This document shows, one piece after another, positions 1 to 64,000 of a DNA stretch of 64,000 nucleotides. This DNA is from a virus (taxonomy: Duplodnaviria; Heunggongvirae; Uroviricota; Caudoviricetes). The first letter of the stretch is position 1, and each line of letters begins with the position of its first letter. The notes below the pieces were generated by a model. That model did no database searches, had not been told where the DNA came from, and saw only the letters and a program-made list of their open reading frames with translations. Made by a program: the position numbers and the translations under genes. The DNA lies in the IMG/VR virus record IMGVR_UViG_3300031143_000003, positions 83,287-147,286 of that record. One strand, written 5' to 3'.

Positions 1-765
1 AACAGTGTTACCAGATGATATGAAGTCACAATCGCATTCCTGCGCTGCCATTTTCTTACCAAGTAGAGAATCTTGCTTATCTCGCCAATCTTGATGTCGA
101 TCAGGATGTCTAGACCAGTGTAATCTAACTGGAAAGAATTCTCCAACCTGTTGTTCTGCGTCTACCCATGTTTTATGAAATACGTTACCTGTTCCGTTTG
201 GTGTAGATAGCATAATAGCTCTACCACCAGTTGCTAATGTTTGCTGTGCTGATGTCCATATCTCAGGTAGTTTATCAATAAATGCTGCTTCATCGATTAC
301 CAGTAATGATAGCGCTTCAGATCTTGCTGCATCTGGTGCACTCGATACGGCTTTAATATGTGATCCATTCTTGAACCTAAGTGATAGTCTATTGTCTTCG
401 GATGTTCCAACTCTAAGCCAGGTTGGCAACAAATCATGCATTACCCTTACCTTCGTTACTAAATTTTTTGCTGTTTCTTGCTTTATTGCAATAACTAATA
501 CGTTGAAATCCTCTCTAAATACCATTGACCACAATGAATATCCCGCAGTAAGTGTTGATATGCCGAGTTGTCTAGATTTTAGAATTATTGTATAGTTGTT
601 TTCATTGAAACTATCCAGTAAATCCTCTTGGAAGTCGTATAAATTGAATTTTATCTTTCCACGTGTTGGATGCTGGATGAAACAATATTTCTTCATGAAA
701 TATATTGGATCCTTCGAGCAACGTAGATATTCTTCTGCTAATGCCTGTTTTACTGATTTTGCCAT
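1..765 (-). CDS. terL: Terminase large subunit, N-terminal ATPase part; partial, continues past the window start
   Basis: Minus-strand ATG at 765 gives an open frame to position 1 (255 codons). The translation MAKSVKQALAEEYLRCSKDPIYFMKKYCFIQHPTRGKIKFNLYDFQEDLL...KSRQLGISTLTAGYSLW...LLVIDEAAFI carries a Walker A (SRQLG..T) and Walker B (hhhIDEA) in T4 gp17-like context. Absent from the ORF track because it is truncated by the window edge. Confidence 0.85.
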   Translation of the reverse strand, partial: MAKSVKQALAEEYLRCSKDPIYFMKKYCFIQHPTRGKIKFNLYDFQEDLLDSFNENNYTIILKSRQLGISTLTAGYSLWSMVFREDFNVLVIAIKQETAKNLVTKVRVMHDLLPTWLRVGTSEDNRLSLRFKNGSHIKAVSSAPDAARSEALSLLVIDEAAFIDKLPEIWTSAQQTLATGGRAIMLSTPNGTGNVFHKTWVDAEQQVGEFFPVRLHWSRHPDRHQDWRDKQDSLLGKKMAAQECDCDFISSGNTV

Positions 766-772
766 AATGTGC

Positions 773-1153
773 CTACTTTGGTAATGAATAGTCTATTGAT
801 CTAACTATAAATATCGTTGTGAATGATCCAACAACAAACCCGACCCATGGCTTATTGTACCATTTATCTATCTGATTCAGTCTGTCATTGTATATGCTTA
901 TCTGGTCTAGATATAATTGTATTTCTTGGTTTTTGAAGCCGATTATCGTGCTATCATGCATTGATAACTGATTATAATGGGATATCTGAGTGCGCAATAG
1001 GATGATCAACCTATCATTGATTGAATCCTGCTCAACCAATACATCCATAGCTGATATTATGTTGTCGATTTCGATTTGTGGAATGCGGAGTGTGTCTTGT
1101 GCAGTTGCAACTATTGGCATCATAGCCAATAACACAATCAATATACATCGCAT
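773..1153 (-). CDS. Hypothetical secreted/periplasmic protein with N-terminal signal peptide
   Basis: ORF of 126 aa. N-terminus MRCILIVLLAMMPIVATAQ is signal-peptide-like, followed by a coiled-coil-like region. Tightly packed between terL and the next gene. Confidence 0.5.
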   Translation of the reverse strand: MRCILIVLLAMMPIVATAQDTLRIPQIEIDNIISAMDVLVEQDSINDRLIILLRTQISHYNQLSMHDSTIIGFKNQEIQLYLDQISIYNDRLNQIDKWYNKPWVGFVVGSFTTIFIVRSIDYSLPK

Positions 1154-1440
1154 TATTTTTTACTATATTTTGTTTTAAATGATTTTGCAGTTTTTCTAGC
1201 TGATGCAGTTGACTGCTTTGATTTTGATATATTAGCTATGTCGGCTTCCGCTTTCTTTATTTTGAACTTTGCAGCTTTTTTCTTCTCAGTAGTATACTTG
1301 ACCTTATTATGTACATCGTGAATAGTGTTAACATTCTTGTCAAGTCGTTTTTTTGTATCGTTCTGCTTCTTTGTTCGTATTATCATTAGTCCAATGCAAA
1401 AACCTATTGCTGATGCTAATATTGTATATAATCGTTTCAT
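1153..1440 (-). CDS. Small membrane protein, N-terminal TM helix and Lys-rich tail (possible lysis/spanin-like component)
   Basis: 95 aa. Hydrophobic N-terminus ILASAIGFCIGLMII followed by a highly basic KK-rich region. Stop overlaps the downstream start (ATGA). Confidence 0.5.
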   Translation of the reverse strand: MKRLYTILASAIGFCIGLMIIRTKKQNDTKKRLDKNVNTIHDVHNKVKYTTEKKKAAKFKIKKAEADIANISKSKQSTASARKTAKSFKTKYSKK

Positions 1441-1577
1441 GTAACTATCTCCGTTTATTTTTGTTTGCCGTATTTAGTTGGCGGTATAACCAATTTTTGA
1501 TTGTATGTTTTTCGTGGAATAACACATATAATATCCCACCAACTACAATTGATATTATATAACAATGTAATTCCATG

Positions 1578-1943
1578 TTAATAGAATAGCATCTTTATAA
1601 TTAAACCAATTATAGCAGAATATATTATCCACAGCGCTCTACTTACGGAATTTTTCCATGTTAGTACGCTTTCCAGCTTCACAAGCTGCTTGTCATAGTC
1701 AGACTGCTTATCGTCGGCTTCATATCTAAAGTCCGTATTTTTGTTCACCTTAACAACTATTCCGTTTTCTGGATCGAGTATCTTTAGTTTTATATCAGAT
1801 ATATCAGATTTCATATCCAGCTGATGTTGCTGCATGTCAACCAATGCTTTTTCTATTCTAACAATATTGCCATTTGGTAGATTCTGGCGTAATTGTGATA
1901 GTTCAGCTATCATATCTTCTATTAATTCTTTTTGTGTTGCCAT
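1578..1943 (-). CDS. Coiled-coil protein with C-terminal TM anchor
   Basis: 121 aa. C-terminal hydrophobic segment ALWIIYSAIIGLIIKMLFY. Sits in a cluster with the two preceding small membrane proteins. Confidence 0.5.
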   Translation of the reverse strand: MATQKELIEDMIAELSQLRQNLPNGNIVRIEKALVDMQQHQLDMKSDISDIKLKILDPENGIVVKVNKNTDFRYEADDKQSDYDKQLVKLESVLTWKNSVSRALWIIYSAIIGLIIKMLFY

Positions 1944-1951
1944 GTTAAGTT

Positions 1952-2527
1952 TTACCCAGTTATATTAGTCAGTTTTAATTTTTCGTTTTCAATGTATACA
2001 TCAAATTCAGCTAGCAATTCGTCGTCGGATTTTCCACCTGACCAATCTTCAATGTCTCCAGCTTCTGATATTTGCGTCTTTGATCCACGTGTTTCTAGCC
2101 AGTCTTTAAATTCTGCCCTAGACTTGTGTAGCCATCCTTCAAAATTTCTATTTATTTGACTGTTTTGCCATGCATCATATGTGCCATTTGATCGCATTTC
2201 CATTTCAGCATCAGTTTGACAGTGCAGACAATGTTTAAATCGCTTATACATGTATTTGTGCTGATCAGCTAGCATTCTACTGTCGCATTTTGGACAATGT
2301 AATGGTATCTTTGCCATTGCTCTAGCCTTATCCAATTTTGTAACGGTCTGTTTTATTCCGTTTTTGATTGTCCAAGTTTTACCATTGTTTTCCCAAACGT
2401 CACCTTCAATGTGTTTAGCCATTGATTCTTTGGTGTAGCCTGATCTAATTTGAGTTTTGTTAGTGTAGTCGCCTGTCACTAAATTTCTCATTCGTTGTAC
2501 TTTGCTTTTTGATATATGCTTCTTCAT
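1952..2527 (-). CDS. Zinc-ribbon protein (CxxC...CxxC), function unknown
   Basis: The track ORF is 1952..2581. Starting at the internal Met (MKKHISKS, position 2527) avoids overlap with the upstream 759-aa gene. Contains CPKCDS...CLHCQ. Confidence 0.5.
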   Translation of the reverse strand: MKKHISKSKVQRMRNLVTGDYTNKTQIRSGYTKESMAKHIEGDVWENNGKTWTIKNGIKQTVTKLDKARAMAKIPLHCPKCDSRMLADQHKYMYKRFKHCLHCQTDAEMEMRSNGTYDAWQNSQINRNFEGWLHKSRAEFKDWLETRGSKTQISEAGDIEDWSGGKSDDELLAEFDVYIENEKLKLTNITG

Positions 2528-2534
2528 TGTAACT

Positions 2535-4814
2535 CTATTTATTATATTTAAACAATCCCAATATTTGATTGATCGGAGCAAATGCGCCTGTTAATTTATA
2601 TGTGTTGTTTTTATATACGAAGACTATTCCTTCGTTTGAAACTATTTTATCCATACCACCAAGTGATTGTAGTCGTTCTAATTCTAATTTTAACTTGGCT
2701 ATTTGTACATCATCGCCTTTTTTCATAATATCAGCTATTGCTGATTTTAATTCCTTTTGCATATCTCTTGCTGCCGAACGAGGATCTACGGCTAATACCG
2801 ATTGCATATTGTATAATACCTCGGCACCCAATCCTAAGAATATCTCTTCGAATTTTCTATTGTTGTTCTTAGCTATTTTTTTATGATCTTTTTTATCAAT
2901 CTGTTTAGCCCAAGCAATTAACTTTTCATCTACCAATGTTTTCTTGTCTAGTCTAAACGATTTTTCACCAAAGGCCCATCGTTTAGTCAATCCCATTAAT
3001 TTGTCTTTGTCAAGTGTTTCGGGTGCATTTTCATTAATAAATTTTGTCCACCAACGCTGATGATATTCTGCTAAACCGTCGCTATCTTTGAGACCAAATT
3101 CTGATTGTAGTTTAGTTATCATGCCATAGTATTTAGATTGCGAAACTTTGAAACTCTTTGATTGAGGTAACACGGTGATAGGTGGTCCCTTTATTGTATA
3201 TTTATCTTGCACATGTCCGTTTATATCTTCTATCATTTTAGCTAGTTTACCAGCAGCAGGTTGATTGCCTGATGTAGGATTACCTGACATGTCATATGTG
3301 GTTGTATTGTGGAATATAAGTAAAGCTTGACCATACGGAATAACATTTGTACTTCCTGGCCATATTACTTCTAGGTTCATGAATGTTTCACCATCAGCAA
3401 AGATTGATATTCTTTGTTTTTTCGATAACTTGCCTAATGCCGTTTCTAGATCCTTCATTGCAAAATTAAAACCATCGGATAATTCTCCTCTACCTGCCAT
3501 CCAAGATTTAACTCCAGATAAATTCATTGCATTTTCACCCTTATCTTTTAAGTGTCCTTTATTTCTAGCTGCAATGAGTCCTCCTTTTTCTTTCCAAGAT
3601 ATAGCTAATGCTTGTCCATCTGTCTTTTCACGTGTTAATTTGAGCTGACCTTTAAGTGCGTCTTTTACAATTTTTTTGAGATCTGAAAATGTTAGATTCA
3701 TCTTTATATCGAATGGATGATTCATATGACCCCAAGCTCCGCCTTCTAATAGTAGCCCTTCGGTTAAAGCTTCTCCTGGTTTCTGCTTCTTCATTGGTTC
3801 TTGCTTGGAAGATGATATAGATGCGTCTGCATCCATAAAGCTTAAGAATTCGTATCCAGCAACGGTCGCTATATGCTTAGACCATTTTGTCCATCTGGTA
3901 TATGCAACTCTTCCTTTTTTATCTTTAAGTAGATTTGTTCCACCATATTCGCCTGGTACACCTATTGGAAAATAAGATACAGCTCCTGTTGGTCCTCCTG
4001 AGAAATCCTTTTTGAATTCTGTATCATGTTGAAAGAATTCGTCTTCTCCACTTATATAATTAAGTACTTCCCAACCTAAATCTCTTGCGGATTTTTTGCC
4101 GAATTTCTTCCAAGATTTCTGATTTCCCCAATATCCCCTAGGTCCATCGTCAACAGAATCTCCCATGTGGGTTGCGTTTTCCTTAAGTAAATCTGGAATG
4201 CTAAAATGGGTGCAGAATCTTTCGACTAAATCCTTTGCGTCGATTAACTTAGATGTTATTAAATCATATGCAGCTTGGTCAAATTTTCCATATATTTTTT
4301 TAAAATTTTTCTTACGTTTAATTGGATCTAGATCTGATAACATGTTTCTAACATCTGTTCCACTTAATGTAGATAATCTAGGTAATCCATAAACATATCC
4401 AGCATCAACATGTCCCTGCGTCATGTCTGCATTGTAGGGTGAGTAATACTTACCACCTAGTCTTCCTGCGTCTTTTTGTCCTACTGCTGTAATGTACCGT
4501 GTATCTTTGTTGAACTTAGATAATATCTCCTTTGGATTGTATGGATTTTTAACTTCTACAATTCTAGTGGAATTTATACCGAACATTTTAGATATTATAC
4601 TTTGCTTTTCTTTAAAGTTCATTGGAGATTTTGGCATTTGAACTTTGTTAGATGTACATATATAAACGTTATTCTTTCCAAATTTGTCTACTAAATGTTT
4701 GTAGTTCTTATAATGCCCAGAATGAAACGGTTGGAATCTGCCTGCATATACTACAACAAGCTCATCTTTACTTTCATTGATAAACGATTCAGCTATCCAA
4801 TTACCTAATTTCAT
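2535..4814 (-). CDS. Multidomain nucleotidyltransferase: N-terminal NMN adenylyltransferase-family domain fused to a large C-terminal region with ligase-like (KxDG / DGE) motifs
   Basis: 759 aa. N-terminus carries VVVYAGRFQPFHSGH (the GRFQPFHxGH motif of archaeal/NadR/NadM-type NMNAT) plus an ISST-like motif LSGTDVR. Further along: REKTDGQALAISW (KxDG-like), FADGETFMNLEV (hhDGEhh-like), NEGIVFVYK...YKLTG. Start overlaps the stop of the upstream kinase gene (ATGA). Confidence 0.55.
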   Translation of the reverse strand: MKLGNWIAESFINESKDELVVVYAGRFQPFHSGHYKNYKHLVDKFGKNNVYICTSNKVQMPKSPMNFKEKQSIISKMFGINSTRIVEVKNPYNPKEILSKFNKDTRYITAVGQKDAGRLGGKYYSPYNADMTQGHVDAGYVYGLPRLSTLSGTDVRNMLSDLDPIKRKKNFKKIYGKFDQAAYDLITSKLIDAKDLVERFCTHFSIPDLLKENATHMGDSVDDGPRGYWGNQKSWKKFGKKSARDLGWEVLNYISGEDEFFQHDTEFKKDFSGGPTGAVSYFPIGVPGEYGGTNLLKDKKGRVAYTRWTKWSKHIATVAGYEFLSFMDADASISSSKQEPMKKQKPGEALTEGLLLEGGAWGHMNHPFDIKMNLTFSDLKKIVKDALKGQLKLTREKTDGQALAISWKEKGGLIAARNKGHLKDKGENAMNLSGVKSWMAGRGELSDGFNFAMKDLETALGKLSKKQRISIFADGETFMNLEVIWPGSTNVIPYGQALLIFHNTTTYDMSGNPTSGNQPAAGKLAKMIEDINGHVQDKYTIKGPPITVLPQSKSFKVSQSKYYGMITKLQSEFGLKDSDGLAEYHQRWWTKFINENAPETLDKDKLMGLTKRWAFGEKSFRLDKKTLVDEKLIAWAKQIDKKDHKKIAKNNNRKFEEIFLGLGAEVLYNMQSVLAVDPRSAARDMQKELKSAIADIMKKGDDVQIAKLKLELERLQSLGGMDKIVSNEGIVFVYKNNTYKLTGAFAPINQILGLFKYNK

Positions 4815-5515
4815 TTTGTGTTCCTTAATTCTAGTTCAGCGTCTATCCAACTCTGTGCTATTTTATTTTGTATTGGGCGACGAACAAATTTAGACGCTGT
4901 TTGCTTGATTGATTTTGAGAAGTCAGCTTTAACTGAATTGTCTATGCTAATGAAGTTTTTGTCACCAAATAATGTTTTATATTTTTTTAGATTTGCTTGG
5001 CATTCTTTCCATGATCTGTTTACCAATTCTACTGGTACCCGTCTTGGTCTAGATTCGTTTCTAGATAATGCAACTTCTAGTGTGGTATTTATGAATGTCA
5101 TATAACAGTCGTAGCCTTGCTTTTTCAACATTTTTACCTGGGCAGCGATCTTATTGTAGTCTTTACCTGTACCGTCTATCAATAAGCCAAGTTTGCCATT
5201 CAAATAATGCTTGAGTCTAGAACTAGTTATTGATTTTGCTGATTTGCGTATTTGTTGGGATTTGGCATATTCTTTAGCACTTAATTTTGTCATATCAAGG
5301 TCAATATTATGTTTTGCCATGATTAGCTCAAATGCTGAGTCTGAATTTACTCCCTTTAGTCCGTCGCTTGATACGGTTGGAGTTGATTCCGGCATACCGA
5401 ATAATGAATTTGCTGCGAAGGATTTGCCTGAGCCTGGACCACCTGACATAAAAACTGCCTTAAATATTCCTGGATCATATGTGCCTTCATTCAATAAATC
5501 TATCATCTTTATCAT
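4811..5515 (-). CDS. P-loop kinase of the polynucleotide kinase (Pnk) family, kinase domain only
   Basis: 234 aa. Walker A GGPGSGKS. The C-terminal block GLLIDGTGKD...ALSRNESRPRRVPVELVNRSWK aligns with T4 Pnk GVIISDTNLN...[23 protein letters not shown]. No phosphatase domain in this ORF. Confidence 0.6.
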   Translation of the reverse strand: MIKMIDLLNEGTYDPGIFKAVFMSGGPGSGKSFAANSLFGMPESTPTVSSDGLKGVNSDSAFELIMAKHNIDLDMTKLSAKEYAKSQQIRKSAKSITSSRLKHYLNGKLGLLIDGTGKDYNKIAAQVKMLKKQGYDCYMTFINTTLEVALSRNESRPRRVPVELVNRSWKECQANLKKYKTLFGDKNFISIDNSVKADFSKSIKQTASKFVRRPIQNKIAQSWIDAELELRNTK

Positions 5516-5562
5516 ATAATATAAATATCAATGTAATAGTTTAATGTATCAGCTATGTGAAC

Positions 5563-5766
5563 CTATATGTAATCGGATTGGTCCGTGAAGTGGCCATTTG
5601 TACAATAATACACATCAGAGAATTCACCTATTTCTGAATCTGTTAGATTGTGATCATCTATGATTTTTATCAATGTGTCGTCAGTTCGTATAAGTCTATA
5701 ATCTGACTCTGTGCATATGTACTTAGCACTTATTATATTATTAGCATTACATTCTATGCAATCCAT
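5563..5766 (-). CDS. Small Cys-rich hypothetical protein
   Basis: 67 aa with several Cys (CIECN...C...C). Packed between flanking genes. Confidence 0.4.
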   Translation of the reverse strand: MDCIECNANNIISAKYICTESDYRLIRTDDTLIKIIDDHNLTDSEIGEFSDVYYCTNGHFTDQSDYI

Positions 5767-5767
5767 A

Positions 5768-6583
5768 TTAACCTCCAGTAATTGTTATGTTGTCTAGACA
5801 TATATCGCCCTTATATGTTGTTCCAGATTTTGCGAAGAACCATACGTATACGCCAGCTGCATTGCCTGCAATATTGTTCAAGTCAATTTCAGCTTTTCTC
5901 CAATATCCTTGTGTAGATGTACTGGTATGTCCTGAAGTCTGCTGCTGGCCTGTTATCCGATCTGATGTCGTGGTAGCTGTCCCAGTGTTATTTGTCCAAT
6001 GTAATATGTCACATCCGCCACCAGTATCAGAAGTAAATCCAAATCCAGAATAAGATTCTACGGAACTATCTGCGCTGGTTGCACTATCTGTAATTGCTAC
6101 ACCCAATGATCCTATATTCGCACCATACATATGATACCAGAATTCCAACTTTAAGGTGCTATTTGCTGCGGCCGAAGATAGGTCTATCTCAGGAGTTCGC
6201 AATACAAATCGCTTATTATATTGGCCAGATGTTTCAGTATATATATATTTACTGGCAGCAGTTGTTGCTCCAGTTGTTAGTGATTCGTTCATACCGTATT
6301 TAGGCCCAGTATTAGATGACGGAGTTGTTCCACCTTCAATATCCCATTTCCGAGTTGAAGTCGTTGAACCATAGATTGTCGCAGCAATATTATTCAACCA
6401 ACCTGTTGGTGATACTCCATAGCCTTCGGATATGGCATTAAAGTTTTCCGATAGTAACGTTGCGCTTGATGCAGCTGGAATTGCTATTGCCGTCATATAG
6501 TATATGGAAGCTTTTGCTACACCAGATACTTTTGCAATAGTAGATATAGGGACGGCTGATACTTTCGCTATAAACGCTGGCAT
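5768..6583 (-). CDS. Putative virion/fibre-associated structural protein
   Basis: 271 aa, Ser/Thr/Gly-rich. Start overlaps the upstream fibre gene stop. Lies inside the fibre gene block. Confidence 0.5.
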   Translation of the reverse strand: MPAFIAKVSAVPISTIAKVSGVAKASIYYMTAIAIPAASSATLLSENFNAISEGYGVSPTGWLNNIAATIYGSTTSTRKWDIEGGTTPSSNTGPKYGMNESLTTGATTAASKYIYTETSGQYNKRFVLRTPEIDLSSAAANSTLKLEFWYHMYGANIGSLGVAITDSATSADSSVESYSGFGFTSDTGGGCDILHWTNNTGTATTTSDRITGQQQTSGHTSTSTQGYWRKAEIDLNNIAGNAAGVYVWFFAKSGTTYKGDICLDNITITGG

Positions 6584-8364
6584 TATGCTATCTCAATCCA
6601 AGTGTTATCAGGGCTAAAATATATTGGTGCAGTTGTACCTGTGCTATAACCAATTATTCTAACGACATCCCCGGTTGCAGTTGGTTTAGTTTTTGATAGT
6701 CCACCGGCTGTTGTGCTTAAGTATATAGGGACTCCGGGTTCGCCAGCTGGATTTGACGTTGGATGGATGAGACCGCTAACCAGCATACCATCAGCTAATG
6801 CACTTGTTCCTACGGCCATTCCTAACATTGTTGTTCCATAGTTGACTGTTGCTGATGCAGCATGCCATGTGCCAGAACCCTTTAGATAGTATATTCCGCC
6901 AGCTACTGTTGAACCAGTTGCGGTGTATATCACATTTCCTTGTGCGGGTCGATATGTTGCGTGCAGTGAAGTTGGAAGTAACACAGTTTGATCAACATCT
7001 AGGTTATTACCAATAATTGTGTCAGTGAATACTGCAAGGTCATTAAACGTTGCACGACCATTGAAAGTTGACCTCCCTTCAGTAGTAACATCACCATTAT
7101 TATTTATCGTCATTCGGACTGTATTATCTGTGCCAAACTGAATATCATTTGTTGTACTACCACTAATACCTATCAATAATGCGTTGGCAGTTGTACCAGA
7201 ATATGGTAAATCATTTGGAGCATCACCAGCGTCACCAACATGGCCAATATAACTACCAATTCCACCACCATCTTGACTAAGTTTTATATATGAATTCTTG
7301 GATTCATCATCATTATTTGGATCAGCTGCTATTGTTAATGATGCATTGCCGGTTGTTGTTGATACCACCAAGTTACCAGCTATTGTTTGATTTCCACTAG
7401 CTAATGCTGTTGCAGTTCCAGCGTTACCAGTAATCGACGTTTGATCGCCTGTATTTGTTCCACTTAAATTTGAACCAGCTAATGTACCACTTGCACTTAC
7501 GTGGCCAGAAGCTGTTACGTCACCATTCATAGTTATCGGATTTGCAGATTTACCTATCCGTATTGGCGTATTATTTTCATAACCTAAAGTCATAGCGGCA
7601 GCAGTATACATCCCAACTGGATGACCCTCAGAATAAAATCTGTCGGCAGATATATCGCCACTTGCACTTACATGACCAGAAGCTGTTATATCGCTTAACG
7701 AATTTATGCCGCCATACACTTTTAAACCTAGTCCTGCACTACTAGATATTATAGTTTCATTATCAGGTATCAGTGATAGGTCTTGATTTGCATATATTTC
7801 TAAGTCATCTGGCGTATCCGAATTAACCCCTATGTATGAGTTGGATGATCCTTCATGAAAAAGGACTCTATTGCTATTCATATTGAAATTGGACAATACA
7901 TCTATTGTTGCTACTGGCGAATATATCTTTGGATTAGTAGAAGTCCATGTACTACCACCCCTAAGTTCTATTCCCCTAGCTGATGGTCCTACGAATAACG
8001 AACCTGTGTTGAGACTGTCTCCAATAGATAATCCCTTAAGGACTATTGAATCTAAAGAATGCACAACGCCACTCGCGCTTATATTGCCAGAGGCTGTTAT
8101 ATTTCCAGTAAACGTATGCTCGTCTGATACTGAATCTCCGAATGCTGTAGATCCTGAGCTAAATGAAGTTGTCATGTGTGTTACTGATGATGATATAATA
8201 TAGTTTTCTGCTGTCAATGTTTCGACTGCAAAATTACTAGATACGCTCGAACCAGAACCATAGTATAACTTACCAGAATCTAAGTTTATTGCTAACTCGC
8301 CTTCTTCTAAGCTTGATGGAACGGAATTACCAGTTCCCCTTTTTATTCGTATTGTCTGTGACAT
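6583..8364 (-). CDS. Tail fibre-like protein (593 aa)
   Basis: Repeated ITASGN(V/I)SASG motifs shared with the 1261-aa and 390-aa proteins. N-terminal GSTAFGDSVSDEHTFTG module shared with the 390-aa protein. SD-like AAGGAAA lies 9 nt upstream. Confidence 0.65.
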   Translation of the reverse strand: MSQTIRIKRGTGNSVPSSLEEGELAINLDSGKLYYGSGSSVSSNFAVETLTAENYIISSSVTHMTTSFSSGSTAFGDSVSDEHTFTGNITASGNISASGVVHSLDSIVLKGLSIGDSLNTGSLFVGPSARGIELRGGSTWTSTNPKIYSPVATIDVLSNFNMNSNRVLFHEGSSNSYIGVNSDTPDDLEIYANQDLSLIPDNETIISSSAGLGLKVYGGINSLSDITASGHVSASGDISADRFYSEGHPVGMYTAAAMTLGYENNTPIRIGKSANPITMNGDVTASGHVSASGTLAGSNLSGTNTGDQTSITGNAGTATALASGNQTIAGNLVVSTTTGNASLTIAADPNNDDESKNSYIKLSQDGGGIGSYIGHVGDAGDAPNDLPYSGTTANALLIGISGSTTNDIQFGTDNTVRMTINNNGDVTTEGRSTFNGRATFNDLAVFTDTIIGNNLDVDQTVLLPTSLHATYRPAQGNVIYTATGSTVAGGIYYLKGSGTWHAASATVNYGTTMLGMAVGTSALADGMLVSGLIHPTSNPAGEPGVPIYLSTTAGGLSKTKPTATGDVVRIIGYSTGTTAPIYFSPDNTWIEIA

Positions 8365-8397
8365 ATTGTGTTTCCTTATGTATAAATATCAACGTTA

Positions 8398-11300
8398 TTA
8401 GAATGTTCCACCATCTATTGTGCCATCCATGTCAGTCAAGCTACCAATGTAACTAGTTGCCGTTATTGTTCCACTTGCGCTTACGTTACCAGACGCTGTT
8501 ATATGTGTATCTACCTTTAAATTGCCGTATACTCTAGTCTCCATACTTTCACTGACGGAGAATAGTCGATTACCGTAACCAACTGCGCCACTATTACTTT
8601 CAATCACAAACTTAGCTGCGGGCTTTTGATCATCTGCATCCAATAATATTGCGAAACTTCCAGACCCCTTCTGCGTTATTGACCCCATTACTTCGTCTGG
8701 ATCAGATAGTACTGCTGATTCTGCCCTAAGTATAGTTGATCTACTACCAGCTGTAGCATTAACAGCTACGAATCCCTGAGTCTGAGTTCCTATTTGTACA
8801 GATGAGGCTGCGCCAAATGCACCCATGTTGACTTCTTTTACTCTAATTTTTTTGTAATCACTACCTGATATAAATTGTACGTCGCCACTTGTATTATCAA
8901 TACCCATTCTAGCATGCTCTACTGCATCGGATCCTGAATCATCGGCTGATGCACTATAGAATATAATTGAACCAGTTGAAACGTGAATGTGTCTAAATGG
9001 GAATCGCTTGCTACCCAATGAATGGTATTCTGGTCTATCCGGAATCACATCTCCACCAACTATTGTTGCTCCATTCCTAACGTATAATGAATAATGAGCT
9101 TCACCGGGTCCCTTGAAGAACGTCTCAAGCTTACCATCATTATACGTTTGCTTTTCAGATCCAGATATACCAATTATTGCAGGTCCAGACTTCAAATTAC
9201 CCTCTATTGCATGGTTATCAGTTGTTGCATTTCCGAACGAAGTGTTACCAGTTGATGTTATGGTTGCAAAAGTTGCATTTGTGTTGGTTGTTGCCTTTGT
9301 ATTGATATTTGTTTGCAATATTGAGCTAGATGCATTTAATTGTGCGTTAGTGGAATAGGCTGTTAAGTCTTGATCTCCACTATTATGCCCTATTATATTG
9401 GATGCGCTGATATGTCCGCTTGCACTAACCGTTGTTACATTTGTTATTGCATTACTTGCCATATCTAAAGTCTGCGTTGCAGTATGGTCGCCTAGATCAT
9501 CTGCTCCAGCGATAGCCGTTGAAAGAGAAGCCGAAACATCAGCAAATCCACCTAAAGAGAATGTGCTAGTTACTTCTAAGCTACCAGTTATAACTGCATC
9601 TCCAGTATATGGAAAACCTGCGCCTGATCCTCCAGTGATTCCCTGATATGCAGATGCGCTTAGTGTACCTGCTATTTCGAAGTCGCCTATCAATTTTAGT
9701 GGTGATGTTATTGTTTGTATTGCACCAGCAGAACTCAAAGAGAATTTATCCGGATCTATATAATTGTACGTTAGAGGGTAGTATGTTACCAATCCCCTAG
9801 AGGCGTTACGATCTTCCTTCACATATGTACCAGCGAACTGTTTTTTCGGATAATAGACATCGTAAGTAGCATTATTTGATTGTGAAGGGTAGTTTTGGAA
9901 CCAGACAGTATCTCCTGATGATGATACTACATATTTTACGCCATATACACTGTGTGATGCATAAGTTGTATTTATATGGCTGCCGGACGGCTCACGATTA
10001 TCCAAGTCAAGATAGCCAGCTAAATTGATAAAGCCCGATGATGATGGGGACGTTATGGAACCGGATATTAGACTTACTGTGCCAGAATTTGTATGTACAG
10101 GATCGTCATAATAGTCCTTCAGATATGTTGGTGTCATTAAATCATACATATCTAACATAGGCCAATTATGAGCCTGTTTCTGTGATGCGACAGAATCTGC
10201 ATATTGTATAAATGGGATATCAGAGGAATAGACAAAATCTGTAAATCCACTATTATCATGCATCATAGCTTTTAGTGTTTCAATAGTAGTGGTATGGTTA
10301 GGATCATTGGCAAACTTACCTTGATGGTGACTCCCAGCTTGCCATAGATCATTCTGTATGACCATTTCTCCAAACTTCAAGATTGATCGGTTCGTTGGAT
10401 TCAGTTGACCTAATTCGCCATTTACCAACACAGTATCTTTACCATATGGCAGTCCACTAGCTGTAACATCGTTTAAACAGATAGATGCCTTGGAGTTCAT
10501 ACTTTTATCATATACGAAGAATGGGATATCTCCAAAACCAGGGGACTGTGTGTTATCAAATCCGACGTCTACCGTTGTACCGAATCCCAGTGCTCCCATG
10601 TATGACGATTTCATACCAAATATACTCCAAGAATTGAGGAAGAGGACGCCATCCGAATTATGGCAATTTTCCGGATAGTATAGGTTTTGTGTTTGAGTTG
10701 AGCCTCCGGTAAAATGGTCACTGACGAATGTATGTGCGGGAATTTCCTGTAGATTTGATCCAGTGGAAGATCCGTAATACTTTATGGAATGATCTGCGTA
10801 TGGATAACCTGCATATACCTGTTCTACTTGCAATCTATAATCTGAATCTATAGGGTATACTGATGCAGATACGTGTTGATAGCATTTGCTCGTATTTATT
10901 AATTGTCGTAAACCATCTGCTATTTCAAACTTGGTTTTATTAGTTATATCAAACTCTATACGGGAATTTGTGTCTCCAGCATACCACGCTCGTTGGACTT
11001 TTGTATTTTGTTGATCAGGCAGAATTTGATTTACAGCACGAACGTTGAACGGGATATTACCATTGGCTCCATCAGTATATTGTAGATTTAGATAATTGGA
11101 AGATGTTTCAGTTGCATGGTAATCCCATTTATCGGCTATGGAATGTTCGAAATAGTGATGTCCAGTCAGATCAGATGATTCAAAATTTGATGATGTAAAG
11201 CCAATACTAAATCCAAAACCCAGTGGCATATGGATAACGGGTATTAATAGTTGGTTGTCGGCGCCATCTGTATATGGTGCACCATTTGCGTCTGAGTCAT

Positions 11301-12183
11301 TGTTTATTAATATGGATGATGAATTTCTGAAGTCGTGTCTTGCAAAATCATGATTATAATATGCTCTTTTGTATGGGGATAAACTACCGACGCCAATTGC
11401 AGCTGTTTGGGCCCCAATAGTAATTACACTAGAATCTGCGTCGAATGATAGATTTGTTTCGGTAGTCGAATCAATAGCAGTAATTCCTCCGCCACCTGAT
11501 GAAGCTGCGCCAGTTGCTCCTATATATCTATATCCAACTATCCACAGCGGCTTGGCATAGCCACTCATATCTGGTCCATCTCCATTACTCTGGTCGCCAC
11601 AATACATTATTCCCTGATAGTAATCGAACGCTGCTCCTCCGAAATTCTTACCAGTCTGCGTTCTACCACCGTATGGTATAGCATTCGAACTAGGTCCATT
11701 TGTCGATGTATCGTTTTCATATACAACCGCAGCATATCCTGGTCCAAACTTAGTTGGATTTAACCAATTCTTGAACCGGCTATCGGAATATTCAGCAACT
11801 TCGCCGGCTTGAACATCACCAGTATTAGCCTGGCTAGCTGATATGAATGCAACATATGTTTGGCCATTGCCGTCCATATCAGTTAGTGGCATAGTTATTT
11901 TTTCAAAATTTGGATCAGTACCTATACCAGTTGCCGATACAAATGCACCATCGTCCCATATTTCAGCAGTTGTTGCAAATGTTCCATCCCAAGTGCGACT
12001 TGTTGCAAATTCTGGCGCTACTGATGCATATTCAATGTCGCCAACGTCAGATAATAGTTCAGCTGAGTATATCTGGTGACTAGCTTCTAAGTCTTCACCT
12101 GATATTGGTCCTGGTCCAGTGTGTAGCTTTCCAAAAGCATGTTTAAATGACGCTTTACGTTGGTCGGTTGTATTGAATGCCAT
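8398..12183 (-). CDS. Giant tail fibre/structural protein (1261 aa)
   Basis: Long single ORF with an SD (GGAG) upstream. C-terminal ...ITASGNVSASGTITATSYIGSLTDMDGTIDGGTF resembles the repeats of the 593-aa protein and the C-terminus of the 206-aa protein. Confidence 0.65.
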   Translation of the reverse strand: MAFNTTDQRKASFKHAFGKLHTGPGPISGEDLEASHQIYSAELLSDVGDIEYASVAPEFATSRTWDGTFATTAEIWDDGAFVSATGIGTDPNFEKITMPLTDMDGNGQTYVAFISASQANTGDVQAGEVAEYSDSRFKNWLNPTKFGPGYAAVVYENDTSTNGPSSNAIPYGGRTQTGKNFGGAAFDYYQGIMYCGDQSNGDGPDMSGYAKPLWIVGYRYIGATGAASSGGGGITAIDSTTETNLSFDADSSVITIGAQTAAIGVGSLSPYKRAYYNHDFARHDFRNSSSILINNDSDANGAPYTDGADNQLLIPVIHMPLGFGFSIGFTSSNFESSDLTGHHYFEHSIADKWDYHATETSSNYLNLQYTDGANGNIPFNVRAVNQILPDQQNTKVQRAWYAGDTNSRIEFDITNKTKFEIADGLRQLINTSKCYQHVSASVYPIDSDYRLQVEQVYAGYPYADHSIKYYGSSTGSNLQEIPAHTFVSDHFTGGSTQTQNLYYPENCHNSDGVLFLNSWSIFGMKSSYMGALGFGTTVDVGFDNTQSPGFGDIPFFVYDKSMNSKASICLNDVTASGLPYGKDTVLVNGELGQLNPTNRSILKFGEMVIQNDLWQAGSHHQGKFANDPNHTTTIETLKAMMHDNSGFTDFVYSSDIPFIQYADSVASQKQAHNWPMLDMYDLMTPTYLKDYYDDPVHTNSGTVSLISGSITSPSSSGFINLAGYLDLDNREPSGSHINTTYASHSVYGVKYVVSSSGDTVWFQNYPSQSNNATYDVYYPKKQFAGTYVKEDRNASRGLVTYYPLTYNYIDPDKFSLSSAGAIQTITSPLKLIGDFEIAGTLSASAYQGITGGSGAGFPYTGDAVITGSLEVTSTFSLGGFADVSASLSTAIAGADDLGDHTATQTLDMASNAITNVTTVSASGHISASNIIGHNSGDQDLTAYSTNAQLNASSSILQTNINTKATTNTNATFATITSTGNTSFGNATTDNHAIEGNLKSGPAIIGISGSEKQTYNDGKLETFFKGPGEAHYSLYVRNGATIVGGDVIPDRPEYHSLGSKRFPFRHIHVSTGSIIFYSASADDSGSDAVEHARMGIDNTSGDVQFISGSDYKKIRVKEVNMGAFGAASSVQIGTQTQGFVAVNATAGSRSTILRAESAVLSDPDEVMGSITQKGSGSFAILLDADDQKPAAKFVIESNSGAVGYGNRLFSVSESMETRVYGNLKVDTHITASGNVSASGTITATSYIGSLTDMDGTIDGGTF

Positions 12184-12185
12184 AA

Positions 12186-12377
12186 CTAGTCTCCGCTATT
12201 GTATTTTGATGATATTTCAGTTAATCTTCGCATAAAATTAGATGTTTCTGATACACTCAAATTGCGTTCAAGAAAAACTGATTCAGATGGGAGTTCACCA
12301 GCTGAAAGCTTATATTTTAGGGTACATGATTTGTCAGCATGTACAACGACATTAAATAGTTCATATGTGTCTATCAT
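12186..12377 (-). CDS. Small hypothetical protein between giant fibre genes
   Basis: 63-aa ORF that exactly fills the gap between the 2011-aa and 1261-aa genes. Confidence 0.4.
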   Translation of the reverse strand: MIDTYELFNVVVHADKSCTLKYKLSAGELPSESVFLERNLSVSETSNFMRRLTEISSKYNSGD

Positions 12378-12379
12378 AA

Positions 12380-15300
12380 CTACTCCTTTTCCATTGTTAT
12401 ATATGTTATGTTATGGTTTGATTCGGTTGCGTCAGCAGCTAATCGTATTTCAAGCAATACAATTGAGTCGGTATAATATACTGCGTAGTTTTTTGTGCTC
12501 CACAGTATAGCTACGGACGTTGATGTTGCCTGTGCGTGGCCAACAGGATAGAATGCTGCTGTCGATAAGTCTACCCAATTTTCAACAGATGGGGCAGTAG
12601 ATAGACCGGTACCAGCTGTCACAACAGACCAGTTTGTTCCAGATTTAGTTGGTAACTGACTATTAGTTGAATTGATTGCGCCTGGCAGTCTTGCTCTAAT
12701 TCGAATTTTTCGCGAATTGAAGTGTACGCTATCGCCATCGGCTATTGGCTGATCAGCCCATATATCCTCAGACGTTATGGGATCATTTGGATCACATCCA
12801 ATATGTAGTTTAATAACCTTGTGTTGGGTGGAAGATATATTTTGGACATTGATTGCTCTATAATAGAATCTGTCGCCAACTGAATTTGTATAGTCCGGAG
12901 CATTTGGATTAATTCCAGACGAATAGTCCTGTGTTGGGTATGTTAGCTGTCCAGATGTATTCTGCTGTAGGTCATCTGTTGTTGATATATCGACAGTTGA
13001 ATCGTATGCACAATTGGCAGCTGTTGTCCAATATGCATAATTTCCGGCACCAAGGTGATCACTAAATGACGATGTCTGGGATTTAGCGAGTCTGAATTCT
13101 TCGCTGTAGAAGTTTTCAGTTGTGGTTGATGAGGGCGAATGTGATCCGTTATCTACATATCTACCAATGATTGGTGTAATTGTTTCCGAACCACCTCCAT
13201 CATTGAATACAACTGTTGCAGATCTATTTGTGCCGGTTGTATTTGTTCCAGTAAATTGCGCTAGATATGATAGGTTTGCTGTATCTGAAACAGTCGGTAT
13301 ATCATTTGTGCTATTTGACCATGTTAATCCGTCATTGTGCGTTAGGTATCTACTGTAATCAGTATATGACCCATTTACATATATCTTGAGTCCAGTTTCT
13401 GTGTCAATTGTTCCAAATCTGCCAGATGTTACATTATATGTTTCGTTAGCTACACCAGTAATATATCCCGAATATGATATTTCGAATGGTACATCTGGTA
13501 TAAAGTAGTCTACGCCGGATAGCGACATGGTTGGAGAAGTGCTATTATATTCATTCCATGTGAACGCATTTGTTGCTGGCTGATTTATTGTAACAGTATG
13601 ATCGCCATCATCGTAATACCATCCATATACTGCAGATGTCTGCGTTACTCCTCCAATAGTTCGCTCTAGATACAGCTCATTGTATCCGGGGACATATTTT
13701 GATGTTATAGCTATTGTTGGTGAATAATGCTGGTAACCGACTGGATATAATTCAGTTCCATCATATACTGGTTGACTTATATTATTATGTACGCCACGTG
13801 TAATGGACAATACTCCACTTGTTTGAACCGCTTGAGTTGTTGCCTTAAGCGAATCATTGAATGTCGCATTTAGATCAATTGATGATACTTCAGCTGAGTT
13901 GATGTATAGTTTAATTGATCCAGACTCAGCATAATCATATAATTTACCAGGCATTGTCAACGTTATGCCATAATTTGTGCCAGCTGTCTTCAATATATTT
14001 GATACACTATCACCAGGTAAATCGCCAGATTTATATGTCCAAGTTGATTCGGACGGTAGTTGCGCTGTTTGTAATGATATGTTGTCAGTAAACGATTCAC
14101 CATGTATTGATGTTGGTTTGTTTGGTAATATATTAATAACCTGTGTTACAACTTCTTGTTCACTATCATTTACAATATTTGAATCAATCGTTGCAGTTAT
14201 ATTATATGAAGCAATGTTGTTGTTATTGGATATATCTGATATATCTATATACGCTATTGTCTTGCCTGATCCTAGCGTTACGATGTCAGATCCACCATTG
14301 TGTGTCCATACTACGTCATAGTTTGAAGCATTCATAGTATCGTATGACGAGGTAGTCATTGGGTCAGCAACAATTGTAGTATGTAGTTCGACATTGGTTA
14401 TTACATCAGAATGCCCAGACGAAATATAGTCATCTAACATGACAATTCCTGCACTAGCTGAATAGTGTGCAATATTTGGCGTAAGTGATGCATCTATTTC
14501 AGAATTGTCTGCAGCTTGAACTGTTACTGTCGCAGACGATATTGTTTCTGATATGTTAGTCCCATTTGTAATTGAATCATGTGAGGTAAACACTGGAACG
14601 AATGTGTTTCCAGATAAAACAAATTCAAACGGGATCCAGCTTGATGTAAATGTGGTATTCCATCTACCTGCATCCATTGATTCTGTTTGCACTGTTGATC
14701 TATTGATAGTATACGTTGTGCCATCGTAGGAGTAAACTGTTGACTCGGTATGTGGGCCGAACGGCTCTATTCGATTGACCATAAATTGAGTTCGAACCAA
14801 TTGGTCTTGTGCAATCTGAGTTGTTCCTGTAATTGCAACAAGTTGAGTTGTTGTTAATCCATGTAATAATTTTGATGTTCTAGTTGTTGTTGCTATATTT
14901 GAACCAGACGTATTCTGTTCAACCATCGATTGTGCAGTTATAATTGTATCAGCTATTGGTGCCATGATTAACTCAGCAGTTGTTGCAGAGAAATTATTAG
15001 TTATATTTGTGCCGTATAGTATTGTTGATATTGTATGTGTTCCAGCAACAAAGGTTGACTCTTGCCAGCTTGATGTGTATGATGTAACCAAGCTTATGTT
15101 TGCGTCATATGCCGATACTGGAGTTGGGTTAGATGAATTGGACAGAGAGATTGTTGTCAAATTTGTATTGCCATTTCTAAACAATGATGACATTGCATTA
15201 TGCGTTGGACCAAACGGCTCAGTCACAGTTGCAGTCAATCGATATCTAATTACTGACTCGTCCAAGTGTGCTTGCACATAGTTGGTCAACCCTTGTAATG

Positions 15301-18300
15301 TCGCAACGTCTGTTTCCAATAGTGAAGAATTATATCCATACATAACTTGTGCGGATCTACTTGAACCGCCAGTATCTGATAGATAATTTGATGTCTCAAC
15401 TTCTACAATTGGATTGGTTATCAATGTTTTCTGCAACGATAGCATTGTTAACGTAGCAGGCGTTATAGATGGGGAACCAGATATTGTTGTCCCACTAGTT
15501 ATATTTGCAGACAATGTATGTGAGTTTGCATTAAATGCAGAATCATTCCAACTTGATGTGTATGTCGATACCAATCTGCCGCTCACATATTCAGATGTTG
15601 CCGCTGATGCAGTTGCCAATGTTAATGATGCGATGTTAGAAGAATTGTCTGTAAACTGTATACTAGTTGTATTTGCCTTTGGACCAAACGGCTCAGTTGT
15701 TGTTGATGTTATTCTATATTGTATTATAGCTTCATCTAGGTGCTGAGCCTGGTAATATGGCATAGCAATTAGTGTGTCTTCTTCTGTGGTTAACAGTGAT
15801 GCATTGAATCCGTATAGTATTCTAGCTGTTCTAGTTGCTGCGCCAATTCCGGATCCATAACTTGTTGCTTCAACTTCAACAGTAGAATCAGTTATTTCCA
15901 ATTCGTCGTGCGCTGACATTGTTAATGCTGCAGATGCTATTGCTACCACTGCATTACTTAGGTTGTTACCAGATAGATCTGATGATATTGTTCGAGAGCC
16001 GACATTGAAAGTTGATTCTTGCCAGCTAGATGTGTAAGTGGTTACACGTTGATCTGTTCCATCATATATTGAGGAAGCTGTTCCATCAAACGTATCCTTG
16101 TTGACAGATATTGATACTAAGTTCGAACTATCGTCGGTAAATTGTGACGTTATGTAATCATGCTTTGGTCCAAATGGCTCAGTGATTTTACTCTTCAATC
16201 TATATCTAACTACTGCTTCGTCCTTGTGTATTTGCGCATAATTTGGCTCAGCGTACAAACTGGTAAGTCCAGATTCCAGTATAGATGAACCATAACCATA
16301 CATTAGTTTGGCTGTTCTATCCGATCCACCATTGCCTGATAGATACGATGTTGTCTCAACTTCAACGATTGATTCATTAATAACCGTTGCGTTTACTGAT
16401 AGTACTGATATCGTTGCTGGTGATATTACGCCTACGTTTATTCCAGTGTTTTGCGCAGCTGTTGTTATGTTTGCAGTTATTGTATGGTTTCCAGCTACAA
16501 ATACTGATTCTGTCCAACTAGATGTGTAATGTACAACAAGTTTATCCGATTCATATGTTGGGGATGTACCCGATGCTACGTGTGAGCTAGTCTTATTTAA
16601 TATAATAGTTTCTATGGTATTGCCAGCATCCGTAAATTCAACCGTTGTGTCCATGTGTGAAGGACCCTTAGGCTCAGTGATTGTTGCCGATATCCTATAC
16701 CTAACAACAGACTCATCCTTATGTTCTTGCTTGAAGTTGTCGTGGGCTTCTAGTGCTGAAATGTCTGATGGCTGAAGTGTTCCATTATATCCGTATAGTA
16801 TTCTAGCTGTTCGGCTGGATGTTGGACTATCCGAAAGATATGCCGATTCCAGTTCAATATTTATGTTTGATACTTCGATGTCCTCAATTGGATTAACAAT
16901 TACCTGTACAACATTTGATGGTGTTGCGTGGTGGTGATTATGGGTACCATGTCGTACCCCATCATCTAGGTTATTTATGTCGGTTACACCTGAAACTGTT
17001 CCAATATTATGTGTTCCAGTTTGTAGTGGTATATTAACAAAATCATCTAGACCAATTACAGCTGTTGTTCCAAACGCATTTCCAAATTCTGTTGCAATTG
17101 CGTTAGATCCAATGATTTTATATATTCCAACTGTATCTGCGTGCGTATATATTGTTGACGTGCCGTCATCTAGTATTTTTATTTCAGTGTCATGTCCAGC
17201 TACAGCTGTATATCCATTTGGTTCAGTTATTGTTGCTCCAACCTTCAATCTAACTAGCGATGACGTATATCTATTTGCTAAACTTGACGTTGTGGTTGCA
17301 GTTGTATAATTATCGTACATCATGTCGACGTTAATTGTTTCAACTTCATTACCAGTATATGCGTCTTCATTCAATGATAACGTTATGTTTGATATGCTAG
17401 CCGTAGCCGGGGGAGTTATTGCAACATTTACAGCCAAACTGCCGGTACCATTCGGGTTGTCATCAAACACTTCAACAGTATATTCATTTACATATGTTGC
17501 AGTATCATTTGATATTATATTATTAGATGTGTCAATTGTATTGTATGCTGATACAGACATAGTTACATGTAATTGGTCAGACGTTAGTGAATTATATGAT
17601 AATCCTGGTGCCTGTGTTTCATATGTTATTTGTGTTGTATTTTCTGTGTCATTGTTATGGTCTATGGTTGACGAAAATCGATGTTGATTTGACGATACAT
17701 GTTGATCACTTGTCATAAACGCATTGATACCACGTAGGAAATCAGATGTTGCCTCATCTGCGGTTATGTTTAAATCAGATGTTGTTGAAAAGTCAAGTAC
17801 AACTGATCCAGTTATTTCATCGTGATTTATTATTATCGGCAACGCTGATGTTAAATTGACGACTGGGTCAACATTGATGAAGCCGTATATTGTTATTGAT
17901 GTAAATAGATTCTTAGCAATACCGATAGCTGTATCTGCTGCATACACCATATATCTATGTGTACCTGGAGCTAGATCATTTTCGTATGGATCTACACCAG
18001 TGAGGTCGGGCACAGTTGCACCATCGGATCCAGTATAATATGATTGCGCTCCGACTTGTAATCGAGTGAATCCATTTTCAATTAGCTTATAGAATGCATA
18101 ATAGTTTGGTGCAAAATTGTCAGATGAAGTTGTATGTATTTCAATGTCTGATTTACTTGCCGTCTGTTGACCAGAAACAAGTTGTACATATGTATCTATT
18201 GACTGTGGAGGGTCTAAGTCTAATGCCGATTGTTTTCCAGTGTAGAAGTCTTGTTCAAATATACCAGTAAGGCCAGATCCATCCCCAATAAACGTTGTAG

Positions 18301-18415
18301 CGTTTATATCGCCGTCAACATTTAACGAGCTTGAAATAATTAAACCCGTTTTGAATTCTGCTGCGCTTCCAGATTGTATCCATGCGCTACTTGTAAATAT
18401 GTGTGTTCCTGCCAT
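12380..18415 (-). CDS. Giant fibre/structural protein (2011 aa) with five tandem ~160-aa repeat domains
   Basis: N-terminal FIGDGSGLTG module paralogous to the 146-aa protein. Internal repeats share (A/S)(R/K)ILYGYN..........RYR(I/L)..T(I/V)TEPFGP....TSSW.ES.F at aa ~510-1290. Confidence 0.7.
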   Translation of the reverse strand: MAGTHIFTSSAWIQSGSAAEFKTGLIISSSLNVDGDINATTFIGDGSGLTGIFEQDFYTGKQSALDLDPPQSIDTYVQLVSGQQTASKSDIEIHTTSSDNFAPNYYAFYKLIENGFTRLQVGAQSYYTGSDGATVPDLTGVDPYENDLAPGTHRYMVYAADTAIGIAKNLFTSITIYGFINVDPVVNLTSALPIIINHDEITGSVVLDFSTTSDLNITADEATSDFLRGINAFMTSDQHVSSNQHRFSSTIDHNNDTENTTQITYETQAPGLSYNSLTSDQLHVTMSVSAYNTIDTSNNIISNDTATYVNEYTVEVFDDNPNGTGSLAVNVAITPPATASISNITLSLNEDAYTGNEVETINVDMMYDNYTTATTTSSLANRYTSSLVRLKVGATITEPNGYTAVAGHDTEIKILDDGTSTIYTHADTVGIYKIIGSNAIATEFGNAFGTTAVIGLDDFVNIPLQTGTHNIGTVSGVTDINNLDDGVRHGTHNHHHATPSNVVQVIVNPIEDIEVSNINIELESAYLSDSPTSSRTARILYGYNGTLQPSDISALEAHDNFKQEHKDESVVRYRISATITEPKGPSHMDTTVEFTDAGNTIETIILNKTSSHVASGTSPTYESDKLVVHYTSSWTESVFVAGNHTITANITTAAQNTGINVGVISPATISVLSVNATVINESIVEVETTSYLSGNGGSDRTAKLMYGYGSSILESGLTSLYAEPNYAQIHKDEAVVRYRLKSKITEPFGPKHDYITSQFTDDSSNLVSISVNKDTFDGTASSIYDGTDQRVTTYTSSWQESTFNVGSRTISSDLSGNNLSNAVVAIASAALTMSAHDELEITDSTVEVEATSYGSGIGAATRTARILYGFNASLLTTEEDTLIAMPYYQAQHLDEAIIQYRITSTTTEPFGPKANTTSIQFTDNSSNIASLTLATASAATSEYVSGRLVSTYTSSWNDSAFNANSHTLSANITSGTTISGSPSITPATLTMLSLQKTLITNPIVEVETSNYLSDTGGSSRSAQVMYGYNSSLLETDVATLQGLTNYVQAHLDESVIRYRLTATVTEPFGPTHNAMSSLFRNGNTNLTTISLSNSSNPTPVSAYDANISLVTSYTSSWQESTFVAGTHTISTILYGTNITNNFSATTAELIMAPIADTIITAQSMVEQNTSGSNIATTTRTSKLLHGLTTTQLVAITGTTQIAQDQLVRTQFMVNRIEPFGPHTESTVYSYDGTTYTINRSTVQTESMDAGRWNTTFTSSWIPFEFVLSGNTFVPVFTSHDSITNGTNISETISSATVTVQAADNSEIDASLTPNIAHYSASAGIVMLDDYISSGHSDVITNVELHTTIVADPMTTSSYDTMNASNYDVVWTHNGGSDIVTLGSGKTIAYIDISDISNNNNIASYNITATIDSNIVNDSEQEVVTQVINILPNKPTSIHGESFTDNISLQTAQLPSESTWTYKSGDLPGDSVSNILKTAGTNYGITLTMPGKLYDYAESGSIKLYINSAEVSSIDLNATFNDSLKATTQAVQTSGVLSITRGVHNNISQPVYDGTELYPVGYQHYSPTIAITSKYVPGYNELYLERTIGGVTQTSAVYGWYYDDGDHTVTINQPATNAFTWNEYNSTSPTMSLSGVDYFIPDVPFEISYSGYITGVANETYNVTSGRFGTIDTETGLKIYVNGSYTDYSRYLTHNDGLTWSNSTNDIPTVSDTANLSYLAQFTGTNTTGTNRSATVVFNDGGGSETITPIIGRYVDNGSHSPSSTTTENFYSEEFRLAKSQTSSFSDHLGAGNYAYWTTAANCAYDSTVDISTTDDLQQNTSGQLTYPTQDYSSGINPNAPDYTNSVGDRFYYRAINVQNISSTQHKVIKLHIGCDPNDPITSEDIWADQPIADGDSVHFNSRKIRIRARLPGAINSTNSQLPTKSGTNWSVVTAGTGLSTAPSVENWVDLSTAAFYPVGHAQATSTSVAILWSTKNYAVYYTDSIVLLEIRLAADATESNHNITYITMEKE
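14546..16888 (-). repeat. Five tandem ~480-nt (160-aa) domain repeats inside the 2011-aa gene
   Basis: Protein-level periodicity (see the 2011-aa CDS). Coordinates approximate, derived from aa 510-1290. Confidence 0.6.
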
Positions 18416-18855
18416 TATTTTACAACCGTTGTGCCAACAACCCTAGTCTTAAGTGAGCTAGTGTTAACTGCTATTAATAAATATCTATTTACACCATTTT
18501 CTGCATTTGTATCAATACAATTATCATTTAGAATTAACCCATTTTGATATATTGTGTAGTTATTTGGATCAACCTCCGACCAACCATTTGATTTGTCCGA
18601 TAGGAATGTATAGTGGTCGTATGCAACTTCTGCCGATGCTGATAAGTGTATGTCTGATCCTATTAGTTCACCGCCAAAAGATATATCAGATGTTCCCTGA
18701 TTTGAGAATCCAGTTAGTGAACTACCGTTACCAATGAATGATCCAGATAACGTTCCATTGAAATCAACGGATCCTGTTACAATTACACCACTTATAAATT
18801 GTGCTGCTACACCTGCATGCTTAAATGAGCCTGAATATTCGAATCGACCAGGCAT
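18415..18855 (-). CDS. Short fibre-like protein sharing the N-terminal module of the 2011-aa protein
   Basis: 146 aa. GSVDFNGTLSGSFIGNGSSLTGF is paralogous to SLNVDGDINATTFIGDGSGLTGI of the 2011-aa protein. SD-like AGGAAA upstream. Confidence 0.55.
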   Translation of the reverse strand: MPGRFEYSGSFKHAGVAAQFISGVIVTGSVDFNGTLSGSFIGNGSSLTGFSNQGTSDISFGGELIGSDIHLSASAEVAYDHYTFLSDKSNGWSEVDPNNYTIYQNGLILNDNCIDTNAENGVNRYLLIAVNTSSLKTRVVGTTVVK

Positions 18856-20027
18856 TACATTTTCCTAATCATTGCATTAACTAATCCACCATCGGATGAT
18901 TCCAATGCTTGTGCTATTACTCTACCATGTAGATTAACCTGTGACAATTCGTCTGGAGAAATAGCTTTACCATGTCCAATCACGTCACTGGTTATAATAA
19001 AATCACCAATGTTTATGCTGCCGTCGATTAGTATTGGTTCTGCTCCCATTACAATTGGGTAATCTGCCTTTGCGTTTGATACTCCCATTACTAATGGGTC
19101 AGCCAAAGAATTACATGGAATTAAGCCTGTGATACTATGTACTAATATTGTTCCGATAGGCAAATGTTGAATATCTTTTGTTTCTAGGTTTATTTCGTGT
19201 ATACCGCCGAAGTATGTATTTTGTGCGTATAGATCTTTCCATTTCTTATCAGATGCTCCTAGATTATTTGATATGTCTGCAGATGGTAGCAATGTGCCGA
19301 TACTACTTGTATCAATACTGACTGGAGCATCCTTCCATGATATTGCACTTGCTGAATATGTTAGTATTTGGTCATCAGCTGCAGCAGCAAATGTTGGGAC
19401 TAGATTATCTTCAACATTAATATCATTGATATATAGACTATTTGAAACGTAGACGCTACCAGTGAATTCATGCTTATCGGTTATTGCATTTCCCCAGTTA
19501 TGGGAGCCAGTATGTGATTGTATAATTGTATCAGAAAATGTTACACCTGCAAATATTAGTGTACCCTTGAGTTGAGCTGATCCGGTTACTCGTAAATCCG
19601 TTGCATATATTGTTGAAGCCGATATATGCGTTGAGGCGGTTAATGATGTTATACTAACGTTACCAGTTGATTCAGACACATAGTTTTCAGTTGAATGATC
19701 TCCCCAACTATATGCACTGTCCCATTCGTTGGATCCAGTTGAATTTCCACGTTTTATTGGTTGAGCTAGATGTAAACTACCTGTAAACTGGTGCGTATCA
19801 TCACCATCATCACCAAATTTTGTTGATCCACTTGCAAATATCTCAGTTGATGACCCAGATATAACCAGTCGGTCTACCTTAAGTTCTCCAACTATTCTAA
19901 CATCTTCGCCTGATATATGTATTGGTAGGGATGATCCAGTTCCGTCGAGTAATTGACCGTCGCCAACTTGGACTAGTCGCGGATACGTATCCTGTATACT
20001 TGAGCCTGATAGATTAAATTGGGACAT
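18855..20027 (-). CDS. Fibre-like structural protein (390 aa)
   Basis: Shares ASGSTKFGDDGDDTHQFTG with the 593-aa protein and has (T/I)SASTIYA-type repeats. Confidence 0.55.
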   Translation of the reverse strand: MSQFNLSGSSIQDTYPRLVQVGDGQLLDGTGSSLPIHISGEDVRIVGELKVDRLVISGSSTEIFASGSTKFGDDGDDTHQFTGSLHLAQPIKRGNSTGSNEWDSAYSWGDHSTENYVSESTGNVSITSLTASTHISASTIYATDLRVTGSAQLKGTLIFAGVTFSDTIIQSHTGSHNWGNAITDKHEFTGSVYVSNSLYINDINVEDNLVPTFAAAADDQILTYSASAISWKDAPVSIDTSSIGTLLPSADISNNLGASDKKWKDLYAQNTYFGGIHEINLETKDIQHLPIGTILVHSITGLIPCNSLADPLVMGVSNAKADYPIVMGAEPILIDGSINIGDFIITSDVIGHGKAISPDELSQVNLHGRVIAQALESSDGGLVNAMIRKM

Positions 20028-20041
20028 AACTACCTATTATT

Positions 20042-20623
20042 TTACTTTCGTTTGTCTAGTACTTTCAATAGTTTTGATATAACTGGCTGTCTTTGCTCTT
20101 CAGTAACAGTATTATCTGATATGTATTCTGCTACTATGTTATTCAGTTTGTCTTTTTTGACGTGTAAATTGCTGATGTTTATATTTTCTTTTATCAATAT
20201 CTTCATTATGTTGACGATGTGCTGCTTCTCAGAAACTGTTGGAATATCTGATTCAGTTTGCGATTTGATTATTACAGTTGAAGTTGTTTGATTCTCTGTA
20301 ATCGTTTCACCAGATTGTGATACAACTTCAGCTTGAACAGTCTTCGATGTTTTAACGGTAAATTCACTTTCCCATGGAGTGAAGAATGTATCTTCTGCAA
20401 TTACTTCTAAACGAATTGCGCCAGACGTATCTTCGTCCATTAATCCACGTAATCGTCTTACTGGTATTTTTACATTTCCGCTTTCATCAATTTTACCATT
20501 GAATAATAACGAGAAGTTTTCAGCTTCCACGACTAATCTAGCTTTTGATTTCTTGAGAGAAGCTCCCTCAATTTTTATCTTTGCTTCGAAGTTTTCAAGT
20601 TTATCAGTGAATAATTTGTACAT
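20042..20623 (-). CDS. Hypothetical protein (193 aa)
   Basis: ORF in the structural block. 20-nt overlap with the upstream gene. Confidence 0.45.
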   Translation of the reverse strand: MYKLFTDKLENFEAKIKIEGASLKKSKARLVVEAENFSLLFNGKIDESGNVKIPVRRLRGLMDEDTSGAIRLEVIAEDTFFTPWESEFTVKTSKTVQAEVVSQSGETITENQTTSTVIIKSQTESDIPTVSEKQHIVNIMKILIKENINISNLHVKKDKLNNIVAEYISDNTVTEEQRQPVISKLLKVLDKRK

Positions 20624-20921
20624 TTTTCTTAATTTCCTCTATTATGAGTTTTACATCTTCAACGTATACATGGATATTTGATATTTCCTTTGATTCGTCA
20701 TATACCTGTATGTCATTGATATGCATTATTAGTCGAATTAACTTTGCTTTATCAGCTTGTTTAAGCTTATCTAGTTTTCGTCGCTTTGATGAGCTAGCAT
20801 TTATTGTTGATAGATCGAGTACGACGTCTTCGATTATTTCTCGGACGTCATGCCATAAGTATGAGTTTTCATCCCATATTATATTGGCATTATCCCATGT
20901 TATTTTATCACCGAATCTCAT
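20604..20921 (-). CDS. Hypothetical protein (105 aa)
   Basis: ORF in the structural block. The motif GATATTTATAT lies immediately 5' of its ATG. Confidence 0.45.
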   Translation of the reverse strand: MRFGDKITWDNANIIWDENSYLWHDVREIIEDVVLDLSTINASSSKRRKLDKLKQADKAKLIRLIMHINDIQVYDESKEISNIHVYVEDVKLIIEEIKKNVQIIH

Positions 20922-20943
20922 ATATAAATATCACACATATTAA

Positions 20944-21564
20944 TTAAAATGATCCACCATCAATTGGACCAATGAATGCAGAAGCAGATAATTCGCCTGC
21001 AGCTGTTATCTTTGCAACTTCTCTTGGTGGATTTGCCTTATTGGCTGAATCAGTTGTTAGAAATATGATGTCTCCAGCTGTGCCGGTTACGTCTGCATGG
21101 GTACAAACTGAATATATTGCTGCAGATGCACCAGGGTCACCAGCTTCATTTTCATCCATCCATTTGATGCCACCCATATTGTCGTTTACGGCCGCCTTCT
21201 GACTCATTTTATCATACGATATTTCTATGATTGATCCAGTATCAGGAGTTCGTTTTTTGGTTTTAAATTCACCAGATATTTCAAAATCTTTAGTTGGATT
21301 TTTAGTGTTTATGCCAATCTTTCCAGATGACGAATAGTAAAATGGGACACGATCAGCTAATCCACCGAACGATGCAGATGGTATTCTGAATTCTATATTT
21401 TTTGATTCGGATCCCTCTAGTCCCCATGTACCCATTACAACAGCTGTACTTTCATCGATCATGGTTGTCATTGATCCGGATGGCCCAGCTACTTCAATTG
21501 ACTGGCTCACAGTAATTGACGTTGAACCACTCGTGAATTCTATGTTATTGCTTATTGATGCCAT
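20944..21564 (-). CDS. Small fibre-associated protein (206 aa)
   Basis: C-terminal ELSASAFIGPIDGGSF resembles the C-terminus of the 1261-aa protein. 20-nt overlap with the upstream tail fibre gene. Confidence 0.5.
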   Translation of the reverse strand: MASISNNIEFTSGSTSITVSQSIEVAGPSGSMTTMIDESTAVVMGTWGLEGSESKNIEFRIPSASFGGLADRVPFYYSSSGKIGINTKNPTKDFEISGEFKTKKRTPDTGSIIEISYDKMSQKAAVNDNMGGIKWMDENEAGDPGASAAIYSVCTHADVTGTAGDIIFLTTDSANKANPPREVAKITAAGELSASAFIGPIDGGSF

Positions 21565-24500
21565 TGAACATCTCCGTTAATTCTAATATTTGTTGTTTCA
21601 TATTGGCTATTTCTAGTTGTTGATCCTGTACACTTTTTACAAGAATAGGGATTAAGCCATCCCTATTTATAAACCATCTATCCGGATTTGATGTGTCTAC
21701 TAATTCCGGTAATACTTTATTCAATTCTTGGGCTATGAATCCAGTTTCTTTTTTGCCATCAGACTTCCATTCAAAATCTCGGACGTTTATAGCCAATAGA
21801 TCAGCCAAGGTTTTGTTGGTGTCAATTATGCTTTTCTTAAGACGAACATCAGATGATTCATATACCTTTATACCATTACCATCTGGTCGCGCATAACCAG
21901 ATTCTCCATTTGGTCCATGATAGCTTATAAATCTACCAGTTGAAGTTGTATTGTCAGTTTCCAACTTTAAGACTCTAGCATCAGTTGTTGAACTATGTTT
22001 CAAATGCGCAGTATAATTACCTGCTGAAGACGTTATAAACATTCCACCTTCATCGCCACCATCATTATATAATTTACCTTTACCGAAGAATGAATATGAA
22101 TAGCCAGAATATGCAGATGCATCAGCAATTATTGCAATTGCATTATTCTGACCCAATGTACCTGTATATGTAGTTGCTTCGGCTTTGAAGATTGCCCCAA
22201 TTTTTGTACCACCAGCGTAACATACGCCACCAGCATTGCATCGAGAGCTTAATGAATTTGCAGAGGCTACAACATCGTATGTAGACCAGGTTGAATCTAG
22301 AGTGCCCTCAGATACTCCAACATATAGACCCAAATCCTGTGATGTTGAACCTCCAGAATTTGATTGCTTTATATATGCTACAGCATCATTTGTTCCTAGT
22401 GCAGCTGTCCGATTGATTTGTAGAACCCCGTCTTCGATTTTGATACCGGGATTCGTTCCGTCTACATTGTCATCAATTGTTAATATTGGGGATGTGGTAG
22501 TACCATAGAATTTTAGGTTTGAATTTTGGCCGTCTATGATGAGACCTTGTGTCGACGTTCCAACATTACTACCGCCAAACGTTATCTTCTCGCCATTCAG
22601 ATCCATTTCCGTACCAGTAGTAGTTGTCCAGTTGTTTGATTTGACCTTACCTGAAGATATATTATCTCCAGATATTCTCGTAGATCCGCCGCCAGATTGA
22701 AATTCCGATATTCTAATGTAATCTATATTGGTTGTTGAGACCGAACCTGTTTTGTAATTTGTAATAATCAAAGGGGATATGTATTCAACATTATTATGGA
22801 GGGTCGTTGGATTAGTTATAGTTGGAGCTGATGCACCATTATCAGACGAAGACCTACCTTTGAAATATCCCTTGTATATTGTCCAATCTGTATTACCAAT
22901 ATCTTCAGCACTCAATGCAACATAATGTTGACTATAAGTACCGTTTGAACCATTGATATTTACATAGGTTGAACCATCCAAGGCATACCCATTTATCCCA
23001 ACATAAGCTCGAGCAGTAGAACCAATCTTAGTAGCTTTAAGTCTAATTTCGATTTCATATAATGATGCTGGATTCAATGGTATTAACTGGTTGCTTATCA
23101 TCCAGGTTCTAGTATTTGTAGTAGTACCATCACCAAGTTTTAGCGATCTAGACCCCTTTATATGACCCTCATCTGTTTTGAAGGTACGGGGTGCAGTCTC
23201 ACCAGTAGGAATATACCAACCTTCACCGGAGCCATCGGTCTTAGGATTATTTACTGATGATGTCATATCGGACATAGCGGCATATGTTGAGAAGTCTTCA
23301 TAGAATATTGTATTGAAGCCGTTTGACTCGCCAGCAAGAGATAGCATATTCGTAGATGCATTCCAGGATAATCCAGCGGAGGTGTTTGTTCCACCAAGAT
23401 AAAAGTCTCCAGAGGAAGACATATATGTATCCCATCCACTTCCACTATAATAACCTAAATTATTGGCGCCAAGGAATAAACCCTTTCCGGATGGAGTTGG
23501 AGAAAAATCGATCAAACCTGCTGATGTATTTGGTATTAATTCTGCATTTGAATCAGCGACTGCTTGTGCTGCTGCGGCTGCATTTGCAGCTGTTGTTGCA
23601 TTGGCACCAACTGTTGAAGTTAATGTAGATGTTGCATTTGCAGCTGTTGTTGCATTGGCACCAACTGTTGAAGTTAATGTAGATGTTGCATTTGCAGCTG
23701 TTGTTGCATTGGCAGTTATGCCCATAACATCATTAGTGTCAGTGAATGCCTCTATTGTTATAGCGCCTTTAACGACCAATTGTGTTCCATTCCAAGAAAA
23801 TTTATCAGCTAAGCTAAAGTTTCCAGTGTTATCAACATAGAATGCCGTGTCAGCATCACTATGTGTGCCATCTCCAATATACAGTTTGTCTGATTCTATG
23901 TCAACGCCACCAATTCTACCCGATGTTGCTGTTATTTTTCCAGTTAAGAATACATTTTCGGAGTATAATCCATATCCAGGATCAGTTAAGCTACCAATAC
24001 CACTAAGATCACCTAGTCTAGCTTTTACTTCTACATCATTGACTCCAGAACCAGTTCGTTCTATTATATCAATATACGGTGTACTGTTGTCACCAGGATC
24101 AGCATTGAGATGTATATAACCACTTTGTGTTACTTGACCAGGATTAGTTGTATTGTCATATAGACCTGCCGAAATTAATACTTGACCGTCAGTTACAGAT
24201 GGGATATATGGACCTCCACCAATTCGTCTAACCATATCTAATGATATAGGATCAGCCGATATTGTGTCGATCTGCATTATCTCCTCTACAAAACCAGTTG
24301 ACGATGTTGCTTTAGCTCTAACATATTCACCAACTACCCATCCGCCAGTATTTGCAACTGTAAATGAGTGTGTTGGATTACCAGTTCCGTCGAAGTCCAA
24401 ATTACTACCAGTAAATGTTGTCGCATTAGCAATCATTACTTGCCCACCTACTGCAGATATCGTGTCTTTTTCGAATACAGTCGTTCCAAGTGTACCACGT

Positions 24501-25144
24501 ACCTTAACATTGGCAAATTCAGCTTCAGTGCCATCTATCTTCCAACCAGTTTGATTAGAAATATAATCCTTAGTCTTTATTTCACCAGATGAATCTATTA
24601 CCAAATTAGAACTCGATAACGATGTTGCATTAATTGACCATCCAGATATGGACGAATTACCCGGGGACAAATTAACAGCATATGTTCCGGCGCCATCACC
24701 TACGAATTTTGCATCACCTGAACTAGATATGTATGCTGTTGCATTGTTTGCGTCTTTTCCGGCTGGCACAAATAATTGATTAGCAGATAAATCAGCGTTT
24801 ATAACTGTTCCTGCACCAATAATTAAGCTGTTGTTCAATGGATCAAGATGGAATAGTGAGGAAGATATTTCAATATTACCATCTGATCCAGATATGTATT
24901 GCGTATTCGCTGTTCCAACGAAGAACTTCTTAGCTCTAATATCCAATTCTGCACCTGCTGCTGATGCATCAAATTTCAAATATGAGTCTGATCCGGCGAC
25001 TAATTCCATTCCAACGCCATTGTATAAACTACCTGATAATTCTTGTGATCCAGACCAAAGCATCCATCCTGAAGGTCCTGTTCCATCTGATGCTGAGTCA
25101 AATCCCTTATAGTCTATTGTTTTTATATTAGCCTGATTAGCCAT
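21545..25144 (-). CDS. Tail fibre/tailspike with C-terminal intramolecular chaperone (Peptidase_S74-like) domain
   Basis: 1199 aa. C-terminus SSDVRLKKSIIDTNKTLADLLAINVRDFEWKSDGKKETGFIAQELNKVLPELV...DRWFINRDGLIPILVKSVQDQQLEIANMKQQILEL matches the SD.RLK...L..L....Y.W......GFIAQE...V.PE.V pattern of self-cleaving fibre chaperone domains. Strong SD (AGAGGAG) upstream. Contains a perfect 54-nt tandem duplication. Confidence 0.75.
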   Translation of the reverse strand: MANQANIKTIDYKGFDSASDGTGPSGWMLWSGSQELSGSLYNGVGMELVAGSDSYLKFDASAAGAELDIRAKKFFVGTANTQYISGSDGNIEISSSLFHLDPLNNSLIIGAGTVINADLSANQLFVPAGKDANNATAYISSSGDAKFVGDGAGTYAVNLSPGNSSISGWSINATSLSSSNLVIDSSGEIKTKDYISNQTGWKIDGTEAEFANVKVRGTLGTTVFEKDTISAVGGQVMIANATTFTGSNLDFDGTGNPTHSFTVANTGGWVVGEYVRAKATSSTGFVEEIMQIDTISADPISLDMVRRIGGGPYIPSVTDGQVLISAGLYDNTTNPGQVTQSGYIHLNADPGDNSTPYIDIIERTGSGVNDVEVKARLGDLSGIGSLTDPGYGLYSENVFLTGKITATSGRIGGVDIESDKLYIGDGTHSDADTAFYVDNTGNFSLADKFSWNGTQLVVKGAITIEAFTDTNDVMGITANATTAANATSTLTSTVGANATTAANATSTLTSTVGANATTAANAAAAAQAVADSNAELIPNTSAGLIDFSPTPSGKGLFLGANNLGYYSGSGWDTYMSSSGDFYLGGTNTSAGLSWNASTNMLSLAGESNGFNTIFYEDFSTYAAMSDMTSSVNNPKTDGSGEGWYIPTGETAPRTFKTDEGHIKGSRSLKLGDGTTTNTRTWMISNQLIPLNPASLYEIEIRLKATKIGSTARAYVGINGYALDGSTYVNINGSNGTYSQHYVALSAEDIGNTDWTIYKGYFKGRSSSDNGASAPTITNPTTLHNNVEYISPLIITNYKTGSVSTTNIDYIRISEFQSGGGSTRISGDNISSGKVKSNNWTTTTGTEMDLNGEKITFGGSNVGTSTQGLIIDGQNSNLKFYGTTTSPILTIDDNVDGTNPGIKIEDGVLQINRTAALGTNDAVAYIKQSNSGGSTSQDLGLYVGVSEGTLDSTWSTYDVVASANSLSSRCNAGGVCYAGGTKIGAIFKAEATTYTGTLGQNNAIAIIADASAYSGYSYSFFGKGKLYNDGGDEGGMFITSSAGNYTAHLKHSSTTDARVLKLETDNTTSTGRFISYHGPNGESGYARPDGNGIKVYESSDVRLKKSIIDTNKTLADLLAINVRDFEWKSDGKKETGFIAQELNKVLPELVDTSNPDRWFINRDGLIPILVKSVQDQQLEIANMKQQILELTEMFNGINKQ
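23582..23714 (-). repeat. Perfect 54-nt tandem repeat (2.5 copies) inside the tail fibre gene
   Basis: atttgcagctgttgttgcattggcaccaactgttgaagttaatgtagatgttgc repeated at 23582-23635 and 23636-23689, plus 25 nt of a third copy. It encodes (TSTLTSTVGANATTAANA)n. Confidence 0.9.
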
Positions 25145-27117
25145 TAAGATACTCCTCTAAGTACTATTCCGTTTCCAATCACAAGTGATCCAATTATATG
25201 ATTGTTTGCACCGTTTATATATGTATTTGGTCCTGCGAAGTTTATGTCGCGAACTATATGTGAATATTCAGCCAGTTGTTCATTTGCATTGTAAAAATCA
25301 AACTTAAAGTCGAGTTGTGCGTCTTGTTGCTGCGTATTTAATTGTACGTCTACAAATGTATGATTCGGCGTGAAGCCAGTTTCAGACGTAGACGTTAGTG
25401 ATATATCCGATATCCACCATTTACCATGTGATATTTTGAATACTGGTACAATTGATCCATCGCTATCGGCTGTGAATTCAAATCCCAGCATTTCATCAAC
25501 TGTTATCGGATTAGTTATCTGTGGAGGACTAGTTGTTGGCGATTGCGGAGAAGTTGCTTGGGAACGAGATTGGCCAGTTGATGATAGCATACGCGTTGGA
25601 AAAGCTCCATTTGTCGTTGAAGCAAAATATTGCATCTTGCCAGTCGGTACTGGACTAGTTGATGGCGGTGATATCTTTCCAATATATTTTCCTAGTTCAG
25701 GTATCTGTGAAGTTACACCTGATCCAGACAAATAGAACTTAACCAATGGATGAACAAGACCATTTGGACTGTCATTAACTGATATACTTTTAGCCCTAAA
25801 CGATAAATAATATGTGTTGCCTTTATATATTTGTATTGGTTTTGTGCCATTAAATCTAGTGTAAGCTGATGATCTTGGCGTAGCATTCAATAGCAATTCT
25901 GTTCCAGACAATTCAACTGCATCTACCAATTCAACGTCACTAACTGCTGTTGTTGGACTTCCAACTACACCTACCATAGACGATTCCCAGTACGATGTTA
26001 ATACGTCTGAATTAACAAACTTGCCTGTTGGCTTTCTATGGAATATGTTGGATGAATCTATCAATAATTCACGTGACTCTACTATGTCATCTGATACCGG
26101 ATTCCAGTCTGTCTCGCTATTCAGTTTCATATATGTTTTTATCTTGTGTACGTCTCCAACCATTGGATCCATGTTTGCAACTATTATGCTTGCATATGAA
26201 ATTTGATTTTCAGCTACAGTTGTATATGCATCTGGAATCTGCATGTATGATATTTGGAATGATGTGAATGCAAACGTAATTGGATAAACAGTTGTTTGCA
26301 GTGGTCCACCATAATTCATGGTTGAATTTCGACTGATGTTTGGATTTGCAATTGTTACATCTACTGAATAATGTGGGGAAATCTTGATTGTGGTAGAATT
26401 TATAACGTCAACAATTGTTGCATTGAATGATGGTGGAGTGCTAGGAGTTAGGTAGCCATCGACTAATTCAGTAGATGGAGTAATTGATATAGATCCGCCT
26501 ATCATGTCAGATGTTAGTGTTGCTCCAACAAAGTTCAGTTGCGACTGATTATTTGATAATTTTGAATATGTACCTGTTCCAGTTGAATATGTTGCAGCAG
26601 ATGCTGTTCCTATTGCATACGACTGAGATAATTGACTTCGAACAGATTCATTAATATGTACTCTTGGGTTTTCATTGAATAGTATTGGAGTTATATTTGC
26701 TTGCGTTGGATCAACATATAATTGTTTTTTCCAGCGTACATTTTGTTTACCTTTCCAGTTGTCAGATACATCGCGACCGTTTGGACGTTTTGCTGCTGTT
26801 CCAATGATAGTTAGTGTTGCAGGGCCAGCTGGAGTCTCTGGATAAACATATATTGCAACGAGTCTTCTATCCAATCCATCCTTGTAATTTAATACTTCAT
26901 GGTAAATAACTTGACCTATAGCATCAGTTATTTCAACCGATATTTCAGTATTTATTTCAAGTAATGAACTGTTTCCAGTTAATTTGAATTGATTTTTGCC
27001 GGAGGTAAGAGTTTGGGGTATATCAGAGACGTTAAAATATTCAGAATGAACTGATTGATCTGTTACAAGTACGGGTAATTCGGCTAAACCCTTATATGCA
27101 TTTCTTTTTCTAATCAT
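25144..27117 (-). CDS. Large structural protein (657 aa), possibly baseplate/fibre-associated
   Basis: Long ORF with SD (GGAG) upstream. Start/stop overlap with the neighbouring tail fibre gene. Confidence 0.5.
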   Translation of the reverse strand: MIRKRNAYKGLAELPVLVTDQSVHSEYFNVSDIPQTLTSGKNQFKLTGNSSLLEINTEISVEITDAIGQVIYHEVLNYKDGLDRRLVAIYVYPETPAGPATLTIIGTAAKRPNGRDVSDNWKGKQNVRWKKQLYVDPTQANITPILFNENPRVHINESVRSQLSQSYAIGTASAATYSTGTGTYSKLSNNQSQLNFVGATLTSDMIGGSISITPSTELVDGYLTPSTPPSFNATIVDVINSTTIKISPHYSVDVTIANPNISRNSTMNYGGPLQTTVYPITFAFTSFQISYMQIPDAYTTVAENQISYASIIVANMDPMVGDVHKIKTYMKLNSETDWNPVSDDIVESRELLIDSSNIFHRKPTGKFVNSDVLTSYWESSMVGVVGSPTTAVSDVELVDAVELSGTELLLNATPRSSAYTRFNGTKPIQIYKGNTYYLSFRAKSISVNDSPNGLVHPLVKFYLSGSGVTSQIPELGKYIGKISPPSTSPVPTGKMQYFASTTNGAFPTRMLSSTGQSRSQATSPQSPTTSPPQITNPITVDEMLGFEFTADSDGSIVPVFKISHGKWWISDISLTSTSETGFTPNHTFVDVQLNTQQQDAQLDFKFDFYNANEQLAEYSHIVRDINFAGPNTYINGANNHIIGSLVIGNGIVLRGVS

Positions 27118-27178
27118 TGTGTCTCCAATATACCTACCCTAATCTACTTAGGATATCGTATATAAATATACAACATAC

Positions 27179-30100
27179 TTAATATTGTACTAGACTCGTT
27201 GAATCTGTTACGTCTATTTCAATTAAACTGTCAACCATATCCTTCATGATGTCAATATGTGACACAATCATTAGAAAGTCGAATTCAGTCTTGAGATAAC
27301 CAAATAATAATTCAAGTGAGCTGATGTTGGTTGAATCTAGGTTACCGAATCCTTCATCAATAATTAGGAAGTTCGGACGTGGTAAGTTAGATACCTTAAT
27401 CAATGCAACTCTAATTGCTAATGAGCTTATAAACTTTTCCATACCCGAAGTCATTTCAAGTGGCCACATATTGTCGTCGTATTTTATGTAGCTCAATATG
27501 TCCTTACCGTCAACGTCAAAACGTATCTCAAAATCAACTATTTGCGAAAGTGTATTGTTTACTTCCTCTTCAATGTATGGTAATGTTTCTGCAATAATTT
27601 CATATGGAATTCCATCGCGTCTAATTGCATCTAAATAATATTCGTATGACTTGAGTTTCAATTCTAATTCATGTGCATCACCAATTATTGTCTGAATTGA
27701 TTCAATTGTTTGTTTTGCCATGGATACACTACTGAATGCATTACGTAATACTATGTTTTGGGACGATATTCTACCCTTGATCGATGATCTATTTGATTCT
27801 AGGCTAGACAGTTCCAGGTTTATAGATATATTATGCTTTATTGCAGCTTCATTTTGGTAATATATAACAATACTTGCATCAACATCAGTTAAATTTCTAT
27901 TTGATTCAAGTAATGCATTTCTACGTCGTTCCAATTTTGTAACAACTTCTGACTCATATCGAATATATTTTGATTGGTCATTTGTTAGTGTGCTATACGC
28001 ACGAATATCATCCGATATTTTGGCTGCACCTTGTAGCAATTTGTCAGAGTCCGATTTAGCTGCCAATAACGATGCCACGACCAGTTTATCGTCTAATAAT
28101 TCAATTTTTGCATCTTCAGCTGATTTAACAAAGTCGTTGTTGCAACAGTATTCGCAGTTTGGATCATATTCATGCTTTGCTAACTTTGATATTGATGTTA
28201 ATTTATTTTGTACGTTTACCTTGATTATGCCAATCTTTTGCTGAATCTGTCTGTTATTTGACTGTTCAGTTTGCATTGTTGCATGTTGCGTGTTCAATTG
28301 AACTATGTCATATGATAACATCTCTGTTGCCAGTTCGTCCAACTTTAGTTTATTTGTTTCCATATACGCCGAATATTTTTCCAGCTTATCTGTATGATCA
28401 ACGATATCTGATGCGACATTGCTTCTAGTTAATTGCATAGCAGCCAAGTCTGTTGATACTGATACATGCTTTAGTTCCGCAGATTTATCCTTTATTGATA
28501 ATTCGGCAGCGTCTAAATCTTCAGTTAATTTAGCTTGTTGTGCAGATAACGTGTCGTATGCTATTACATGTTCATCCAACAAGTATTCTGCGTCAATTAA
28601 TTTTTGCGCATAATCTACATTCTTAAAATTTCGCAGTAATGTTTGTACAGACTTTATTTCGTCATTGGCTAATCTAAATAATTCCTCGAAAACAAATATG
28701 TCTAAAAACTTAGACAATAGATTTTTCTTTTCCGGTTGAGGTTTATCAATGAATCCAGTATTGTTATTTTGCATTGACATTGCTGTTAGTACAAAATCCT
28801 CATATATTCCCAAATATCCAGTTATGTTTCTATCTGTATATCTACGTTGTTCACCATTAAGTGATAGTTTTTCACCGGATTCATCGATCATCCAAAAGTC
28901 AACATCAACTCGAACCGATTTACCATCCTTGTTTCGTTTTCCCCTACGTTCAACAAAATAATCTACACCGTCTATTTCAAAGTTTAATTTGCTATTGAAT
29001 GTATCTAATCTATTATTCATTACATTTGCAGCAGAGAATGTTCTAGAGCATTTATTGAATAAGCAGAACATTAGCGCATCAAATATTGCAGATTTACCAG
29101 CATGGTTAGGGGCAAATATTCCAATCACATCGTTCGCCTTAGAAAAGTCAATTTTATTGTTTGGCCCATAGCTGAACATGTTGTCGAATTCAAACGTTTT
29201 GGGTTTCCAATTGATTCCCCTTGATACATCGGCGTCAAGTAATCGTTTATTCAATTCCCTGTTTATGTTCTTAATTCTACGCATTGTCTCATCATCTGGA
29301 TTATGATTTGTTCTAATATAATCATCCAACAATTGATTCTGATATGAAACGTCACGAATATCCCTAACAATCTTTCTAGTTTTCTTATTTTGTGCATCCA
29401 ATCTATCGTTTCTAATTATAACGATGTCAGTTGTTTTGCAGCTAGTTTTAATTGTTTTAGTTAATTCCTTTATTTGAGCTTGAGTTGTATTTGTTGTACG
29501 CAATCTAACCCGGGGATACTTTGGTATATCTGATATATTGGGAAGTACACCATCAGCTATATCAATAGTATAATATCCGTAATTATTTGTGAAGTCTACA
29601 AATTCGACAGTCCTAGATTTAACATCCCATATGCCACATCCATGGTTTTCAAATGCTTCACCAAAATTTTGTTGCAATGTTGAGCCAATCTGTAGTATCG
29701 TTTTTGCTTCGTCGTAAAATTGTCGCTTATGAATATCTCCCAACATTGACATGTCATATCCATCAAACATTGTTACGGGCAAATTGTCATTACTAACAAC
29801 ATATCCCTTATCAGTAGTCGACTTATCAACTGCACCATGAAATAATGCTATCTTTGTTTCGGCGTCAAATGAGTCCGATTTAATAAATGTAGCAGGATCA
29901 TCAAATATTCCAAATACTGTGAAGTGCACATTTGCTATATGATATACACCTGAATCCTTTAGGTAGTGCAAGTTTGGATGATTTAGCGCTGAAATTATTG
30001 GCGTTAATGAGTCCAACCTAGTTGAATTATTTAGATTTGCATCATGATTACCAGTTATAACAATAGTATGTCGTCTATCTGCTAAATTAGTAAAGAATTC

Positions 30101-30325
30101 AGACGTTAGTTCAATTAACTCTGGTGATATGTCAGTTTTACTATGTACAATATCTCCGCCTACATAGACAATAGCGTTTTTAGGAAGGCGATCGATCTCG
30201 TCATATAGTTGTTTGAATACAGCACGGTATTCCGCATGTCGCTGATAGTTTCGAATATGGATATCAGCCACGTGTAATATTTTGTCAATTTCATTAAATC
30301 CTACGTCTATTTTATTAAAATCCAA
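27179..30325 (-). CDS. Fused Mre11-Rad50 (SbcD-SbcC; T4 gp47+gp46 equivalent) recombination nuclease/ATPase
   Basis: 1048 aa. N-terminus has phosphoesterase motifs VADIH, GGDIVH, GNHD, GDIH (Mre11/SbcD). Then Walker A FAPNHAGKS, long coiled coils, zinc hook CEYC, signature SGME, Walker B LIIDEGF, H-loop IVSH (Rad50/SbcC). Confidence 0.85.
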   Translation of the reverse strand: MDFNKIDVGFNEIDKILHVADIHIRNYQRHAEYRAVFKQLYDEIDRLPKNAIVYVGGDIVHSKTDISPELIELTSEFFTNLADRRHTIVITGNHDANLNNSTRLDSLTPIISALNHPNLHYLKDSGVYHIANVHFTVFGIFDDPATFIKSDSFDAETKIALFHGAVDKSTTDKGYVVSNDNLPVTMFDGYDMSMLGDIHKRQFYDEAKTILQIGSTLQQNFGEAFENHGCGIWDVKSRTVEFVDFTNNYGYYTIDIADGVLPNISDIPKYPRVRLRTTNTTQAQIKELTKTIKTSCKTTDIVIIRNDRLDAQNKKTRKIVRDIRDVSYQNQLLDDYIRTNHNPDDETMRRIKNINRELNKRLLDADVSRGINWKPKTFEFDNMFSYGPNNKIDFSKANDVIGIFAPNHAGKSAIFDALMFCLFNKCSRTFSAANVMNNRLDTFNSKLNFEIDGVDYFVERRGKRNKDGKSVRVDVDFWMIDESGEKLSLNGEQRRYTDRNITGYLGIYEDFVLTAMSMQNNNTGFIDKPQPEKKNLLSKFLDIFVFEELFRLANDEIKSVQTLLRNFKNVDYAQKLIDAEYLLDEHVIAYDTLSAQQAKLTEDLDAAELSIKDKSAELKHVSVSTDLAAMQLTRSNVASDIVDHTDKLEKYSAYMETNKLKLDELATEMLSYDIVQLNTQHATMQTEQSNNRQIQQKIGIIKVNVQNKLTSISKLAKHEYDPNCEYCCNNDFVKSAEDAKIELLDDKLVVASLLAAKSDSDKLLQGAAKISDDIRAYSTLTNDQSKYIRYESEVVTKLERRRNALLESNRNLTDVDASIVIYYQNEAAIKHNISINLELSSLESNRSSIKGRISSQNIVLRNAFSSVSMAKQTIESIQTIIGDAHELELKLKSYEYYLDAIRRDGIPYEIIAETLPYIEEEVNNTLSQIVDFEIRFDVDGKDILSYIKYDDNMWPLEMTSGMEKFISSLAIRVALIKVSNLPRPNFLIIDEGFGNLDSTNISSLELLFGYLKTEFDFLMIVSHIDIMKDMVDSLIEIDVTDSTSLVQY

Positions 30326-31220
30326 ATCGCATCTCCACTATTTTTGTTAAATCCAATGATTCAGATTTATTAATTATTTCTTTCATTTTATCAAGTCCAA
30401 TATCACTTGGATCAGTGTCGTTTGGCAGTTCAATTAAATGTACGTCCACATCTAATCCTAGTAGATATTCGGATAGTCTCAGAGCTTCTTTCATAGCATC
30501 CTTATCTAATATTACATTAATCCGCCTTACCTTTTTGTCATTAATCTGTTGCTTGAGTTTTGGCGATAAAAACTTCCCAAACAATGGTATCGTATTTTCA
30601 CCTATTGCAAATGCATCAAAAACGCCTTCACATAGGTTTATGTCTTCTTTCCAGTTTATCAACATGTCGAATCCAATTATGTCTTTAGATACTTTTGGAT
30701 TTTTGTGCTTGTATGCGACTTCATAGTACGATCTACCAACGAAGTAGTTTAATATTCCGTTAGCATCGTAACTTGGCACAATAATATATCCTGCATAATA
30801 CCCAGATTCACAATATCCAATATTATGTCGTAATACGTCGACCTTAGATAATCCCCTATTGCGTAAATATGCCATTGCATTTTTGTATTCTGGACTATAT
30901 CGGTTACCGTTGATCATTGGTATGAACTCATATGGTAATACACATATCGTCGATAGTTTATCGGTTTCAACCGTTTGCTTCGGTGTGAGCAAGTTCAGCT
31001 CAGCAATCTTACTACCAGCTCCAACTGCCTTGAATATCCGGTGTATTCCAACACCCTTTATTCCACATACCCAACAGTGCCACCGATAGTTATTCAAATT
31101 GATGTTGAACTTCTTTTTTGGATGGGAGCAGTAAGGGCATGCAAAGGCTATTTCATTTTTGCTGATCTTTGCAATACCGAGTACTGCCTGCAGAAGATGA
31201 ATTAGCCTTTGTTTTTTCAT
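30315..31220 (-). CDS. DNA primase (zinc-ribbon plus TOPRIM, DnaG/T4 gp61 type)
   Basis: 301 aa. Zinc-binding CPYCSHPKKKFNINLNNYRWHCWVCG, TOPRIM-like EGVFDAFAI and ILDKD. 11-nt overlap with the SbcCD start. Confidence 0.7.
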   Translation of the reverse strand: MKKQRLIHLLQAVLGIAKISKNEIAFACPYCSHPKKKFNINLNNYRWHCWVCGIKGVGIHRIFKAVGAGSKIAELNLLTPKQTVETDKLSTICVLPYEFIPMINGNRYSPEYKNAMAYLRNRGLSKVDVLRHNIGYCESGYYAGYIIVPSYDANGILNYFVGRSYYEVAYKHKNPKVSKDIIGFDMLINWKEDINLCEGVFDAFAIGENTIPLFGKFLSPKLKQQINDKKVRRINVILDKDAMKEALRLSEYLLGLDVDVHLIELPNDTDPSDIGLDKMKEIINKSESLDLTKIVEMRFGF

Positions 31221-31248
31221 ATGTTTAAATATAAGAAAAAAAGTTGAA
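31221..31248 (-). promoter_or_regulatory. Short copy of the conserved early-type intergenic element upstream of primase
   Basis: atgtttaaatataagaaaaaaagttgaatt shares the aaatataag core and the downstream cttattttc box with the copies at 51-62 kb. It sits between the GIY-YIG and primase genes. Confidence 0.45.
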
Positions 31249-31692
31249 TTATGAAAATTTTATGGTGCTTATTTTCTCGAATGTTTGTTCTGTTAATCTA
31301 ACTCTGGCGAAGCGCCTAGGGCCTATGCAATCATTGTAAAAATCTGATTTTGCTGAAACATGGAATCGGTGGTGGATGTTTTCCTCAAGATAGTTTACCT
31401 GTCCCTTTGTTTCACCAAGTATCAATATCTCAAATGTGAAGTTGGATTTACCGAGTTTAGCTATATCTGAATTCAGTAGCTTGGATGATCCAGTGTATTC
31501 TCGCCAATTTGAATCCTTTCTAATAACCTTTCTGCGAGTTTTGCCTGGTACCTTTATTCGTCGAGTTGTACCAAAGTATTTTCTACCGACGTATTTTTTT
31601 CCAGTTTGATTGTTTGTTATTAAGTAAACAAAACCAAACATGTCTTCTGGGGTTTCACTCAGAATTGACCCATTATATAACCAATGTGACAT
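31249..31692 (-). CDS. GIY-YIG family endonuclease (free-standing, Seg-like homing endonuclease candidate)
   Basis: 147 aa. GFVYLITN...GKKYVGRK (GIY...YIG-like) with downstream conserved R/E/N positions. Inserted between primase and a structural gene. Confidence 0.6.
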   Translation of the reverse strand: MSHWLYNGSILSETPEDMFGFVYLITNNQTGKKYVGRKYFGTTRRIKVPGKTRRKVIRKDSNWREYTGSSKLLNSDIAKLGKSNFTFEILILGETKGQVNYLEENIHHRFHVSAKSDFYNDCIGPRRFARVRLTEQTFEKISTIKFS

Positions 31693-31700
31693 ATTGTCTC

Positions 31701-33356
31701 CTAATTTGTATCGAATCTGATCATGAATGATATATCATAATCGTCTGGCTTCTTAATTGGTTGAGCCATTTTACCTATTGCACATAGATCACCAGAATCA
31801 TTATATAGCCCAACCGATGTGATATATGGTGAGAACTCCGATTGTGTTACATGTGATCGCAAATCTTCGCTGTTTATATCGTATTTGTCACGCAATGTTA
31901 TGTTATATGAACTATTATATTCACCATCTAACACGTTGCATACATACATATGTTCAGTTACATTATGAGATCCCTTGAATGATAATTCATCGTATGCAGA
32001 TGAACTATGGTAAATATCCTTTCCACCAACCAATGGCGTTGTTATTGTTGCAATACCATGCTCGTACATTATATTTCCAACCCTATTTGTGTTGTTTACA
32101 GATGAATAGTTTGAAGTACGTTCAGCCGATGTTAGCGATCTATCGAAGAATTTAACTTCATCTATTTCGCCAGTGAATGGATACGCTATGTTTTCTCCGG
32201 TCCAGCCATCGTCTATTGAATAATGCTTAAATCCACATCGTCTACCTCCAACGTGGATTGGTATGTCATTGGATGTTGTTACGCCAATTGCAGTATCGGT
32301 TGCCGTTACTGGTGTGCCATTGTCAATATATAGTTCAATTGTTGATCCATTTTTCTGAACTAGGCAATGGTGAAGTGTAGAATCATTATATGTTGCTGCT
32401 GAAAATATTTGCATTAAGCCTGATCCAGACTTGCTTTCACGTTTAAATATGATTTTTCCATCTGCATTAGATCGGTCGTTTGCAATAGATATATCGAATG
32501 GAATATGATTTCCAGTAAAACCAGCCTTTGATAACATTGAATTAACGTATACATTTGATAGTGCTCGTTCTCCACTTGGCGTTGGACGTCCAATGTAGCT
32601 TCGGGTCGACGACTGAGCTGTTGGAGCCTTAAACCAAAATGATATTGCAAAATCATCATCAAATGAGATATCAGCTGATCCATCAATTCGTATTACGCTA
32701 TTCGTTGATTCTTGTGACGATATTGTTCCGTGGAACTTTGCAGCCTTTCCCCATTTCCCATCAACAAACTGTATGTTTTGAGCTGCTGATGATAATTGTA
32801 GTTGGCCTTCAGTTTTCAGTGTAGTTGTTACAGATGTTTGATTAAATCTATACCCTTCCCATAAACCGAGATGTAGCGTTGTATGCTCATTTGATATATA
32901 ATCATTTGTGTCGGTTGAGTCGTATAGATTACCGAATCCGTCATCCAATATCACAACTGATCCAGATGTTAGCTTGAATGATTTTGCATGCAGCTTGTCA
33001 CCAAATATCTGTCTTGGAATGGATATGACTGTTACCTTGCTTGAATATTCACGTATTTGCTTGTTTGGATTCTCATTACAGTATACATCGTATCTATTGT
33101 CGTTTCCTGCATAATACAGCTTGTCAATCGATGCATGGATCAATCGCTTGTATTGGCCATTTGATGTGGTTGCATATGTAGTTGCTGATTCAATTGGATG
33201 ATCTGATATATTGAAGTCGCCTATTGCATATTCTCCATCGTATGTAATTACACCAAGATCAGTGGCATTAGCCAAGGTTACGTTCCACTGTTTATGTGCA
33301 GTGTAAGGCGTAACCTTTATATTATCCTTATTTAGATCCTTAAATACTAAGCCCAT
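31701..33356 (-). CDS. Structural/receptor-binding-like protein with concanavalin-A/LamG-like domain (551 aa)
   Basis: Motif FTGEIDEVKFFDRSLTSAER is typical of LamG/ConA-like jelly rolls. C-terminal ITSVGLYNDSGDLCAIGKMAQPIKK is paralogous to the C-terminus of the next gene. Confidence 0.55.
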   Translation of the reverse strand: MGLVFKDLNKDNIKVTPYTAHKQWNVTLANATDLGVITYDGEYAIGDFNISDHPIESATTYATTSNGQYKRLIHASIDKLYYAGNDNRYDVYCNENPNKQIREYSSKVTVISIPRQIFGDKLHAKSFKLTSGSVVILDDGFGNLYDSTDTNDYISNEHTTLHLGLWEGYRFNQTSVTTTLKTEGQLQLSSAAQNIQFVDGKWGKAAKFHGTISSQESTNSVIRIDGSADISFDDDFAISFWFKAPTAQSSTRSYIGRPTPSGERALSNVYVNSMLSKAGFTGNHIPFDISIANDRSNADGKIIFKRESKSGSGLMQIFSAATYNDSTLHHCLVQKNGSTIELYIDNGTPVTATDTAIGVTTSNDIPIHVGGRRCGFKHYSIDDGWTGENIAYPFTGEIDEVKFFDRSLTSAERTSNYSSVNNTNRVGNIMYEHGIATITTPLVGGKDIYHSSSAYDELSFKGSHNVTEHMYVCNVLDGEYNSSYNITLRDKYDINSEDLRSHVTQSEFSPYITSVGLYNDSGDLCAIGKMAQPIKKPDDYDISFMIRFDTN

Positions 33357-33372
33357 TAAAACTCCTTAATAT

Positions 33373-34449
33373 TTAGTAATCTAATTTTACGCGGATAGTT
33401 GCTTCTCTTGTGAAGTTTTTAAGTAGTGGCTTAGACAGTTTTGCAACTGCAACTAATTCATTTTCGTCACTATATAATCCAACAGTTGTTATATATGTTT
33501 GTGGATCATTTATCATTTCAACATGCTTTAAGTTTCCTGATCCTGTTACAAATGTATTGTTGTTTGTAAAATTGTATTCAGAATTTTTAACTCTAATAAA
33601 GTAATGCGTTGATGAAATATCCTCTTCAGCGCGAGCTTTAAATGACGATAATGCAGTAATCATATTTGTTTTCATGGCTGCGTCTACGTCTAATACTGGA
33701 GCTGGAAAGTATCCGTTTAATCCGCTTGTATCATCCATCTTATCAACACTTAATGCAATTATACCTAATTCTGGATAGAATAATCCATATTCAGTGTGTT
33801 GTGGAGATGACGCAATAGTTGTACCAGATCCAGATACAACTGAATATACTTTCTTGCCATTTTTAGCCATTGCTGGAACAGTTGAACTGTTATCGATTAA
33901 GCTAATTGTGTCTGCACCATTTTCTAGGTCAATATCCCAATTTCCCTTATTTGCTTTTTCCTTGTATCTAGCTCGATTGAACGTGATGAACATCATGTCA
34001 GTTTCATCGTCGCCATCTATTGTAAACTTATCGTCACCTGGTTCCAATAATAGATTTGCAAACTGAGTGTATATTGCTTTAGCTGGAGACATACTAGCAT
34101 CACTTGCACCTGAACTGGTTACAGCACCTGCGCCATCGATGTTTCCATATGCTATACTAAATTGTGGAGTAGCAGTAGCGTCAGTTGCTGGGTCAGTTGA
34201 GTATACCTCAAATTGGTATTTTCCACCTGCGGATGCAACTTGATCTGATGATGTATAGAATGAGGTTAGTGTTGAATCGGCGTCATTTGTAAACATTGCT
34301 GATGTTATACCTTTTGCAACGTCGGATTCAACAACATCGTCTTCATTAAAGTTTTGAAATACTCGCATGTTAATTCCACGCTTTGCCTTTCTAAGTCTAC
34401 GTGAAACTAATGCTTGTTTGTCTATTCCGGATCTAAATCTATTTGCCAT
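33373..34449 (-). CDS. Structural protein, C-terminal paralogue of the 551-aa protein (358 aa)
   Basis: C-terminus ITTVGLYSDENELVAVAKLSKPLLKNF matches ...SVGLYNDSGDLCAIGKMAQPIKK of the 551-aa protein. Confidence 0.5.
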   Translation of the reverse strand: MANRFRSGIDKQALVSRRLRKAKRGINMRVFQNFNEDDVVESDVAKGITSAMFTNDADSTLTSFYTSSDQVASAGGKYQFEVYSTDPATDATATPQFSIAYGNIDGAGAVTSSGASDASMSPAKAIYTQFANLLLEPGDDKFTIDGDDETDMMFITFNRARYKEKANKGNWDIDLENGADTISLIDNSSTVPAMAKNGKKVYSVVSGSGTTIASSPQHTEYGLFYPELGIIALSVDKMDDTSGLNGYFPAPVLDVDAAMKTNMITALSSFKARAEEDISSTHYFIRVKNSEYNFTNNNTFVTGSGNLKHVEMINDPQTYITTVGLYSDENELVAVAKLSKPLLKNFTREATIRVKLDY

Positions 34450-34458
34450 CTTTGTGTC

Positions 34459-35109
34459 CTATAGTCCCTTTGTTATAATATCAATTGTTGGATCTTTTTT
34501 GATTGTTAGTGGAATAGTTATAGTTCCACCAGTTTCATTTCCAATAATTGTTATAGTTGTGCTAGCATCAGCTGTTACTGATTTAGCTGTGATGTTAAAT
34601 TTTGTACCAACAATTGATACAGAGTTTGCTGCGTTATCGCCAATTGCTGAATATGTTGTGGCATTTTCTACTTCTCCACCAGGTGCAACTGATATTGTTG
34701 CCATATTTGCGTTTGATAGTATACATGTATAACCTAATGATCGGTTACCGTTTGATACATTTGAAGTCGACGGATGTATTACACTAACTAAACCTGGACG
34801 GTTTAATGTGATAGATGATACACCAGCTTCTACTAATGGAAGCTTAACTGTATTTTTCGGTAGAGATATTAGTTTAGATCGCATCATTTGATTTTCATCA
34901 GCAAATGCTTCTAATATCGGCATATTTTCAATTGCCTCACCGTAATAATTTGTACCTAGAGAATGGTTTGGATCCCATAGTCTATAATCGATTTCGTCGT
35001 CACCTAATGCAAACTTTGTTATTTCAAGTGCGCCTTCAGATAAAAGTTGACGTCCTTTTTTTGTTAAAATTGCATCAACTGTTAGTGTTGTGTTGTCTAA
35101 ATATCCCAT
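34459..35109 (-). CDS. Hypothetical structural protein (216 aa)
   Basis: ORF in the structural block. SD-like TAGGA upstream. Confidence 0.45.
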   Translation of the reverse strand: MGYLDNTTLTVDAILTKKGRQLLSEGALEITKFALGDDEIDYRLWDPNHSLGTNYYGEAIENMPILEAFADENQMMRSKLISLPKNTVKLPLVEAGVSSITLNRPGLVSVIHPSTSNVSNGNRSLGYTCILSNANMATISVAPGGEVENATTYSAIGDNAANSVSIVGTKFNITAKSVTADASTTITIIGNETGGTITIPLTIKKDPTIDIITKGL

Positions 35110-35151
35110 TTTAATGTCCTATCTTGTGAATTCTTTATAATAAATATATGG

Positions 35152-38100
35152 TTAAACTATTTTTATGTCTCCGCTGTGTGATGTATTATCAGTTATGAGC
35201 TTATTTGGATTCGTTTCAAATACTTCCACAACTGGTTTACCATCAACAGTGTCCGGACTGTCAATATTAAAATCGTCACTAGTCATTTTGCAGCCTTCAA
35301 CAATTAGGTTGTTCATGCCGGTAAAATCAGTTTGCAATTGAGCAGCATGAGTCAAGCCGTTTGACTGATATTTGCTATTATTGCGTGAATTGCTTGCGTT
35401 TTGCATTAGTCCATCAGTGTCACATTTTATGACATTTAGATTGAGTTTAGCAGGAACATACGACGTCCAATGCTTATGTGTTGCTGCGCCAGCTGCGTCA
35501 TATAATTGTGTACCTACCGCATTTGGCATATTTCCAACTATTCCATCTTCAACCACGTTGATTTTGCATTGGTGATGCATATCTTCATATGATATTACCG
35601 GCTCAGTTACGATTTTTGGACGTTCTAACATTGTCTGTTTAACAACTAGTCCAACAATTTTATTTGCTCGAGCAGGTAACATACTTTCTATTTGTTTGAA
35701 CAATGCAGTATTGAAATACTTGACCATTCTCATGAATGCCCATATATTTTGTTTACCATTGTACTTTTTAAAATATGCGTTTCTAAATTGGGCTAACCCA
35801 GTATATTCTGATTTATGATTATCTCTAGGGTCTCCAACTATGTCGTCGATCGATAACCCACCGAATTGTAATGATATATCTGCATCTAATTCAGCTTGTG
35901 GAGAGAATCCAACAAATAATAAATTTGAATCAATTGGATTATTCATTCCAGAACTAACCTCTACACTTTCATTTGGATGTAGGTCGCCAACTGCAACATT
36001 ATCTTCTACTCTAATTTTGTTTGCTAAGCCTCGCATACCAATTGAATTTGGTACTGGAGTAAAATAATCTTCTTCGTTGTATGTCCAAGCAAACGTTCCA
36101 TTTATGGTTGCTGTTCTAGTCGTTGATTGATTTGGATGCGAAGATGAAATATTTGCAACTGTTACATCTGGACGATTTGTGTCTGCTCCCATTGGTAATC
36201 TAAATAATAGATTGTCATATGATCCAGTATATGAATTACCAAGTATACTAACTGGAGCCTTTGTGTGCACATCAATTACATCATCAGATAATTCATTATC
36301 CCATAATCTAACTTCCTGCATATGTCCATTAAAAAAGCCAACTACATTATTTGTATCATTGTACTTTGCTGCCGATGATGATTTTCCAATATCAAAATAT
36401 TCTATGCCGCCATCAGTCCATCCATATGGTGTAAGTGGAGCTGGTACAGATGATTTTGCAGCATGCGTTATTCTGGATCCAGCATGATCTGGCGATTTTT
36501 GACAGGCTAATGAAATATTTCCAGTTATATCGTCACGTTTGACTGAAACGTTCCACCAATCATTATCATATATTGGTAATCTTGCTAGTGACGTTGACGC
36601 ATACGTTATAACCGTTGGTGAGGTTGTTTTGGTTACAGCTGTTGAATACTTAACTATACCGTATTGTCCAGATGATTCTGGCTCAATCCATAGTGATGAT
36701 GCTGGAATTCCAGCAATGTTATATGATGTTGCACATAATGACATTGTTGCAATAGTATTTGTTTTAAATCTTAATTCAATTGTGTTTATTGGTGTAGTAT
36801 TGTAATTATTGTCCCAATCTGTTCGTAAATATGAATCGGTACCATTGAATTTCAACATGTATCCGGCTTGAAGTATTTCATTGTTACTGCCAATGGATGA
36901 ATCAATTGGATCTGGACCACCGAATTCCTGTATTTTTAGTATTGTGGATGGTATACCGTAGCATGACATTAACGCTTTTACGCCTCTAGCCGTTCCCTTT
37001 GTCTTTAGTAAGTATGGTAAGTTATTAAGTATTCTTGACCATGGTTCCGCCTCTATGTCTTGTATTGACATTGTTTCACCAGTAACGGTTTTTATTGTTG
37101 CTCCATTTGGATATTCAGCCGATGATGTTTCAACAGTGTTTGTTCCAGTTTTGTTTGTACCTAAATAATATGACCATATGTTTGATAAATCTAAACCAGA
37201 TTCTGGCTTCCAGCCGAATGAAGATAGCACGTCAAATAATAGATCCTTTGATAGTCCAACATTAACGTCCTCATCTTTACTGTGTATGTTTTTCAAATGA
37301 TCAACATGATTATATACTTCATCAAAATGCTGTGAGACCATGTCAACAAATAATACGTATCCATTATTTCCACTGTCCAATTTTATATGCAATGGAATTG
37401 TACTTCTAAGTGAATTATCATTTGCTAAATCATAATCTGCCGCAATTGCCATTTGATTATCAAACCAATCCGTTGATGCAACGTCTAATGTGCTAGCAAC
37501 TGTATACGGTTTAGTTTGAGTAGTCTTTGGCCATGTCGTATCTGGATGTGTGCCATATGTATCAGTATATTCTGATGCGGAGTTAAAGTACATATGTTGC
37601 TCATAGCCATCAAATGTTCCAACTAATTTTGCTATTTTGTCATCCATATCAGTCTTAACTGCAATGTAATAGCTTGATCCAGTTGCTGATGACGTTATGT
37701 TTGATTTTGTCGATTTGTATGATTCTATTAACTGTAGCTTATATTTGAAGTTACGTAATCGTTCTTCAGCTGAACTGAAGTGGACAAAGTTTTCATATGA
37801 TGAATAATCTATATTAAGTGTTGCACCTAAACTACCACTAAATACCTTGTCGACTACTCTACTATTTGTTTCAACATCTGCTGAAAGTATGTCATTCCAC
37901 GATGATAATGCAGTTGGTTTTCCAATTTCCCTATTTACATCAAGGGTTAGATTTGGGCCTCTAAGTATATTAAAATCTTCTGGTGCAGATGGATCGTCTA
38001 ATTGTATTGTGAATTGTATTTCAAATGGATTGATTATATCGTCAAATAATTGAACAGTATCTCCAGCCTTAATACTTCTAGGTAAATCGTCTGCTACCTT

Positions 38101-38601
38101 AACAATAATTGTTGATTCATTATTGTGCGTATCTTCAGTCCAATTGATTAATCTAATTGTTCCAGCTTTATCATGAACTAGACGTAATGTTTTATATCCG
38201 TCATCATCTTTATCACGTATACCAACCAACGCTGCATCATCTGTCCAGCCATCCAATCTAAGTTCAGTTTTGTTTCTAGATATTTCATCAACTCTAACGT
38301 CAACATTTGGATATATCGGATTGCGCAAGATTGATGTTTGTATGCGATAAAATCCAGATACAAATCCAAGTGTATTAACCAATATATCATAATAATCAAT
38401 ATTAATTGATCCACCCAATATTTCAATATTGTCGATCGCAGGTATAGTCACATTTTCAATGAAATTTTCACCAGAATATATGTCCAGATGTAGAACATCA
38501 TTTTGATCCAATTCAAATTGTGATATTGAATTTTCAGTCGATGCTAGCTTTGATTCCAAATCTACATTGAAATAATCTATGTCATTAATTAGTTCTGCCA
38601 T
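35152..38601 (-). CDS. Giant baseplate/fibre-associated protein with LamG-like domain (1149 aa)
   Basis: FFNGHMQEVRLWDNELSDDVIDVH is a LamG/ConA-like motif. Start overlaps the upstream gene's stop. Confidence 0.55.
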   Translation of the reverse strand: MAELINDIDYFNVDLESKLASTENSISQFELDQNDVLHLDIYSGENFIENVTIPAIDNIEILGGSINIDYYDILVNTLGFVSGFYRIQTSILRNPIYPNVDVRVDEISRNKTELRLDGWTDDAALVGIRDKDDDGYKTLRLVHDKAGTIRLINWTEDTHNNESTIIVKVADDLPRSIKAGDTVQLFDDIINPFEIQFTIQLDDPSAPEDFNILRGPNLTLDVNREIGKPTALSSWNDILSADVETNSRVVDKVFSGSLGATLNIDYSSYENFVHFSSAEERLRNFKYKLQLIESYKSTKSNITSSATGSSYYIAVKTDMDDKIAKLVGTFDGYEQHMYFNSASEYTDTYGTHPDTTWPKTTQTKPYTVASTLDVASTDWFDNQMAIAADYDLANDNSLRSTIPLHIKLDSGNNGYVLFVDMVSQHFDEVYNHVDHLKNIHSKDEDVNVGLSKDLLFDVLSSFGWKPESGLDLSNIWSYYLGTNKTGTNTVETSSAEYPNGATIKTVTGETMSIQDIEAEPWSRILNNLPYLLKTKGTARGVKALMSCYGIPSTILKIQEFGGPDPIDSSIGSNNEILQAGYMLKFNGTDSYLRTDWDNNYNTTPINTIELRFKTNTIATMSLCATSYNIAGIPASSLWIEPESSGQYGIVKYSTAVTKTTSPTVITYASTSLARLPIYDNDWWNVSVKRDDITGNISLACQKSPDHAGSRITHAAKSSVPAPLTPYGWTDGGIEYFDIGKSSSAAKYNDTNNVVGFFNGHMQEVRLWDNELSDDVIDVHTKAPVSILGNSYTGSYDNLLFRLPMGADTNRPDVTVANISSSHPNQSTTRTATINGTFAWTYNEEDYFTPVPNSIGMRGLANKIRVEDNVAVGDLHPNESVEVSSGMNNPIDSNLLFVGFSPQAELDADISLQFGGLSIDDIVGDPRDNHKSEYTGLAQFRNAYFKKYNGKQNIWAFMRMVKYFNTALFKQIESMLPARANKIVGLVVKQTMLERPKIVTEPVISYEDMHHQCKINVVEDGIVGNMPNAVGTQLYDAAGAATHKHWTSYVPAKLNLNVIKCDTDGLMQNASNSRNNSKYQSNGLTHAAQLQTDFTGMNNLIVEGCKMTSDDFNIDSPDTVDGKPVVEVFETNPNKLITDNTSHSGDIKIV

Positions 38602-39827
38602 TATGAGCTCGTGTATGGAATAGTTATGTTATTAATCGTTTTATATGATATATTCGGATCAGACGGTACCTGTATATCGTATATCCTATGGTAGGTTCGT
38701 GTATGCTTCTTCCTAAATGGCCAAGCGCCAGAGTAAAACTTATATTTGTATCTAAATTCAAATTTAGTAGTTGAATTTCCTGGTGCCGACCAAGTTATAT
38801 CGGTTGGTTCATCATGGAATCGATATGCTCTATGACTATTTGATTTTCCAGCAAATACGCTACTAGCCTTTACCCAATTACCACTGTCTACTCTATATTG
38901 TGCCTCATAAACCCATCTTGAATCAGATGGATCCTTCTTGAATTTGGATTTTGCAGAATGACCTGATCCATATGAGTTGAATGTTATGCCTTTTACAGTT
39001 ATATCTCGATTCGCTGTCATTGGATCATAGTGTTTTGACCATGGGGTAGTTGATTTAGCCATGAACTTTGAATTATCAAATGCATTCCAATATCCATCTC
39101 TAGCACGCTTAGTATGTACTCCATCGTATCGTACATCATCAGCTACTAAGAATTTCAGAGTTTCACTAATGCTACCAAATTCATTTGATACAGTGCATAC
39201 TAATGTTTTATATGTTGTTACTTCGCTATGTTTAGGTCCCTGTGATTCGGCATTATTTAGCATGAACTGCGGGGAGGTGGATACAATGTTTCCATCTAAT
39301 TTCCATTCCCACGTTAGTCCATCTAATACTGGTTCATTGTTCTTATCAATGTAATTTACTACACTATGTGGTAGGAATAATGCGTGTTCATCTGTTGCAT
39401 ATAAGAATACTGGATTTACTGGGTTCGCATATTTGCCACTTGACGCTATTCCGGCTGGCGTAAATGCATCATGTCCGCCCCATTTATCTGATACGTTTGT
39501 TCCATCTACAGTTATCCAGTGCCAGTTTGTAGCAGTTATAGCTAATGACATTGGAGGTTTTCTTGATGCAAGAGGTCCTTCGGTAACAAGTTGCCATATC
39601 TTAGTGTCTATAAACTTTTCAACCGTCTCAGTTGTAAATGATGACCTAATTATTGGTACATTTACAACATTAACATGATCCGGACTATCACTAATTATGA
39701 CAACTGTATCAAGTATGGTTGTCAGATTGCTATTATCAGTTGTTGGCATATCAACCATTGTTTGGTATGAATGTTCCTTTGACTCAACTAGCCTATCTGC
39801 AGTTGGAGCGTTGTCATTTTGTTTCAA
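38601..39827 (-). CDS. Baseplate/wedge-associated structural protein (408 aa)
   Basis: ORF immediately downstream of the gp6/gp25 baseplate genes. Confidence 0.45.
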   Translation of the reverse strand: MKQNDNAPTADRLVESKEHSYQTMVDMPTTDNSNLTTILDTVVIISDSPDHVNVVNVPIIRSSFTTETVEKFIDTKIWQLVTEGPLASRKPPMSLAITATNWHWITVDGTNVSDKWGGHDAFTPAGIASSGKYANPVNPVFLYATDEHALFLPHSVVNYIDKNNEPVLDGLTWEWKLDGNIVSTSPQFMLNNAESQGPKHSEVTTYKTLVCTVSNEFGSISETLKFLVADDVRYDGVHTKRARDGYWNAFDNSKFMAKSTTPWSKHYDPMTANRDITVKGITFNSYGSGHSAKSKFKKDPSDSRWVYEAQYRVDSGNWVKASSVFAGKSNSHRAYRFHDEPTDITWSAPGNSTTKFEFRYKYKFYSGAWPFRKKHTRTYHRIYDIQVPSDPNISYKTINNITIPYTSS

Positions 39828-39829
39828 TA

Positions 39830-40858
39830 TTATACCACCTTAAATGTGTGCACATTTTCAAAATATTCAACTTGACCAACAAATGAACGATCATTCACCA
39901 TTATTGATATGCTATATTCTCTATTCTTAAGTAACGTATCAGTCCATAGATCAAAGTTTGATCCATCTGTTGCATCACAACTTATTTTTGTTCCAATTGT
40001 TGAGTAGTCCCAAACGATTGTATTTGCAACCGTGTCGGTTACACAATAATATGCTGTTTCTGGTAGAACATTGGCTAGTTCAACCTTTGCAGATGTACTA
40101 TATGATTTGACCGGTCTAACATCAATTGGATTAATATATAATTTAGTACGTTCACCTTGATTGTATGTTGACTTTGCATCATATACTGACATTACAATAT
40201 TTTTTGATGCCAATACTGATCCAGATCCGGTTGCATATGTTGAATCATCCCATTCCAAATTTAGTTTTGGACGATATATTGTGTGGGTTTCATTTGAAAA
40301 ATAACTAATTGATCCATATGATTTTGAGCTAGCCTCTTGACCGTGACGGTATGCGACTAAACTAATGTCGTTTGATCCAGAATGCATATTATATGCGCCA
40401 ATTACATTAGATGATATGTCGGTTGAGTCTGTTACAAGCTTCGGTATGTCGACAAAATTAAGTGCTTCAGGATTTCCAGCTGTCCATGCTCCCAATGCAT
40501 CGTCGCTATATGCCCAAGAAGCACCATCTTCAGATGGAGGATTATGTATTGTTTTTCCAGTACCCATTGTCCAATCTTTATATGCTGCCTCGATTGGGGC
40601 TAGTCTAACATTATAGTCATTAATTATACCAGACACATTTGCCGTGAATAGTTTCAACGTTGCAACAGTTGGAATAGCCGATTCAGATTTGAATGTTGCT
40701 ATGTCAAAATTTAATAATATTCTGGAGTTGTTTATACCATTTATTTCTGGTGTTTTAACATGCTTTGTTAGCTCCAGAATTTCGTCAATTCCAGCATTCA
40801 GCTTATTGCTATGCTGATAAATTGTTGTATCTTTATATGGGTATACTGTATATATCAT
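39830..40858 (-). CDS. Baseplate wedge-associated protein (342 aa; position equivalent to P2 gpI / T4 gp7-8 region)
   Basis: Synteny: follows the gp6/J-like gene. No diagnostic motif seen. Confidence 0.4.
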   Translation of the reverse strand: MIYTVYPYKDTTIYQHSNKLNAGIDEILELTKHVKTPEINGINNSRILLNFDIATFKSESAIPTVATLKLFTANVSGIINDYNVRLAPIEAAYKDWTMGTGKTIHNPPSEDGASWAYSDDALGAWTAGNPEALNFVDIPKLVTDSTDISSNVIGAYNMHSGSNDISLVAYRHGQEASSKSYGSISYFSNETHTIYRPKLNLEWDDSTYATGSGSVLASKNIVMSVYDAKSTYNQGERTKLYINPIDVRPVKSYSTSAKVELANVLPETAYYCVTDTVANTIVWDYSTIGTKISCDATDGSNFDLWTDTLLKNREYSISIMVNDRSFVGQVEYFENVHTFKVV

Positions 40859-40865
40859 GTTTGTC

Positions 40866-42728
40866 CTAGTACGTTACTACTTCGCCTTTAATATCAACAT
40901 CAGGGTATTTCACCTCAAATACAGCTGGGTCGATTGATGGATAAATAATGCCATTTTGATTTGCTGCATTTAGATCATATTTGTTTCCAGAATAACCATC
41001 GCTGGTTTTCCATTTATTTGTAATGTCAACTCCCATTACCGATTGTACACCATCAACGCTAGCCAATAATAAGATTAGGTCCTTTGTGATAATTGGTTGG
41101 TTGAATTGCATTTTGTCGATTGATAGTTTTTTCTTTAATGCACCAATGCATTTTAATATTACTGACTTTGAATTTCTACCTGGTAGGACAACGATACTAA
41201 AGTTTATCCCAATGTTTATAATATATCCATTCTTAATATTCACAGAATCGGTCATCATTCTATATTGTGATAGGTATGTTTTGAGATTATTTTTGGTCGT
41301 CGAATTCAAATTTGTTAATTGCTTATTTGCATTAAATCCTAATACATACATGTTCATTGCTAATGGATTCTGCATCTCTTTATTTGTTGACTTGTCGATA
41401 ACAGTATCACTTGTTATGCATACCTTTGAGATTGATCCAAATTTAGGTGGCATAGAATATGCTCTAATGATATAATCATCCCTTGTTACGGCTCGTTGCT
41501 GTGTAGCAAAGTATGCTAATGAATTGTTGCGAATCTCTTCAATAGTTTCAGCTGATTTTCCACCAGTTGCAGGATGTGGATTCGATACTGCGATTGAATC
41601 TGCTACCTCTGTTTTTAGTGCAGTAGTTAATCCATCAACTTTATATGTAATAACCTTACCATCTGCAATAGTTGTTAGTTCATCAGAATTTACATTTCCT
41701 GATAAGCCGTATCCTGTTGTATAGTTTATTGTTAGTGTTGTATTTGCAGGTACTTGTCCATATGTATTAGTATGCAAGAAGTTCGATGGGTCAAATGCTT
41801 GGTCAAATTTATTAGTTGTACCATGTAATCCGATTCCAACGTTACTTGGACTTGGTATAATCTCAATGTCTGGATCTGATGATATTCCAGCTCCAAATTG
41901 TAGTTCTAGTTTATTCTTTGGTGTAACATTTGTTATAAATCTACGTGTTGTTTTACGCAGGCTCATTATGTATGGAGTTGCCTGCGATTGTTCTGATAAT
42001 TCTGGATCAAATGCTGGGCTATTTACATTTTCATCAAACAATGTATCTTGGGCTAAATATGGTACTTCATACCAGATATTGCCAGATGAATCAACCACAC
42101 TGTCAATTCCAATTATATTGACATCGTCAATTAGTATCTTATTATATTTTTTTGCATCGGCTATAACAACAGATTTAACCTTTGCTTCTCCACTTTGTGC
42201 ATTAACTCGTTTTTTGAGCAAATAGTACGTTGGCTGTCCAGCTTCGTCTAATTTAGATATTGTTATTTCTGTCTTATTTGTTTGTGATTCAGATGCAAAG
42301 TCCAAACTATCTAGTGTGGTAAATCGCTGTCCTCTTATTCCAGTAACAACCAATCCTGCTTCAAGTATTCCAGCATAGTTTAGGTCTGGCAATGAATCAG
42401 CTCCGATACCAGTTGCAGGGACTTCCATATATATGTCTAATGATACAATAGAGGCTGCACTAATCTTAGGTTTATATCCAAATGACTGTGCTAGCGCATA
42501 TATATTCTTACGTTCTTGCGCATACTGGATCATATTTTCTTTCATTGCATAATCAGTATAATATGATAATACATCACCAACGTACGCAGTCATTTCCATG
42601 AACATCATTCCAGGTGAAGCAGAGTTAAAATCATTATACGTTGTCGGAAAATAGTTTTTAGCGTATGCCGTCAACTCAGCTTTTATACTGTTAAAGTCCT
42701 TGTTTATATATTTAATGTCTTTGCCCAT
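40866..42728 (-). CDS. Baseplate wedge protein, Baseplate_J (T4 gp6 / P2 gpJ) family
   Basis: 620 aa. N-terminal NSASPGMMFMEMTAYVGDVLSYYTDY is typical of the Baseplate_J domain. Immediately follows the gp25/W-like gene. Confidence 0.7.
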   Translation of the reverse strand: MGKDIKYINKDFNSIKAELTAYAKNYFPTTYNDFNSASPGMMFMEMTAYVGDVLSYYTDYAMKENMIQYAQERKNIYALAQSFGYKPKISAASIVSLDIYMEVPATGIGADSLPDLNYAGILEAGLVVTGIRGQRFTTLDSLDFASESQTNKTEITISKLDEAGQPTYYLLKKRVNAQSGEAKVKSVVIADAKKYNKILIDDVNIIGIDSVVDSSGNIWYEVPYLAQDTLFDENVNSPAFDPELSEQSQATPYIMSLRKTTRRFITNVTPKNKLELQFGAGISSDPDIEIIPSPSNVGIGLHGTTNKFDQAFDPSNFLHTNTYGQVPANTTLTINYTTGYGLSGNVNSDELTTIADGKVITYKVDGLTTALKTEVADSIAVSNPHPATGGKSAETIEEIRNNSLAYFATQQRAVTRDDYIIRAYSMPPKFGSISKVCITSDTVIDKSTNKEMQNPLAMNMYVLGFNANKQLTNLNSTTKNNLKTYLSQYRMMTDSVNIKNGYIINIGINFSIVVLPGRNSKSVILKCIGALKKKLSIDKMQFNQPIITKDLILLLASVDGVQSVMGVDITNKWKTSDGYSGNKYDLNAANQNGIIYPSIDPAVFEVKYPDVDIKGEVVTY

Positions 42729-42730
42729 TA

Positions 42731-43156
42731 TTATGCCCTATTTATTTCCATTGAAAATGTGTCTGATATGTTGAAGTTTGGTACTACAAATGATATTGAT
42801 ATATTCATTGTATGGTCGAGCATGGTTGTATCGACTGCCGATATTTGTACACCAGGCATCCATCGTTTGATACTTGATGTTATGTCTAATCTGATTCGTT
42901 TATTTAATGTGACTGTGTCAGCTGTTTCGAACATTAGTCTATATATATTTGTTCCGAACTCAGGCTCCATAACACGTTCACCCTTCATTGTCAATATTAG
43001 GTTTTTCAAATTTGATATAATCTGTTCCTTTGACGTATAATTTAGGTTGAATGTGCCAAATTTATCGCCAGACATTGGAAGACCGATGCCGATAGCAATA
43101 TCAACCTCTAAGTCTAGAGGATTTATTCGGTGTATATGTTCGTCCAGCTTAGCCAT
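42731..43156 (-). CDS. Baseplate wedge protein gp25/GPW family
   Basis: 141 aa. GERVMEPEFGTNIYRLMFE matches the GPW_gp25 signature. Start/stop coupled to neighbours. Confidence 0.75.
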   Translation of the reverse strand: MAKLDEHIHRINPLDLEVDIAIGIGLPMSGDKFGTFNLNYTSKEQIISNLKNLILTMKGERVMEPEFGTNIYRLMFETADTVTLNKRIRLDITSSIKRWMPGVQISAVDTTMLDHTMNISISFVVPNFNISDTFSMEINRA

Positions 43157-43518
43157 TATTTGAATCGTTTAACTAATTCTGAATAGTCTCTAGTTAATGC
43201 AGACGATAATGATGGATCAAGTTTGGATGTGTCGACTGGACGATTATTAATGTCAGTCATAGCTGGCGTATGAGGTGTATTACTATTCATTGCCATAAAT
43301 TGTGAACGCATATCACTTGTGAAGTTTTGCATAGTTGGCCATTCCGGCTCTGCTGCAGTTGCTGTCTCATTGATTGCGTCATTAAGCGATAATTGTTGCG
43401 TATAGTTTTTCACTGGTGGGGTTGTATCCATCATTTCGCTAATCTGCGTTTTGACAGCAGATTCAACTTCTCGTTGTACAACCGCTTTGATAATTTTTAC
43501 CAAATCTTTTTTCGTCAT
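43156..43518 (-). CDS. Hypothetical baseplate-region protein (120 aa)
   Basis: ORF between the spike-like and gp25-like genes. SD AGGAG upstream. Confidence 0.45.
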   Translation of the reverse strand: MTKKDLVKIIKAVVQREVESAVKTQISEMMDTTPPVKNYTQQLSLNDAINETATAAEPEWPTMQNFTSDMRSQFMAMNSNTPHTPAMTDINNRPVDTSKLDPSLSSALTRDYSELVKRFK

Positions 43519-43578
43519 TGCTCACTCCTATGTTTATTATAAATATCTAATAGGATTGGTTTTAAGCTGTTTGCAATA

Positions 43579-44478
43579 TTATTGTTTCATCTTGTTTAGC
43601 TCAATCAGTACTTTGGAAAAATCAGCTATATTTATTGGCATTCCAGGACCAAGACTAGTTGGAATCGTTAACGCCATCATAGCCTTTGTCAACGCTTCGA
43701 TTTGTGTCATGAGGACTTCGACATCAACTGCCCAGCTATTTGTTGATATTCCAACATTATCTACAGCAGACAAAACTAAACTATCTGCTTTAGCATGGAA
43801 TACTATTCTATCAGCTTCGATTATAGCTTGACTACCGACGTATTGGTCAGGTCGTTCAAATGTGAGTGGGGCTTTGGCCGATGTTGGGATGGATTGATCA
43901 GACGTCAGTACAATTTGAGCGCTGTCATCTTTGATTGTTGGGGAAGTTGATTTACCATTTCTAATAATGATTATCGGTTCTCCATCTTCGCCATCTAATG
44001 ACCAATCCGACTGTATTGCGTCATGTTTGGCTCCCATTAATATAGATGAACCATATCGGCTTTGTAATATTGTTTGACCAGGAGTAATTATATTCCTGTC
44101 AGTTGGTTGCTTCTTGATTGTTTCTTCTGGTGGTTCACCGTCATCTAATATTGTTATTTTATCATTTAACATATATCCGATGTTTGATGTGTTGTTGAGG
44201 ATGCCAGTATAGTACCAGTCTGAATCGTGTGAACTGTTGAATAAAAATACTGATTCATTTATTAATGGCATTGTGAAACTGTTTGCGTCGATTGGATGAG
44301 CTACTATTGTTTGTATTTCGCCAGATTGACGCAATAGTTTACATGTTACACTACCAATTCCATCAGTGGCTTGTGATGCGACAATTCCCAATGAATATCC
44401 ATTCGGCTGCTTACTTGATGTTTTTGATGATGAATATCCATCATGTAGCGTATTATCGTTCCAAACTACTCCAGCCAT
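43579..44478 (-). CDS. Baseplate central spike/hub-like protein (gp5/gpV-like OB-fold N-terminus, no lysozyme domain)
   Basis: 299 aa. GYSLGIVASQATDGIGSVTCKLLRQSGEIQTIVAHP resembles the OB-fold N-terminal domain of phage spike proteins. Position upstream of gp25/gp6 fits the V-W-J order. Confidence 0.4.
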   Translation of the reverse strand: MAGVVWNDNTLHDGYSSSKTSSKQPNGYSLGIVASQATDGIGSVTCKLLRQSGEIQTIVAHPIDANSFTMPLINESVFLFNSSHDSDWYYTGILNNTSNIGYMLNDKITILDDGEPPEETIKKQPTDRNIITPGQTILQSRYGSSILMGAKHDAIQSDWSLDGEDGEPIIIIRNGKSTSPTIKDDSAQIVLTSDQSIPTSAKAPLTFERPDQYVGSQAIIEADRIVFHAKADSLVLSAVDNVGISTNSWAVDVEVLMTQIEALTKAMMALTIPTSLGPGMPINIADFSKVLIELNKMKQ

Positions 44479-44813
44479 TATTTGTCTTCCATTTCAGCTG
44501 CTGCATCTAATAGTTGTTTCTTTTCTTCAGGCGTCAATAATGTTCCACCACTAGCATTCGACGATGATCTGCCTTCTGCACGTTGAACTATTGCTGCCAT
44601 CTTAATCAAATGGTCGTCATTTTTAACTGCTACATCTAAGTAGTCTTTTATTATTGGCACTAATATTGTTGCATCTCCGATGTTCTTAATCATTGGTTGC
44701 AATTGCTTAATTAGTTCAGCTATTTGGGCTTCTTTTCGGATCGAATTATCATATATATTCTTCATTAATCCGGAAAATGTCTTACCCTCGAATATGTCAT
44801 CACCTTGTTCCAT
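44478..44813 (-). CDS. Hypothetical protein (111 aa)
   Basis: ORF preceded by SD AAAGGAA and, further upstream, a strong terminator. Confidence 0.45.
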   Translation of the reverse strand: MEQGDDIFEGKTFSGLMKNIYDNSIRKEAQIAELIKQLQPMIKNIGDATILVPIIKDYLDVAVKNDDHLIKMAAIVQRAEGRSSSNASGGTLLTPEEKKQLLDAAAEMEDK

Positions 44814-44848
44814 TGTACTGTTCCTTTGTTTAATATAAATATATGAAA

Positions 44849-44876
44849 CAAAAAAACCCCAATCAAAAGATTGGGG
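44849..44876 (-). terminator. Rho-independent terminator
   Basis: Stem CCCCAATC / loop AAAA / stem GATTGGGG at 44857-44876, followed on the minus strand by TTTTTTTG (A-run 44850-44856 on +). Lies just downstream of the 79-aa gene. Confidence 0.8.
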
Positions 44877-44906
44877 TTAATTATCAACAATATGTTGGTA
44901 TGTAAT

Positions 44907-45146
44907 CTATTTTTTAGTCTTCTTTGGGTTAGCAAAGAACGACATAACAACAACTAGTGTTACTAAGCCGACAAATCCGCCATTACCAATGTAACTAATG
45001 ATTGTGCTAATGTTTCCAATAACATCCATCCCAAAAACAACTCCTCCGGTTAAAACCTGAAATAAAATTGCAATTGGTAAAATTGACATAAGTAATCCGA
45101 ATAATCCAGATAAAAATCCTTCTGCGTACTTAAAAACGTAATCCAT
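44907..45146 (-). CDS. Small two-TM membrane protein
   Basis: 79 aa, hydrophobic throughout (LFGLLMSILPIAILFQVLTGGVVFG...LVTLVVVMSFF). Confidence 0.5.
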   Translation of the reverse strand: MDYVFKYAEGFLSGLFGLLMSILPIAILFQVLTGGVVFGMDVIGNISTIISYIGNGGFVGLVTLVVVMSFFANPKKTKK

Positions 45147-45214
45147 ATTATATTCTCCTTGTATTTATTGTTGGCAATATTGCCTATGATCGTTATATGT
45201 TACATAACAATGTT

Positions 45215-45997
45215 TTAACTAAGTTTGTCTTCATACATATTGTATTTTTCAATATATTCTTTCTTTATGATGTTAACAACCTTAGATATATCTTGTGTGC
45301 GTTCATTTGTCATTTCACGTATTAACAAATATAGCGCTTTCTTATTATATTTTTCAATGTTTTCACGTTGTTTAAACAATTCCAATATTGCATATGCTAT
45401 TCTACGCTCATACTGTTTAGTAAATATTGTTTCAACTTTTCGTTCATAATAATCTATAAACGTATCCATAAATTCTTTTATTGCAGCCAATCGTTCAGTA
45501 TTTCCAACTTCATTAACAATATTTCTATTTTTATCTATAGATAATACATCATCTTTAGTTTTCAATCTAGCGTATGCTTTATTATTTGTTTGAATGCAAT
45601 AATTTTTTGCAACAATACTAAAATATGAAAATGCTTTACCTTTTTCAGCTGTAAATTTATTCAATTTTTGTAAAACAAATCCCATAACTTCATATTGCTT
45701 ATCTTCAGTTGTTCCATCCATATATGGAAATCTAAACCTATTAATTATATTTTGCGTTAACTTCCACATTGAATAATGTATGTGTGCGTTATATAATCTG
45801 TCACGTTTAATTTTTGATGGTTCAATATTATATGCGATAATTGCTTTTTCAGTTATTGGCGTAAAATACATTTTATTTTTACGCTTTCTACCTCTACGAA
45901 CAACGTTTGGATTTAATAATATCTCCAATTCTTCTTCGTACATTGGTAAATTGTCATAAAATATATCGACTGGACTCTTACTCATCATTACTTCCAT
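45215..45997 (-). CDS. Late-transcription sigma factor, T4 gp55-like
   Basis: 260 aa. Region WKLTQNIINRFRFPY...KAFSYFSIVAKNYCIQTNNKAYARLK parallels T4 gp55 KRFNFSGY...[23 protein letters not shown] (sigma region 2-like). Confidence 0.5.
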   Translation of the reverse strand: MEVMMSKSPVDIFYDNLPMYEEELEILLNPNVVRRGRKRKNKMYFTPITEKAIIAYNIEPSKIKRDRLYNAHIHYSMWKLTQNIINRFRFPYMDGTTEDKQYEVMGFVLQKLNKFTAEKGKAFSYFSIVAKNYCIQTNNKAYARLKTKDDVLSIDKNRNIVNEVGNTERLAAIKEFMDTFIDYYERKVETIFTKQYERRIAYAILELFKQRENIEKYNKKALYLLIREMTNERTQDISKVVNIIKKEYIEKYNMYEDKLS

Positions 45998-46247
45998 ATA
46001 TTGCCTCTAAGCCATTAATTTCATCTTTAATTGCATCAAATATTTGTCCTACCTCATCATCACTAGCGAATCCACCCTTTGAATCAATTTCTCTTAGATT
46101 ATCAAACGTATTATTTAAGTTTAATAAAATAGATTTTTGTTCAAGTTCAATTTGTTCAACCGTATCTTGTGATTGGTCAAACTTTCGAATTAGGTTTATA
46201 ACAACTAATGTAAGTATTAGTATAATGGTACATAACATATATTCCAT
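45978..46247 (-). CDS. Small membrane protein (N-terminal TM)
   Basis: 89 aa. N-terminus MEYMLCTIILILTLVVINLI is hydrophobic. Confidence 0.45.
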   Translation of the reverse strand: MEYMLCTIILILTLVVINLIRKFDQSQDTVEQIELEQKSILLNLNNTFDNLREIDSKGGFASDDEVGQIFDAIKDEINGLEAIYGSNDE

Positions 46248-47038
46248 TATGAGTCTCCGAATAACCCCTTAAACAGTTCCTGTGCATCCGATTCTGATGT
46301 AGATACTTTTCCAGTAACCTTCTTAGGTTTATGAGCTGTGGCTGCTACTGCTGACTTTTGTGTATTTGTCATACTTGCTGTAACACCCTGATTAGATTTC
46401 CAATGTTCGTATTCAATTTGGCTAGCCATATGGTCAGCATGATGTAATAATAATGGCATATGGTTGTGCATTTTTCTATGCTTGTCATATGATTTAAAGT
46501 ATGAAACGTTTCCATCGTCATACATTCCATCGTGTATCATTATTGCAATCATTTCATTTTGAGAGTATTTGATATTGAAGTTCTGTAATAACCATAAACT
46601 TCTATGTGGTACTGACATATTCTGGATTTCAGGATTGATGTCATATATTTTACCTTGATTTTTTCTGTGCCAATCTGATGGATTTGGTACATAGTAATCA
46701 TTAAGTAAATCTCCGACCTTTCCTAAATCATGATTCAATGCTGCAAATAATAGTTCTTCGCGACTATAACCAGTAACATTTGCACCCATACTACTCCATG
46801 CACCATGTAATTTAATAGAACAATTTAATACCCGTAATACATGATCTACATATCCACCAGCAAAGCAATTATGATAATGTTCTATTCCTGATGCAGGAGC
46901 AGCAATCATTCGCTCTTCTAATGTTTCATACATGTGCTTGATATTATCTCGCCTTGTACCACTAAATTCAGTATCTATAACTGTCATTAGTCTGTTCCAA
47001 TTTTCTAATAAGTTTTCTTCGTTTGTCTTCATAACCAT
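46247..47038 (-). CDS. HD-domain metal-dependent phosphohydrolase
   Basis: 263 aa. H..H...NHDLGK...MIHDGMYDD...HHADHM motifs. Confidence 0.6.
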   Translation of the reverse strand: MVMKTNEENLLENWNRLMTVIDTEFSGTRRDNIKHMYETLEERMIAAPASGIEHYHNCFAGGYVDHVLRVLNCSIKLHGAWSSMGANVTGYSREELLFAALNHDLGKVGDLLNDYYVPNPSDWHRKNQGKIYDINPEIQNMSVPHRSLWLLQNFNIKYSQNEMIAIMIHDGMYDDGNVSYFKSYDKHRKMHNHMPLLLHHADHMASQIEYEHWKSNQGVTASMTNTQKSAVAATAHKPKKVTGKVSTSESDAQELFKGLFGDS

Positions 47039-47475
47039 TTTTTTACTTTATTCCAATATTTGATTGTTGCGCTTTTCTTATATCCTCTCGGACCACCATT
47101 CCAGGCTCTAGCAATTTCTTCAGATGTATCTAAACCATAATGCTCAATGTATATGTTAAACATTTCAATTGATTTTAATCTATTCCATCTGTCTTTATAT
47201 TTGTATCTGTGTTGCTTGCGCTGAGTCTTTAATATCCTATTGATATCTCTTACCATTGTTCGCCTAATTTGCATACAACCTACAGCGTCTTCTACTTTAC
47301 AATATGCAGAATCATTATTTGAAGATTCTACGAATATTATTGCATTAGCTAAACTTGGAATGTCAAGTTCAACCACTGTTATATGAATCTGTTCTAATTT
47401 AATCGGAACAATTTCAATATCAGCGGTTGGATAAGTAAATGCAAATAATGGAAAGATAAACAATAATTTTTTCAT
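47029..47475 (-). CDS. Lytic transglycosylase (SLT-domain) with signal peptide; endolysin/cell-wall enzyme candidate
   Basis: 148 aa. Signal peptide MKKLLFIFPLFAFTYPTA. SLT motifs ESSNNDSAY...GCMQI and AWNGGPRGY (compare ES...GLMQI and AYNAGPG). Confidence 0.6.
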   Translation of the reverse strand: MKKLLFIFPLFAFTYPTADIEIVPIKLEQIHITVVELDIPSLANAIIFVESSNNDSAYCKVEDAVGCMQIRRTMVRDINRILKTQRKQHRYKYKDRWNRLKSIEMFNIYIEHYGLDTSEEIARAWNGGPRGYKKSATIKYWNKVKKWL

Positions 47476-47476
47476 A

Positions 47477-47698
47477 TTAATCGAATAAAATTTGTAATTG
47501 CTTGATGTTGCCTTTTTCAGTATCGTTTCCGAAATGAGTATCGACCAATGATGTACTATAGCCTAAAGCATATGCCAGTCGTTTACAGGTTCGCTTGAAT
47601 TCAGTTATTGATAAGTCGTTACTTACCGCAAATTCAATTCGTTGCGCTTCCTTTGATAATGAACCACGTACATATACTAATTTATCATATTCCATCAA
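47477..47698 (-). CDS. Hypothetical protein (73 aa)
   Basis: ORF downstream of a conserved intergenic element. Confidence 0.4.
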   Translation of the reverse strand: MMEYDKLVYVRGSLSKEAQRIEFAVSNDLSITEFKRTCKRLAYALGYSTSLVDTHFGNDTEKGNIKQLQILFD

Positions 47699-47758
47699 TT
47701 TTCCTCGTTGTATTTTTTGTTATAGCTAAATATAAGAAAAAAAATTGACATAAAAAAA
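47699..47758 (-). promoter_or_regulatory. Conserved intergenic element (type 2: aaatataag ... ttgacat ... ttattc)
   Basis: ttgttatagctaaatataagaaaaaaaattgacataaaaaaattattc. Confidence 0.45.
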
Positions 47759-48286
47759 TTATTCAGCAAAAAGTTTTTCTTTGAATCCTTCTGGGAATTT
47801 TCCAACGGCTATTCTAGAAAAATATTTTATTTCTGCTTGAACTATTTTCTTATCTTTTTTCCAACGAAGTGTTGCCAGTTTTTTCTTTAACTTGCTTATT
47901 TTTAGGGCAGCCTCATATTTGTATCTGTCCTTTTCTTTCTTGGATAACCTAACTTTTGGCGCTATGACTGTTTTATCAAGTGTACCCTTAAGATCAGGTT
48001 GTTCAGTTCCCTTATGATAAACTGTACCATCACCGTGAACGTAAACCGCCATCCAGTGCCATCCAGCAGGTTTTTTATCTTCTTGACGTTTATGTTGAGA
48101 TGTTTCTGGTGGATCAACCATATCAGCGACACAATGTTGGCATGTTACTGCAGTTGCGTTCTCTCCAACTCTGTCATATCCGCCACATAGTTTACATTCC
48201 ATATATTTGTATAATCTATCCGGACTTTCGTTCCATCTGGTACCAGGCTTGTAATATGAATCGTATGTATTTTCTTCGTTTGCCAT
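47759..48286 (-). CDS. Zinc-ribbon protein with Lys-rich C-terminus (175 aa)
   Basis: CKLCGG...CQHC followed by KK-rich tail. Confidence 0.45.
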   Translation of the reverse strand: MANEENTYDSYYKPGTRWNESPDRLYKYMECKLCGGYDRVGENATAVTCQHCVADMVDPPETSQHKRQEDKKPAGWHWMAVYVHGDGTVYHKGTEQPDLKGTLDKTVIAPKVRLSKKEKDRYKYEAALKISKLKKKLATLRWKKDKKIVQAEIKYFSRIAVGKFPEGFKEKLFAE

Positions 48287-48474
48287 AACTATTTCCTATT
48301 GTTTATTTTATTTTAAATATAGTGAAATTATTAGTTATATTTAATTTCACTACAGCCATTGATTAACAATGAAGCTGATCCATGTTCCGAATTGTTCCCA
48401 TTGATCACAAATTTTGCTGTAAGCCACATTTCGGGATGCAGATGATACTTTACCTACAATTTCCCTAGGAGTTT

Positions 48475-49329
48475 TCAATTCCAGCTAATGGGGATATGTT
48501 TTTGTGATGAATCATATATCAAACTGTATATGATACCTTGTCCGGATGGATTTGGTTTTTGTCTAATCGACATATCAATTATGCCGTTTTGCGCAAACTT
48601 TATCTGTAAATTAGTTAGTTTGGTCAAATTGGTGTGACTTATGATTGTATATTTATCAAGATACGATATTACAATATTGTCATGATAATTAATTTCTTCA
48701 GATGAATCTGCGTAGTTGTCTATGATATCATCTGTAATTTGTTCGTGTTCTATATTATTGTATAGAGGTTGATCTGGTATTAATGGTCCATCGTCTAATA
48801 ATCGTTCGATGTAATCATCTCGTGTTTTTTTATCAAGTAATTCTGCCCATTTACAAAATGCAACAATATCACCGTTGAATATAGATTTATCAGCATCTGA
48901 TAATATGCTCCATATTTCAAGGTCAGTAACATCGTTAAGCTTATTATCTATTGTGCTAGCTTGTGCGATTAGCTGGTCAATTGATTGCATATCAGGTTGA
49001 ATATCTGGTATATCTTCAGTTCCATAATATGGTTCGTCAATTACCAATTCAGCGATAATTGCTTCATGTTCAGGTTCATTATTTATTAGTTTGAATATTT
49101 TTGCGCATCGCTCATATTCTTCGGTAACTTCATAATGATCCAACATATCGCGTAATATATCAACAAACTCTAATTTGTCTAGGCTATATGGATCATATAA
49201 TGTTGGTACTTCAACTTCAGACGAATTCATCAACATTTCAATACTCATTTCACCAATAAATAGTAAATATGTTGTATCAAATGCCGCATTAATAAATTCA
49301 GTGTCGTCTATTTGTTCTTCGCTGTTCAT
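48475..49329 (-). CDS. Acidic hypothetical protein (284 aa)
   Basis: Long ORF, very D/E-rich. Confidence 0.45.
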   Translation of the reverse strand: MNSEEQIDDTEFINAAFDTTYLLFIGEMSIEMLMNSSEVEVPTLYDPYSLDKLEFVDILRDMLDHYEVTEEYERCAKIFKLINNEPEHEAIIAELVIDEPYYGTEDIPDIQPDMQSIDQLIAQASTIDNKLNDVTDLEIWSILSDADKSIFNGDIVAFCKWAELLDKKTRDDYIERLLDDGPLIPDQPLYNNIEHEQITDDIIDNYADSSEEINYHDNIVISYLDKYTIISHTNLTKLTNLQIKFAQNGIIDMSIRQKPNPSGQGIIYSLIYDSSQKHIPISWN

Positions 49330-49392
49330 ATGTATGATATAATATGTTTAATGTAAATTAATAGACCAGTTGTCTTGATCTATTATAAATAT

Positions 49393-49418
49393 AAGGGCTC
49401 AAATTAAATTGAGCCCTT
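49393..49418 (-). terminator. Stable hairpin, possible terminator
   Basis: AAGGGCTCAA-ATTAAA-TTGAGCCCTT, a 10-bp perfect stem, between the 49595 gene cluster and the 48475 gene. Followed on the minus strand by A/U-rich ATATTTATAATAG. Confidence 0.5.
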
Positions 49419-49450
49419 ATACACATACAAAAATTATTTCTACCGGAGGG

Positions 49451-49591
49451 TTAGTCCTTCTTATTCAACTCCTTCCTTAACAAGTCATTAATAAGTAATT
49501 TATCACCCAATCGAGTTTTAATGCGTCGATTTAATACGTAATGTATTGCGGTTACAACTGTTGCACCTACAATTAGTCCTAATATAAACAT
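49451..49591 (-). CDS. Small TM peptide (46 aa), below the ORF-track threshold
   Basis: MFILGLIVGATVVTAIHYVLNRRIKTRLGDKLLINDLLRKELNKKD. ATG lies 4 nt after the upstream stop. Confidence 0.35.
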   Translation of the reverse strand: MFILGLIVGATVVTAIHYVLNRRIKTRLGDKLLINDLLRKELNKKD

Positions 49592-49594
49592 ATA

Positions 49595-49891
49595 TTAGCC
49601 TCTATACGTTCCAGTACCTGACTCCAATTGTCCCATTCTCTTGGCGACATTATATTGTGTCTGAGCATCCATTAATGTTTCCATTATCTTATTTGACTCT
49701 GTAAACGTAATTTCAACTCGTTTGCCTGCAATTAATAGAGTACCAATAATTGGTTGAGTAGCTGGAGCAATTGGATGTAATGCTTTAGGTCCATGTGCTA
49801 GTTCAAAATCTATTGTTGCCCATGTTTTACCATACTTTGAAGGGTTAAATTTTGACTGATGATCTACGTTGGTTTTGAATGTCTTTGACAT
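49595..49891 (-). CDS. Hypothetical protein (98 aa)
   Basis: First ORF after the long AT-rich intergenic region. Confidence 0.45.
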   Translation of the reverse strand: MSKTFKTNVDHQSKFNPSKYGKTWATIDFELAHGPKALHPIAPATQPIIGTLLIAGKRVEITFTESNKIMETLMDAQTQYNVAKRMGQLESGTGTYRG

Positions 49892-50093
49892 AGTTTAATT
49901 GTTTTGGTTTGATTGTTAATTTGAATTATTGATTGTAATTACAGCGAAGCTGTATTTATTAATATATTATTTTCAGATATATTAATGTTATTAGGATATT
50001 AATAGATATTATATAATAACTAGTAATAAATAATTATGTTGTAAATATATTAATATTTTTTGACTCGGTAAAATGTTTTTCAACTTATTTTCA
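49892..50093 (-). promoter_or_regulatory. ~200-bp AT-rich intergenic region with reiterated ATATTAAT-like motifs (promoter cluster or origin candidate)
   Basis: Largest non-coding gap in the window. Repeated tatattaat / gatattaata / aatatattaata motifs. Confidence 0.4.
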
Positions 50094-50327
50094 TTATTTT
50101 GTTGAATTATTTTCAAATAGGTAGGCATCAATGTATATATGAATCAAATGACGCTTGTCTTCAATGGTCAATTGCTTTTCCATGATCTCTCCAATATACC
50201 TAGATTCATTGTCGCACATTATAATTGTTTCAGACATCGTATATAGATTTGATATTCCTTCAGCACCATTGATTGTCCAAGCACATTTGATTGTATCAAT
50301 ATTGATATATTGTTTGTTTGCACCCAT
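50094..50327 (-). CDS. Hypothetical protein (77 aa)
   Basis: ORF in the early-gene block. Confidence 0.4.
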   Translation of the reverse strand: MGANKQYINIDTIKCAWTINGAEGISNLYTMSETIIMCDNESRYIGEIMEKQLTIEDKRHLIHIYIDAYLFENNSTK

Positions 50328-50328
50328 A

Positions 50329-50772
50329 TTATTTTGTTTTTCCGTCTATAAAACGTTGTTGTTTCTTAATAGCTAAATCTAAATCAGTTTGTTTACGCTT
50401 ACGTGGAACAGCTTTCTTTAATACAATTGTCGCAGAAGATTTAACGGAAGGTTTCTTTTTGAGTTTTTTACGCTTAGATGGCTTAGCCTTAACTGTTGTA
50501 TAATTAGATCCATACTTACACGATTTAATTAATTGGCCATTTGCCGATATTATTCTAGCCTCTCCGACGCATGGGTACACCATGTAGCCCCGGATATCCC
50601 CGTTATTTATAACTGTAATAGTATATATCATTGCAGAGAAGTCAGTCGGGATATGATCCCAGTTATCTCCAGCGTAACCTATGCGAGTAACCTCACCGTA
50701 CCTAATGGTACCATCCATATATCTAAATTGAACATCGTCTCCGATTTTGTATTTGTGACTGCGTTTCCTCAT
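50329..50772 (-). CDS. Hypothetical protein with basic C-terminus (147 aa)
   Basis: ORF with KPSKRKKLKKKPS tail. Confidence 0.45.
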   Translation of the reverse strand: MRKRSHKYKIGDDVQFRYMDGTIRYGEVTRIGYAGDNWDHIPTDFSAMIYTITVINNGDIRGYMVYPCVGEARIISANGQLIKSCKYGSNYTTVKAKPSKRKKLKKKPSVKSSATIVLKKAVPRKRKQTDLDLAIKKQQRFIDGKTK

Positions 50773-50783
50773 ATTGATATGAT

Positions 50784-51233
50784 TTAGTTGGTTGCTAATA
50801 TATTAACGTGATCTACAACTGATGTCCAGTCTGGGAATTGATCAGTGCCAAAGTGGATTAGTTTTCCACTAAAATCTCCAGCTCCATTCCAAGTGTGATC
50901 GTCGATTAGTATGTCTCCGATCAATAGATCTTTTCTATGTGTCAATATTAATTTTTTTCTAAATTGTGGAAAGTGATCTGCTACCCATAATCGCTTTTGC
51001 GTCCAAGCATTTGGGTTATCCCAAGGAGCCGTAGAAGCGATCAACAGGTCATGACCGGAATCAAGTAAAGCTTGAACAGCTAACTTAGCTCCGGGTATAG
51101 GTTGTAATATCGAAAAATCGAGGTCTAAATCTGGACAATGTCCATCCCCTGTAAAGTTTGGGTGAGCTGATGCGAGTAATGCAAAATCTGCCAATACACC
51201 ATCTAGGTCAATGAATATTCGTAATTTGGTCAT
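50784..51233 (-). CDS. HAD-superfamily 5'(3')-deoxyribonucleotidase-like protein
   Basis: 149 aa. IFIDLDGVLADF matches the DxDGVLADF motif of NT5C-type deoxyribonucleotidases. Confidence 0.65.
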   Translation of the reverse strand: MTKLRIFIDLDGVLADFALLASAHPNFTGDGHCPDLDLDFSILQPIPGAKLAVQALLDSGHDLLIASTAPWDNPNAWTQKRLWVADHFPQFRKKLILTHRKDLLIGDILIDDHTWNGAGDFSGKLIHFGTDQFPDWTSVVDHVNILATN

Positions 51234-51268
51234 TTGTTATTTGTTATTTGTTATTTGTTATTTGTTAT
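51234..51268 (-). repeat. Heptanucleotide tandem repeat (TTGTTAT)x5 immediately 5' of the nucleotidase start codon
   Basis: ttgttat repeated five times at 51234-51268. It appears to be an expansion of the tttgtttaatttgttat part of the conserved intergenic element. Confidence 0.9.
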
Positions 51269-51348
51269 TTATAGTTAAATATAATCATAATCGATTAACC
51301 CGGAAAATAAATTTAACATTATTTTCAAAAGTTATTAACAATTTCTAT

Positions 51349-51699
51349 TTAACTGTGCATTTGATCGACTAGCATAATTAATCGTTTCTTTGCATCAGCG
51401 AGATCGGAAATAAGGATTTTTCTAATGTAGTATTCTAAATCGGTCTCCAATATGCTAGAGTATGCTCTAATTCTGTCTCGAGTAAATGCGATATCTTTAC
51501 ATAACATATCATGCATAATATCAGCGTCTAATTTATCGTTGGTTTCCGCTTGAATCGGAAGCTGATCCGAATCGTCAGCTAATTGCTGTATAAGCGCCTC
51601 TGATCGATCGCTAAAATACCGTTCAATTGATGTTGAGTCCAATGCACTCCAATGAGCCATTATAAATTCAGATGTGTTTGATTCTGTATTGTTTTCCAT
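51349..51699 (-). CDS. Hypothetical protein
   Basis: The track ORF 51349..51738 begins inside the conserved intergenic element (MLIFTYNQSNKPT). The start is reassigned to MENNTES. Confidence 0.45.
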   Translation of the reverse strand: MENNTESNTSEFIMAHWSALDSTSIERYFSDRSEALIQQLADDSDQLPIQAETNDKLDADIMHDMLCKDIAFTRDRIRAYSSILETDLEYYIRKILISDLADAKKRLIMLVDQMHS

Positions 51700-51794
51700 A
51701 GTAGGTTTGTTTGATTGGTTATAAGTAAATATAAGCATAATAATTTAACCGGAACAATCTTGGACTGTTTATTTTCAAAAGTTATTAACAATCT
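51700..51794 (-). promoter_or_regulatory. Conserved ~90-bp intergenic element (type 1: ...ttataagtaaatataagcat...aaccggaacaatc...ttattttcaaaagttattaacaat)
   Basis: One of at least 12 near-identical copies. This copy and those at 52828, 57009, 57729 and 60661 (51234-51345 also resembles the type-1 pattern) share the same two halves. Confidence 0.55.
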
Positions 51795-52208
51795 CTATTT
51801 GTCAAAATGATCTCGAGAGAGCTCTTCTATTCTATACTTAGCATGGCTTATAACCGATGAGGCTTTCCTATGGTGTTCTGCTACCTCTACTACGTTTTCA
51901 AGTTCCTCTGTAAGCATTTCTCTTACATACTGGTCTACGTATATTTTAACTAAGTAACTATGGAGCTCTTTAGCTTCAGTTGAAGTCGATGGCTGGTGTA
52001 TTGTATTTAATAACCTGTCATGCAATATATTCCGTTTATTTCCCTTTAGCCTATAGAAGAGGTTCCATCCAGCTTCTATGTCTTCTACATGCATTATTAC
52101 ACTATACTCTGCTAAGTATTCATCTAGAGATATCTGATTATCCATACGGTATGTCTGATCCCATTTGATCATTAGCTCTATAGCTTCTTCGTGTATATCT
52201 ATCGCCAT
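51795..52208 (-). CDS. Hypothetical protein (137 aa)
   Basis: ORF preceded by the AACTAAAACAAGACTAAG-ATG leader motif. Confidence 0.45.
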   Translation of the reverse strand: MAIDIHEEAIELMIKWDQTYRMDNQISLDEYLAEYSVIMHVEDIEAGWNLFYRLKGNKRNILHDRLLNTIHQPSTSTEAKELHSYLVKIYVDQYVREMLTEELENVVEVAEHHRKASSVISHAKYRIEELSRDHFDK

Positions 52209-52219
52209 CTTAGTCTTGT

Positions 52220-52435
52220 TTAGTATCCGTAATTAATTTTAATTGAAAGTGCTTCATTCTTACCTTCCTCACCAAAGGATTCCATTACTTCAATAGCAAT
52301 ATCGGTGTCTAGTTGACATATAATACTTGATACGCCACTTAAAAACGAATCCTTATTCTTTATTTCGTGCTCTTGAAGTAAATCGTTTAGCTCCATTGTA
52401 ATTGTATTTATCTTTCCTAGTCTTTCTCTATCCAT
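52220..52435 (-). CDS. Hypothetical protein (71 aa)
   Basis: ORF with the same conserved leader motif. Confidence 0.4.
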   Translation of the reverse strand: MDRERLGKINTITMELNDLLQEHEIKNKDSFLSGVSSIICQLDTDIAIEVMESFGEEGKNEALSIKINYGY

Positions 52436-52436
52436 C

Positions 52437-52655
52437 TTACTCTTGTTTTAGTTCTTTGATTCTATTTTTAAGATTATCTGATAGGTAGGTTTCTACTTCT
52501 TGATTAAAGTAATTTTCTAATTGCTTCTCCAACTCTTCTATTACTCGCTTGTTAGTAAGCTCCTTAATACGAACATCAATCAGTCTAGCTAAATCATTAG
52601 CTAATCGTTTTGGTACTAGACTTAATAAATTCGCTAATAGTATTTCAGTACTCAT
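52437..52655 (-). CDS. Hypothetical protein (72 aa), paralogue of the partial gene at the right window edge
   Basis: C-terminal NRIKELKQE matches ...NQRIKELKQD of the ORF fragment at 63899-64000. Confidence 0.4.
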   Translation of the reverse strand: MSTEILLANLLSLVPKRLANDLARLIDVRIKELTNKRVIEELEKQLENYFNQEVETYLSDNLKNRIKELKQE

Positions 52656-52656
52656 C

Positions 52657-52827
52657 TTAGTCTTGTTTTAGTTTGTTGAATCTATTTATAAAGTAGTAGT
52701 TTATCTCTCCACTATCATCTATAAGCTGGTAAACATCTTCGTCCAATGCAATTACATTGTACTTTGAACCTAATGTCAAATGGTTCTTCCATACGCCTGG
52801 ATCTATGCATTCTACAATTATCATCAT
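52657..52827 (-). CDS. Hypothetical small protein
   Basis: The track ORF 52657..52866 starts in the conserved element (MLIFNYNKLNKPI). Start reassigned to MMIIVEC. Confidence 0.4.
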   Translation of the reverse strand: MMIIVECIDPGVWKNHLTLGSKYNVIALDEDVYQLIDDSGEINYYFINRFNKLKQD

Positions 52828-52922
52828 AATAGGTTTGTTTAATTTGTTATAGTTAAATATAAGCATTATTCTTTAACCGGAACAATCCTATGTGATTATT
52901 TTCAATAAGTTATTAACAATTT
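52828..52922 (-). promoter_or_regulatory. Conserved intergenic element, type 1
   Basis: ggtttgtttaatttgttatagttaaatataagcattattctttaaccggaacaatcctatgtgattattttcaataagttattaacaat. Confidence 0.55.
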
Positions 52923-53285
52923 CTAACGATCACTGCGTTTGAGTATTTGTTTCAGAATAGCCCGATCTGCCATAGATTCAATTAGGTCAGATTCATCTCC
53001 CAATATTGCATGATCCCGGCCTAGTTTATATGCCGGCAAATATTCATCTGCAATAAATTTGATGTTTGCATCTGCCCAACCCCATAATTCGTCGTGCCAA
53101 CCTTGTCCGTACCAATCTAATAATATCTTTTCATCTTGTGTCATAGTTTTGTCCGTGTTAGTTTGTTGTTTTTTAATGCAATTTTCACATAAAACTGCGT
53201 TATGTAATCCTCTACCGATAATGCAGCGACATTGGTTACATAATGTAGCGCCATACCCGTTGTTGAATTTATGTATTGCTTTCAT
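52923..53285 (-). CDS. Cys-rich zinc-binding hypothetical protein (120 aa)
   Basis: CNQCRC...CENC. Confidence 0.45.
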   Translation of the reverse strand: MKAIHKFNNGYGATLCNQCRCIIGRGLHNAVLCENCIKKQQTNTDKTMTQDEKILLDWYGQGWHDELWGWADANIKFIADEYLPAYKLGRDHAILGDESDLIESMADRAILKQILKRSDR

Positions 53286-53303
53286 ATTGAATGTCTATTA
53301 ATG

Positions 53304-53765
53304 TTAAAATGAACCAGGAGCGACTTGCATAACCGTTAATCCTCTATCTCTCCACATTTTCACGACCTTATCGCGATCATCGAATATACATAGTACATCA
53401 GATTGATTTGGAAATTTAGCGTCGAACCAATCTGATTTGAGCTTATCGTCGGGTGTGAATGAATTTAGTGGTCTCATTGTGATACTGTCAAATGGTACAT
53501 TGAATTTATCAAGCCATTTTGTTGTAGTGTCCTTTGTTCCAGTACATCGACCAGAAAATATCGCAATATTGAAACCTTGTGATTTGAGTGTTTGTGCCAT
53601 GATTATGACTGGATTATTGGGCTTATCCATTTGGATATTATTTGGATCAAAAAACTTAGTCCAATTAATCTTCCCATTGTCCTTTGTGCTAAAGGATCGT
53701 CGATCATCAATAAGTGCTAGGGTGCCATCTAGATCGAAAATTACCCATTTGTTTGAATTGCTCAT
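53304..53765 (-). CDS. Polynucleotide 3'-phosphatase, homologue of the T4 Pnk C-terminal HAD phosphatase domain (stand-alone)
   Basis: 153 aa. VIFDLDGTLA (DxDGT). IAIFSGRCTGTKDTTTKWL versus T4 VVVSGRESGTKEDPTKYY. C-terminus IFDDRDKVVKMWRDRGLTVMQVAPGSF versus T4 [27 protein letters not shown]. Confidence 0.85.
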   Translation of the reverse strand: MSNSNKWVIFDLDGTLALIDDRRSFSTKDNGKINWTKFFDPNNIQMDKPNNPVIIMAQTLKSQGFNIAIFSGRCTGTKDTTTKWLDKFNVPFDSITMRPLNSFTPDDKLKSDWFDAKFPNQSDVLCIFDDRDKVVKMWRDRGLTVMQVAPGSF

Positions 53766-53833
53766 AGTTGATATGTTTAATTGTTATAAGTAAATATAAG
53801 CAATTAAAATGACATAAAAAAATATTATATCAA

Positions 53834-54232
53834 CTATTTTATAATTAATATATTTGCCAATTCGATGGCCTTAAGGTACTGGCCATTTTCATCTTCAACT
53901 GTCCAAAAAACAATTGACTTTTCCTCATGGAATATACAAATTTTGGATTTATCTCCGTCTGTTATGTAACAGTCATATGCATCATCGCATTCTGGAATCA
54001 ATACCCACCAAGTATGAATAATCTCGGTATCGTTTAACATTACTTCTATGTACTCTTCGTGGATTGTAAATGCAACTTCAGATTTGAATGATTCATCTAA
54101 TTGATAAGCCATACCATTCCAATCATACAGGTTGGTCACATCTGATATATAGGTTGTCTGTGCGGTACATACTGTCGATAATAACATGAATATACATAAT
54201 GCCGCCTTAATCTTTTTCATCTTTTGCTCCAT
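53834..54232 (-). CDS. Secreted hypothetical protein (signal peptide)
   Basis: 132 aa. N-terminal MKKIKAALCIFMLLSTVCTAQ. Confidence 0.5.
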   Translation of the reverse strand: MEQKMKKIKAALCIFMLLSTVCTAQTTYISDVTNLYDWNGMAYQLDESFKSEVAFTIHEEYIEVMLNDTEIIHTWWVLIPECDDAYDCYITDGDKSKICIFHEEKSIVFWTVEDENGQYLKAIELANILIIK

Positions 54233-54281
54233 GGTTTAAATCTGTTCATTAATAAATATACATGGTGCTAATTATTGTTGA

Positions 54282-54355
54282 GTGGACCCTACTGGACTCG
54301 AACCAGTGACCTTAACATTATGAGTGTTCTGCTCTAACCAACTGAGCTAAGGGTC
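54282..54355 (-). tRNA. tRNA with CAU anticodon (Met or Ile2/lysidine type)
   Basis: Minus strand GGACCCTTAGCTCAGTTGGTTAGAGCAGAACACTCATAATGTTAAGGTCACTGGTTCGAGTCCAGTAGGGTCCA. 7-bp acceptor, D-arm GCTC/GAGC with GG, anticodon loop CTCATAA, T-arm ACTGG-TTCGAGT-CCAGT. 74 nt, no encoded CCA. Confidence 0.8.
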
Positions 54356-54439
54356 CGGGTGATGGTTGTCTAACTTTAATTATGGGTGGAAAACCCAACT
54401 AAAGACCTTAGTTTGCTGGTACCATCAACAGCTATACTG

Positions 54440-55297
54440 TTATTTGCCGGTTACGGACTTAAATAACTGTGGTACTACGCCGTATGTTGGCAATTTACCA
54501 TCCCATTTCTCGATCATCTGTTGTTGAACCAATAGATCGGTCAATGCTGTGTTTTTCTGCTGGAAAGCATAACGTTCGGCCTCTGCATTAATTCGCATAG
54601 CTTTCGCATCTCCCTCTGCTTCTGCAACAATTTTCTCTGCATCTGCTGTAGTTTGAGCCAATTCCTCTTGCTTACGTAATGCCATTTGAGTAGCATTAAC
54701 CTTCGCTTCGATGTTCGACACAACCGATTTTGGAAGTCTCAACTCATTTAATAATACAACTTGTTCGATGACAAATCCTTCTGGCTCGAGAATCGTTCTA
54801 ATCGCATTTTCTGACTCAGTTTGGAAGTCATTACGACGCTCATATAATTCCGAAGCTGAATAGTTTGCAGCTGTTGAGTTAAACGCATCACGCATATAGT
54901 TCTTGACGATCGTTTTTTCTAACTCTCCAATTGGTCGACGATATTTCTTAAATATACTTACAACATTTTCAGCTGGAGTATAATAGTTTATAGATACATC
55001 GAATGCAACAACTAGTCCATTACTCGTCGTTATTCTAAATTCCTCATTTTCATCGGAATGACGAGTGTCTTGCTTAGTGTAAACTGCGTTTTGAACATAC
55101 GTTGGTACTTCATATACCTCTGTCGTGAATGGATTGTACCAAACTGCTCCAGTAACTGCTGTTACGTTTTGCACTCCCTTTTCATTTCCATATAGATTAA
55201 CTCTAATTCCTTCGTGTCCTGCGTCAATACGCTCATATCCACATGAAGATAACAATAACGTTGCTACCCCTAATACTAATAAAATTTGCTTTTTCAT
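54440..55297 (-). CDS. SPFH/band-7 (stomatin/prohibitin/HflK-like) domain lipoprotein
   Basis: 285 aa. Lipoprotein signal MKKQILLVLGVATLLLSSC. C-terminal ...NATQMALRKQEELAQTTADAEKIVAEAEGDAKAMRINAEAERYAFQQ is typical of SPFH family coiled-coil/A-E-rich tails. Confidence 0.55.
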   Translation of the reverse strand: MKKQILLVLGVATLLLSSCGYERIDAGHEGIRVNLYGNEKGVQNVTAVTGAVWYNPFTTEVYEVPTYVQNAVYTKQDTRHSDENEEFRITTSNGLVVAFDVSINYYTPAENVVSIFKKYRRPIGELEKTIVKNYMRDAFNSTAANYSASELYERRNDFQTESENAIRTILEPEGFVIEQVVLLNELRLPKSVVSNIEAKVNATQMALRKQEELAQTTADAEKIVAEAEGDAKAMRINAEAERYAFQQKNTALTDLLVQQQMIEKWDGKLPTYGVVPQLFKSVTGK

Positions 55298-55301
55298 ATA
55301 A

Positions 55302-55466
55302 CTACCTGTTGATTAATTTAATACCGGAATAAATTGTTAAAAGTACGACTAAGAATCCGGCGATATTCTTAGTTGTATTCGGTTCACTAATTAGGTCGAG
55401 CCCAATTGTTATCATAAATATTGCTACAAACAATGTTATGATTATTCCCATTATTTTTTCGATCAT
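55302..55466 (-). CDS. Small two-TM membrane peptide (54 aa), possible NfeD-like partner of the SPFH protein
   Basis: MIEKIMGIIITLFVAIFMITIGLDLISEPNTTKNIAGFLVVLLTIYSGIKLINR. Start overlaps the upstream gene's stop (ATGA) and it ends 5 nt before the SPFH start. Not in the ORF track (under 60 aa). Confidence 0.35.
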   Translation of the reverse strand: MIEKIMGIIITLFVAIFMITIGLDLISEPNTTKNIAGFLVVLLTIYSGIKLINR

Positions 55467-56143
55467 TTTGCGTATGTTAAAATGTTACCTTGGCCAGTAT
55501 TCTTGCCAAATCTTCCGTCTTTTACGCATGAACCGTTACTATAAAGTGTGTCGATTCCTGCAATCGTTTTTGTTCCAGCATTGATTATGCCTTCGCAATT
55601 GTGAATGTGTCCAAATAATACTAGTTTTGGACGAACAGTCAATAATCGTTTTGCTAAAGCCGAACATCCACAGTATTCTAATGCTCCGAATCTATCAGTT
55701 GATAGGTCCAATATGCCCTTAGGTGGTCCGTGCACAATAACAATGTTCGTGTTATCTGGAATTTCAGCCCAAAGTCGACTTAATTTTGATCGATTTTTCA
55801 TGAACGACCAGTCTCCGAATGTTGGAGAGAACGGTGATCCCCATATGTTAATACCATCGATCGTTACTGATTCATTTTCCAAATAGACGATACCATTTGC
55901 CTTGAATAGGTCCCTATCGACAAGTCCATATTCGATACTTGAGTCGTGATTTCCAGCAACGAATATCTTGTGCTTGATTTGTAGACTACTAAACCATGTT
56001 ATAAACGAACGAACCTCAGGCTCATTTGCATATTGATTTCTAGGGTTCGAACAGTCTCCTGAAAAGATCACCATGTCAATATCTGATGGTATATTCAAGT
56101 GACCATGATACGTGTGAGTATCGCTTATGTGCCAAATTCTCAT
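55463..56143 (-). CDS. Calcineurin-like metallophosphoesterase
   Basis: 226 aa. HISDTH, GD, GNHD, VHGPP, GHIH motifs. Confidence 0.7.
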   Translation of the reverse strand: MRIWHISDTHTYHGHLNIPSDIDMVIFSGDCSNPRNQYANEPEVRSFITWFSSLQIKHKIFVAGNHDSSIEYGLVDRDLFKANGIVYLENESVTIDGINIWGSPFSPTFGDWSFMKNRSKLSRLWAEIPDNTNIVIVHGPPKGILDLSTDRFGALEYCGCSALAKRLLTVRPKLVLFGHIHNCEGIINAGTKTIAGIDTLYSNGSCVKDGRFGKNTGQGNILTYAK

Positions 56144-56412
56144 TAGTCTTGTCTTTCTAGGGTGTATATTGAATTGAGTGTGTCGATCGTTAGTGATCCA
56201 TCAACGCCAAACTGAACTGTGTTTATGACGGTGGTCTGCCAAACATATTCGTTTGTAAATGGACCGAGTATTAGACTTCTACCAATTTTTATGCCGTCGA
56301 TACCGATGATAAGTTCATCGAATGTGTCGTCGTCTTTCCATGATATAAATCCAATTTGATCAGATAGTTTGGTTAAACCGTCTCGTGATCTAGTTAATTT
56401 CCATTCTGTCAT
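56143..56412 (-). CDS. Hypothetical protein (89 aa)
   Basis: ORF, start/stop coupled with neighbours. Confidence 0.4.
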   Translation of the reverse strand: MTEWKLTRSRDGLTKLSDQIGFISWKDDDTFDELIIGIDGIKIGRSLILGPFTNEYVWQTTVINTVQFGVDGSLTIDTLNSIYTLERQD

Positions 56413-56413
56413 G

Positions 56414-56662
56414 TTAGTATGCTTTTATGAATGTTCCTTCTTTACTCGATAAAATTGATAGGCTGAATTCCTTATCGAGGTGCTTAGTAATACTTGATAT
56501 GTCCATAGATCGCAATGCCATCATAAACATATTATAGTTACTGTCTCCGCCGTTTTTGACAAAATACGAAAAAAGCAATTGCACATTCAAATTACTTGAA
56601 TTGCGCATTGCAATGTATTCTTCCCTAGACATAGCTAATATTACCGTGACCAACCATTCCAA
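56414..56662 (-). CDS. Hypothetical protein (82 aa)
   Basis: ORF. 38-nt overlap with the upstream gene suggests the start may be further downstream. Confidence 0.35.
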   Translation of the reverse strand: MEWLVTVILAMSREEYIAMRNSSNLNVQLLFSYFVKNGGDSNYNMFMMALRSMDISSITKHLDKEFSLSILSSKEGTFIKAY

Positions 56663-57008
56663 CTTCCAATGTCGGAACTAATCCATCGCTATGTAAATCT
56701 CCGTATGATTCGTTCATGAACCAGTTTTCAGAATCAGAAACTGTTCTACTGAATTCCTTGAAGATATCGTCTAATGTGAAACCTTCTCCGAATCTGTAGC
56801 ACATTGTAGCAACCACATTTCTAAATGCTGTTTCCGAACTTGGATTGCTTTCATCATCGGCTAACTTGCGAAGTTTACCACCCAATTCCATAATAATTGT
56901 CTTCATGTTATCAGCAACTGTATCGTTGTGGCTGTACATTTCGCTTGAATGTGGCTTTGTAATTTCGATTCCGTAAATGAATTGATTTGGTTTTTTAGTT
57001 CTGCTCAT
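56625..57008 (-). CDS. Hypothetical protein (127 aa)
   Basis: ORF preceded by the conserved element, with AAACCTACTTATT-ATG leader. Confidence 0.45.
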   Translation of the reverse strand: MSRTKKPNQFIYGIEITKPHSSEMYSHNDTVADNMKTIIMELGGKLRKLADDESNPSSETAFRNVVATMCYRFGEGFTLDDIFKEFSRTVSDSENWFMNESYGDLHSDGLVPTLEVGMVGHGNISYV

Positions 57009-57120
57009 AATAAGTAGGTTTAGTTAGTGTTAATTTGTTATTTATAGTATAAATATAAGCAATATTTTCCCAACCGGAAAACGTTTTTACATTTATTTTC
57101 AAAAGTTATTAACAATCTAA
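57009..57120 (-). promoter_or_regulatory. Conserved intergenic element, type 1 (contains TATAAATA on the coding strand)
   Basis: ...tatttatagtataaatataagcaatattttcccaaccggaaaacg...ttattttcaaaagttattaacaat. A near-identical copy lies at 57729-57840. Confidence 0.55.
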
Positions 57121-57279
57121 TTCTACAGGCCTAATATATATGCAGTCAACATTATTGCTACGTATAAAAAACCGCTAACGTCTATTTTTGTGTGTTGTTT
57201 CATATGAATATAAATATGATTGGCTAGCCGAAGTGTATTAATTCAATGTTACTAGATTGTTAACATTATGATACATTAT

Positions 57280-57519
57280 CTAGGCCTTTGTTTTTCCGAA
57301 AACTGCGTAGTATTTGCCATCCCAAAATTTGGATAGTCTGTCTTTTCCAGTTAGGAAATATGGATTGGCAGATGAACTAAATGCTGAGCTGTAATATCCT
57401 CTGTTTTTGCGATAGTCGTATGTAATACCATTCAACTTACAAACGAAGGTTATAATCTCAGTGTATGTTGCTCCACGTTTTGTTGCAACGTATTCTAATA
57501 CTTGTGATTTGATTGTCAT
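57280..57519 (-). CDS. Hypothetical protein (79 aa)
   Basis: ORF. Confidence 0.4.
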   Translation of the reverse strand: MTIKSQVLEYVATKRGATYTEIITFVCKLNGITYDYRKNRGYYSSAFSSSANPYFLTGKDRLSKFWDGKYYAVFGKTKA

Positions 57520-57530
57520 AATTGGATTGT

Positions 57531-57728
57531 TTACTTTATGAAATTACTATATACAAAACTTGCTACAGCTGCAATTGCTACAACAGATACGACCAATAGA
57601 ATTGGAATCCAGATTGGCGATAGAACCCATGTCCATGACCATGAAATTAGGTTTGTTAACTTCAAGATAACGAATACAATCAAAACGATTGATGATGAGT
57701 TGATTCCTGATTTTGCTTGATTTTGCAT
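57531..57728 (-). CDS. Small two-TM membrane protein (65 aa)
   Basis: Hydrophobic ORF (IVLIVFVILKL...WIPILLVVSVVAIAAVASFVY) directly after a conserved intergenic element. Confidence 0.45.
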   Translation of the reverse strand: MQNQAKSGINSSSIVLIVFVILKLTNLISWSWTWVLSPIWIPILLVVSVVAIAAVASFVYSNFIK

Positions 57729-57840
57729 GTTGCGTAGGTTTAGTTAGTGTTAATTTGTTATTTATAGTATAAATATAAGCAATATTTTCCCAACCGGAAA
57801 ACAATTGATCATTTATTTTTAAAAGTTATTAACAATTTAA
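57729..57840 (-). promoter_or_regulatory. Conserved intergenic element, type 1 (near-identical to 57009-57120)
   Basis: About 70 bp is identical to the 57009 copy. Confidence 0.55.
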
Positions 57841-57980
57841 AGTATGATAATTACTGATTGGGCTGCTGCCGTACAATCTAATAAAGTCCGATTTAAGAAT
57901 AGTTTCTACTTCTGAGTCTGGCCATACCATTGAAACCATATTGCTGTACACGTCTAATACTGTCATATTTTGTTGATTGG

Positions 57981-58259
57981 TTATATTGATTTTATTGTAC
58001 TAAGAATTTGTCGTAAATCGGAGTTTATCGCCTTAAGGTCTGCATAAATGCGCCCACATTCAAAACTTAATTGACTAAGCTCTAAATCCTGCTTACCAAC
58101 CCTGCCGGCATGTGTTTGAATTGCGTCAAACCGATCGGCTATTTGTTCTAAATCAGTCGATTCATATTCAAATTGATCAACTTCTGGCGGTGTAGATCCA
58201 GTTTGACCACTTGGTTCAGATGACGTTCGAGTCATTGTACTAATCCATCGTTTTTTCAT
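57981..58259 (-). CDS. Hypothetical protein (92 aa)
   Basis: ORF. Confidence 0.4.
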   Translation of the reverse strand: MKKRWISTMTRTSSEPSGQTGSTPPEVDQFEYESTDLEQIADRFDAIQTHAGRVGKQDLELSQLSFECGRIYADLKAINSDLRQILSTIKSI

Positions 58260-58260
58260 A

Positions 58261-58491
58261 TTAATCTTTTTTTGTTATGAAGTTACTAGATAATTTGCGT
58301 AGCGCCGAAGATAAATGTTCGTTCAAATTTGAACCAGTTCTAGCCATTTCTTCACAGATCAATTCTCGAATTTCGTATAATTCTGCGTTAGATAGATCTT
58401 CCATATTATTTATCTGCTTTAAATCCAGAGATTGGCTTTCTTTCAATATCCAAATCAGATATTGTATGTTCGATTGCGTCCATTCTGTCAA
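58261..58491 (-). CDS. Hypothetical protein (76 aa; start may be at internal Met 58404)
   Basis: Overlaps the upstream ORF by 86 nt in another frame. The internal start MEDLSNAE would remove the overlap. Confidence 0.35.
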   Translation of the reverse strand: MTEWTQSNIQYLIWILKESQSLDLKQINNMEDLSNAELYEIRELICEEMARTGSNLNEHLSSALRKLSSNFITKKD

Positions 58492-58684
58492 GAATAATTG
58501 CTAGTGCTTCGTTTGTACTTTCAACGATCGTCTTATCAGCAGCCTCGAGAGATTTGATCTTTGGATTGCTCTTAACGTTTAGCTTGTTCCAAACCATGAA
58601 ACCAAATATTGTTGGAGCTAATACTAATCCAATACCAGATGCTTTACCTAGCATGTCTAAAAATAATGTTAATTCTGTTTCCAT
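58406..58684 (-). CDS. Small membrane protein (92 aa)
   Basis: TM segment GIGLVLAPTIFGFMVW. Follows a conserved intergenic element. Confidence 0.45.
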   Translation of the reverse strand: METELTLFLDMLGKASGIGLVLAPTIFGFMVWNKLNVKSNPKIKSLEAADKTIVESTNEALAIILDRMDAIEHTISDLDIERKPISGFKADK

Positions 58685-58763
58685 AATGTTGTTTGATATG
58701 TTAATTAATAAATGTAAATATAAGCATTAAGTTTGACACGGGAAAATTATAGTGAACTTATTT
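58685..58763 (-). promoter_or_regulatory. Conserved intergenic element, type 2
   Basis: ...aaatgtaaatataagcattaagtttgacacgggaaaattatagtgaacttattttcaaat. Confidence 0.5.
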
Positions 58764-58979
58764 TCAAATTAGTTTCATATCAACCAACTTGTTTACGACA
58801 ACTGCTACGTCCCTATGCGTTGCAATAACCGATCCATCTATTTCTAGTACCCATTTTCTACTGACTCTACTTAGCCAGATGTTGATGTCTCGATCGTCAT
58901 GATCAACTGATACAAATGTGTCGTTCACTGCGTTTGCAGATATAATGTCTTCGACTAATCGAGTTGCTGCATTTTCCAT
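58764..58979 (-). CDS. Hypothetical protein (71 aa)
   Basis: ORF. Confidence 0.4.
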   Translation of the reverse strand: MENAATRLVEDIISANAVNDTFVSVDHDDRDINIWLSRVSRKWVLEIDGSVIATHRDVAVVVNKLVDMKLI

Positions 58980-58984
58980 AATAG

Positions 58985-59191
58985 TTATTTTATAAATTCA
59001 AGTGTTGATGGTAGATCTACGAGTTCAAAATCTCGTCCGTTCCATCTAGCCGAGTGGCCGTTGTTCAATTCAACGAGTGGAAAATTTCCATCGTGAACCA
59101 GTACTACTTCAACATTGACGTAGTTTCTTGCGGTTGAGGAGCATGGCACGATATATTGTGCTGAATCTCCAATTTGGATATCATTTTTCAT
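58985..59191 (-). CDS. Hypothetical protein (start reassigned to MKNDIQIG)
   Basis: The track ORF 58985..59245 overlaps the upstream gene by 47 nt. The internal Met removes the overlap. Confidence 0.35.
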   Translation of the reverse strand: MKNDIQIGDSAQYIVPCSSTARNYVNVEVVLVHDGNFPLVELNNGHSARWNGRDFELVDLPSTLEFIK

Positions 59192-59198
59192 ATTGATT

Positions 59199-59498
59199 TT
59201 ATATGTGTTGTTTCCATTCTGGGTGAAGGTTATGGTGAGCATCATCTAAATATACGATGGTTTTGAAATCGCAGTATGGATCATCGATACCCAATTCCCT
59301 TGCTGTTAATTGGAATATGATACCTTTCTTAGTTAAGCTACCAAGAACTCCTCTAATAGATTTAGCTGGAATTCCAGTTTGTCTAACTAGATCTGCATCT
59401 GAAACATCGCTGAATCCAGGCTCAGCGTATAATCCTTGTATTAGTTCAGTTAGTACCTGTGTTTCTAATGTTGTGATGTTGAGATTGTGATTTTCCAT
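59199..59498 (-). CDS. Hypothetical protein (99 aa)
   Basis: ORF directly downstream of a conserved element. Confidence 0.45.
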   Translation of the reverse strand: MENHNLNITTLETQVLTELIQGLYAEPGFSDVSDADLVRQTGIPAKSIRGVLGSLTKKGIIFQLTARELGIDDPYCDFKTIVYLDDAHHNLHPEWKQHI

Positions 59499-59600
59499 GT
59501 GGTAGGTATTTAGTTATTGTTAATTTGTTATAGTTAAATATAAGCATTAAGTTTGACATAAAAAAACTTTATGTTAACTATTTTCAAATTAATTTAAGTG
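59499..59600 (-). promoter_or_regulatory. Conserved intergenic element, type 2
   Basis: ...gttatagttaaatataagcattaagtttgacataaaaaaactttatgttaactattttcaaat. Confidence 0.5.
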
Positions 59601-59903
59601 ATCCCAGTAGGAATCGAGCCAGTATTCTTCAGTTACCTAATATTCAAACTTGGTTTTGATGGACTATTCTCTTCCCGCTAATAGCTTCCAATTTCCAGTA
59701 TCACCACGGGGAGGTGTTTGATTGATACCATTTTTAATATTATTCTACTAGTTCGTATACGTCGTATGGTTCGTTAACTCCATTTGTGAATCTGTTAACT
59801 GTAATCACCTTGTACTTGTCGCCGTTTATGTAAATGAAATCGTTCATAATGTGTAAGTTTTAATTTGTATAAGTAAATATAATCATTTAGTCTCGAGCTA
59901 CAA

Positions 59904-60299
59904 TTATGACGCTGGTCCGATTATTGATTCCATTTGCTCTGCCATTCGATTGATAACTGTTTGGCGTTTAACTTCAAGATTTATAAGGCGTTCCAGCTTT
60001 GATGAATAAAAAGCAAGGTGCTTTGTGTTTAGCTGTTCGACAGCCTGATTAACTTTGTGCTGATAAAAACCAATCTTGCCCTGGTAGTGTGCTGTCTCCG
60101 TCTCTTCAACTTCGTACGTTATATACCTAGTTTCGTCTGTGTCAATCTGAACGATTCGTTTAACGTGTTGGTCCAATGAAATATCGTGACCTAATGACTG
60201 AACTGGTACATGAGCACCTTCAGCGAGTAATCCATACTGATTAGCATCGATGATAAATGTTTGGTCGAATTTTGTTGTGATCTGGTAGGTAGTAGTCAT
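59904..60299 (-). CDS. Hypothetical protein
   Basis: The track ORF 59904..60350 starts inside the conserved element (MSNLMLIFNYNKLNKST). Start reassigned to MTTTYQ. Confidence 0.45.
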   Translation of the reverse strand: MTTTYQITTKFDQTFIIDANQYGLLAEGAHVPVQSLGHDISLDQHVKRIVQIDTDETRYITYEVEETETAHYQGKIGFYQHKVNQAVEQLNTKHLAFYSSKLERLINLEVKRQTVINRMAEQMESIIGPAS

Positions 60300-60378
60300 A
60301 GTTGATTTGTTTAATTTGTTATAGTTAAATATAAGCATTAAGTTTGACATAAAAAAACTTTTATGTACTTATTTTCAA
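60300..60378 (-). promoter_or_regulatory. Conserved intergenic element, type 2
   Basis: gttgatttgtttaatttgttatagttaaatataagcattaagtttgacataaaaaaacttttatgtacttattttcaat. Confidence 0.5.
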
Positions 60379-60660
60379 TTAAAATATCAACATACTAACT
60401 GGAACATTGTAACTGTTACCAGCATCATCTACAGCGACTATCTTAGTGCTATTGATCTTCGTAATAACAAAGTCGGTATTTCTACATTTTTTGTGATCGA
60501 TTCCAACTTTCATTCCAACTCTTAGTAGTGCTTTAGTTGAACGATCAGATGTTGATTTCTTCGCTTTAATTGAGCCGATAACCAAGATGTTTAGGCTACG
60601 TAATTGCTCGATTGGAAGATCTGCGGTTGAAATTGCTTTAACGATTTGTGCGTAAGTCAT
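60379..60660 (-). CDS. Hypothetical protein
   Basis: The track ORF 60379..60699 starts inside the conserved element (MLIFNYNKLNKPT). Start reassigned to MTYAQIVK. Confidence 0.45.
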   Translation of the reverse strand: MTYAQIVKAISTADLPIEQLRSLNILVIGSIKAKKSTSDRSTKALLRVGMKVGIDHKKCRNTDFVITKINSTKIVAVDDAGNSYNVPVSMLIF

Positions 60661-60760
60661 AGTAGGTTTGTTTAATTTGTTATAGTTAAATATAAGCATA
60701 ATAATTTAACCGGAACAATCCTATGCAATTATTTTCAATAAGTTATTAACAATTTGGAAT
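60661..60760 (-). promoter_or_regulatory. Conserved intergenic element, type 1
   Basis: agtaggtttgtttaatttgttatagttaaatataagcataataatttaaccggaacaatcctatgcaattattttcaataagttattaacaat. Confidence 0.55.
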
Positions 60761-60764
60761 GTTG

Positions 60765-60857
60765 TAAGGGAGGCAGGACTCGAACCTGCGCGATAAGGAT
60801 TTGTTAGCCTTATCTCTCTTATTTGCGTATAGCGTTTCCCAGTTTCGCCACTCCCTT
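60765..60857 (-). tRNA. tRNA-like element (93 nt) with canonical acceptor stem and T-arm but atypical internal arms; possible class-II tRNA or tRNA-like RNA
   Basis: Minus strand AAGGGAG...GCAGG-TTCGAGT-CCTGC-CTCCCTT-A. Perfect 7-bp acceptor and 5-bp T-stem with TTCGAGT loop. A 3-bp D-stem (GCG/CGC) with GG-containing loop, and a 7-bp hairpin GATAAGG-CTAACAAAT-CCTTATC. No standard 5-bp/7-nt anticodon arm could be placed. Confidence 0.4.
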
Positions 60858-60871
60858 ATTTGCCACTAATA

Positions 60872-61294
60872 TTATTCTAATTCTACTAAGGCTTTAACTA
60901 ACGCCTTCAATTTAGAAAAGTTGACTACCACGAATCCAGTTGAATCTACAACATGGAACGGTTCAAGACCGCCAACATCAGTTGACGTTAGATCTAATCC
61001 ATGTCGATCGAATGTATAGTATATAAATCCTGGTGCACCTGGTTCCGGTTCCTGATATATTTCGCTGAATCCAATACTGAGTAGGGATTTGGGCGTAATG
61101 TCCTGATTCTCGACTTGCTCCAAATGTGCATCAATGGCTTCATCAAATAATTCTTGCGAGTATGTTAACGTAAACGCAGCGTCGCATGTTGCAGCTTGCC
61201 AATCAGATTCATCTTGTTCCAATTGAGTTGGTCTTGGACGCGTAAACGTTTTTGTTTGTCTAAGCTCGTCCATTGTTCGTTTTTTACTTAACAT
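60872..61294 (-). CDS. Hypothetical acidic protein (140 aa)
   Basis: ORF. Confidence 0.45.
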   Translation of the reverse strand: MLSKKRTMDELRQTKTFTRPRPTQLEQDESDWQAATCDAAFTLTYSQELFDEAIDAHLEQVENQDITPKSLLSIGFSEIYQEPEPGAPGFIYYTFDRHGLDLTSTDVGGLEPFHVVDSTGFVVVNFSKLKALVKALVELE

Positions 61295-61296
61295 AA

Positions 61297-61536
61297 TTAG
61301 TATCGTTTTGGTATAAGATTAACAATTGGACCCTCGCTACCACTTGCCACATTCGCGGTCAATATGATACTGAGCAAGTAATCCTTTTCACTGATCGTCG
61401 CTTCGCTAACTATCAAGCTTAATAATTCGGCATTGTTCGTACATGCTTCAACTTTTGCATTCCAACTTTCGTTCATATGAAACGGCATGCGATAAATCTC
61501 GCCTCGTAGATAACCTATTGTAAATTTGTTTTGCAT
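61297..61536 (-). CDS. Hypothetical protein (79 aa)
   Basis: ORF downstream of a conserved element. Confidence 0.4.
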   Translation of the reverse strand: MQNKFTIGYLRGEIYRMPFHMNESWNAKVEACTNNAELLSLIVSEATISEKDYLLSIILTANVASGSEGPIVNLIPKRY

Positions 61537-61620
61537 AATGTGTGTGTTTAATTATTATATGTAAATATAAGCAATAAAATTGACATGGTAAAACATTCGT
61601 CAACTTATTTCGCAATCGCC
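61537..61620 (-). promoter_or_regulatory. Conserved intergenic element, type 2 variant
   Basis: ...ttatatgtaaatataagcaataaaattgacatggtaaaacattcgtcaacttatttcgcaat. Confidence 0.45.
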
Positions 61621-61723
61621 CACCGATAATAACCTAAGCGGAGACCGCCATACCAGGACAGATTCCAGGCAGGTCTATCTTATAAGTATTACAATAACCC
61701 TCGATCGTTAGCGTCTCACGATG

Positions 61724-62029
61724 CTACTGGTCTTGCATGAATACGTTGAAATGATCAGGCATACCACATGCGGTTAACCGTTCACAAATAGCTAACCGTG
61801 CTTCCGCACATAATTTGCTACTCAGTAGTATTTGGTTACCCATGTCAAAGCGTGATATAACGACCATCATATTGTTTTCAACGTTATTGACGTCCTTGAT
61901 GTACTTCACCTTTTCAGTGACATATCCATATTCGTCGGAATGGTTCTCTTCCCAAATGCAAATAGAATTTGCCATGACTTCGTCAAAAACAGCTTGATCT
62001 GGGGTTGTGTAATATAAATTTGCTTTCAT
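61724..62029 (-). CDS. Hypothetical protein (101 aa)
   Basis: ORF. Confidence 0.4.
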   Translation of the reverse strand: MKANLYYTTPDQAVFDEVMANSICIWEENHSDEYGYVTEKVKYIKDVNNVENNMMVVISRFDMGNQILLSSKLCAEARLAICERLTACGMPDHFNVFMQDQ

Positions 62030-62040
62030 ATTAGTGTATG

Positions 62041-62373
62041 TTAGTTGTTAATTTTCAATGTAACGGATAGATCATCTTGGACGTCGTATGCCATTTCAAA
62101 TTCGACTTGCTTCCAATAGCTATCGTCAGTTTTGTACTTGTGTACATCAATTGCCTTCTTAGCTAAATCAATTGTATCGAAATATGTTGGATCGTCTTCG
62201 TACCAAACTAAACCCTTAAAGCCAATGCTTTTGATGATGGTTGGAGATGTGAAGGTGATCATGCGGATGAACCGCTTAAATAATGATGTACCGTCCTGGG
62301 TACCAACGTATGCGGCATATCGGTCCGTACCGTTTCGCAATGTTTGTTTTTTAATGTAGTACTTGTGTTTCAT
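62041..62373 (-). CDS. Hypothetical protein (110 aa)
   Basis: ORF. Its 5' leader contains copy 1 of the 21-bp direct repeat that flanks denV. Confidence 0.45.
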   Translation of the reverse strand: MKHKYYIKKQTLRNGTDRYAAYVGTQDGTSLFKRFIRMITFTSPTIIKSIGFKGLVWYEDDPTYFDTIDLAKKAIDVHKYKTDDSYWKQVEFEMAYDVQDDLSVTLKINN

Positions 62374-62387
62374 GTTTAGTCCTGTTT

Positions 62388-62408
62388 AGTTAAAATATCC
62401 TCTGTCAT
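62388..62408 (-). repeat. 21-bp direct repeat copy 1 (tagttaaaatatcctctgtcat), downstream flank of denV
   Basis: Identical 21-mer to 62798-62818. Together the two copies bracket denV. Confidence 0.85.
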
Positions 62409-62429
62409 ATGCTTTATTTAAAAATGTTC

Positions 62430-62789
62430 TTATTTGTTTAGTCTTTCGTTTATTCTTTCTCTAATTATTTTTGCATCATTTGATCTAACTTCGTAATCAT
62501 TCATTAGATATTCGGGTACATCATTCCAAGCTTCAATATAATTTTGCACATTAAAACCCCGTTTAATGCATTCTTCATATATGATAACATATCTCTTCCT
62601 AAGATACAATAGCTTATTATAAAAGAATTTAACGTGCCCGGTGCCTAGTTTAAATCTGTCTGGAATTCCATCCATATTATATTTACCATTAGCAACACAA
62701 TTTGGTATTCGCTTAATTTCTCTATGCTCAGCTAGTAAGTGTTTATTAACTAATTCAGCTGGCGGTATACCTACGTTTATTCTTGTCAT
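62430..62789 (-). CDS. denV: Pyrimidine dimer DNA glycosylase (T4 endonuclease V)
   Basis: 119 aa. MTRINVGIPPAELVNKHLLAEHREIKRI...GTGHVKFFYNKLLYLRKR...CIKRGFNV aligns along its length with T4 EndoV [27 protein letters not shown]...GAGHVTFFYDKLEFLRKR...CLKRGFNI. Confidence 0.9.
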   Translation of the reverse strand: MTRINVGIPPAELVNKHLLAEHREIKRIPNCVANGKYNMDGIPDRFKLGTGHVKFFYNKLLYLRKRYVIIYEECIKRGFNVQNYIEAWNDVPEYLMNDYEVRSNDAKIIRERINERLNK

Positions 62790-62797
62790 AGTTGTCT

Positions 62798-62818
62798 AGT
62801 TAAAATATCCTCTGTCAT
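62798..62818 (-). repeat. 21-bp direct repeat copy 2, upstream flank of denV
   Basis: Identical 21-mer to 62388-62408. Confidence 0.85.
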
Positions 62819-63351
62819 GCAGCTGTAACCAAGCGTTGCAGTCTGATATGGTGCCTTGATATATGCTTTCGCCGTCCAATGAGCTTACTACCTCATACGT
62901 GCTATTGATAAATAATCTTACGTAGTACTTCATCTTAGTCTTGCTCTATATGGTTATACACTAACTTACAAACCCATGCATTCTCAAATTCATACATACC
63001 ACAGGTTTCAGCCGCTTCGTCTGATGTATCGTAGTAGTTGATGTGTCCGCCCTTACTCTTCATGAAGTCCATGGTCCTAAGGTCTATGATTACGTATTGA
63101 TCTTTCATGATTTGTCTTCTTTATTCTGTTTATGCTTACCCTTTCGAGTATACTTTTTCTTGCTACGATGTACTGCTGGACGGGTCGCGTCCCATATATC
63201 TTGCAGTTCTATTTTTACCTTCTTCATAATATTCCATTAGTTATACGTATATAACGTGATCTTTTCAATTGCCCAAATTAATGTTATCGCAATTGCATGA
63301 CTACCACATATCGTTAATACTGTGTATTTAATAAATTTACGTTTGCTCATC

Positions 63352-63792
63352 TTATTTTTGTTTTATAATGTTTCTTAATTTGCCTTCATCTAGTAGTACG
63401 TTCATCTTATGAAGTCGAGGGCTGCTGAACCCATAGACCTTCTTTACCCAAATCATTCCTTTGTTTAGGTATCTGTTACTATCTAGCTGCAACTCCTCGT
63501 ATTCGAATCCTATTCTGAAGTCTTCGATAACTAGCGGTAAGTCTTGTTCCATCTTATTCTCAGTTAGTTCTGCAATCCTATTCTTTAAGTCGACCCATAT
63601 CCAGCCATAATCTTCAATTGCGCAGTTATAAGGAAACTTTGCCTCGATAGCTTCCAACTCCTCTATGACCAGTTGGTTAGCTAATTCCATGATCCAATCG
63701 ATCTGCTCATCGCTAAGGTCTGTACATAAGGCATCGCAATAAGGTACCTTACATCCTCTACACTGTAGTCTTTCCTTTAGCTTAGCCTTCAT
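63352..63792 (-). CDS. Cys-containing hypothetical protein (146 aa)
   Basis: ORF with CRGCKVPYCDALC near the N-terminus. Preceded by the AACTAAAACAAGACTAAG-ATG leader. Confidence 0.45.
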   Translation of the reverse strand: MKAKLKERLQCRGCKVPYCDALCTDLSDEQIDWIMELANQLVIEELEAIEAKFPYNCAIEDYGWIWVDLKNRIAELTENKMEQDLPLVIEDFRIGFEYEELQLDSNRYLNKGMIWVKKVYGFSSPRLHKMNVLLDEGKLRNIIKQK

Positions 63793-63898
63793 CTTAGTCT
63801 TGTTTTAGTTGTTTAAAAATAGTATCGCCAAATAAAACACCCCAGTTGCCAATATTGAAGCTACGCACCATTCAAACAAGTCATTTTTCTTCTTCATC

Positions 63899-64000
63899 TT
63901 AGTCTTGTTTTAGTTCTTTGATTCTTTGATTCAATGCTTTTGCAATTTCCTCCACAATAAAACCATCATACATACTGTCAATCATATCTATGGCATTTTC
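63899..64000 (-). CDS. C-terminal fragment of a small protein paralogous to the 52437..52655 product (N-terminus beyond the window)
   Basis: The minus strand translates to ...ENAIDMIDSMYDGFIVEEIAKALNQRIKELKQD*, matching the ...NLKNRIKELKQE* C-terminus of the 72-aa protein. Confidence 0.4.
   Translation of the reverse strand, partial: ENAIDMIDSMYDGFIVEEIAKALNQRIKELKQD

What the first reader, a model, noticed from the sequence alone, without database searches (positions are those of the whole stretch)
27179..30325. Single-polypeptide Mre11-Rad50 (SbcD-SbcC) fusion
One 1048-aa ORF contains all Mre11 phosphoesterase motifs (DIH, GDIVH, GNHD, GDIH) at its N-terminus. It also has a complete Rad50 ATPase: Walker A, coiled coils with a CxxC zinc hook, SGxE signature, Walker B and H-loop. 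In T4 and most phages and bacteria these are two proteins (gp47/gp46; SbcD/SbcC). A covalent fusion fixes 1:1 stoichiometry and is architecturally uncommon.
Basis: seen in the sequence. Interest (0 to 1): 0.55.

Follow-up and report, generated by a model that had tools for sequence, protein, structure and literature searches.

The report
Natural Mre11-Rad50 fusion enzyme, marine phage
This phage gene really does encode the DNA-end-processing nuclease Mre11 and its ATPase partner Rad50 as one intact protein, but this fused design was described in 2011 and is very common in ocean viruses, so it is a solid but ordinary finding.

Summary
Window 27179..30325 (minus strand) is one 1048-aa ORF. It carries a complete Mre11/SbcD nuclease at residues 1-360, made of the nuclease domain, the capping domain and a helix-loop-helix. 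An 11-residue tether joins this to a complete Rad50/SbcC at 372-1048, with both ATPase lobes, two ~170-residue coiled-coil arms and a CEYC zinc hook.

It is not an assembly artefact. The identical protein lies on 13 contigs from several samples and two assembly pipelines. About 2,500 clusters (50% identity) match at E<=1e-30, and nearly all of the best 150 are full-length fusions. Catalytic residues are almost invariant down to 33% identity.

The architecture is not new. Yoshida, Claverie and Ogata (Virol J 2011) described natural Mre11/Rad50 fusions, including Mimivirus R555 and a Bacillus phage. They noted abundant marine homologues lying next to phage primases and endonucleases, which is the synteny seen here. 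The best named viral structural matches are Mimiviridae R555 orthologues. The closest isolate is Microcystis phage Mel-JY01 (40% identity), where the gene is annotated only as an 'AAA domain' protein.

The most likely role is a homodimeric (MR)2 DNA-end and hairpin processing machine that replaces T4 gp46/gp47 in recombination-dependent replication and repair. Interest is low.

The parts
27179..30325 (-). Whole ORF: 1048-aa Mre11-Rad50 fusion, TTG start, stop codon at 27179-27181
   Evidence: The identical protein is P0001, found on 13 contigs.
29591..30325 (-). Mre11/SbcD phosphoesterase (nuclease) domain, aa 1-245. Motifs: I DIH 21-23, II GDIVH 57-61, III GNHD 92-95, IV H163, V GDIH 196-199
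29411..29578 (-). Capping domain, aa 250-305 (beta strands plus one helix)
29351..29410 (-). Flexible linker, aa 306-325. pLDDT is below 50 for residues 307-318, and the length varies among relatives (11-24 aa)
29246..29350 (-). Helix-loop-helix, aa 326-360 (helices 326-340 and 345-360). Inferred to be the Rad50-binding domain of Mre11
   Evidence: The AF2 helices have pLDDT 82-91. Y328, Q329 and N359 are invariant. The position and size match the HLH described for fusion proteins in PMC3175470. Docking onto the coiled coil was not tested.
29213..29245 (-). Fusion tether, aa 361-371, joining the Mre11 HLH to the first strand of Rad50
   Evidence: It is exactly 11 residues in 43/43 close relatives and in 105/139 distant ones, with a range of 9-15. 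This fits the 9-12 residues estimated in PMC3175470 to span about 28 A.
28697..29212 (-). Rad50 ATPase N-lobe, aa 372-543. Walker A APNHAGKS 405-412, Q-loop Q519
28175..28696 (-). Ascending coiled-coil arm, aa 544-717
   Evidence: AF2 predicts long helices at 544-568, 572-615, 627-669 and 674-717. Arm length is tightly conserved at about 181 aa.
28136..28174 (-). Zinc hook, aa 718-730, with CEYC at 724-727 (window 28145-28156)
   Evidence: C724 and C727 are invariant in 139/139 sequences. The motif sits at the turn between the two arms in the AF2 model.
27623..28135 (-). Descending coiled-coil arm, aa 731-901
   Evidence: AF2 helices at 731-766, 770-824 and 826-901. Arm length is conserved at about 174 aa.
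27182..27622 (-). Rad50 ATPase C-lobe, aa 902-1048. Signature SGME 960-963, Walker B FLIIDE 986-991, D-loop D997, H-loop H1023
   Evidence: Pfam SMC_N and SbcC_Walker_B. Alignment to E. coli SbcC 951-1036. The motif residues are invariant.
30315..31220 (-). Upstream DnaG-type DNA primase (301 aa). Its stop overlaps the fusion gene's TTG start by 11 nt, so it is the conserved operon partner
   Evidence: PHROG 47 DNA primase E 1.4e-30. The same order is seen in Mel-JY01 and LR756508. Its cultured relatives are SPO1-, Twort- and A511-type primases, as for the GOS scaffolds in PMC3175470.
31249..31692 (-). SegE-like GIY-YIG endonuclease (147 aa), syntenic neighbour
   Evidence: Pfam SegE_GIY-YIG E 2.1e-31. 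Mel-JY01 has a GIY-YIG gene at the same position, and it is present on all longer contigs.

Best explanation
The gene encodes an active single-chain Mre11-Rad50 (SbcD-SbcC) enzyme of an uncultured marine tailed phage. The longest contig is about 147 kb, and the phage is a distant relative of Microcystis myophage Mel-JY01.

Shown here:
- One ORF holds a complete Mre11 nuclease with its capping domain.
- This is followed by a flexible linker and a helix-loop-helix.
- An 11-residue tether then leads into a complete Rad50, with a bipartite ABC-ATPase head, two coiled-coil arms of about 170 residues each and a CxxC zinc hook.
- All catalytic and metal-binding residues are under strong purifying selection across thousands of relatives.

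Inferred from established knowledge of Mre11-Rad50/SbcCD and T4 gp46/gp47:
- Two chains assemble into an (MR)2 homodimer through the Mre11 nuclease domains, ATP-driven engagement of the Rad50 heads and the zinc hook.
- The helix-loop-helix docks on the base of the coiled coil of its own chain, because the short fixed tether allows nothing else.
- ATP binding and hydrolysis then switch the nuclease between a blocked state and a cutting state on DNA ends and hairpins.

In the phage the enzyme would take the place of T4 gp46/gp47. It would resect ends to feed a RecA/UvsX-type recombinase for recombination-dependent replication and break repair. The gene is co-transcribed with the primase gene, and probably translationally coupled to it.
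For: Domain content and motifs:
- Both halves are detected on one polypeptide by profile searches and by direct motif reading.

Fold:
- AF2 mean pLDDT is 81, with the expected order of elements.
- The Foldseek top PDB hits are Mre11-Rad50 complexes 7zr1 and 7yzp.

Reality and selection:
- The identical protein is on 13 contigs.
- The top 120 hits are nearly all 1035-1052 aa (one is 935 aa), and all carry Metallophos, most with a Rad50-type domain as well.
- 2,489 cluster representatives match at E<=1e-30.
- In 139 sequences at 33-52% identity, the catalytic residues, hook cysteines, arm lengths and the 11-residue tether are conserved.
- Intein-bearing variants exist. Inteins typically sit in essential, conserved genes, which is established knowledge rather than something tested here.

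Replication and recombination context:
- The primase lies immediately upstream with an 11-nt overlap, in this window and in LR756508.
- The relative Mel-JY01 encodes RecA/RadA, a gp41-type helicase, PolB and a clamp loader. It has no separately annotated SbcC/SbcD, and tblastn with the fusion finds only one matching place in its genome.
- Neither half has a paralogue in the 64-kb window.

The published analysis of such fusions reached the same structural reading (PMC3175470).
Against: - No biochemical or genetic data exist for any member of this clade.
- The oligomeric state, cis docking of the helix-loop-helix and the in vivo role are inferences.
- The AF2 pTM is only 0.45, as expected for an elongated multidomain chain, so the relative placement of domains is not reliable. 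Model coordinates could not be inspected for contacts between the HLH and the coiled coil.
- Scores against the curated NCBIfam sbcC and sbcD models are far below their trusted cut-offs (62 vs 478 bits; 37 vs 78 bits). This is a divergent viral branch, not an equivalog of the bacterial enzyme.
- Only 64 kb of a genome of about 147 kb was seen, so a recombinase partner is documented only in the 40%-identical relative.
- The gene is embedded among tail and baseplate genes rather than in a large replication cluster.
Confidence: 0.85

Rival explanations
1. Assembly or sequencing artefact: two adjacent genes (an sbcD-like and an sbcC-like gene) were merged by a missed stop codon or frameshift.
For: In T4 and bacteria the two genes are adjacent, so a single error could merge them. 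No tool result supports it.
Against: - The identical 1048-aa ORF occurs on 13 contigs from different samples and two assemblers.
- More than 100 homologues at 49-71% identity have the same length and both domains.
- Nearly all of the best 150 representatives at 33-52% identity are full-length.
- The isolate genome Mel-JY01 has a single 1066-aa CDS.
- There are no homopolymer runs, and the other frames on the coding strand are full of stops.
Confidence: 0.01
2. A defence or counter-defence module rather than a replication and repair enzyme. Two versions are possible. One is an SMC-like ATPase-nuclease that excludes competing phages or plasmids, working like Lamassu, Wadjet or Septu. The other is a host-DNA-degrading nuclease.
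For: - There are weak PADLOC matches: mad3 E 1.9e-10, PbeC, LmuB and AbiLi.
- JetC, LmuB and PtuA appear in the structural hit lists.
- T4 gp46/gp47 also contribute to host DNA breakdown (established knowledge).
Against: - Most PADLOC matches (PbeC, LmuB, AbiLi) cover only the P-loop region, about 70-90 residues, and the longer mad3 match to the ATPase head is still weak (38.9 bits).
- No partner genes of those systems are adjacent.
- The gene is a conserved, syntenic core gene coupled to the primase across relatives down to 36% identity. Defence islands are typically variable.
- The CxxC hook and the Mre11 capping and HLH modules are specific to Mre11-Rad50.
Confidence: 0.05
3. The enzyme acts mainly as an SbcCD-type hairpin and palindrome endonuclease, or removes protein-blocked ends. 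Examples would be processing of replication intermediates or genome termini, rather than resecting ends for recombination-dependent replication.
For: - PHROG names for both halves are 'subunit of palindrome specific endonuclease'.
- E. coli SbcC is the best PDB sequence match, and SbcD structures are the best nuclease-domain matches.
- The same enzyme chemistry serves both roles (established knowledge of SbcCD and Mre11-Rad50).
Against: Nothing in the sequence separates the two roles. Motif II is GDxxH and motif V is GDxH, as reported for R555, rather than the canonical GDxxD form of motif II cited in PMC3175470. The relative encodes a RecA-type recombinase and a T4-like replisome, which favours a role like gp46/gp47.
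Confidence: 0.09

Closest known systems
Mimivirus R555 and its Mimiviridae orthologues (natural Mre11/Rad50 fusion proteins; Yoshida, Claverie and Ogata, Virol J 2011, PMC3175470)
   Same: - The domain order in one polypeptide is the same: Mre11 at the N-terminus and Rad50 at the C-terminus.
- The HLH is retained, followed by a short tether.
- Two motif peculiarities reported for R555 are shared: GDxxH in motif II, and Asp in place of P. furiosus Mre11 His206 in motif V.
- The best named viral structural matches are R555 orthologues: Tupanvirus A0A6N1NVE8 (E 2.2e-68, 24% identity), then Harvfovirus, Yasminevirus and Catovirus.
- The paper's marine R555 homologues sit beside phage primases and endonucleases, as this gene does.
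   Different: - This protein is about 300 aa shorter (1048 against 1351-1389 aa), with shorter coiled coils.
- It is encoded by a tailed phage, not a giant eukaryotic virus.
- Identity is only about 20-24%.
- Monophyly with R555 was not tested by phylogeny here.
Microcystis phage Mel-JY01 WWT39521 (PP395634), annotated 'AAA domain containing protein'
   Same: It is 40.4% identical over 99% of the length and is a single 1066-aa CDS with Metallophos, AAA_23 and SMC_N domains. The local gene order is the same: GIY-YIG, then primase, then the fusion.
   Different: A small 57-aa ORF lies between the primase and the fusion gene. The host is a freshwater cyanobacterium and the genome is 190 kb. The record's annotation does not recognise the fusion.
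Phage T4 gp47/gp46 (Mre11/Rad50 homologues)
   Same: The two share the same two enzymatic activities. The presumed role is also the same, namely end processing for recombination-dependent replication in a phage with a T4-type replisome (relative Mel-JY01). This functional comparison rests on established knowledge of T4.
   Different: T4 uses two separate polypeptides encoded by adjacent genes, whereas here there is one chain. The split phage homologues detected (for example Synechococcus phage S-SZBM1, 21% identity) match only one half of this protein.
E. coli SbcCD (PDB 6s6v, 6s85, 7yzp)
   Different: SbcCD has two subunits. SbcC alone is 1048 aa and has coiled coils about twice as long. The NCBIfam sbcC and sbcD trusted cut-offs are not reached.
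Other fused forms in cultured phages: Bacillus phage 0305phi8-36 (PMC3175470), Tenacibaculum phages pT24 and PTm1, Listeria phage LMTA-57, Xanthomonas phage phiXF1 gp71
   Same: All have a single ORF spanning a metallophosphoesterase and a Rad50-type ATPase.
   Different: They are only distantly related (13-23% identity) and range from 951 to 1318 aa. The Bacillus phage protein lacks the capping/HLH region and one P-loop NTPase segment of the ATPase. The fusions are probably independent events, as the 2011 paper argues.

Membership tests
Mre11/SbcD nuclease (calcineurin-like phosphoesterase, COG0420) | Five phosphoesterase motifs carrying the metal ligands (DxH, GDxx[D/H], GNH[D/E], H, G[H/D]xH) | tested here: met
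   The motifs are DIH 21-23, GDIVH 57-61, GNHD 92-95, H163 and GDIH 196-199. They are invariant in 43 sequences and almost invariant in 139.
Mre11/SbcD nuclease (calcineurin-like phosphoesterase, COG0420) | Significant match to family profiles | tested here: met
   Pfam Metallophos scores 38.9 bits against a cut-off of 21.5. PHROG 100 SbcD-like gives E 1.9e-31 over aa 14-357. The family profile hits T. maritima Mre11 at E 2.9e-6. The NCBIfam sbcd subfamily model is below its trusted cut-off, at 37.4 against 77.65 bits.
Mre11/SbcD nuclease (calcineurin-like phosphoesterase, COG0420) | Nuclease domain plus capping domain fold | tested here: met
Mre11/SbcD nuclease (calcineurin-like phosphoesterase, COG0420) | C-terminal helix-loop-helix that binds the base of the Rad50 coiled coil | tested here: inconclusive
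   Two confident helices (326-340 and 345-360) follow a disordered linker, and several of their residues are conserved.
Mre11/SbcD nuclease (calcineurin-like phosphoesterase, COG0420) | Mn2+-dependent exo- and endonuclease activity | not testable with these tools
   This needs purified protein.
Rad50/SbcC ABC-ATPase (COG0419) | Walker A, Q-loop, signature motif, Walker B, D-loop and H-loop split between N- and C-terminal lobes | tested here: met
   The motifs are APNHAGKS 405-412, Q519, SGME 960-963, FLIIDE 986-991, D997 and H1023.
Rad50/SbcC ABC-ATPase (COG0419) | Long antiparallel coiled coil between the lobes, with a CxxC zinc hook at its apex | tested here: met
   AF2 predicts helical arms at 544-717 and 731-901, with CEYC 724-727 at the turn. 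Both cysteines are invariant in 139/139 sequences, and arm lengths are conserved. Zinc binding itself was not testable.
Rad50/SbcC ABC-ATPase (COG0419) | Closer to Rad50/SbcC than to other SMC-like ATPases | tested here: met
Natural Mre11/Rad50 fusion proteins, R555-like (Yoshida et al. 2011) | Mre11-like domain at the N-terminus and Rad50-like domain at the C-terminus in one ORF, with the HLH retained and a tether of about 9-12 residues | tested here: met
   The domain order is shown. The tether is 11 residues in 43/43 close relatives and 105/139 distant ones. The criterion comes from PMC3175470.
Natural Mre11/Rad50 fusion proteins, R555-like (Yoshida et al. 2011) | R555-type motif substitutions (His as the last residue of motif II; Asp in place of PfMre11 His206 in motif V) | tested here: met
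   The window protein has GDIVH and GDIH.
Natural Mre11/Rad50 fusion proteins, R555-like (Yoshida et al. 2011) | Groups with R555 and the marine metagenomic homologues in a phylogeny | not tested
   Only indirect support exists. The BFVD top hits are Mimiviridae R555 orthologues. The neighbouring primase has the same best-hit phage taxa as the neighbours on the GOS scaffolds. No R555 or GOS sequence was available for building a tree.
SMC-like anti-phage defence ATPase-nuclease systems (Lamassu LmuB, Wadjet JetC, Septu PtuA, PbeC) | Full-length match to the system's ATPase model, with the system's partner genes adjacent | tested here: not met
   The PADLOC matches are weak, and most cover only the P-loop region: LmuB E 5.5e-5 over aa 385-456 and PbeC E 7.7e-6 over aa 386-467. 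The neighbours are a primase, a GIY-YIG endonuclease and tail genes.

The most novel reading that the evidence does not exclude
This clade may be one of the most abundant viral DNA-repair genes in the ocean. It may also be an obligately cis-tethered Mre11-Rad50. In that reading, the retained helix-loop-helix and the length-invariant 11-residue tether lock each nuclease to its own ATPase. Phages of this type, rather than giant viruses, would then be the reservoir of the fusion now found in the Mimiviridae (R555). If so, the protein would be a natural minimal single-chain model for Mre11-Rad50 mechanics. Relatives in which homing-endonuclease-like ORFs re-split the gene inside the nuclease domain would show that Mre11 can be rebuilt from two fragments.
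Probability: 0.3. Interest if true: 0.4.

Novelty: new member of a known kind. Interest (0 to 1): 0.2.

Why it matters
The direct value is to annotation. Public records label members of this family 'AAA domain containing protein' (Mel-JY01) or 'hypothetical protein' (Xanthomonas phage phiXF1 gp71). Metagenome pipelines label them 'SbcCD ATPase subunit', or even 'LPS export ATPase'. The family is in fact a complete fused Mre11-Rad50.

The finding also links a 2011 observation to a concrete phage gene context. That study found that 'Mimivirus R555-like' reads dominate the Mimivirus-like hits in marine viromes and probably come from phages. Here the context is primase, then the fusion gene, inside a tailed-phage genome of about 147 kb.

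For enzymology, a naturally single-chain Mre11-Rad50 of about 120 kDa with short coiled coils could be a convenient subject for structural and single-molecule work. It does not change how Mre11-Rad50 biology is understood.

Tried and rejected
1. Assembly error: rejected.

2. Known phage by DNA: megablast of window 20000-40000 against 50,697 phage records found nothing. Only protein-level relatives exist.

3. Defence-system membership: the PADLOC scan gave only weak, generic ABC-ATPase matches. Rejected.

4. A split version of the gene in Flavobacterium phage immuto_3-5A. That phage has the best primase match (37% identity) followed by genes annotated 'exonuclease' and 'NadR', so I guessed they were the two halves. 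BLASTP and Pfam show these genes are unrelated: one is a PD-(D/E)XK nuclease, and the 907-aa protein has no similarity. The guess was wrong. That phage lacks the fusion at this position.

5. A second, separate Mre11 or Rad50 gene in the window: phmmer of the fusion against all 172 stop-to-stop ORFs of at least 70 aa found only the fusion itself.

6. Promoter and terminator scan of 26900-31900: fewer hits than the shuffled controls, so it was uninformative.

7. Literature searches for 'Mre11-Rad50 fusion' together with 'phage', and for 'Mel-JY01', returned nothing. A broader search found the key 2011 paper. A search for later work that names R555 with Mre11 and Rad50 found only three papers mentioning it in passing, and none was read.

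8. The afdb50 fold library was unavailable, so cellular fused homologues were not surveyed structurally.

9. Model coordinates are not exposed, so contacts between the HLH and the coiled coil in the AF2 model could not be measured.


Full report
**Observation**

Window 27179..30325 on the minus strand holds a single 1048-aa ORF. It begins with TTG, preceded by GGAG 6 nt upstream, and the start overlaps the stop of the upstream gene by 11 nt.
- Mre11 motifs: DIH 21-23, GDIVH 57-61, GNHD 92-95, H163 and GDIH 196-199.
- Rad50 motifs: Walker A APNHAGKS 405-412, Q-loop Q519, hook CEYC 724-727, signature SGME 960-963, Walker B FLIIDE 986-991, D-loop D997 and H-loop H1023.

Profile searches place both families on the one polypeptide:
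- Pfam gives Metallophos 15-199, AAA_23 381-604 and SMC_N 379-1039, all above their gathering scores.
- PHROGs gives SbcD-like 14-357 (E 1.9e-31) and SbcC-like 279-1046 (E 1.1e-40).
- NCBIfam sbcd and sbcc match but lie far below their trusted cut-offs. This is a divergent viral branch, not an equivalog of the bacterial enzyme.

**Is it an artefact?**

No.
- The ORF has no long homopolymer runs, and the other two frames on the coding strand carry 80 and 152 stops.
- The identical protein is called on 13 contigs from different samples, in ENA assemblies and in Logan assemblies. The neighbours are the same each time, and the longest contig is 147,338 bp.
- A word-indexed search of 5.8 billion proteins gave 4,772 hits at E<=1e-5. 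The best 120 (49-100% identity) are nearly all 1035-1052 aa (one is 935 aa), and all carry PF00149, most together with PF13476 and/or PF02463. Many come from Tara and other marine data.
- An exhaustive HMMER search of 1.84 billion 50%-identity cluster representatives gave 10,952 hits at E<=1e-3 and 2,489 at E<=1e-30. Nearly all of the best 150 (33-52% identity) are full-length proteins of 1020-1100 aa.
- The cultured Microcystis phage Mel-JY01 has a single 1066-aa CDS that is 40.4% identical over 99% of the query. Its local gene order is the same: GIY-YIG, then primase, then the fusion.

**Anatomy**

An AlphaFold2 model built on 43 homologues has mean pLDDT 81. It predicts, in order:
- a nuclease domain at residues 1-245;
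- a capping domain at 250-305;
- a disordered linker at 306-325 (pLDDT below 50 at 307-318);
- a confident helix-loop-helix, with helices at 326-340 and 345-360;
- a short tether at 361-371;
- the Rad50 N-lobe at 372-543;
- a helical arm at 544-717;
- the turn carrying CEYC at 724-727;
- a return arm at 731-901;
- the C-lobe at 902-1048.

**Selection**

Among 139 sequences at 33-52% identity, all nuclease metal ligands, the Walker A lysine, the signature, Walker B, the H-loop and both hook cysteines are invariant or nearly so. The two arms keep lengths of about 181 and about 174 residues. The HLH-to-Rad50 tether is 11 residues in 105 of the 139 sequences, with a range of 9-15. It is 11 residues in 43 of 43 closer relatives, whereas the capping-to-HLH linker varies in length. 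Both enzymatic halves and the geometry of their connection are therefore under purifying selection.

**Context**

- The gene immediately upstream (30315..31220) is a DnaG-type primase (PHROG 47, E 1.4e-30).
- Upstream of that lies a SegE-like GIY-YIG endonuclease.
- The surrounding genes are tail-fibre and baseplate genes.
- The TTG start and the 11-nt overlap with the primase recur in the 36%-identical orthologue of the 484-kb phage LR756508. This suggests translational coupling.
- The window has no paralogue of either half.
- Mel-JY01 encodes a T4-like capsid, sheath and tube, RecA/RadA, a gp41-type helicase, PolB and a clamp loader. It has no separately annotated SbcC or SbcD, and tblastn with the fusion finds only one matching place in its genome.

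**Mechanism**

This section is inferred from established knowledge of Mre11-Rad50/SbcCD and of T4 gp46/gp47.
- Two chains should form an (MR)2 homodimer through the Mre11 domains, ATP-dependent head engagement and the zinc hook.
- The helix-loop-helix should bind the coiled-coil base of its own chain, because an 11-residue tether leaves no other option.
- ATP turnover should gate the nuclease on DNA ends and hairpins.
- In the infection cycle the enzyme most likely does the job of gp46/gp47, which is end resection for recombination-dependent replication and break repair.
- Oligomeric state, cis docking, substrates and phenotype are all untested.

**Comparison with what is known**

The architecture is published. 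Yoshida, Claverie and Ogata (Virol J 2011; PMC3175470) made four relevant points:
- Mimivirus R555 is an Mre11/Rad50 fusion.
- Twelve more fusions exist in eukaryotes, bacteria, plasmids and Bacillus phage 0305phi8-36.
- The HLH is retained, and a tether of 9-12 residues would span the roughly 28 A between the Mre11 C-terminus and the Rad50 N-terminus.
[quoted passage not shown] They lie on scaffolds beside phage primases (G1, Twort, SPO1, LP65, A511, S-PM2) and endonucleases, so they probably belong to phages.

The present locus fits that description in four ways:
- It has the two motif peculiarities reported for R555, GDxxH in motif II and Asp for PfMre11 His206 in motif V.
- Its tether is 11 residues long.
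- Its best named viral structural matches are Mimiviridae R555 orthologues: Tupanvirus (E 2.2e-68, 24% identity), Harvfovirus, Yasminevirus and Catovirus. These rank ahead of the fused phage proteins of Tenacibaculum pT24 and PTm1 and Listeria LMTA-57.
- Its neighbouring primase finds exactly the Herelleviridae-type primases listed for the GOS scaffolds.

**Rivals**

- An assembly artefact is excluded.
- A defence-system ATPase-nuclease (Lamassu, Wadjet or Septu type) is unlikely. The PADLOC hits are weak and mostly confined to the P-loop region. Structural similarity to those ATPases is lower than to Rad50. No partner genes are adjacent. The gene is a syntenic core gene.
- Nothing in the sequence can tell whether the enzyme acts mainly on hairpins and blocked ends, like SbcCD, or in resection, like gp46/gp47.

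**Verdict**

The finding is correct and robust, but it is a new member of an already described kind. The additions from this work are quantitative:
- the size of the family;
- the near-invariance of the tether and the arm lengths;
- the coupling to the primase;
- the mis-annotation in public records: 'AAA domain containing protein' in Mel-JY01, 'hypothetical protein' in Xanthomonas phage phiXF1, and 'LPS export ATPase' in one JGI record.

Side observations on relatives are listed separately. They include intein-bearing variants, and genes re-split inside the nuclease domain by inserted ORFs, at least one of them TnsA-like. Interest is low, at about 0.2.

Noticed in passing
L002 (LR756508, 484-kb uncultured phage) 3971..8196: The orthologous fusion gene is split inside the Mre11 nuclease domain, just after motif V (GDIHKRQ), by a free-standing 305-aa ORF at L002 4692..5609. 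That ORF has a TnsA-like endonuclease domain (PF08722, E 5.8e-6). The result is a 243-aa fragment carrying motifs I-V and an 861-aa fragment carrying the rest of Mre11 plus Rad50. It looks like a homing-endonuclease-type gene insertion that fragments the gene, comparable to the split NrdA of an Aeromonas phage (PMC3045599, which appeared in the results but was not read).
   Followed up: partly
L013 (ena:ERZ27265945:k141_227550) 1613..6598; representatives P0254, P0261, P0263, P0266: The same split point recurs in an unrelated marine contig. The order there is a TnsA-like ORF, a 233-aa Metallophos fragment, a 269-aa inserted ORF with no Pfam hit, and an 865-aa remainder. Four of the best 150 cluster representatives are such 854-866-aa C-terminal pieces starting at query position 201-210. 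Several variants of 1083-1101 aa have an insertion of about 40 aa at the same loop.
   Followed up: partly
Representatives P0168, P0174, P0197, P0223, P0234 (1326-1381 aa): Some relatives carry an insertion of about 255-325 aa near query residue 80, between Mre11 motifs II and III. In P0168 this is an intein, with Intein_splicing and LAGLIDADG_3 domains.
   Followed up: partly
window 30315..30325; L002 3971..3981: The fusion gene starts with TTG and overlaps the primase stop by 11 nt, both in the window and in the 36%-identical LR756508 orthologue. In the window a GGAG lies 6 nt upstream. This suggests conserved translational coupling from the primase to the Mre11-Rad50 fusion.
   Followed up: partly
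window 31249..31692 (-): This 147-aa ORF is a SegE-like GIY-YIG endonuclease (Pfam PF19835, E 2.1e-31). Its best PHROG, phrog_447, is labelled 'NAD synthetase', and the Flavobacterium phage immuto homologue is annotated that way. That label is probably a propagated mis-annotation. The gene is syntenic in Mel-JY01 and on all longer contigs, which is unusual for a mobile homing endonuclease.
   Followed up: partly
PP395634.1 183173..186373 (Mel-JY01 WWT39521); PP475461.1 41118..43973 (phiXF1_71): Fused Mre11-Rad50 genes in cultured phages are not recognised in the public records. One is labelled 'AAA domain containing protein' and the other 'hypothetical protein'. One JGI homologue (P0060) is named 'ABC-type lipopolysaccharide export system ATPase subunit'.
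   Followed up: yes
window 21545..25144 (-), repeat at 23579..23714: This 1199-aa tail-fibre protein contains a perfect 54-bp tandem repeat in 2.5 copies, encoding repeated ANATTAANATSTLTSTVG units. Its C-terminus has a Peptidase_S74-type intramolecular chaperone.
   Followed up: no
window 54282..54356 (-) and 60764..60857 (-): There are two phage-encoded tRNAs: tRNA-Met(CAT) and a long (94-nt) tRNA-Leu(CAA). The second has a modest Rfam score of 36.7 bits.
   Followed up: no
window 8398..12183, 25144..27117, 33373..34449, 35152..40858 (-): Several large ORFs (1261, 657, 358, 1149, 408 and 342 aa) around the baseplate and tail-fibre genes have no PHROG match at E<=1e-3 or 1e-4. All plausible genes in the 64-kb window lie on the minus strand.
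   Followed up: no

Follow-up and report, generated by a model that had tools for sequence, protein, structure and literature searches.

The question raised by this locus is what some 15 repeated stretches of about 90 bases do ahead of small genes in a 64-kb piece of phage DNA (the whole stretch analysed, hereafter the window). The phage is a T4-like myovirus of 147 kb with Gp23, Portal_T4, gp25 and SegE domains, and it encodes a ribosomal protein bS21. It probably infects Bacteroidota, and its host most likely belongs to the Flavobacteriia. A preliminary description had read the repeats as early or middle promoters with a conserved 5' leader. They are not coding sequence but most likely an ordinary feature of the genome, and from their sequence we consider it quite probable that they are early-class promoters for host RNA polymerase, comparable to the PeSLs of T4-like phages but without the stem-loop.

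In a profile HMM search of the 64-kb window (nhmmer), the element turns up in full 14 times and in part once (59856-59891). All copies are intergenic on the minus (coding) strand and span the interval from the upstream stop codon to the next ATG (Table 1). No match lies within coding sequence in the window, and the one plus-strand match is insignificant (E 0.44) and overlaps a copy. All 14 positions listed in the preliminary description carry the element, each being the first base after a minus-strand start codon; that list left out a fifteenth copy (50020-50094). Three further type-1 copies are present in the same phage immediately outside the window on its right. Of the 147-kb genome, the full search took in the 64-kb window and about 10 kb to its left. 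With up to two mismatches allowed, the core GTTAAATATAAGCA occurs 13 times, on a single strand, whereas shuffled sequences average 1.6 occurrences and none of 100 shuffles reaches 13; GCTTATATTTA is exact in 10 copies.

The two subtypes recognised earlier are borne out by ATTGTTAATAAC, which is found exactly six times, only at type-1 copies, where it directly follows the upstream stop codon. With an HMM built from type-2 copies only, each of the six type-1 copies is recovered (E 4e-9 to 6e-3), and a type-1 HMM recovers four to five type-2 copies; circular model building therefore does not explain the family. The copies had been called near-identical, which is true of a core of about 25-35 nt and within subgroups, but not of the whole element, whose pairwise identity ranges from 41 to 93% with only two pairs at 93%. 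The genes flanking similar copies are unrelated to one another.

Table 1. Copies of the repeated element in the window, with the parts of the type-1 reference copy (E, nhmmer E value).
Feature	Coordinates	Strand	Downstream gene	Remarks
Type-2 element	61537..61628	-	79-aa gene starting 61536	Exact core GCTTATATTTA; blocks TTGCGAAATAAG / TTTTAC / CATGTCAA / core / CATATAAT; E 1.4e-15
Type-1 element, reference copy	60661..60755	-	93-aa gene starting 60660	Starts right after tRNA-Leu (60764-60857)
ATTGTTAATAAC of reference copy	60742-60753
TTGAAAATAA of reference copy	60729-60738
-35-like TTGTTC of reference copy	60713-60718
-7/-10-like TATATTTA of reference copy	60687-60694
TATAAC of reference copy	60679-60684
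Putative start of reference copy	near A60681
Putative leader of reference copy	60661-60681
Type-2 element	60300..60391	-	131-aa gene starting 60299	Stop codon TAA of upstream gene overlaps first base of TTGAAAATAA box; E 1.2e-15
Partial element (core GATTATATTTA and leader only)	59848..59891	-	35-aa ORF	HMM positions 53-88 only; E 0.019
Type-2 element	59499..59594	-	99-aa gene starting 59498	Core-to-ATG 36 nt; E 2.6e-14
Type-2 element	58685..58780	-	92-aa gene starting 58684	E 2.7e-15
Type-1 element, TTTTCC-ggtt-GGGAAAA variant	57729..57840	-	65-aa gene starting 57728	Core-to-ATG 41 nt; repeat D7, 107 nt, 93% identical to 57014-57120
Type-1 element, twin of 57729-57840	57009..57120	-	127-aa gene starting 57008	Genes flanking the twins unrelated; E 1.9e-14
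Type-2 element, weak upstream box	53766..53847	-	PNKP-type phosphatase gene 53304-53765	E 6.6e-10
Type-1 element	52828..52922	-	56-aa gene starting 52827	Repeat D2, 93% identical to 60661 copy
Type-1 element	51700..51794	-	116-aa gene starting 51699	E 4.1e-17
Type-1 element, core GATTATATTTA	51234..51344	-	NT5C-type nucleotidase gene 50784-51233	Leader lengthened by (ATAACAA)n; TRF 51216-51270, period 7, 7.7 copies
Type-2 element, core ATATATTTA	50020..50094	-	98-aa gene starting 49891, after ~150-nt AT-rich leader	Repeat D3 reference copy; E 1.8e-7, type-2 HMM E 1.9e-8
Type-2 element, core TCTTATATTTA	47699..47788	-	Gene cluster starting 47695/47698	E 7.6e-12
Type-2 element, core TCTTATATTTA	31221..31285	-	DNA primase gene 30315-31220, 5 nt before its ATG	SbcCD-like nuclease gene comes after primase gene; E 4.5e-11

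In the aligned copies the conserved blocks keep fixed positions relative to TATATTTA. This box is contained in an invariant core, (T)GCTTATATTTA-nn-TATAAy, with an A-rich box, TTGAAAATAA, about 45 nt upstream of the core and a weak -35/-33-like hexamer (TTGTTC, TTTTCC, TTTACC or TTTTTT) 17-18 nt upstream of the core box. The spacer holds TTCCGGTT in type-1 copies and an imperfect inverted repeat, AAGTTGAC...GTCAAACTT, in type-2 copies. A G-poor leader without a Shine-Dalgarno sequence follows the core, and the distance from core to ATG is 25-26 nt in seven of the 15 copies (5, 30, 31, 36, 41, 41, 42 and 150 nt in the others). The ending AAACAAACCTACT-ATG, said to close every copy, is exact in two and present as one- to few-base variants in three, and is not shared by all. 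The microsatellite reported in the 51234 copy is there.

Because four ORFs read the core in frame as MLIF(N/T)Y... and the sequence is many times repeated, one could take the elements for real N-terminal coding sequence or for copies of a MITE-like transposable element. We regard such a non-regulatory origin as hardly credible, and frame analysis already contradicts it: outside these four copies the corresponding DNA either lies in another frame or is interrupted by stops, and the four MLIFNYNK... extensions are ORF-caller artefacts, as the preliminary description had proposed. Conservation also reaches far upstream of any ATG, the copies all point the same way and keep a set distance from the start codon, and none lies inside a gene or on the other strand. 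Reading the aligned copies by eye, we noted no terminal inverted repeats or target-site duplications.

Strict orientation, intergenic placement and a three-block geometry of the -35/-10 type support the reading as promoter plus leader. The elements resemble Bacteroidota primary-sigma promoters (-33 TTTG / -7 TAnnTTTG; PMC6847099) in having an 8-bp TA..TTT. box about 20 nt below a T-rich or TTG -33, and AT-rich sequence upstream; they resemble Bacteroidota leaders in a length of a few tens of nucleotides, the lack of a Shine-Dalgarno sequence and A at -3. In F. johnsoniae, transcription starts 4-5 nt downstream of the -7 box TAHHTTTG, leaders average 33 nt and lack a Shine-Dalgarno sequence, initiation is helped by A at -3, and G-5 is nearly invariant (PMC6847099). 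In the phage, TATATTTA would be the -10/-7 box, a Bacteroidota TAnnTTTG with A for the final G, and the TTGAAAATAA box may act like an UP element that helps polymerase to bind. Transcription would start 5-6 nt past TATATTTA and thus produce an unstructured, G-poor leader of about 21 nt that has no Shine-Dalgarno sequence and, with A at -3, would be of the kind used by Bacteroidota ribosomes. Early in infection the elements would most likely be read by the host's own RNA polymerase, unmodified and carrying its primary sigma factor.

Several observations speak against the host polymerase. The nearly invariant G at -5 of F. johnsoniae promoters is replaced by A in every copy, type-2 copies have TTTT(T/A/C) in place of the -33 TTG, and the promoter reading assigns no role to the conserved TATAAy two bases past the box. 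The canonical TTTG-N19-21-TAHHTTTG has no occurrence on the coding strand, and a generic sigma-70 scan does not single out the elements (70 sites found versus 88.5 expected). A phage sigma factor or activator could sit outside the 64-kb window and the ~10 kb at its left. An alternative explanation is that the elements are middle and not early promoters, read by a phage-specified sigma factor, MotA/AsiA-like activator or polymerase. This would agree with the departures at G-5 and -33, with a window that covers under half of the 147-kb genome, and with a core that, unlike Bacteroidota promoters, runs past the box on both sides (GCT upstream, nn-TATAAy downstream) and is longer than a normal -10 box. 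The core also has TGCTT, as does the Mot box. T4 middle promoters combine a MotA box, TGCTT, at -30 with a -10 box 11-13 bp away, and both they and the PmSLs of phage nt-1 share with the elements a TGCTT upstream of an AT-rich -10-like box. However, in the elements TGCTT abuts TATATTTA and lies 6 nt from TATAAC, so that the Mot-box geometry fails, as the preliminary description had said, and a T4 MotA middle promoter was rejected on this spacing and on the lack of MotA/AsiA domains in the window. For the 76 window ORFs (64 kb of the 147-kb genome), Pfam reports neither a sigma factor or polymerase nor MotA or AsiA. The elements also have no conserved hairpin such as N4-type virion polymerases need; RNAalifold predicts no pairs on type-2 copies, and z-scores for folding single copies run from -1.7 to +0.8. 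Furthermore, the host enzyme must read some gene class on entry, and we saw no other candidate early motif.

Other phages bear on the same choice. A search for the element recovered its geometry in phages with known Flavobacteriales hosts, Flavobacterium phage immuto (TTGCAT-N17-TATATTTA-ga-TATAGT and others like it) and Chryseobacterium phage MA9V-2 (TTGAAAATA at -45, TTTTCA, ATGTCG, GCTTATATTTA-ca-TATAAT; matched by the window HMM at E 1.8e-12), and in the IMG/VR contig L044 (~16 copies with near-identical cores). The same core in otherwise unrelated Flavobacterium and Chryseobacterium phages points to a common host enzyme, although L044 encodes a sigma-70-family protein among its small genes, which would favour a phage factor. 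Judged by its baseplate protein, Mel-JY01 is the closest relative (48% amino acid identity); its equivalent cassettes, aaaaaaagaCTTGCAT-N17-TATATTTG...aacaacctaacaggaacactacg-ATG, show the TTGCAT-N17-TATATTTG that is canonical for Bacteroidota, together with a conserved leader that is similar, which again argues against a phage factor. Overall, we find it unlikely that such a factor reads the elements. A further point for the promoter reading is that, ahead of the primase gene, the window and four relatives alike keep 5-6 nt between box and ATG.

The host-polymerase reading is also supported by host-polymerase promoters of the crAss-like Cellulophaga phage phi14:2, whose middle promoters were mapped by primer extension ahead of rifampicin-sensitive genes and are described as an extended motif of three parts that include -35- and -10-like blocks (bioRxiv 10.1101/2020.03.07.982082). 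Its middle and late promoters, the middle ones reading TTGACT-N17-TATATTTG and TTGCAT-atgtcaaat...-TAGTTTTG, share with the elements the A-tract, TTGnnn, N17 and a TAnnTTT. box, as well as intergenic sense placement, sometimes beside tRNA genes. Unlike the elements, the phi14:2 boxes end in G and drive middle and late genes, including structural ones, and phi14:2 is a podovirus in which a virion polymerase transcribes the early genes, whereas the elements precede early-type genes of a T4-like myovirus.

The genes downstream suggest early timing. They are of early type (nucleotide metabolism, repair, primase, ORFans), whereas structural genes are preceded by a different motif, ATATTTATA, which occurs 11 times on the minus strand and not on the plus strand. 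Translation signals differ in parallel: an SD-like core precedes 23 of 42 genes outside the early region versus 3 of 40 within it, in keeping with the earlier statement that the leaders lack a Shine-Dalgarno sequence, and 32 of the 40 early-region genes have A at -3.

PeSLs, which comprise an AT-rich region, a stem-loop, an early promoter, a Shine-Dalgarno sequence and a start codon, occur in hyperplastic regions (PMC4122927). Like the PeSLs of T4-like phages (PMC2839356, PMC4122927), the elements are repeated composite intergenic cassettes in which an AT-rich region is joined to a putative early promoter and a translation start, are concentrated among the ORFans of a plastic region of a T4-like genome, and show high identity between copies independent of the flanking genes. 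They lack the stem-loop and the Shine-Dalgarno sequence, and their putative promoter is of Bacteroidota and not of sigma-70 type. It is possible, though we hold this only tentatively, that in addition to and compatibly with promoter function they act as mobile regulatory cassettes, serving as substrates for homologous recombination that excises, inserts and swaps small ORFan genes, as proposed for T4-like phages. The PeSL definition (PMC4122927) counts in favour, as do the T4-like nature of the phage and the way the elements cluster in an ORFan-rich region and fill its intergenic gaps exactly. The two pairs at 93% identity extend over 99-107 nt, including positions that a promoter need not constrain, between unrelated flanking genes, and a two-gene unit lies between the 57009 and 57729 copies, which form direct repeats at a distance of 720 nt. 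However, the stem-loop that defines PeSLs is absent, and no recombination event was seen: four independent metagenome copies match the window at 100% identity, and searches for a close relative of the early region gave none.

A further question is why there are two subtypes. Their spacer boxes are conserved, partly palindromic and overlap the -35 region, and they could be operators that switch two promoter subclasses; ATGTCAAA stands at the same spacer position in one phi14:2 promoter, and ATGTCGAAA in MA9V-2. We consider this doubtful, as the type-2 repeat has a left arm that shows little conservation and shifts register between copies, no candidate DNA-binding regulator was identified by Pfam in the 76 window ORFs, and the subtypes could reflect descent from two ancestral copies. 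As early-class promoters for host RNA polymerase, the elements would drive short operons that comprise ORFans, the primase, and genes for nucleotide metabolism and repair; if the spacer boxes were operators, the phage would have two early sub-programmes.

Because the window has genes on its minus strand only, coding orientation is used throughout. The repeated stretches between these genes form one family. The sequence GTTAAATATAAGCA, allowing up to two mismatches, occurs 13 times in a single orientation, against a shuffle mean of 1.6, and GCTTATATTTA is exact in ten copies and present as a one- or two-base variant in the remainder. The repeat finder assigns the same sites to families of 54-107 nt, and a profile HMM recovers 14 full copies and one partial copy (59856-59891), with no match within genes and only one insignificant match on the plus strand (E 0.44), which overlaps a copy. 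Separate HMMs were built for the two subtypes to avoid circular model building; the type-2 model retrieves all six type-1 copies (E 4e-9 to 6e-3), and the type-1 model retrieves four or five type-2 copies. Each of the 14 positions listed in the preliminary description proved to be the base after a start codon and to carry an element. The list had overlooked a copy at 50020-50094, and three further type-1 copies lie within 4.5 kb past the right window end, on an identical metagenome contig. To call the copies near-identical was too strong, as whole-element identity ranges from 41 to 93% and only two pairs reach the upper value; the 7-nt microsatellite reported for the copy at 51234 is real. Once corrected for the missed copies and the wider identity range, the original observation and its interpretation both stand.

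The elements fill their intergenic gaps completely, and 13 of the 15 are found at 50.0-61.6 kb, where most of the surrounding ORFs are without a Pfam match. The most similar elements are followed by genes for unrelated proteins, and on that ground we reject gene duplication as the origin of the repeats. The elements are not coding. Only four copies have the ATG within aATGCTTATA in the reading frame of the gene that follows, and these translate as MLIFNYNKLNKPTM or close variants of it; in all others the corresponding DNA is out of frame, is interrupted by stops or lacks the ATG. The N-terminal extensions are thus spurious, as had been proposed, and the element map corrects four gene starts.

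Aligned on the first T of TATATTTA, the copies show a constant architecture. TATATTTA itself is exact in 15 of 15 copies and holds a constant position relative to the other blocks. Every full copy has TTGAAAATAA(g)T at about -45 from the anchor, and the T-rich hexamer at -24 to -19 reads TTGTTC, TTTTCC, TTTTAC or TTTTTT. The spacer is specific to the subtype (CCGGTT in type 1, TGTCAA in type 2), and the core of every full copy is tGCTTATATTTA. In most copies TATAAy follows two bases past the core (three bases in three copies). The A/C-rich, G-poor leader (G fraction 0.072) ends at the ATG; box end and ATG are separated by 25-26 nt in seven copies and by 5, 30, 31, 36, 41, 41, 42 and 150 nt in the others. 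Type-1 copies carry in addition ATTGTTAATAAC, which is exact six times, at type-1 copies only, and begins 0-2 nt past the upstream stop codon. The elements are most likely ordinary but well-organised phage promoter-and-leader cassettes.

The predicted promoter resembles that read by the sigma-A of Bacteroidota. Flavobacterium johnsoniae has TAHHTTTG as its -7 box and begins transcription 4-5 nt past it; its leaders average 33 nt and have no Shine-Dalgarno (SD) sequence, and an A at -3 favours initiation (PMC6847099). TATATTTA has T-12, A-11, T-8, T-7 and T-6, as expected for such a box; however, position -5 is A in all copies, whereas G is nearly invariant in F. johnsoniae (TAnnTTTG), and the full pattern TTTG-N19-21-TAHHTTTG has no occurrence on the window's coding strand. 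At -33, three of the six type-1 copies (60694, 52861 and 51733) have TTGTTC with its TTG 21 nt upstream of the box; in the remaining type-1 copies and in type 2 this hexamer is TTTTCC, TTTACC or TTTTTT, type 2 being without TTG. A sigma-70 scan gave no enrichment for the elements. Less probably, a phage-specified factor may read these putative promoters; Pfam detects no sigma factor, polymerase, MotA or AsiA among the 76 window ORFs, the region examined being the window and about 10 kb past its left end, out of a 147-kb genome. We read the departures from the consensus as tolerated or lineage-specific variation of a single box, since immuto, with its known Flavobacterium host, shares the A variant and phage Mel-JY01 has G in equivalent cassettes.

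Other placements of the promoter were considered. TATAAC is rejected as a -10 box, as no -35-like sequence lies 17 nt upstream and the footprint at the primase gene puts the start directly after TATATTTA. A second promoter with TTGAAA as its -35 box has no -10-like box at the proper distance. On the plus strand, three type-2 copies (59520-59555, 60311-60345 and 58700-58735) contain TTTG-N20-TAAGTTTG, a formal match to the older Bacteroidota consensus aimed away from the genes. This match is probably fortuitous, because TAAGTTTG has a G where the refined F. johnsoniae consensus has virtually none; it is also missing from the other copies, and we reject it as a divergent promoter.

The primase gene gives an indirect indication of where transcription may begin. 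In the window phage and in four relatives from IMG/VR, only 5-6 nt separate the end of the box from the start codon of the primase gene, despite the differing sequences. This footprint is consistent with a start site right after the box and with a leaderless-type message, and it suggests that a leaderless or near-leaderless primase mRNA is conserved across the five related phages.

The same layout recurs in other phages. The window HMM matches Chryseobacterium phage MA9V-2 (E 1.8e-12), in which TTGAAAATA, TTTTCA, ATGTCG and GCTTATATTTA-ca-TATAAT occupy positions identical to those in the window, and several sites of the form TTGCAT/TTGTTT-N17-TATATTTA-nn-TATA(A/G)T lie between genes of Flavobacterium phage immuto. 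The IMG/VR contig L044 has about 16 cassettes of the form TTGnnn-N17-TGCTTATATTTAAGTATAAT before small genes, with the same core as in the window. L044 looks otherwise unrelated to the window phage; a sigma-70-family gene (minus strand, 6773-6036) is found among its small cassette genes, a second motif, CATATTTATATTA, directly precedes other ATGs, and the contig also has an odd stretch rich in G runs. The cassettes of Mel-JY01 read aaaaaaagaCTTGCAT-N17-TATATTTG, which is the canonical Bacteroidota form of a -33/-7 promoter; the leader behind it, aacaacctaacaggaacactacg-ATG, is conserved and similar to the window's ...aaacctac(t/g)-ATG. The middle promoters of phage phi14:2 have been mapped by primer extension, control rifampicin-sensitive genes and were described as an "extended tripartite motif" with -35-like and -10-like blocks (bioRxiv 10.1101/2020.03.07.982082); their sequences include TTGACT-N17-TATATTTG and TTGCAT-atgtcaaat...-TAGTTTTG. 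Our literature search met with no account of the promoters of immuto, Mel-JY01 or MA9V-2. In IMG/VR, neither an exact 26-mer nor a 22-specified-base pattern had a match, and among 185,579 genomes such a pattern gave one chance match only, in a Ktedonobacteraceae MAG.

Coordinates of promoter-like boxes, late-type motifs, tRNAs and conserved initiation regions
Feature	Record	Positions	Strand
Late-type motif	window	57206-57217, 49381-49392, 44831-44842, 43535-43546, 27158-27169, 20920-20931, 8378-8389, 5517-5528, 803-814	minus
-7-like box before primase gene	window	31221-31236	
-7-like box before primase gene	L120 (IMG/VR contig)	~9920-9937	
-7-like box before primase gene	L121 (IMG/VR contig)	~6180-6200	
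-7-like box before primase gene	L122 (IMG/VR contig)	~9975-10000	
-7-like box before primase gene	L123 (IMG/VR contig)	~8590-8616	
Cassettes with core TGCTTATATTTAAGTATAAT	L044 (IMGVR_UViG_3300006802_000089)	9973-2590 and 2420-2290	minus
Loci bearing on the Mel-JY01 host	L126 (Mel-JY01), record positions	129476-129990, 130242, 140673, 143155, 143750, 147282	
Locus bearing on the Mel-JY01 host	L124	22183-22410	
ACTAAAACAAGACTAAG-ATG (repeat families D8, D10, D16 of the repeat finder)	window	ATGs at 63897, 63792, 62933, 52655, 52435, 52208	minus
tRNA-Leu(CAA)	window	60764-60857	minus
tRNA-Met(CAT)	window	54282-54356	minus

Two promoter types known from T4-like phages invite comparison. The promoter-early stem-loop (PeSL) consists of an AT-rich region, a stem-loop, an early promoter, an SD and a start codon; it is found among ORFans and marks indel boundaries (PMC4122927). 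Like PeSLs, the elements are composite, lie among ORFans, have a sequence identity independent of the flanking genes, and combine an AT-rich upstream region and a predicted early-type promoter with an end at the next gene's start codon; unlike PeSLs, they have neither a conserved stem-loop nor an SD. Folds of the 50 nt upstream of the core in single copies were not significant (z-scores +0.8 to -1.7), and RNAalifold predicted no pairs for eight type-2 copies, the type-1 copies being folded singly only. On these grounds we reject a conserved hairpin, whether as PeSL stem-loop, as terminator or as the hairpin of an N4-type virion-polymerase promoter, which the elements do not show. The metagenome copies retrieved are all 100% identical to the window and offer no indels or gene swaps to compare with the cassettes, and searches of the phage collection and IMG/VR found no close relative of the element-rich region. 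By analogy, the elements may work like PeSLs, yet we do not file them in the PeSL family. The second comparison is with the T4 middle promoter, in which the Mot box TGCTT is centred at -30, 11-13 bp upstream of the -10 box. In the window TGCTT abuts TATATTTA and lies 6 nt from TATAAC; this spacing bears out the earlier rejection of middle-promoter geometry and, together with the lack of MotA and AsiA by Pfam in the 76 window ORFs, leads us to reject a MotA-box reading.

The phage itself has T4-like hallmark domains, with gp25 and a SegE-type endonuclease detected by Pfam in the window and genes for terminase, T4-type portal, prohead protease, ribosomal protein bS21 and gp23 to its left. ENA contig ERZ27317736 k141_160938 (147 kb) and three other assemblies match the window at 100% identity; samples that contain the contig are ENA ERZ27317736 and ERZ27317745 and JGI 3300031140 and 3300031687. 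When 24 kb were compared with the phage collection by megablast there was no nucleotide match, tblastn with the PNKP-type phosphatase found distant phages only, and a search for loci related to the SPFH protein gave only remote matches; the baseplate protein shares 48% identity with its counterpart in Microcystis phage Mel-JY01 and 41% with the one in immuto. The host may belong to the Bacteroidota: relatives or look-alikes infect Flavobacterium and Chryseobacterium, and SD sequences are lacking before early genes. The bS21 gene (111 aa; 16389-16724 of L133, the sequence beyond the left window end, about 6 kb past that end) lies between the prohead protease and gp23 genes, the same arrangement as in bS21 phages predicted to infect Bacteroidetes (PMC9723584). 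Mel-JY01 was deposited as a Microcystis phage, yet it has canonical Bacteroidota promoters, cTTGCAT-N17-TATATTTG, and a GC content of 35.6% in its first 50 kb, and a bS21 gene lies among its structural genes, as in the phages with predicted Bacteroidetes hosts; the cyanobacterial host given for it merits re-examination.

The genes that follow the elements are ORFans and those for an NT5C-type nucleotidase, a PNKP-type phosphatase and a primase with an SbcCD-like nuclease, and element-headed operons also include genes for a DenV-type glycosylase, a metallophosphatase and an SPFH protein. Another motif, (T/G/C)ATATTTATA(T/A)(T/A), stands before several structural operons, which suggests that the elements belong to an early or pre-late class. 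In the window this late-type motif occurs 11 times, 10 of them intergenic, and all are on the minus strand. Two sit within early elements (57057 and 57777), two come after GC-rich terminator hairpins, and some lie 1-3 nt before an ATG. The motif is also found past the left window end and before late genes in Mel-JY01.

Translation signals differ along the window as well: an AGGA, GGAG or GAGG core precedes 3 of 40 genes at 47.7-64 kb versus 23 of 42 at 1-47.7 kb, and late genes downstream, such as that for gp23, have AGGAG 7-8 nt before the ATG. F. johnsoniae ribosomes without bS21 acquire the capacity for SD use (PMC9976891), so that remodelling of the ribosome might be needed for late translation. 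It is conceivable, though we think it improbable, that T4-like Bacteroidota phages with a bS21 gene run a two-tier translation programme of which the cassettes form one half. A-variant promoters would then give early mRNAs with G-poor, SD-less leaders suited to native host ribosomes with a sequestered anti-SD, and ATATTTATA-type sites would give late structural mRNAs with a strong AGGAG, efficiently translatable only once phage bS21 had remodelled the ribosome, freeing or re-tuning the anti-SD; this design would include the loss of G throughout promoter boxes and leaders.

Several other features were observed in this region. A conserved translation-initiation region of about 17 nt, ACTAAAACAAGACTAAG-ATG, precedes internal genes of early operons, with three more occurrences just past the right window end. 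Non-coding stretches of 95-160 nt flank elements at 59595-59740, 61629-61723, 57121-57279 and 49892-50040, where ARAGORN and Rfam were negative. The first two look partly tRNA-like by eye, and the third has a 25-codon hydrophobic ORF directly after the late-type motif CATATTTATATTcatATG. Even with a permissive threshold Rfam detected two tRNAs only; a type-1 element begins a few bases past the 3' end of tRNA-Leu, and a short TATATTTATTA box follows tRNA-Met. Large tail-fibre-like genes contain in-frame tandem repeats at 23561-23740 (54-nt units, in a 1199-aa protein) and 15056-16730 (units of about 480 nt, in a 2011-aa protein without family match).

These results do not overturn current understanding. 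They provide a ready-made map of predicted promoters and transcription units for large uncultured bS21-encoding T4-like phages, a group abundant in aquatic Bacteroidota. These phages appear to use TATATTTA as a version of the host -7 box, beside the canonical TATATTTG in a close relative, a variation directly testable with purified Flavobacteriia polymerase. As compact, strong-looking, SD-less expression units, the cassettes could serve as genetic parts for Flavobacteriia. If they also mediate PeSL-type shuffling, this would extend the mechanism past the T4-like phages of Proteobacteria.

Follow-up and report, generated by a model that had tools for sequence, protein, structure and literature searches.

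A stand-alone T4 Pnk-type 3'-phosphatase of a marine T4-like phage, a candidate for 3'-end healing in RNA repair by separate genes

T4 polynucleotide kinase (Pnk; PseT, Pnkp; PDB 1ltq and 5uj0) acts on DNA 3'-phosphates. Its residues Arg176, Arg213, Arg246 and Asp254 are reportedly essential according to mutagenesis by the Shuman laboratory. Asp165 is the nucleophile and Asp167 the general acid/base, Ser211 and Lys258 contact the phosphate, and Asp278 is a ligand of Mg2+ (PMC3592404). A second described protein, Pnkp1, is part of the bacterial Pnkp1-Rnl-Hen1 RNA repair complex (PMC4411300); it is a kinase-phosphatase fusion complexed with Rnl and Hen1. In a comparative survey of jumbo phages the HAD family was characterized as "usually fused" to a kinase (PMC7824862). 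The Caulobacter phage (Bertelyvirus) protein of 352 aa, annotated '3'-phosphate, 5'-polynucleotide kinase', is also fused, but here the phosphatase is N-terminal and the P-loop kinase C-terminal, opposite to the order in T4. Single-domain proteins are found in cultured phages as well. Burkholderia phage Maja encodes CPT_Maja_053 with 159 aa, annotated "PseT-like polynucleotide kinase phosphatase", and Pseudomonas phage ZQG1 encodes WID41979 with 151 aa. To our knowledge, none of the stand-alone PseT-like or viral Pnk-type phosphatases has been characterized biochemically.

We analysed a 64-kb stretch of viral DNA, referred to as the window, in which all genes are located on the minus strand. 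It corresponds, in reverse complement, to about positions 56-64055 of a marine metagenome contig with a length of 147,338 bp. In the adjoining 7.4 kb past the window the large terminase, a T4-type portal (Portal_T4), a gp21-type protease, ribosomal protein S21 and Gp23 are encoded. Gp23, Portal_T4 and the gp21 protease mark this marine phage as a T4-like myovirus. The phage carries tRNA genes. Compared with cultured phages, the 8 kb around the phosphatase gene gave no megablast match. This gene (53304-53765, minus strand) belongs to a block of small genes in which a Band_7 lipoprotein, a metallophosphoesterase and an NT5C-type deoxyribonucleotidase (50784-51233) are also encoded. A tRNA-Met gene of the block (54282-54356) precedes the phosphatase by 517 bp. 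The metallophosphoesterase was compared with that of the Rnl1 cassettes of Pseudomonas phages, and a correspondence was rejected, as no significant similarity was found.

The ORF at 53304-53765 starts with ATG in the ORF listing of the window and codes for 153 aa. It was assigned as the gene of a stand-alone T4 Pnk-type HAD (DxDxT) polynucleotide 3'-phosphatase by Pfam HAD_PNKP and PDB matches. The Pfam family PF25109 HAD_PNKP, described as "Polynucleotide kinase PNKP phosphatase domain", was matched with E 9.9e-32 and 110.5 bits (cut-off 27.6). In the protein this match runs from residue 6 to residue 153, and it takes in 142 of the 143 profile positions (2-143). PHROG 505, which represents full-length Pnk, was matched at its C-terminal positions 159-295 only (E 4e-37), and PHROG 415 aligned with most of the protein (E 6e-35). 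The top PDB sequence match was the C-terminal HAD phosphatase domain of Pnkp1 (4xrp, residues 178-311, E 4.5e-15). The isolated phosphatase domain of T4 Pnk (5uj0) was matched with E 4.4e-12 and residues 160-301 of T4 Pnk (1ltq) with E 6e-11. T4 Pnk, whose sequence as used in the alignments is identical to 1ltq, belongs to the same family PF25109 and shows about 36% identity to the window protein; the latter differs by the absence of the N-terminal kinase domain.

The original prediction that the protein corresponds almost end to end to the C-terminal HAD phosphatase domain of T4 Pnk was thus confirmed (HAD_PNKP E 1e-31, T4 residues 160-301). The motifs quoted there, DLDGT, SGR and the C-terminal DDRdKVVkMWRdrGltvmQVApGsF, were found. 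The likeness extends well beyond the generic HAD DxD motif, because DLDGT, SGR and the C-terminal block are all present, and this Pnk block (DDRxxVVxMWRxxG..QV..G.F) is common to T4 Pnk and the window protein.

In the alignment to T4 PseT over residues 160-301, all catalytic residues checked were kept. Ten residues of T4 Pnk have counterparts in the window protein, namely Asp165, Asp167, Arg176, Ser211, Arg213, Arg246, Asp254, Lys258, Asp277 and Asp278. HAD motif I, D11-L-D13-G-T15 (53721-53735, minus strand), includes the counterparts of Asp165 and Asp167 and is invariant in the alignments. The motif II region S71-G72-R73 (53547-53555, minus strand) corresponds to Ser211 and Arg213 of T4; G72 and R73 are invariant and S71 nearly so. 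D106 and K110 (53436-53450, minus strand), equivalent to Asp254 and the motif III lysine Lys258, are invariant. For motif IV, D129-D130-R131 (53373-53381, minus strand; Asp277, Asp278 and Arg279 in T4), D130 and R131 are invariant and D129 is nearly invariant. Furthermore, R22, R73 and R98, the counterparts of Arg176, Arg213 and Arg246, are invariant. Judged by its sequence, the 153-aa protein is a T4 Pnk-type HAD 3'-phosphatase domain that stands alone and whose active site is intact.

Compared to T4 Pnk, about 14 additional residues follow motif I in the window protein (TKDNGKINWTKFFDP, 53643-53687, minus strand), and seven residues are deleted after motif II. According to the alignments, the insertion is specific for a clade. 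The stand-alone forms have it, and so has the phosphatase-kinase fusion of the Caulobacter phage, in which the insert-bearing phosphatase is about 40% identical to that of the window; T4 Pnk, Pnkp1 and the fused Pnk of a Streptomyces phage lack it. The consensus of the insertion in the stand-alone clade, K-x-NGK-I-N-W-x-x-F-F-x-P, is conserved. The stand-alone phosphatases of Maja, ZQG1 and PHROG 415 have the insertion in common with the window protein at 39-41% identity. Maja and ZQG1 represent other phage groups and hosts, and the genes next to their phosphatases show no relation to the neighbours in the window. The insertion is located beside the active-site flap and could alter the choice of substrate, which is a reason for caution.

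The phosphatase domain occupies the whole polypeptide, and the 5'-kinase domain that belongs to a bifunctional PseT of T4 is missing. The N-terminus agrees with the N-termini of the homologues in the alignment. Upstream of the gene a spacer of 68 bp is followed by an unrelated signal-peptide protein of 132 aa, for which no family match was obtained. The same architecture was observed in the relatives. All 80 analysed IMG/VR relatives, representing 45 clusters at 90% identity, have phosphatase ORFs of 148-193 aa. The best 120 of 2,285 metagenomic homologues comprise 149-187 aa with 61-88% identity. With these single-domain-sized relatives and the same single-domain gene in the cultured phages Maja and ZQG1, the earlier claim that the arrangement is unusual is not supported. 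The stand-alone form is less discussed, yet abundant.

For the identification of partner genes, every ORF lying up to 10 kb from one of the 80 IMG/VR phosphatase genes was included in a clustering. A Pnk-like AAA_33 mini-kinase of about 130 aa was detected within this distance at 26 of the 80 loci (16 of 45 clusters). At 16 loci it lies no more than 400 bp from the phosphatase, typically downstream with a gap of 4 bp. An RNA ligase of the Rnl1 family (PF09511, E 5e-20) was found at nine of the 80 loci (6 clusters), each of which has the mini-kinase as well. Consecutive cassettes occur in the order ligase-phosphatase-kinase (L048/L050, L074), ligase-kinase-phosphatase (L017) and kinase-phosphatase-ligase (L063). 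In these cassettes of uncultured marine phages (L048 is IMGVR_UViG_3300042887_003321, L017 is 3300022922_000019) the phosphatase is orthologous to that of the window. The phosphatases of L017, L048, L074, L063 and L055 are 53-63% identical to it, with the same length and insert; for L017 about 61-63% identity was determined.

The profile of the mini-kinase aligns with residues 1-140 of T4 Pnk, the whole kinase domain (hhalign 96.4%, E 1.3e-9). The protein was found in 623 records of cultured phages. In the cultured-phage records examined its gene often overlaps the Rnl1 gene, and one of these mini-kinases is annotated "putative polynucleotide kinase". From the cassette linkage and the Caulobacter phage phosphatase-kinase fusion, which are good evidence by association, the phosphatase clade appears to be the 3'-healing part of a T4-like RNA repair by separate genes.

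The window phosphatase differs from those of the L048 and L017 cassettes in having neither partner within 64 kb. Homologues of the mini-kinase and of Rnl1 were not detected in the window with jackhmmer and tblastn, and among its called genes no Pfam match to an RNA ligase or RtcB was recorded. Hen1 and Rnl, the partners of Pnkp1, were not found in the window either. Likewise, neither partner occurs within 10 kb of the phosphatase in the closest IMG/VR relatives, L011-L015 and others with 62-66% identity. A wider separation was seen in the closest large relative, IMGVR_UViG_3300031705_000001 (149,989 bp). Its phosphatase, 64% identical to that of the window, is encoded at about 20.8 kb, and Rnl1 and the mini-kinase at about 140.3-143.6 kb, about 120 kb away. 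Hence, dispersal of phosphatase, mini-kinase and Rnl1 does occur, and a dispersed "split Pnk" exists in this group, with a kinase other than the type encoded at 4811-5515. The mini-kinase and Rnl1 of the window phage are either located in the 83 kb of the genome outside the window or missing.

Taken together, the sequence comparisons make it reasonably probable that the protein heals 3'-ends as the phosphatase of an unbundled T4-like pathway of RNA repair. The product of 53304-53765 would be a free-standing Mg2+-dependent acyl-phosphatase of the family of the T4 Pnk C-terminal domain. By homology, Asp11 would attack the terminal phosphate to give an aspartyl-phosphate intermediate, with Asp13 as general acid/base, Ser71 and Lys110 holding the phosphate and Asp130 holding the metal. 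The predicted reaction turns a 3'-phosphate at the ends of broken nucleic acid, and probably a 2',3'-cyclic phosphate too, into 3'-OH. In the clade from marine phages, healing and sealing would be divided among separate genes for the phosphatase, the mini-kinase of about 130 aa and the Rnl1-type RNA ligase. The likeliest task would be the 3'-end healing of tRNA or RNA cut by a nuclease, which may then be resealed by the ligase. Healing of polymer 3'-ends is the best-supported function, because of the tight linkage to kinase and RNA ligase and the retention of the Pnk-specific arginines. We infer the substrate type (RNA versus DNA ends) and the partner genes in the genome of the window phage.

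Genes of DNA and nucleotide metabolism recur around the phosphatases too, which counts against the assignment to RNA repair. At DNA nicks, 3'-phosphates are cleaned by the phosphatase domain of PNKP and by DNA 3'-phosphatases that stand alone, for instance yeast Tpp1. The window protein may likewise be a DNA 3'-phosphatase that prepares 3'-phosphate ends at nicks for the DNA ligase or polymerase of the phage, in line with the established activity of T4 Pnk on DNA. An ATP-dependent DNA ligase (PF01068) was found at a distance of 0.5-8 kb in 27 of the 80 loci and is adjacent, with a gap of 457 bp, in L021 and L023. UvdE is encoded downstream in L009 and L010, and a Pyr_excise gene (T4 endonuclease V-like) about 9 kb upstream on the contig of the window. 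However, it is the mini-kinase and the Rnl1 RNA ligase, rather than the DNA ligase, that show the tightest and most repeated linkage. The distances to the DNA ligase are mostly 3-8 kb, consistent with general synteny among related phages, and in the window no DNA ligase was seen. We regard a role in DNA nick repair as unlikely.

The hydrolysis of 3'-NMP, 3'-dNMP or a related small molecule, as part of nucleotide salvage with the neighbouring NT5C-type deoxyribonucleotidase, is distinctly improbable. In the window NT5C occupies 50784-51233, and 12 of the 82 loci searched have it close to the phosphatase; a dCMP deaminase and a guanylate-kinase-like gene are further repeated neighbours, and the active site might be narrowed by the insertion next to the HAD flap. 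Yet the insert comprises only about 14 residues, and the protein is essentially capless like T4 Pnk. Furthermore, the invariance of the Pnk-specific residues R22, R73 and R98 and the fusion or adjacency to polynucleotide-kinase-like proteins and RNA ligase favour polymer ends.

It was also proposed that the halves of Pnk are encoded 48 kb from each other, the ORF at 4811-5515 (minus strand) being the detached 5'-kinase half. This ORF encodes an AAA_33/Zeta-type P-loop kinase of 234 aa, with Pfam matches to AAA_33/Zeta_toxin. The profile of its family aligns across the entire kinase domain of T4 Pnk (hhalign 91.4%, E 9e-7). K31, S32, D59 and R156, the counterparts of T4 K15, S16, D35 and R126, are conserved, but the counterpart of T4 Arg38 is missing in the hhalign alignment. 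For the AlphaFold model (pLDDT 70) the polynucleotide kinase of Clostridium thermocellum (4gp6, E 2.6e-5) was the top Foldseek match; adenylate kinases, PSTK, AvrRxo1 and zeta toxin scored similarly, so that the fold matches do not discriminate. The best PDB sequence match was PSTK, not Pnk. As Pnk, PSTK and other kinases were all matched, homology alone neither establishes nor excludes a polynucleotide kinase, and the gene context is more informative.

The gene linkage speaks against this pairing. The stop of the kinase gene overlaps the start of the following ORF (ATGA), and the two genes are translationally coupled. The coupled gene (2535-4814, minus strand) codes for a protein of 759 aa with an N-terminal NMNAT-like HIGH nucleotidyltransferase domain; the C-terminal domain contains the invariant ligase-like motifs KTDG, NLEVIW, EGIVFVYK and KLTG. 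At 53 of the 80 IMG/VR loci of kinase homologues this nucleotidyltransferase domain is either fused to the kinase or follows it on the same strand, usually at a distance of up to about 2 kb. Single fused ORFs of 910-1508 aa make up 11 of the 80. HAD_PNKP, Rnl1 ligase or mini-kinase were detected within 10 kb at none of these 80 loci. From this linkage in the relatives (53/80 versus 0/80 for HAD_PNKP), the 759-aa protein is a real and dedicated partner of the 234-aa kinase. The pairing is frequent, not universal, since in L092 the downstream neighbour of the kinase homologue is unrelated to the 759-aa protein. By analogy, the combination of kinase and NMNAT-like domain recalls the NadR-type NAD salvage enzymes, which are mentioned in the survey of jumbo phages (PMC7824862).

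Conversely, a kinase of the 234-aa type was found near the phosphatase in only two of the 80 phosphatase loci, L055 and L065, in both about 5 kb downstream, and L055 has the mini-kinase besides. The kinase that travels with the phosphatase clade belongs to a different family of about 130 aa, which has only the P-loop in common with the 234-aa kinase family. Both the kinase and the 759-aa protein were judged not to be part of the phosphatase feature. That the phosphatase has its other half in the kinase at 4811-5515 is improbable, and the split of Pnk between these two genes is very unlikely. Still less probable, and hardly to be expected, is that the canonical partners were lost and the phosphatase works with the coupled pair 5515-2535 in a new three-part heal-and-seal pathway, which, if true, would centre on an uncharacterized and very abundant protein family of marine phages, that of the 759-aa protein.

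The phosphatase and the kinase at 4811-5515 belong to different modules: the former is found among the small genes, the latter between tail-fibre genes and the terminase. In a promoter scan fewer sigma-70-like sites than expected from shuffled sequences were obtained, and the scan for terminators yielded none. Upstream of the phosphatase TGATATAAT matches the extended -10 consensus; this pattern occurs 11 times versus 10.5 expected, which is the level of chance. The T4 late-promoter motif TATAAATA was counted 18 times versus 13 expected, also at chance level. These motif counts give no support to the independent expression timing that was originally implied for the two genes.

As a gene, the phosphatase is unexceptional: the annotations of many phage genomes already include its family. 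Of greatest use are the corrected assignment of the partner and the recognition of an unbundled set of Rnl1, phosphatase and mini-kinase in marine T4-like phages. Domain logic alone is not sufficient for pairing a distant P-loop kinase with a phosphatase. For annotation it is relevant that stand-alone phosphatases are routinely mislabelled as "3'-phosphatase, 5'-polynucleotide kinase". In marine T4-like phages, the heal-and-seal RNA repair of T4 would be encoded by three small separate genes, either consecutive or scattered over more than 100 kb. This suggests that defences of the anticodon-nuclease type exert pressure on marine phages.

The 234-aa kinase, of the AAA_33/Zeta type, and the 759-aa nucleotidyltransferase protein are encoded as a translationally coupled pair on the minus strand (2535-5515), with relatives in the 80 IMG/VR loci L095-L174. 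Both occur as a single fused ORF in 11 of these loci, and marine homologues of each family number in the thousands. The N-domain of the 759-aa protein is an NMNAT-like HIGH nucleotidyltransferase; the middle region is of low confidence. Invariant ligase-like motifs were found in the C-domain, namely KTDG (397-400), E482, EGxVFxxK (728-735) and KLTG (740-743). Fold searches with this protein matched the N-domain alone, and nothing was obtained for the middle region or the C-domain. At the downstream end of the module lies a 209-aa ORF (1952-2581, minus strand), for which the family search gave no match. Since its homologues come after the module in 22 of the 80 loci, this ORF may be a third component.

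A promoter-like motif, which reads TATAAATA on the non-coding and TATTTATA on the coding strand, is located upstream of several gene starts. Plus-strand matches lie at 5520, 8381, 20923, 27161, 43538, 44834 and 49384 of the window, the first preceding the kinase start at 5515. The number of matches in the window was not above chance (18 observed versus 13 expected).

Around the stand-alone Pnk-type phosphatase, further phosphoesterases are encoded on the minus strand. A second HAD phosphatase, an NT5C-type 5'(3')-deoxyribonucleotidase (50784-51233), is also present in loci L009/L010 (8888-9361); such an enzyme was detected within 10 kb of the Pnk-type phosphatase in 12 of 82 loci searched. The gene for the 226-aa calcineurin-like metallophosphoesterase (55463-56143) precedes that of the Pnk-type phosphatase by 1.7 kb. 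The nearest solved structures to this metallophosphoesterase are MPPED2 (E 2.5e-23) and Rv0805, both cyclic-nucleotide phosphodiesterase-type enzymes, and its substrates might be cyclic nucleotides or 2',3'-cyclic phosphates. Its identity with the phosphoesterase of Pseudomonas-phage Rnl1 cassettes was rejected, as the two are unrelated.

In L055, a locus with a phosphatase homologue, a 476-aa DUF2828/DUF7788 protein (10648-12078) is encoded directly downstream of the phosphatase. This locus also contains the RNA ligase Rnl1, both kinase types and UvdE; the DUF2828/DUF7788 protein may be an RNA-repair accessory protein.

Elsewhere on the minus strand, Metallophos and SMC_N/AAA_23 domains are combined in a single 1048-aa polypeptide (27179-30325), which appears to be a fusion of the SbcCD or gp46/47-like kind. 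The structural genes are interspersed with a minus-strand gene (31249-31692) for a SegE-type GIY-YIG homing endonuclease. Two phage-encoded tRNAs were identified, also on the minus strand: tRNA-Met(CAT) (54282-54356), whose gene precedes that of the phosphatase by 517 bp, and the 94-nt tRNA-Leu(CAA) (60764-60857). Genes for ribosomal protein S21 and DnaJ are common in the group of marine T4-like phages to which this phage belongs, as observed just past the window on its own contig (L175, 20050-20385), in L009 (5721-5912) and in 31 of the 80 phosphatase loci.

No Shine-Dalgarno-like sequence precedes the phosphatase start codon (53766-53833 and other gene starts were inspected). The G+C content of the window is about 36% (0.32-0.40 per 4-kb block), and Por_Secre_tail (T9SS) domains are encoded in relatives (L092). 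Taken jointly, these three features hint at a Bacteroidota host.
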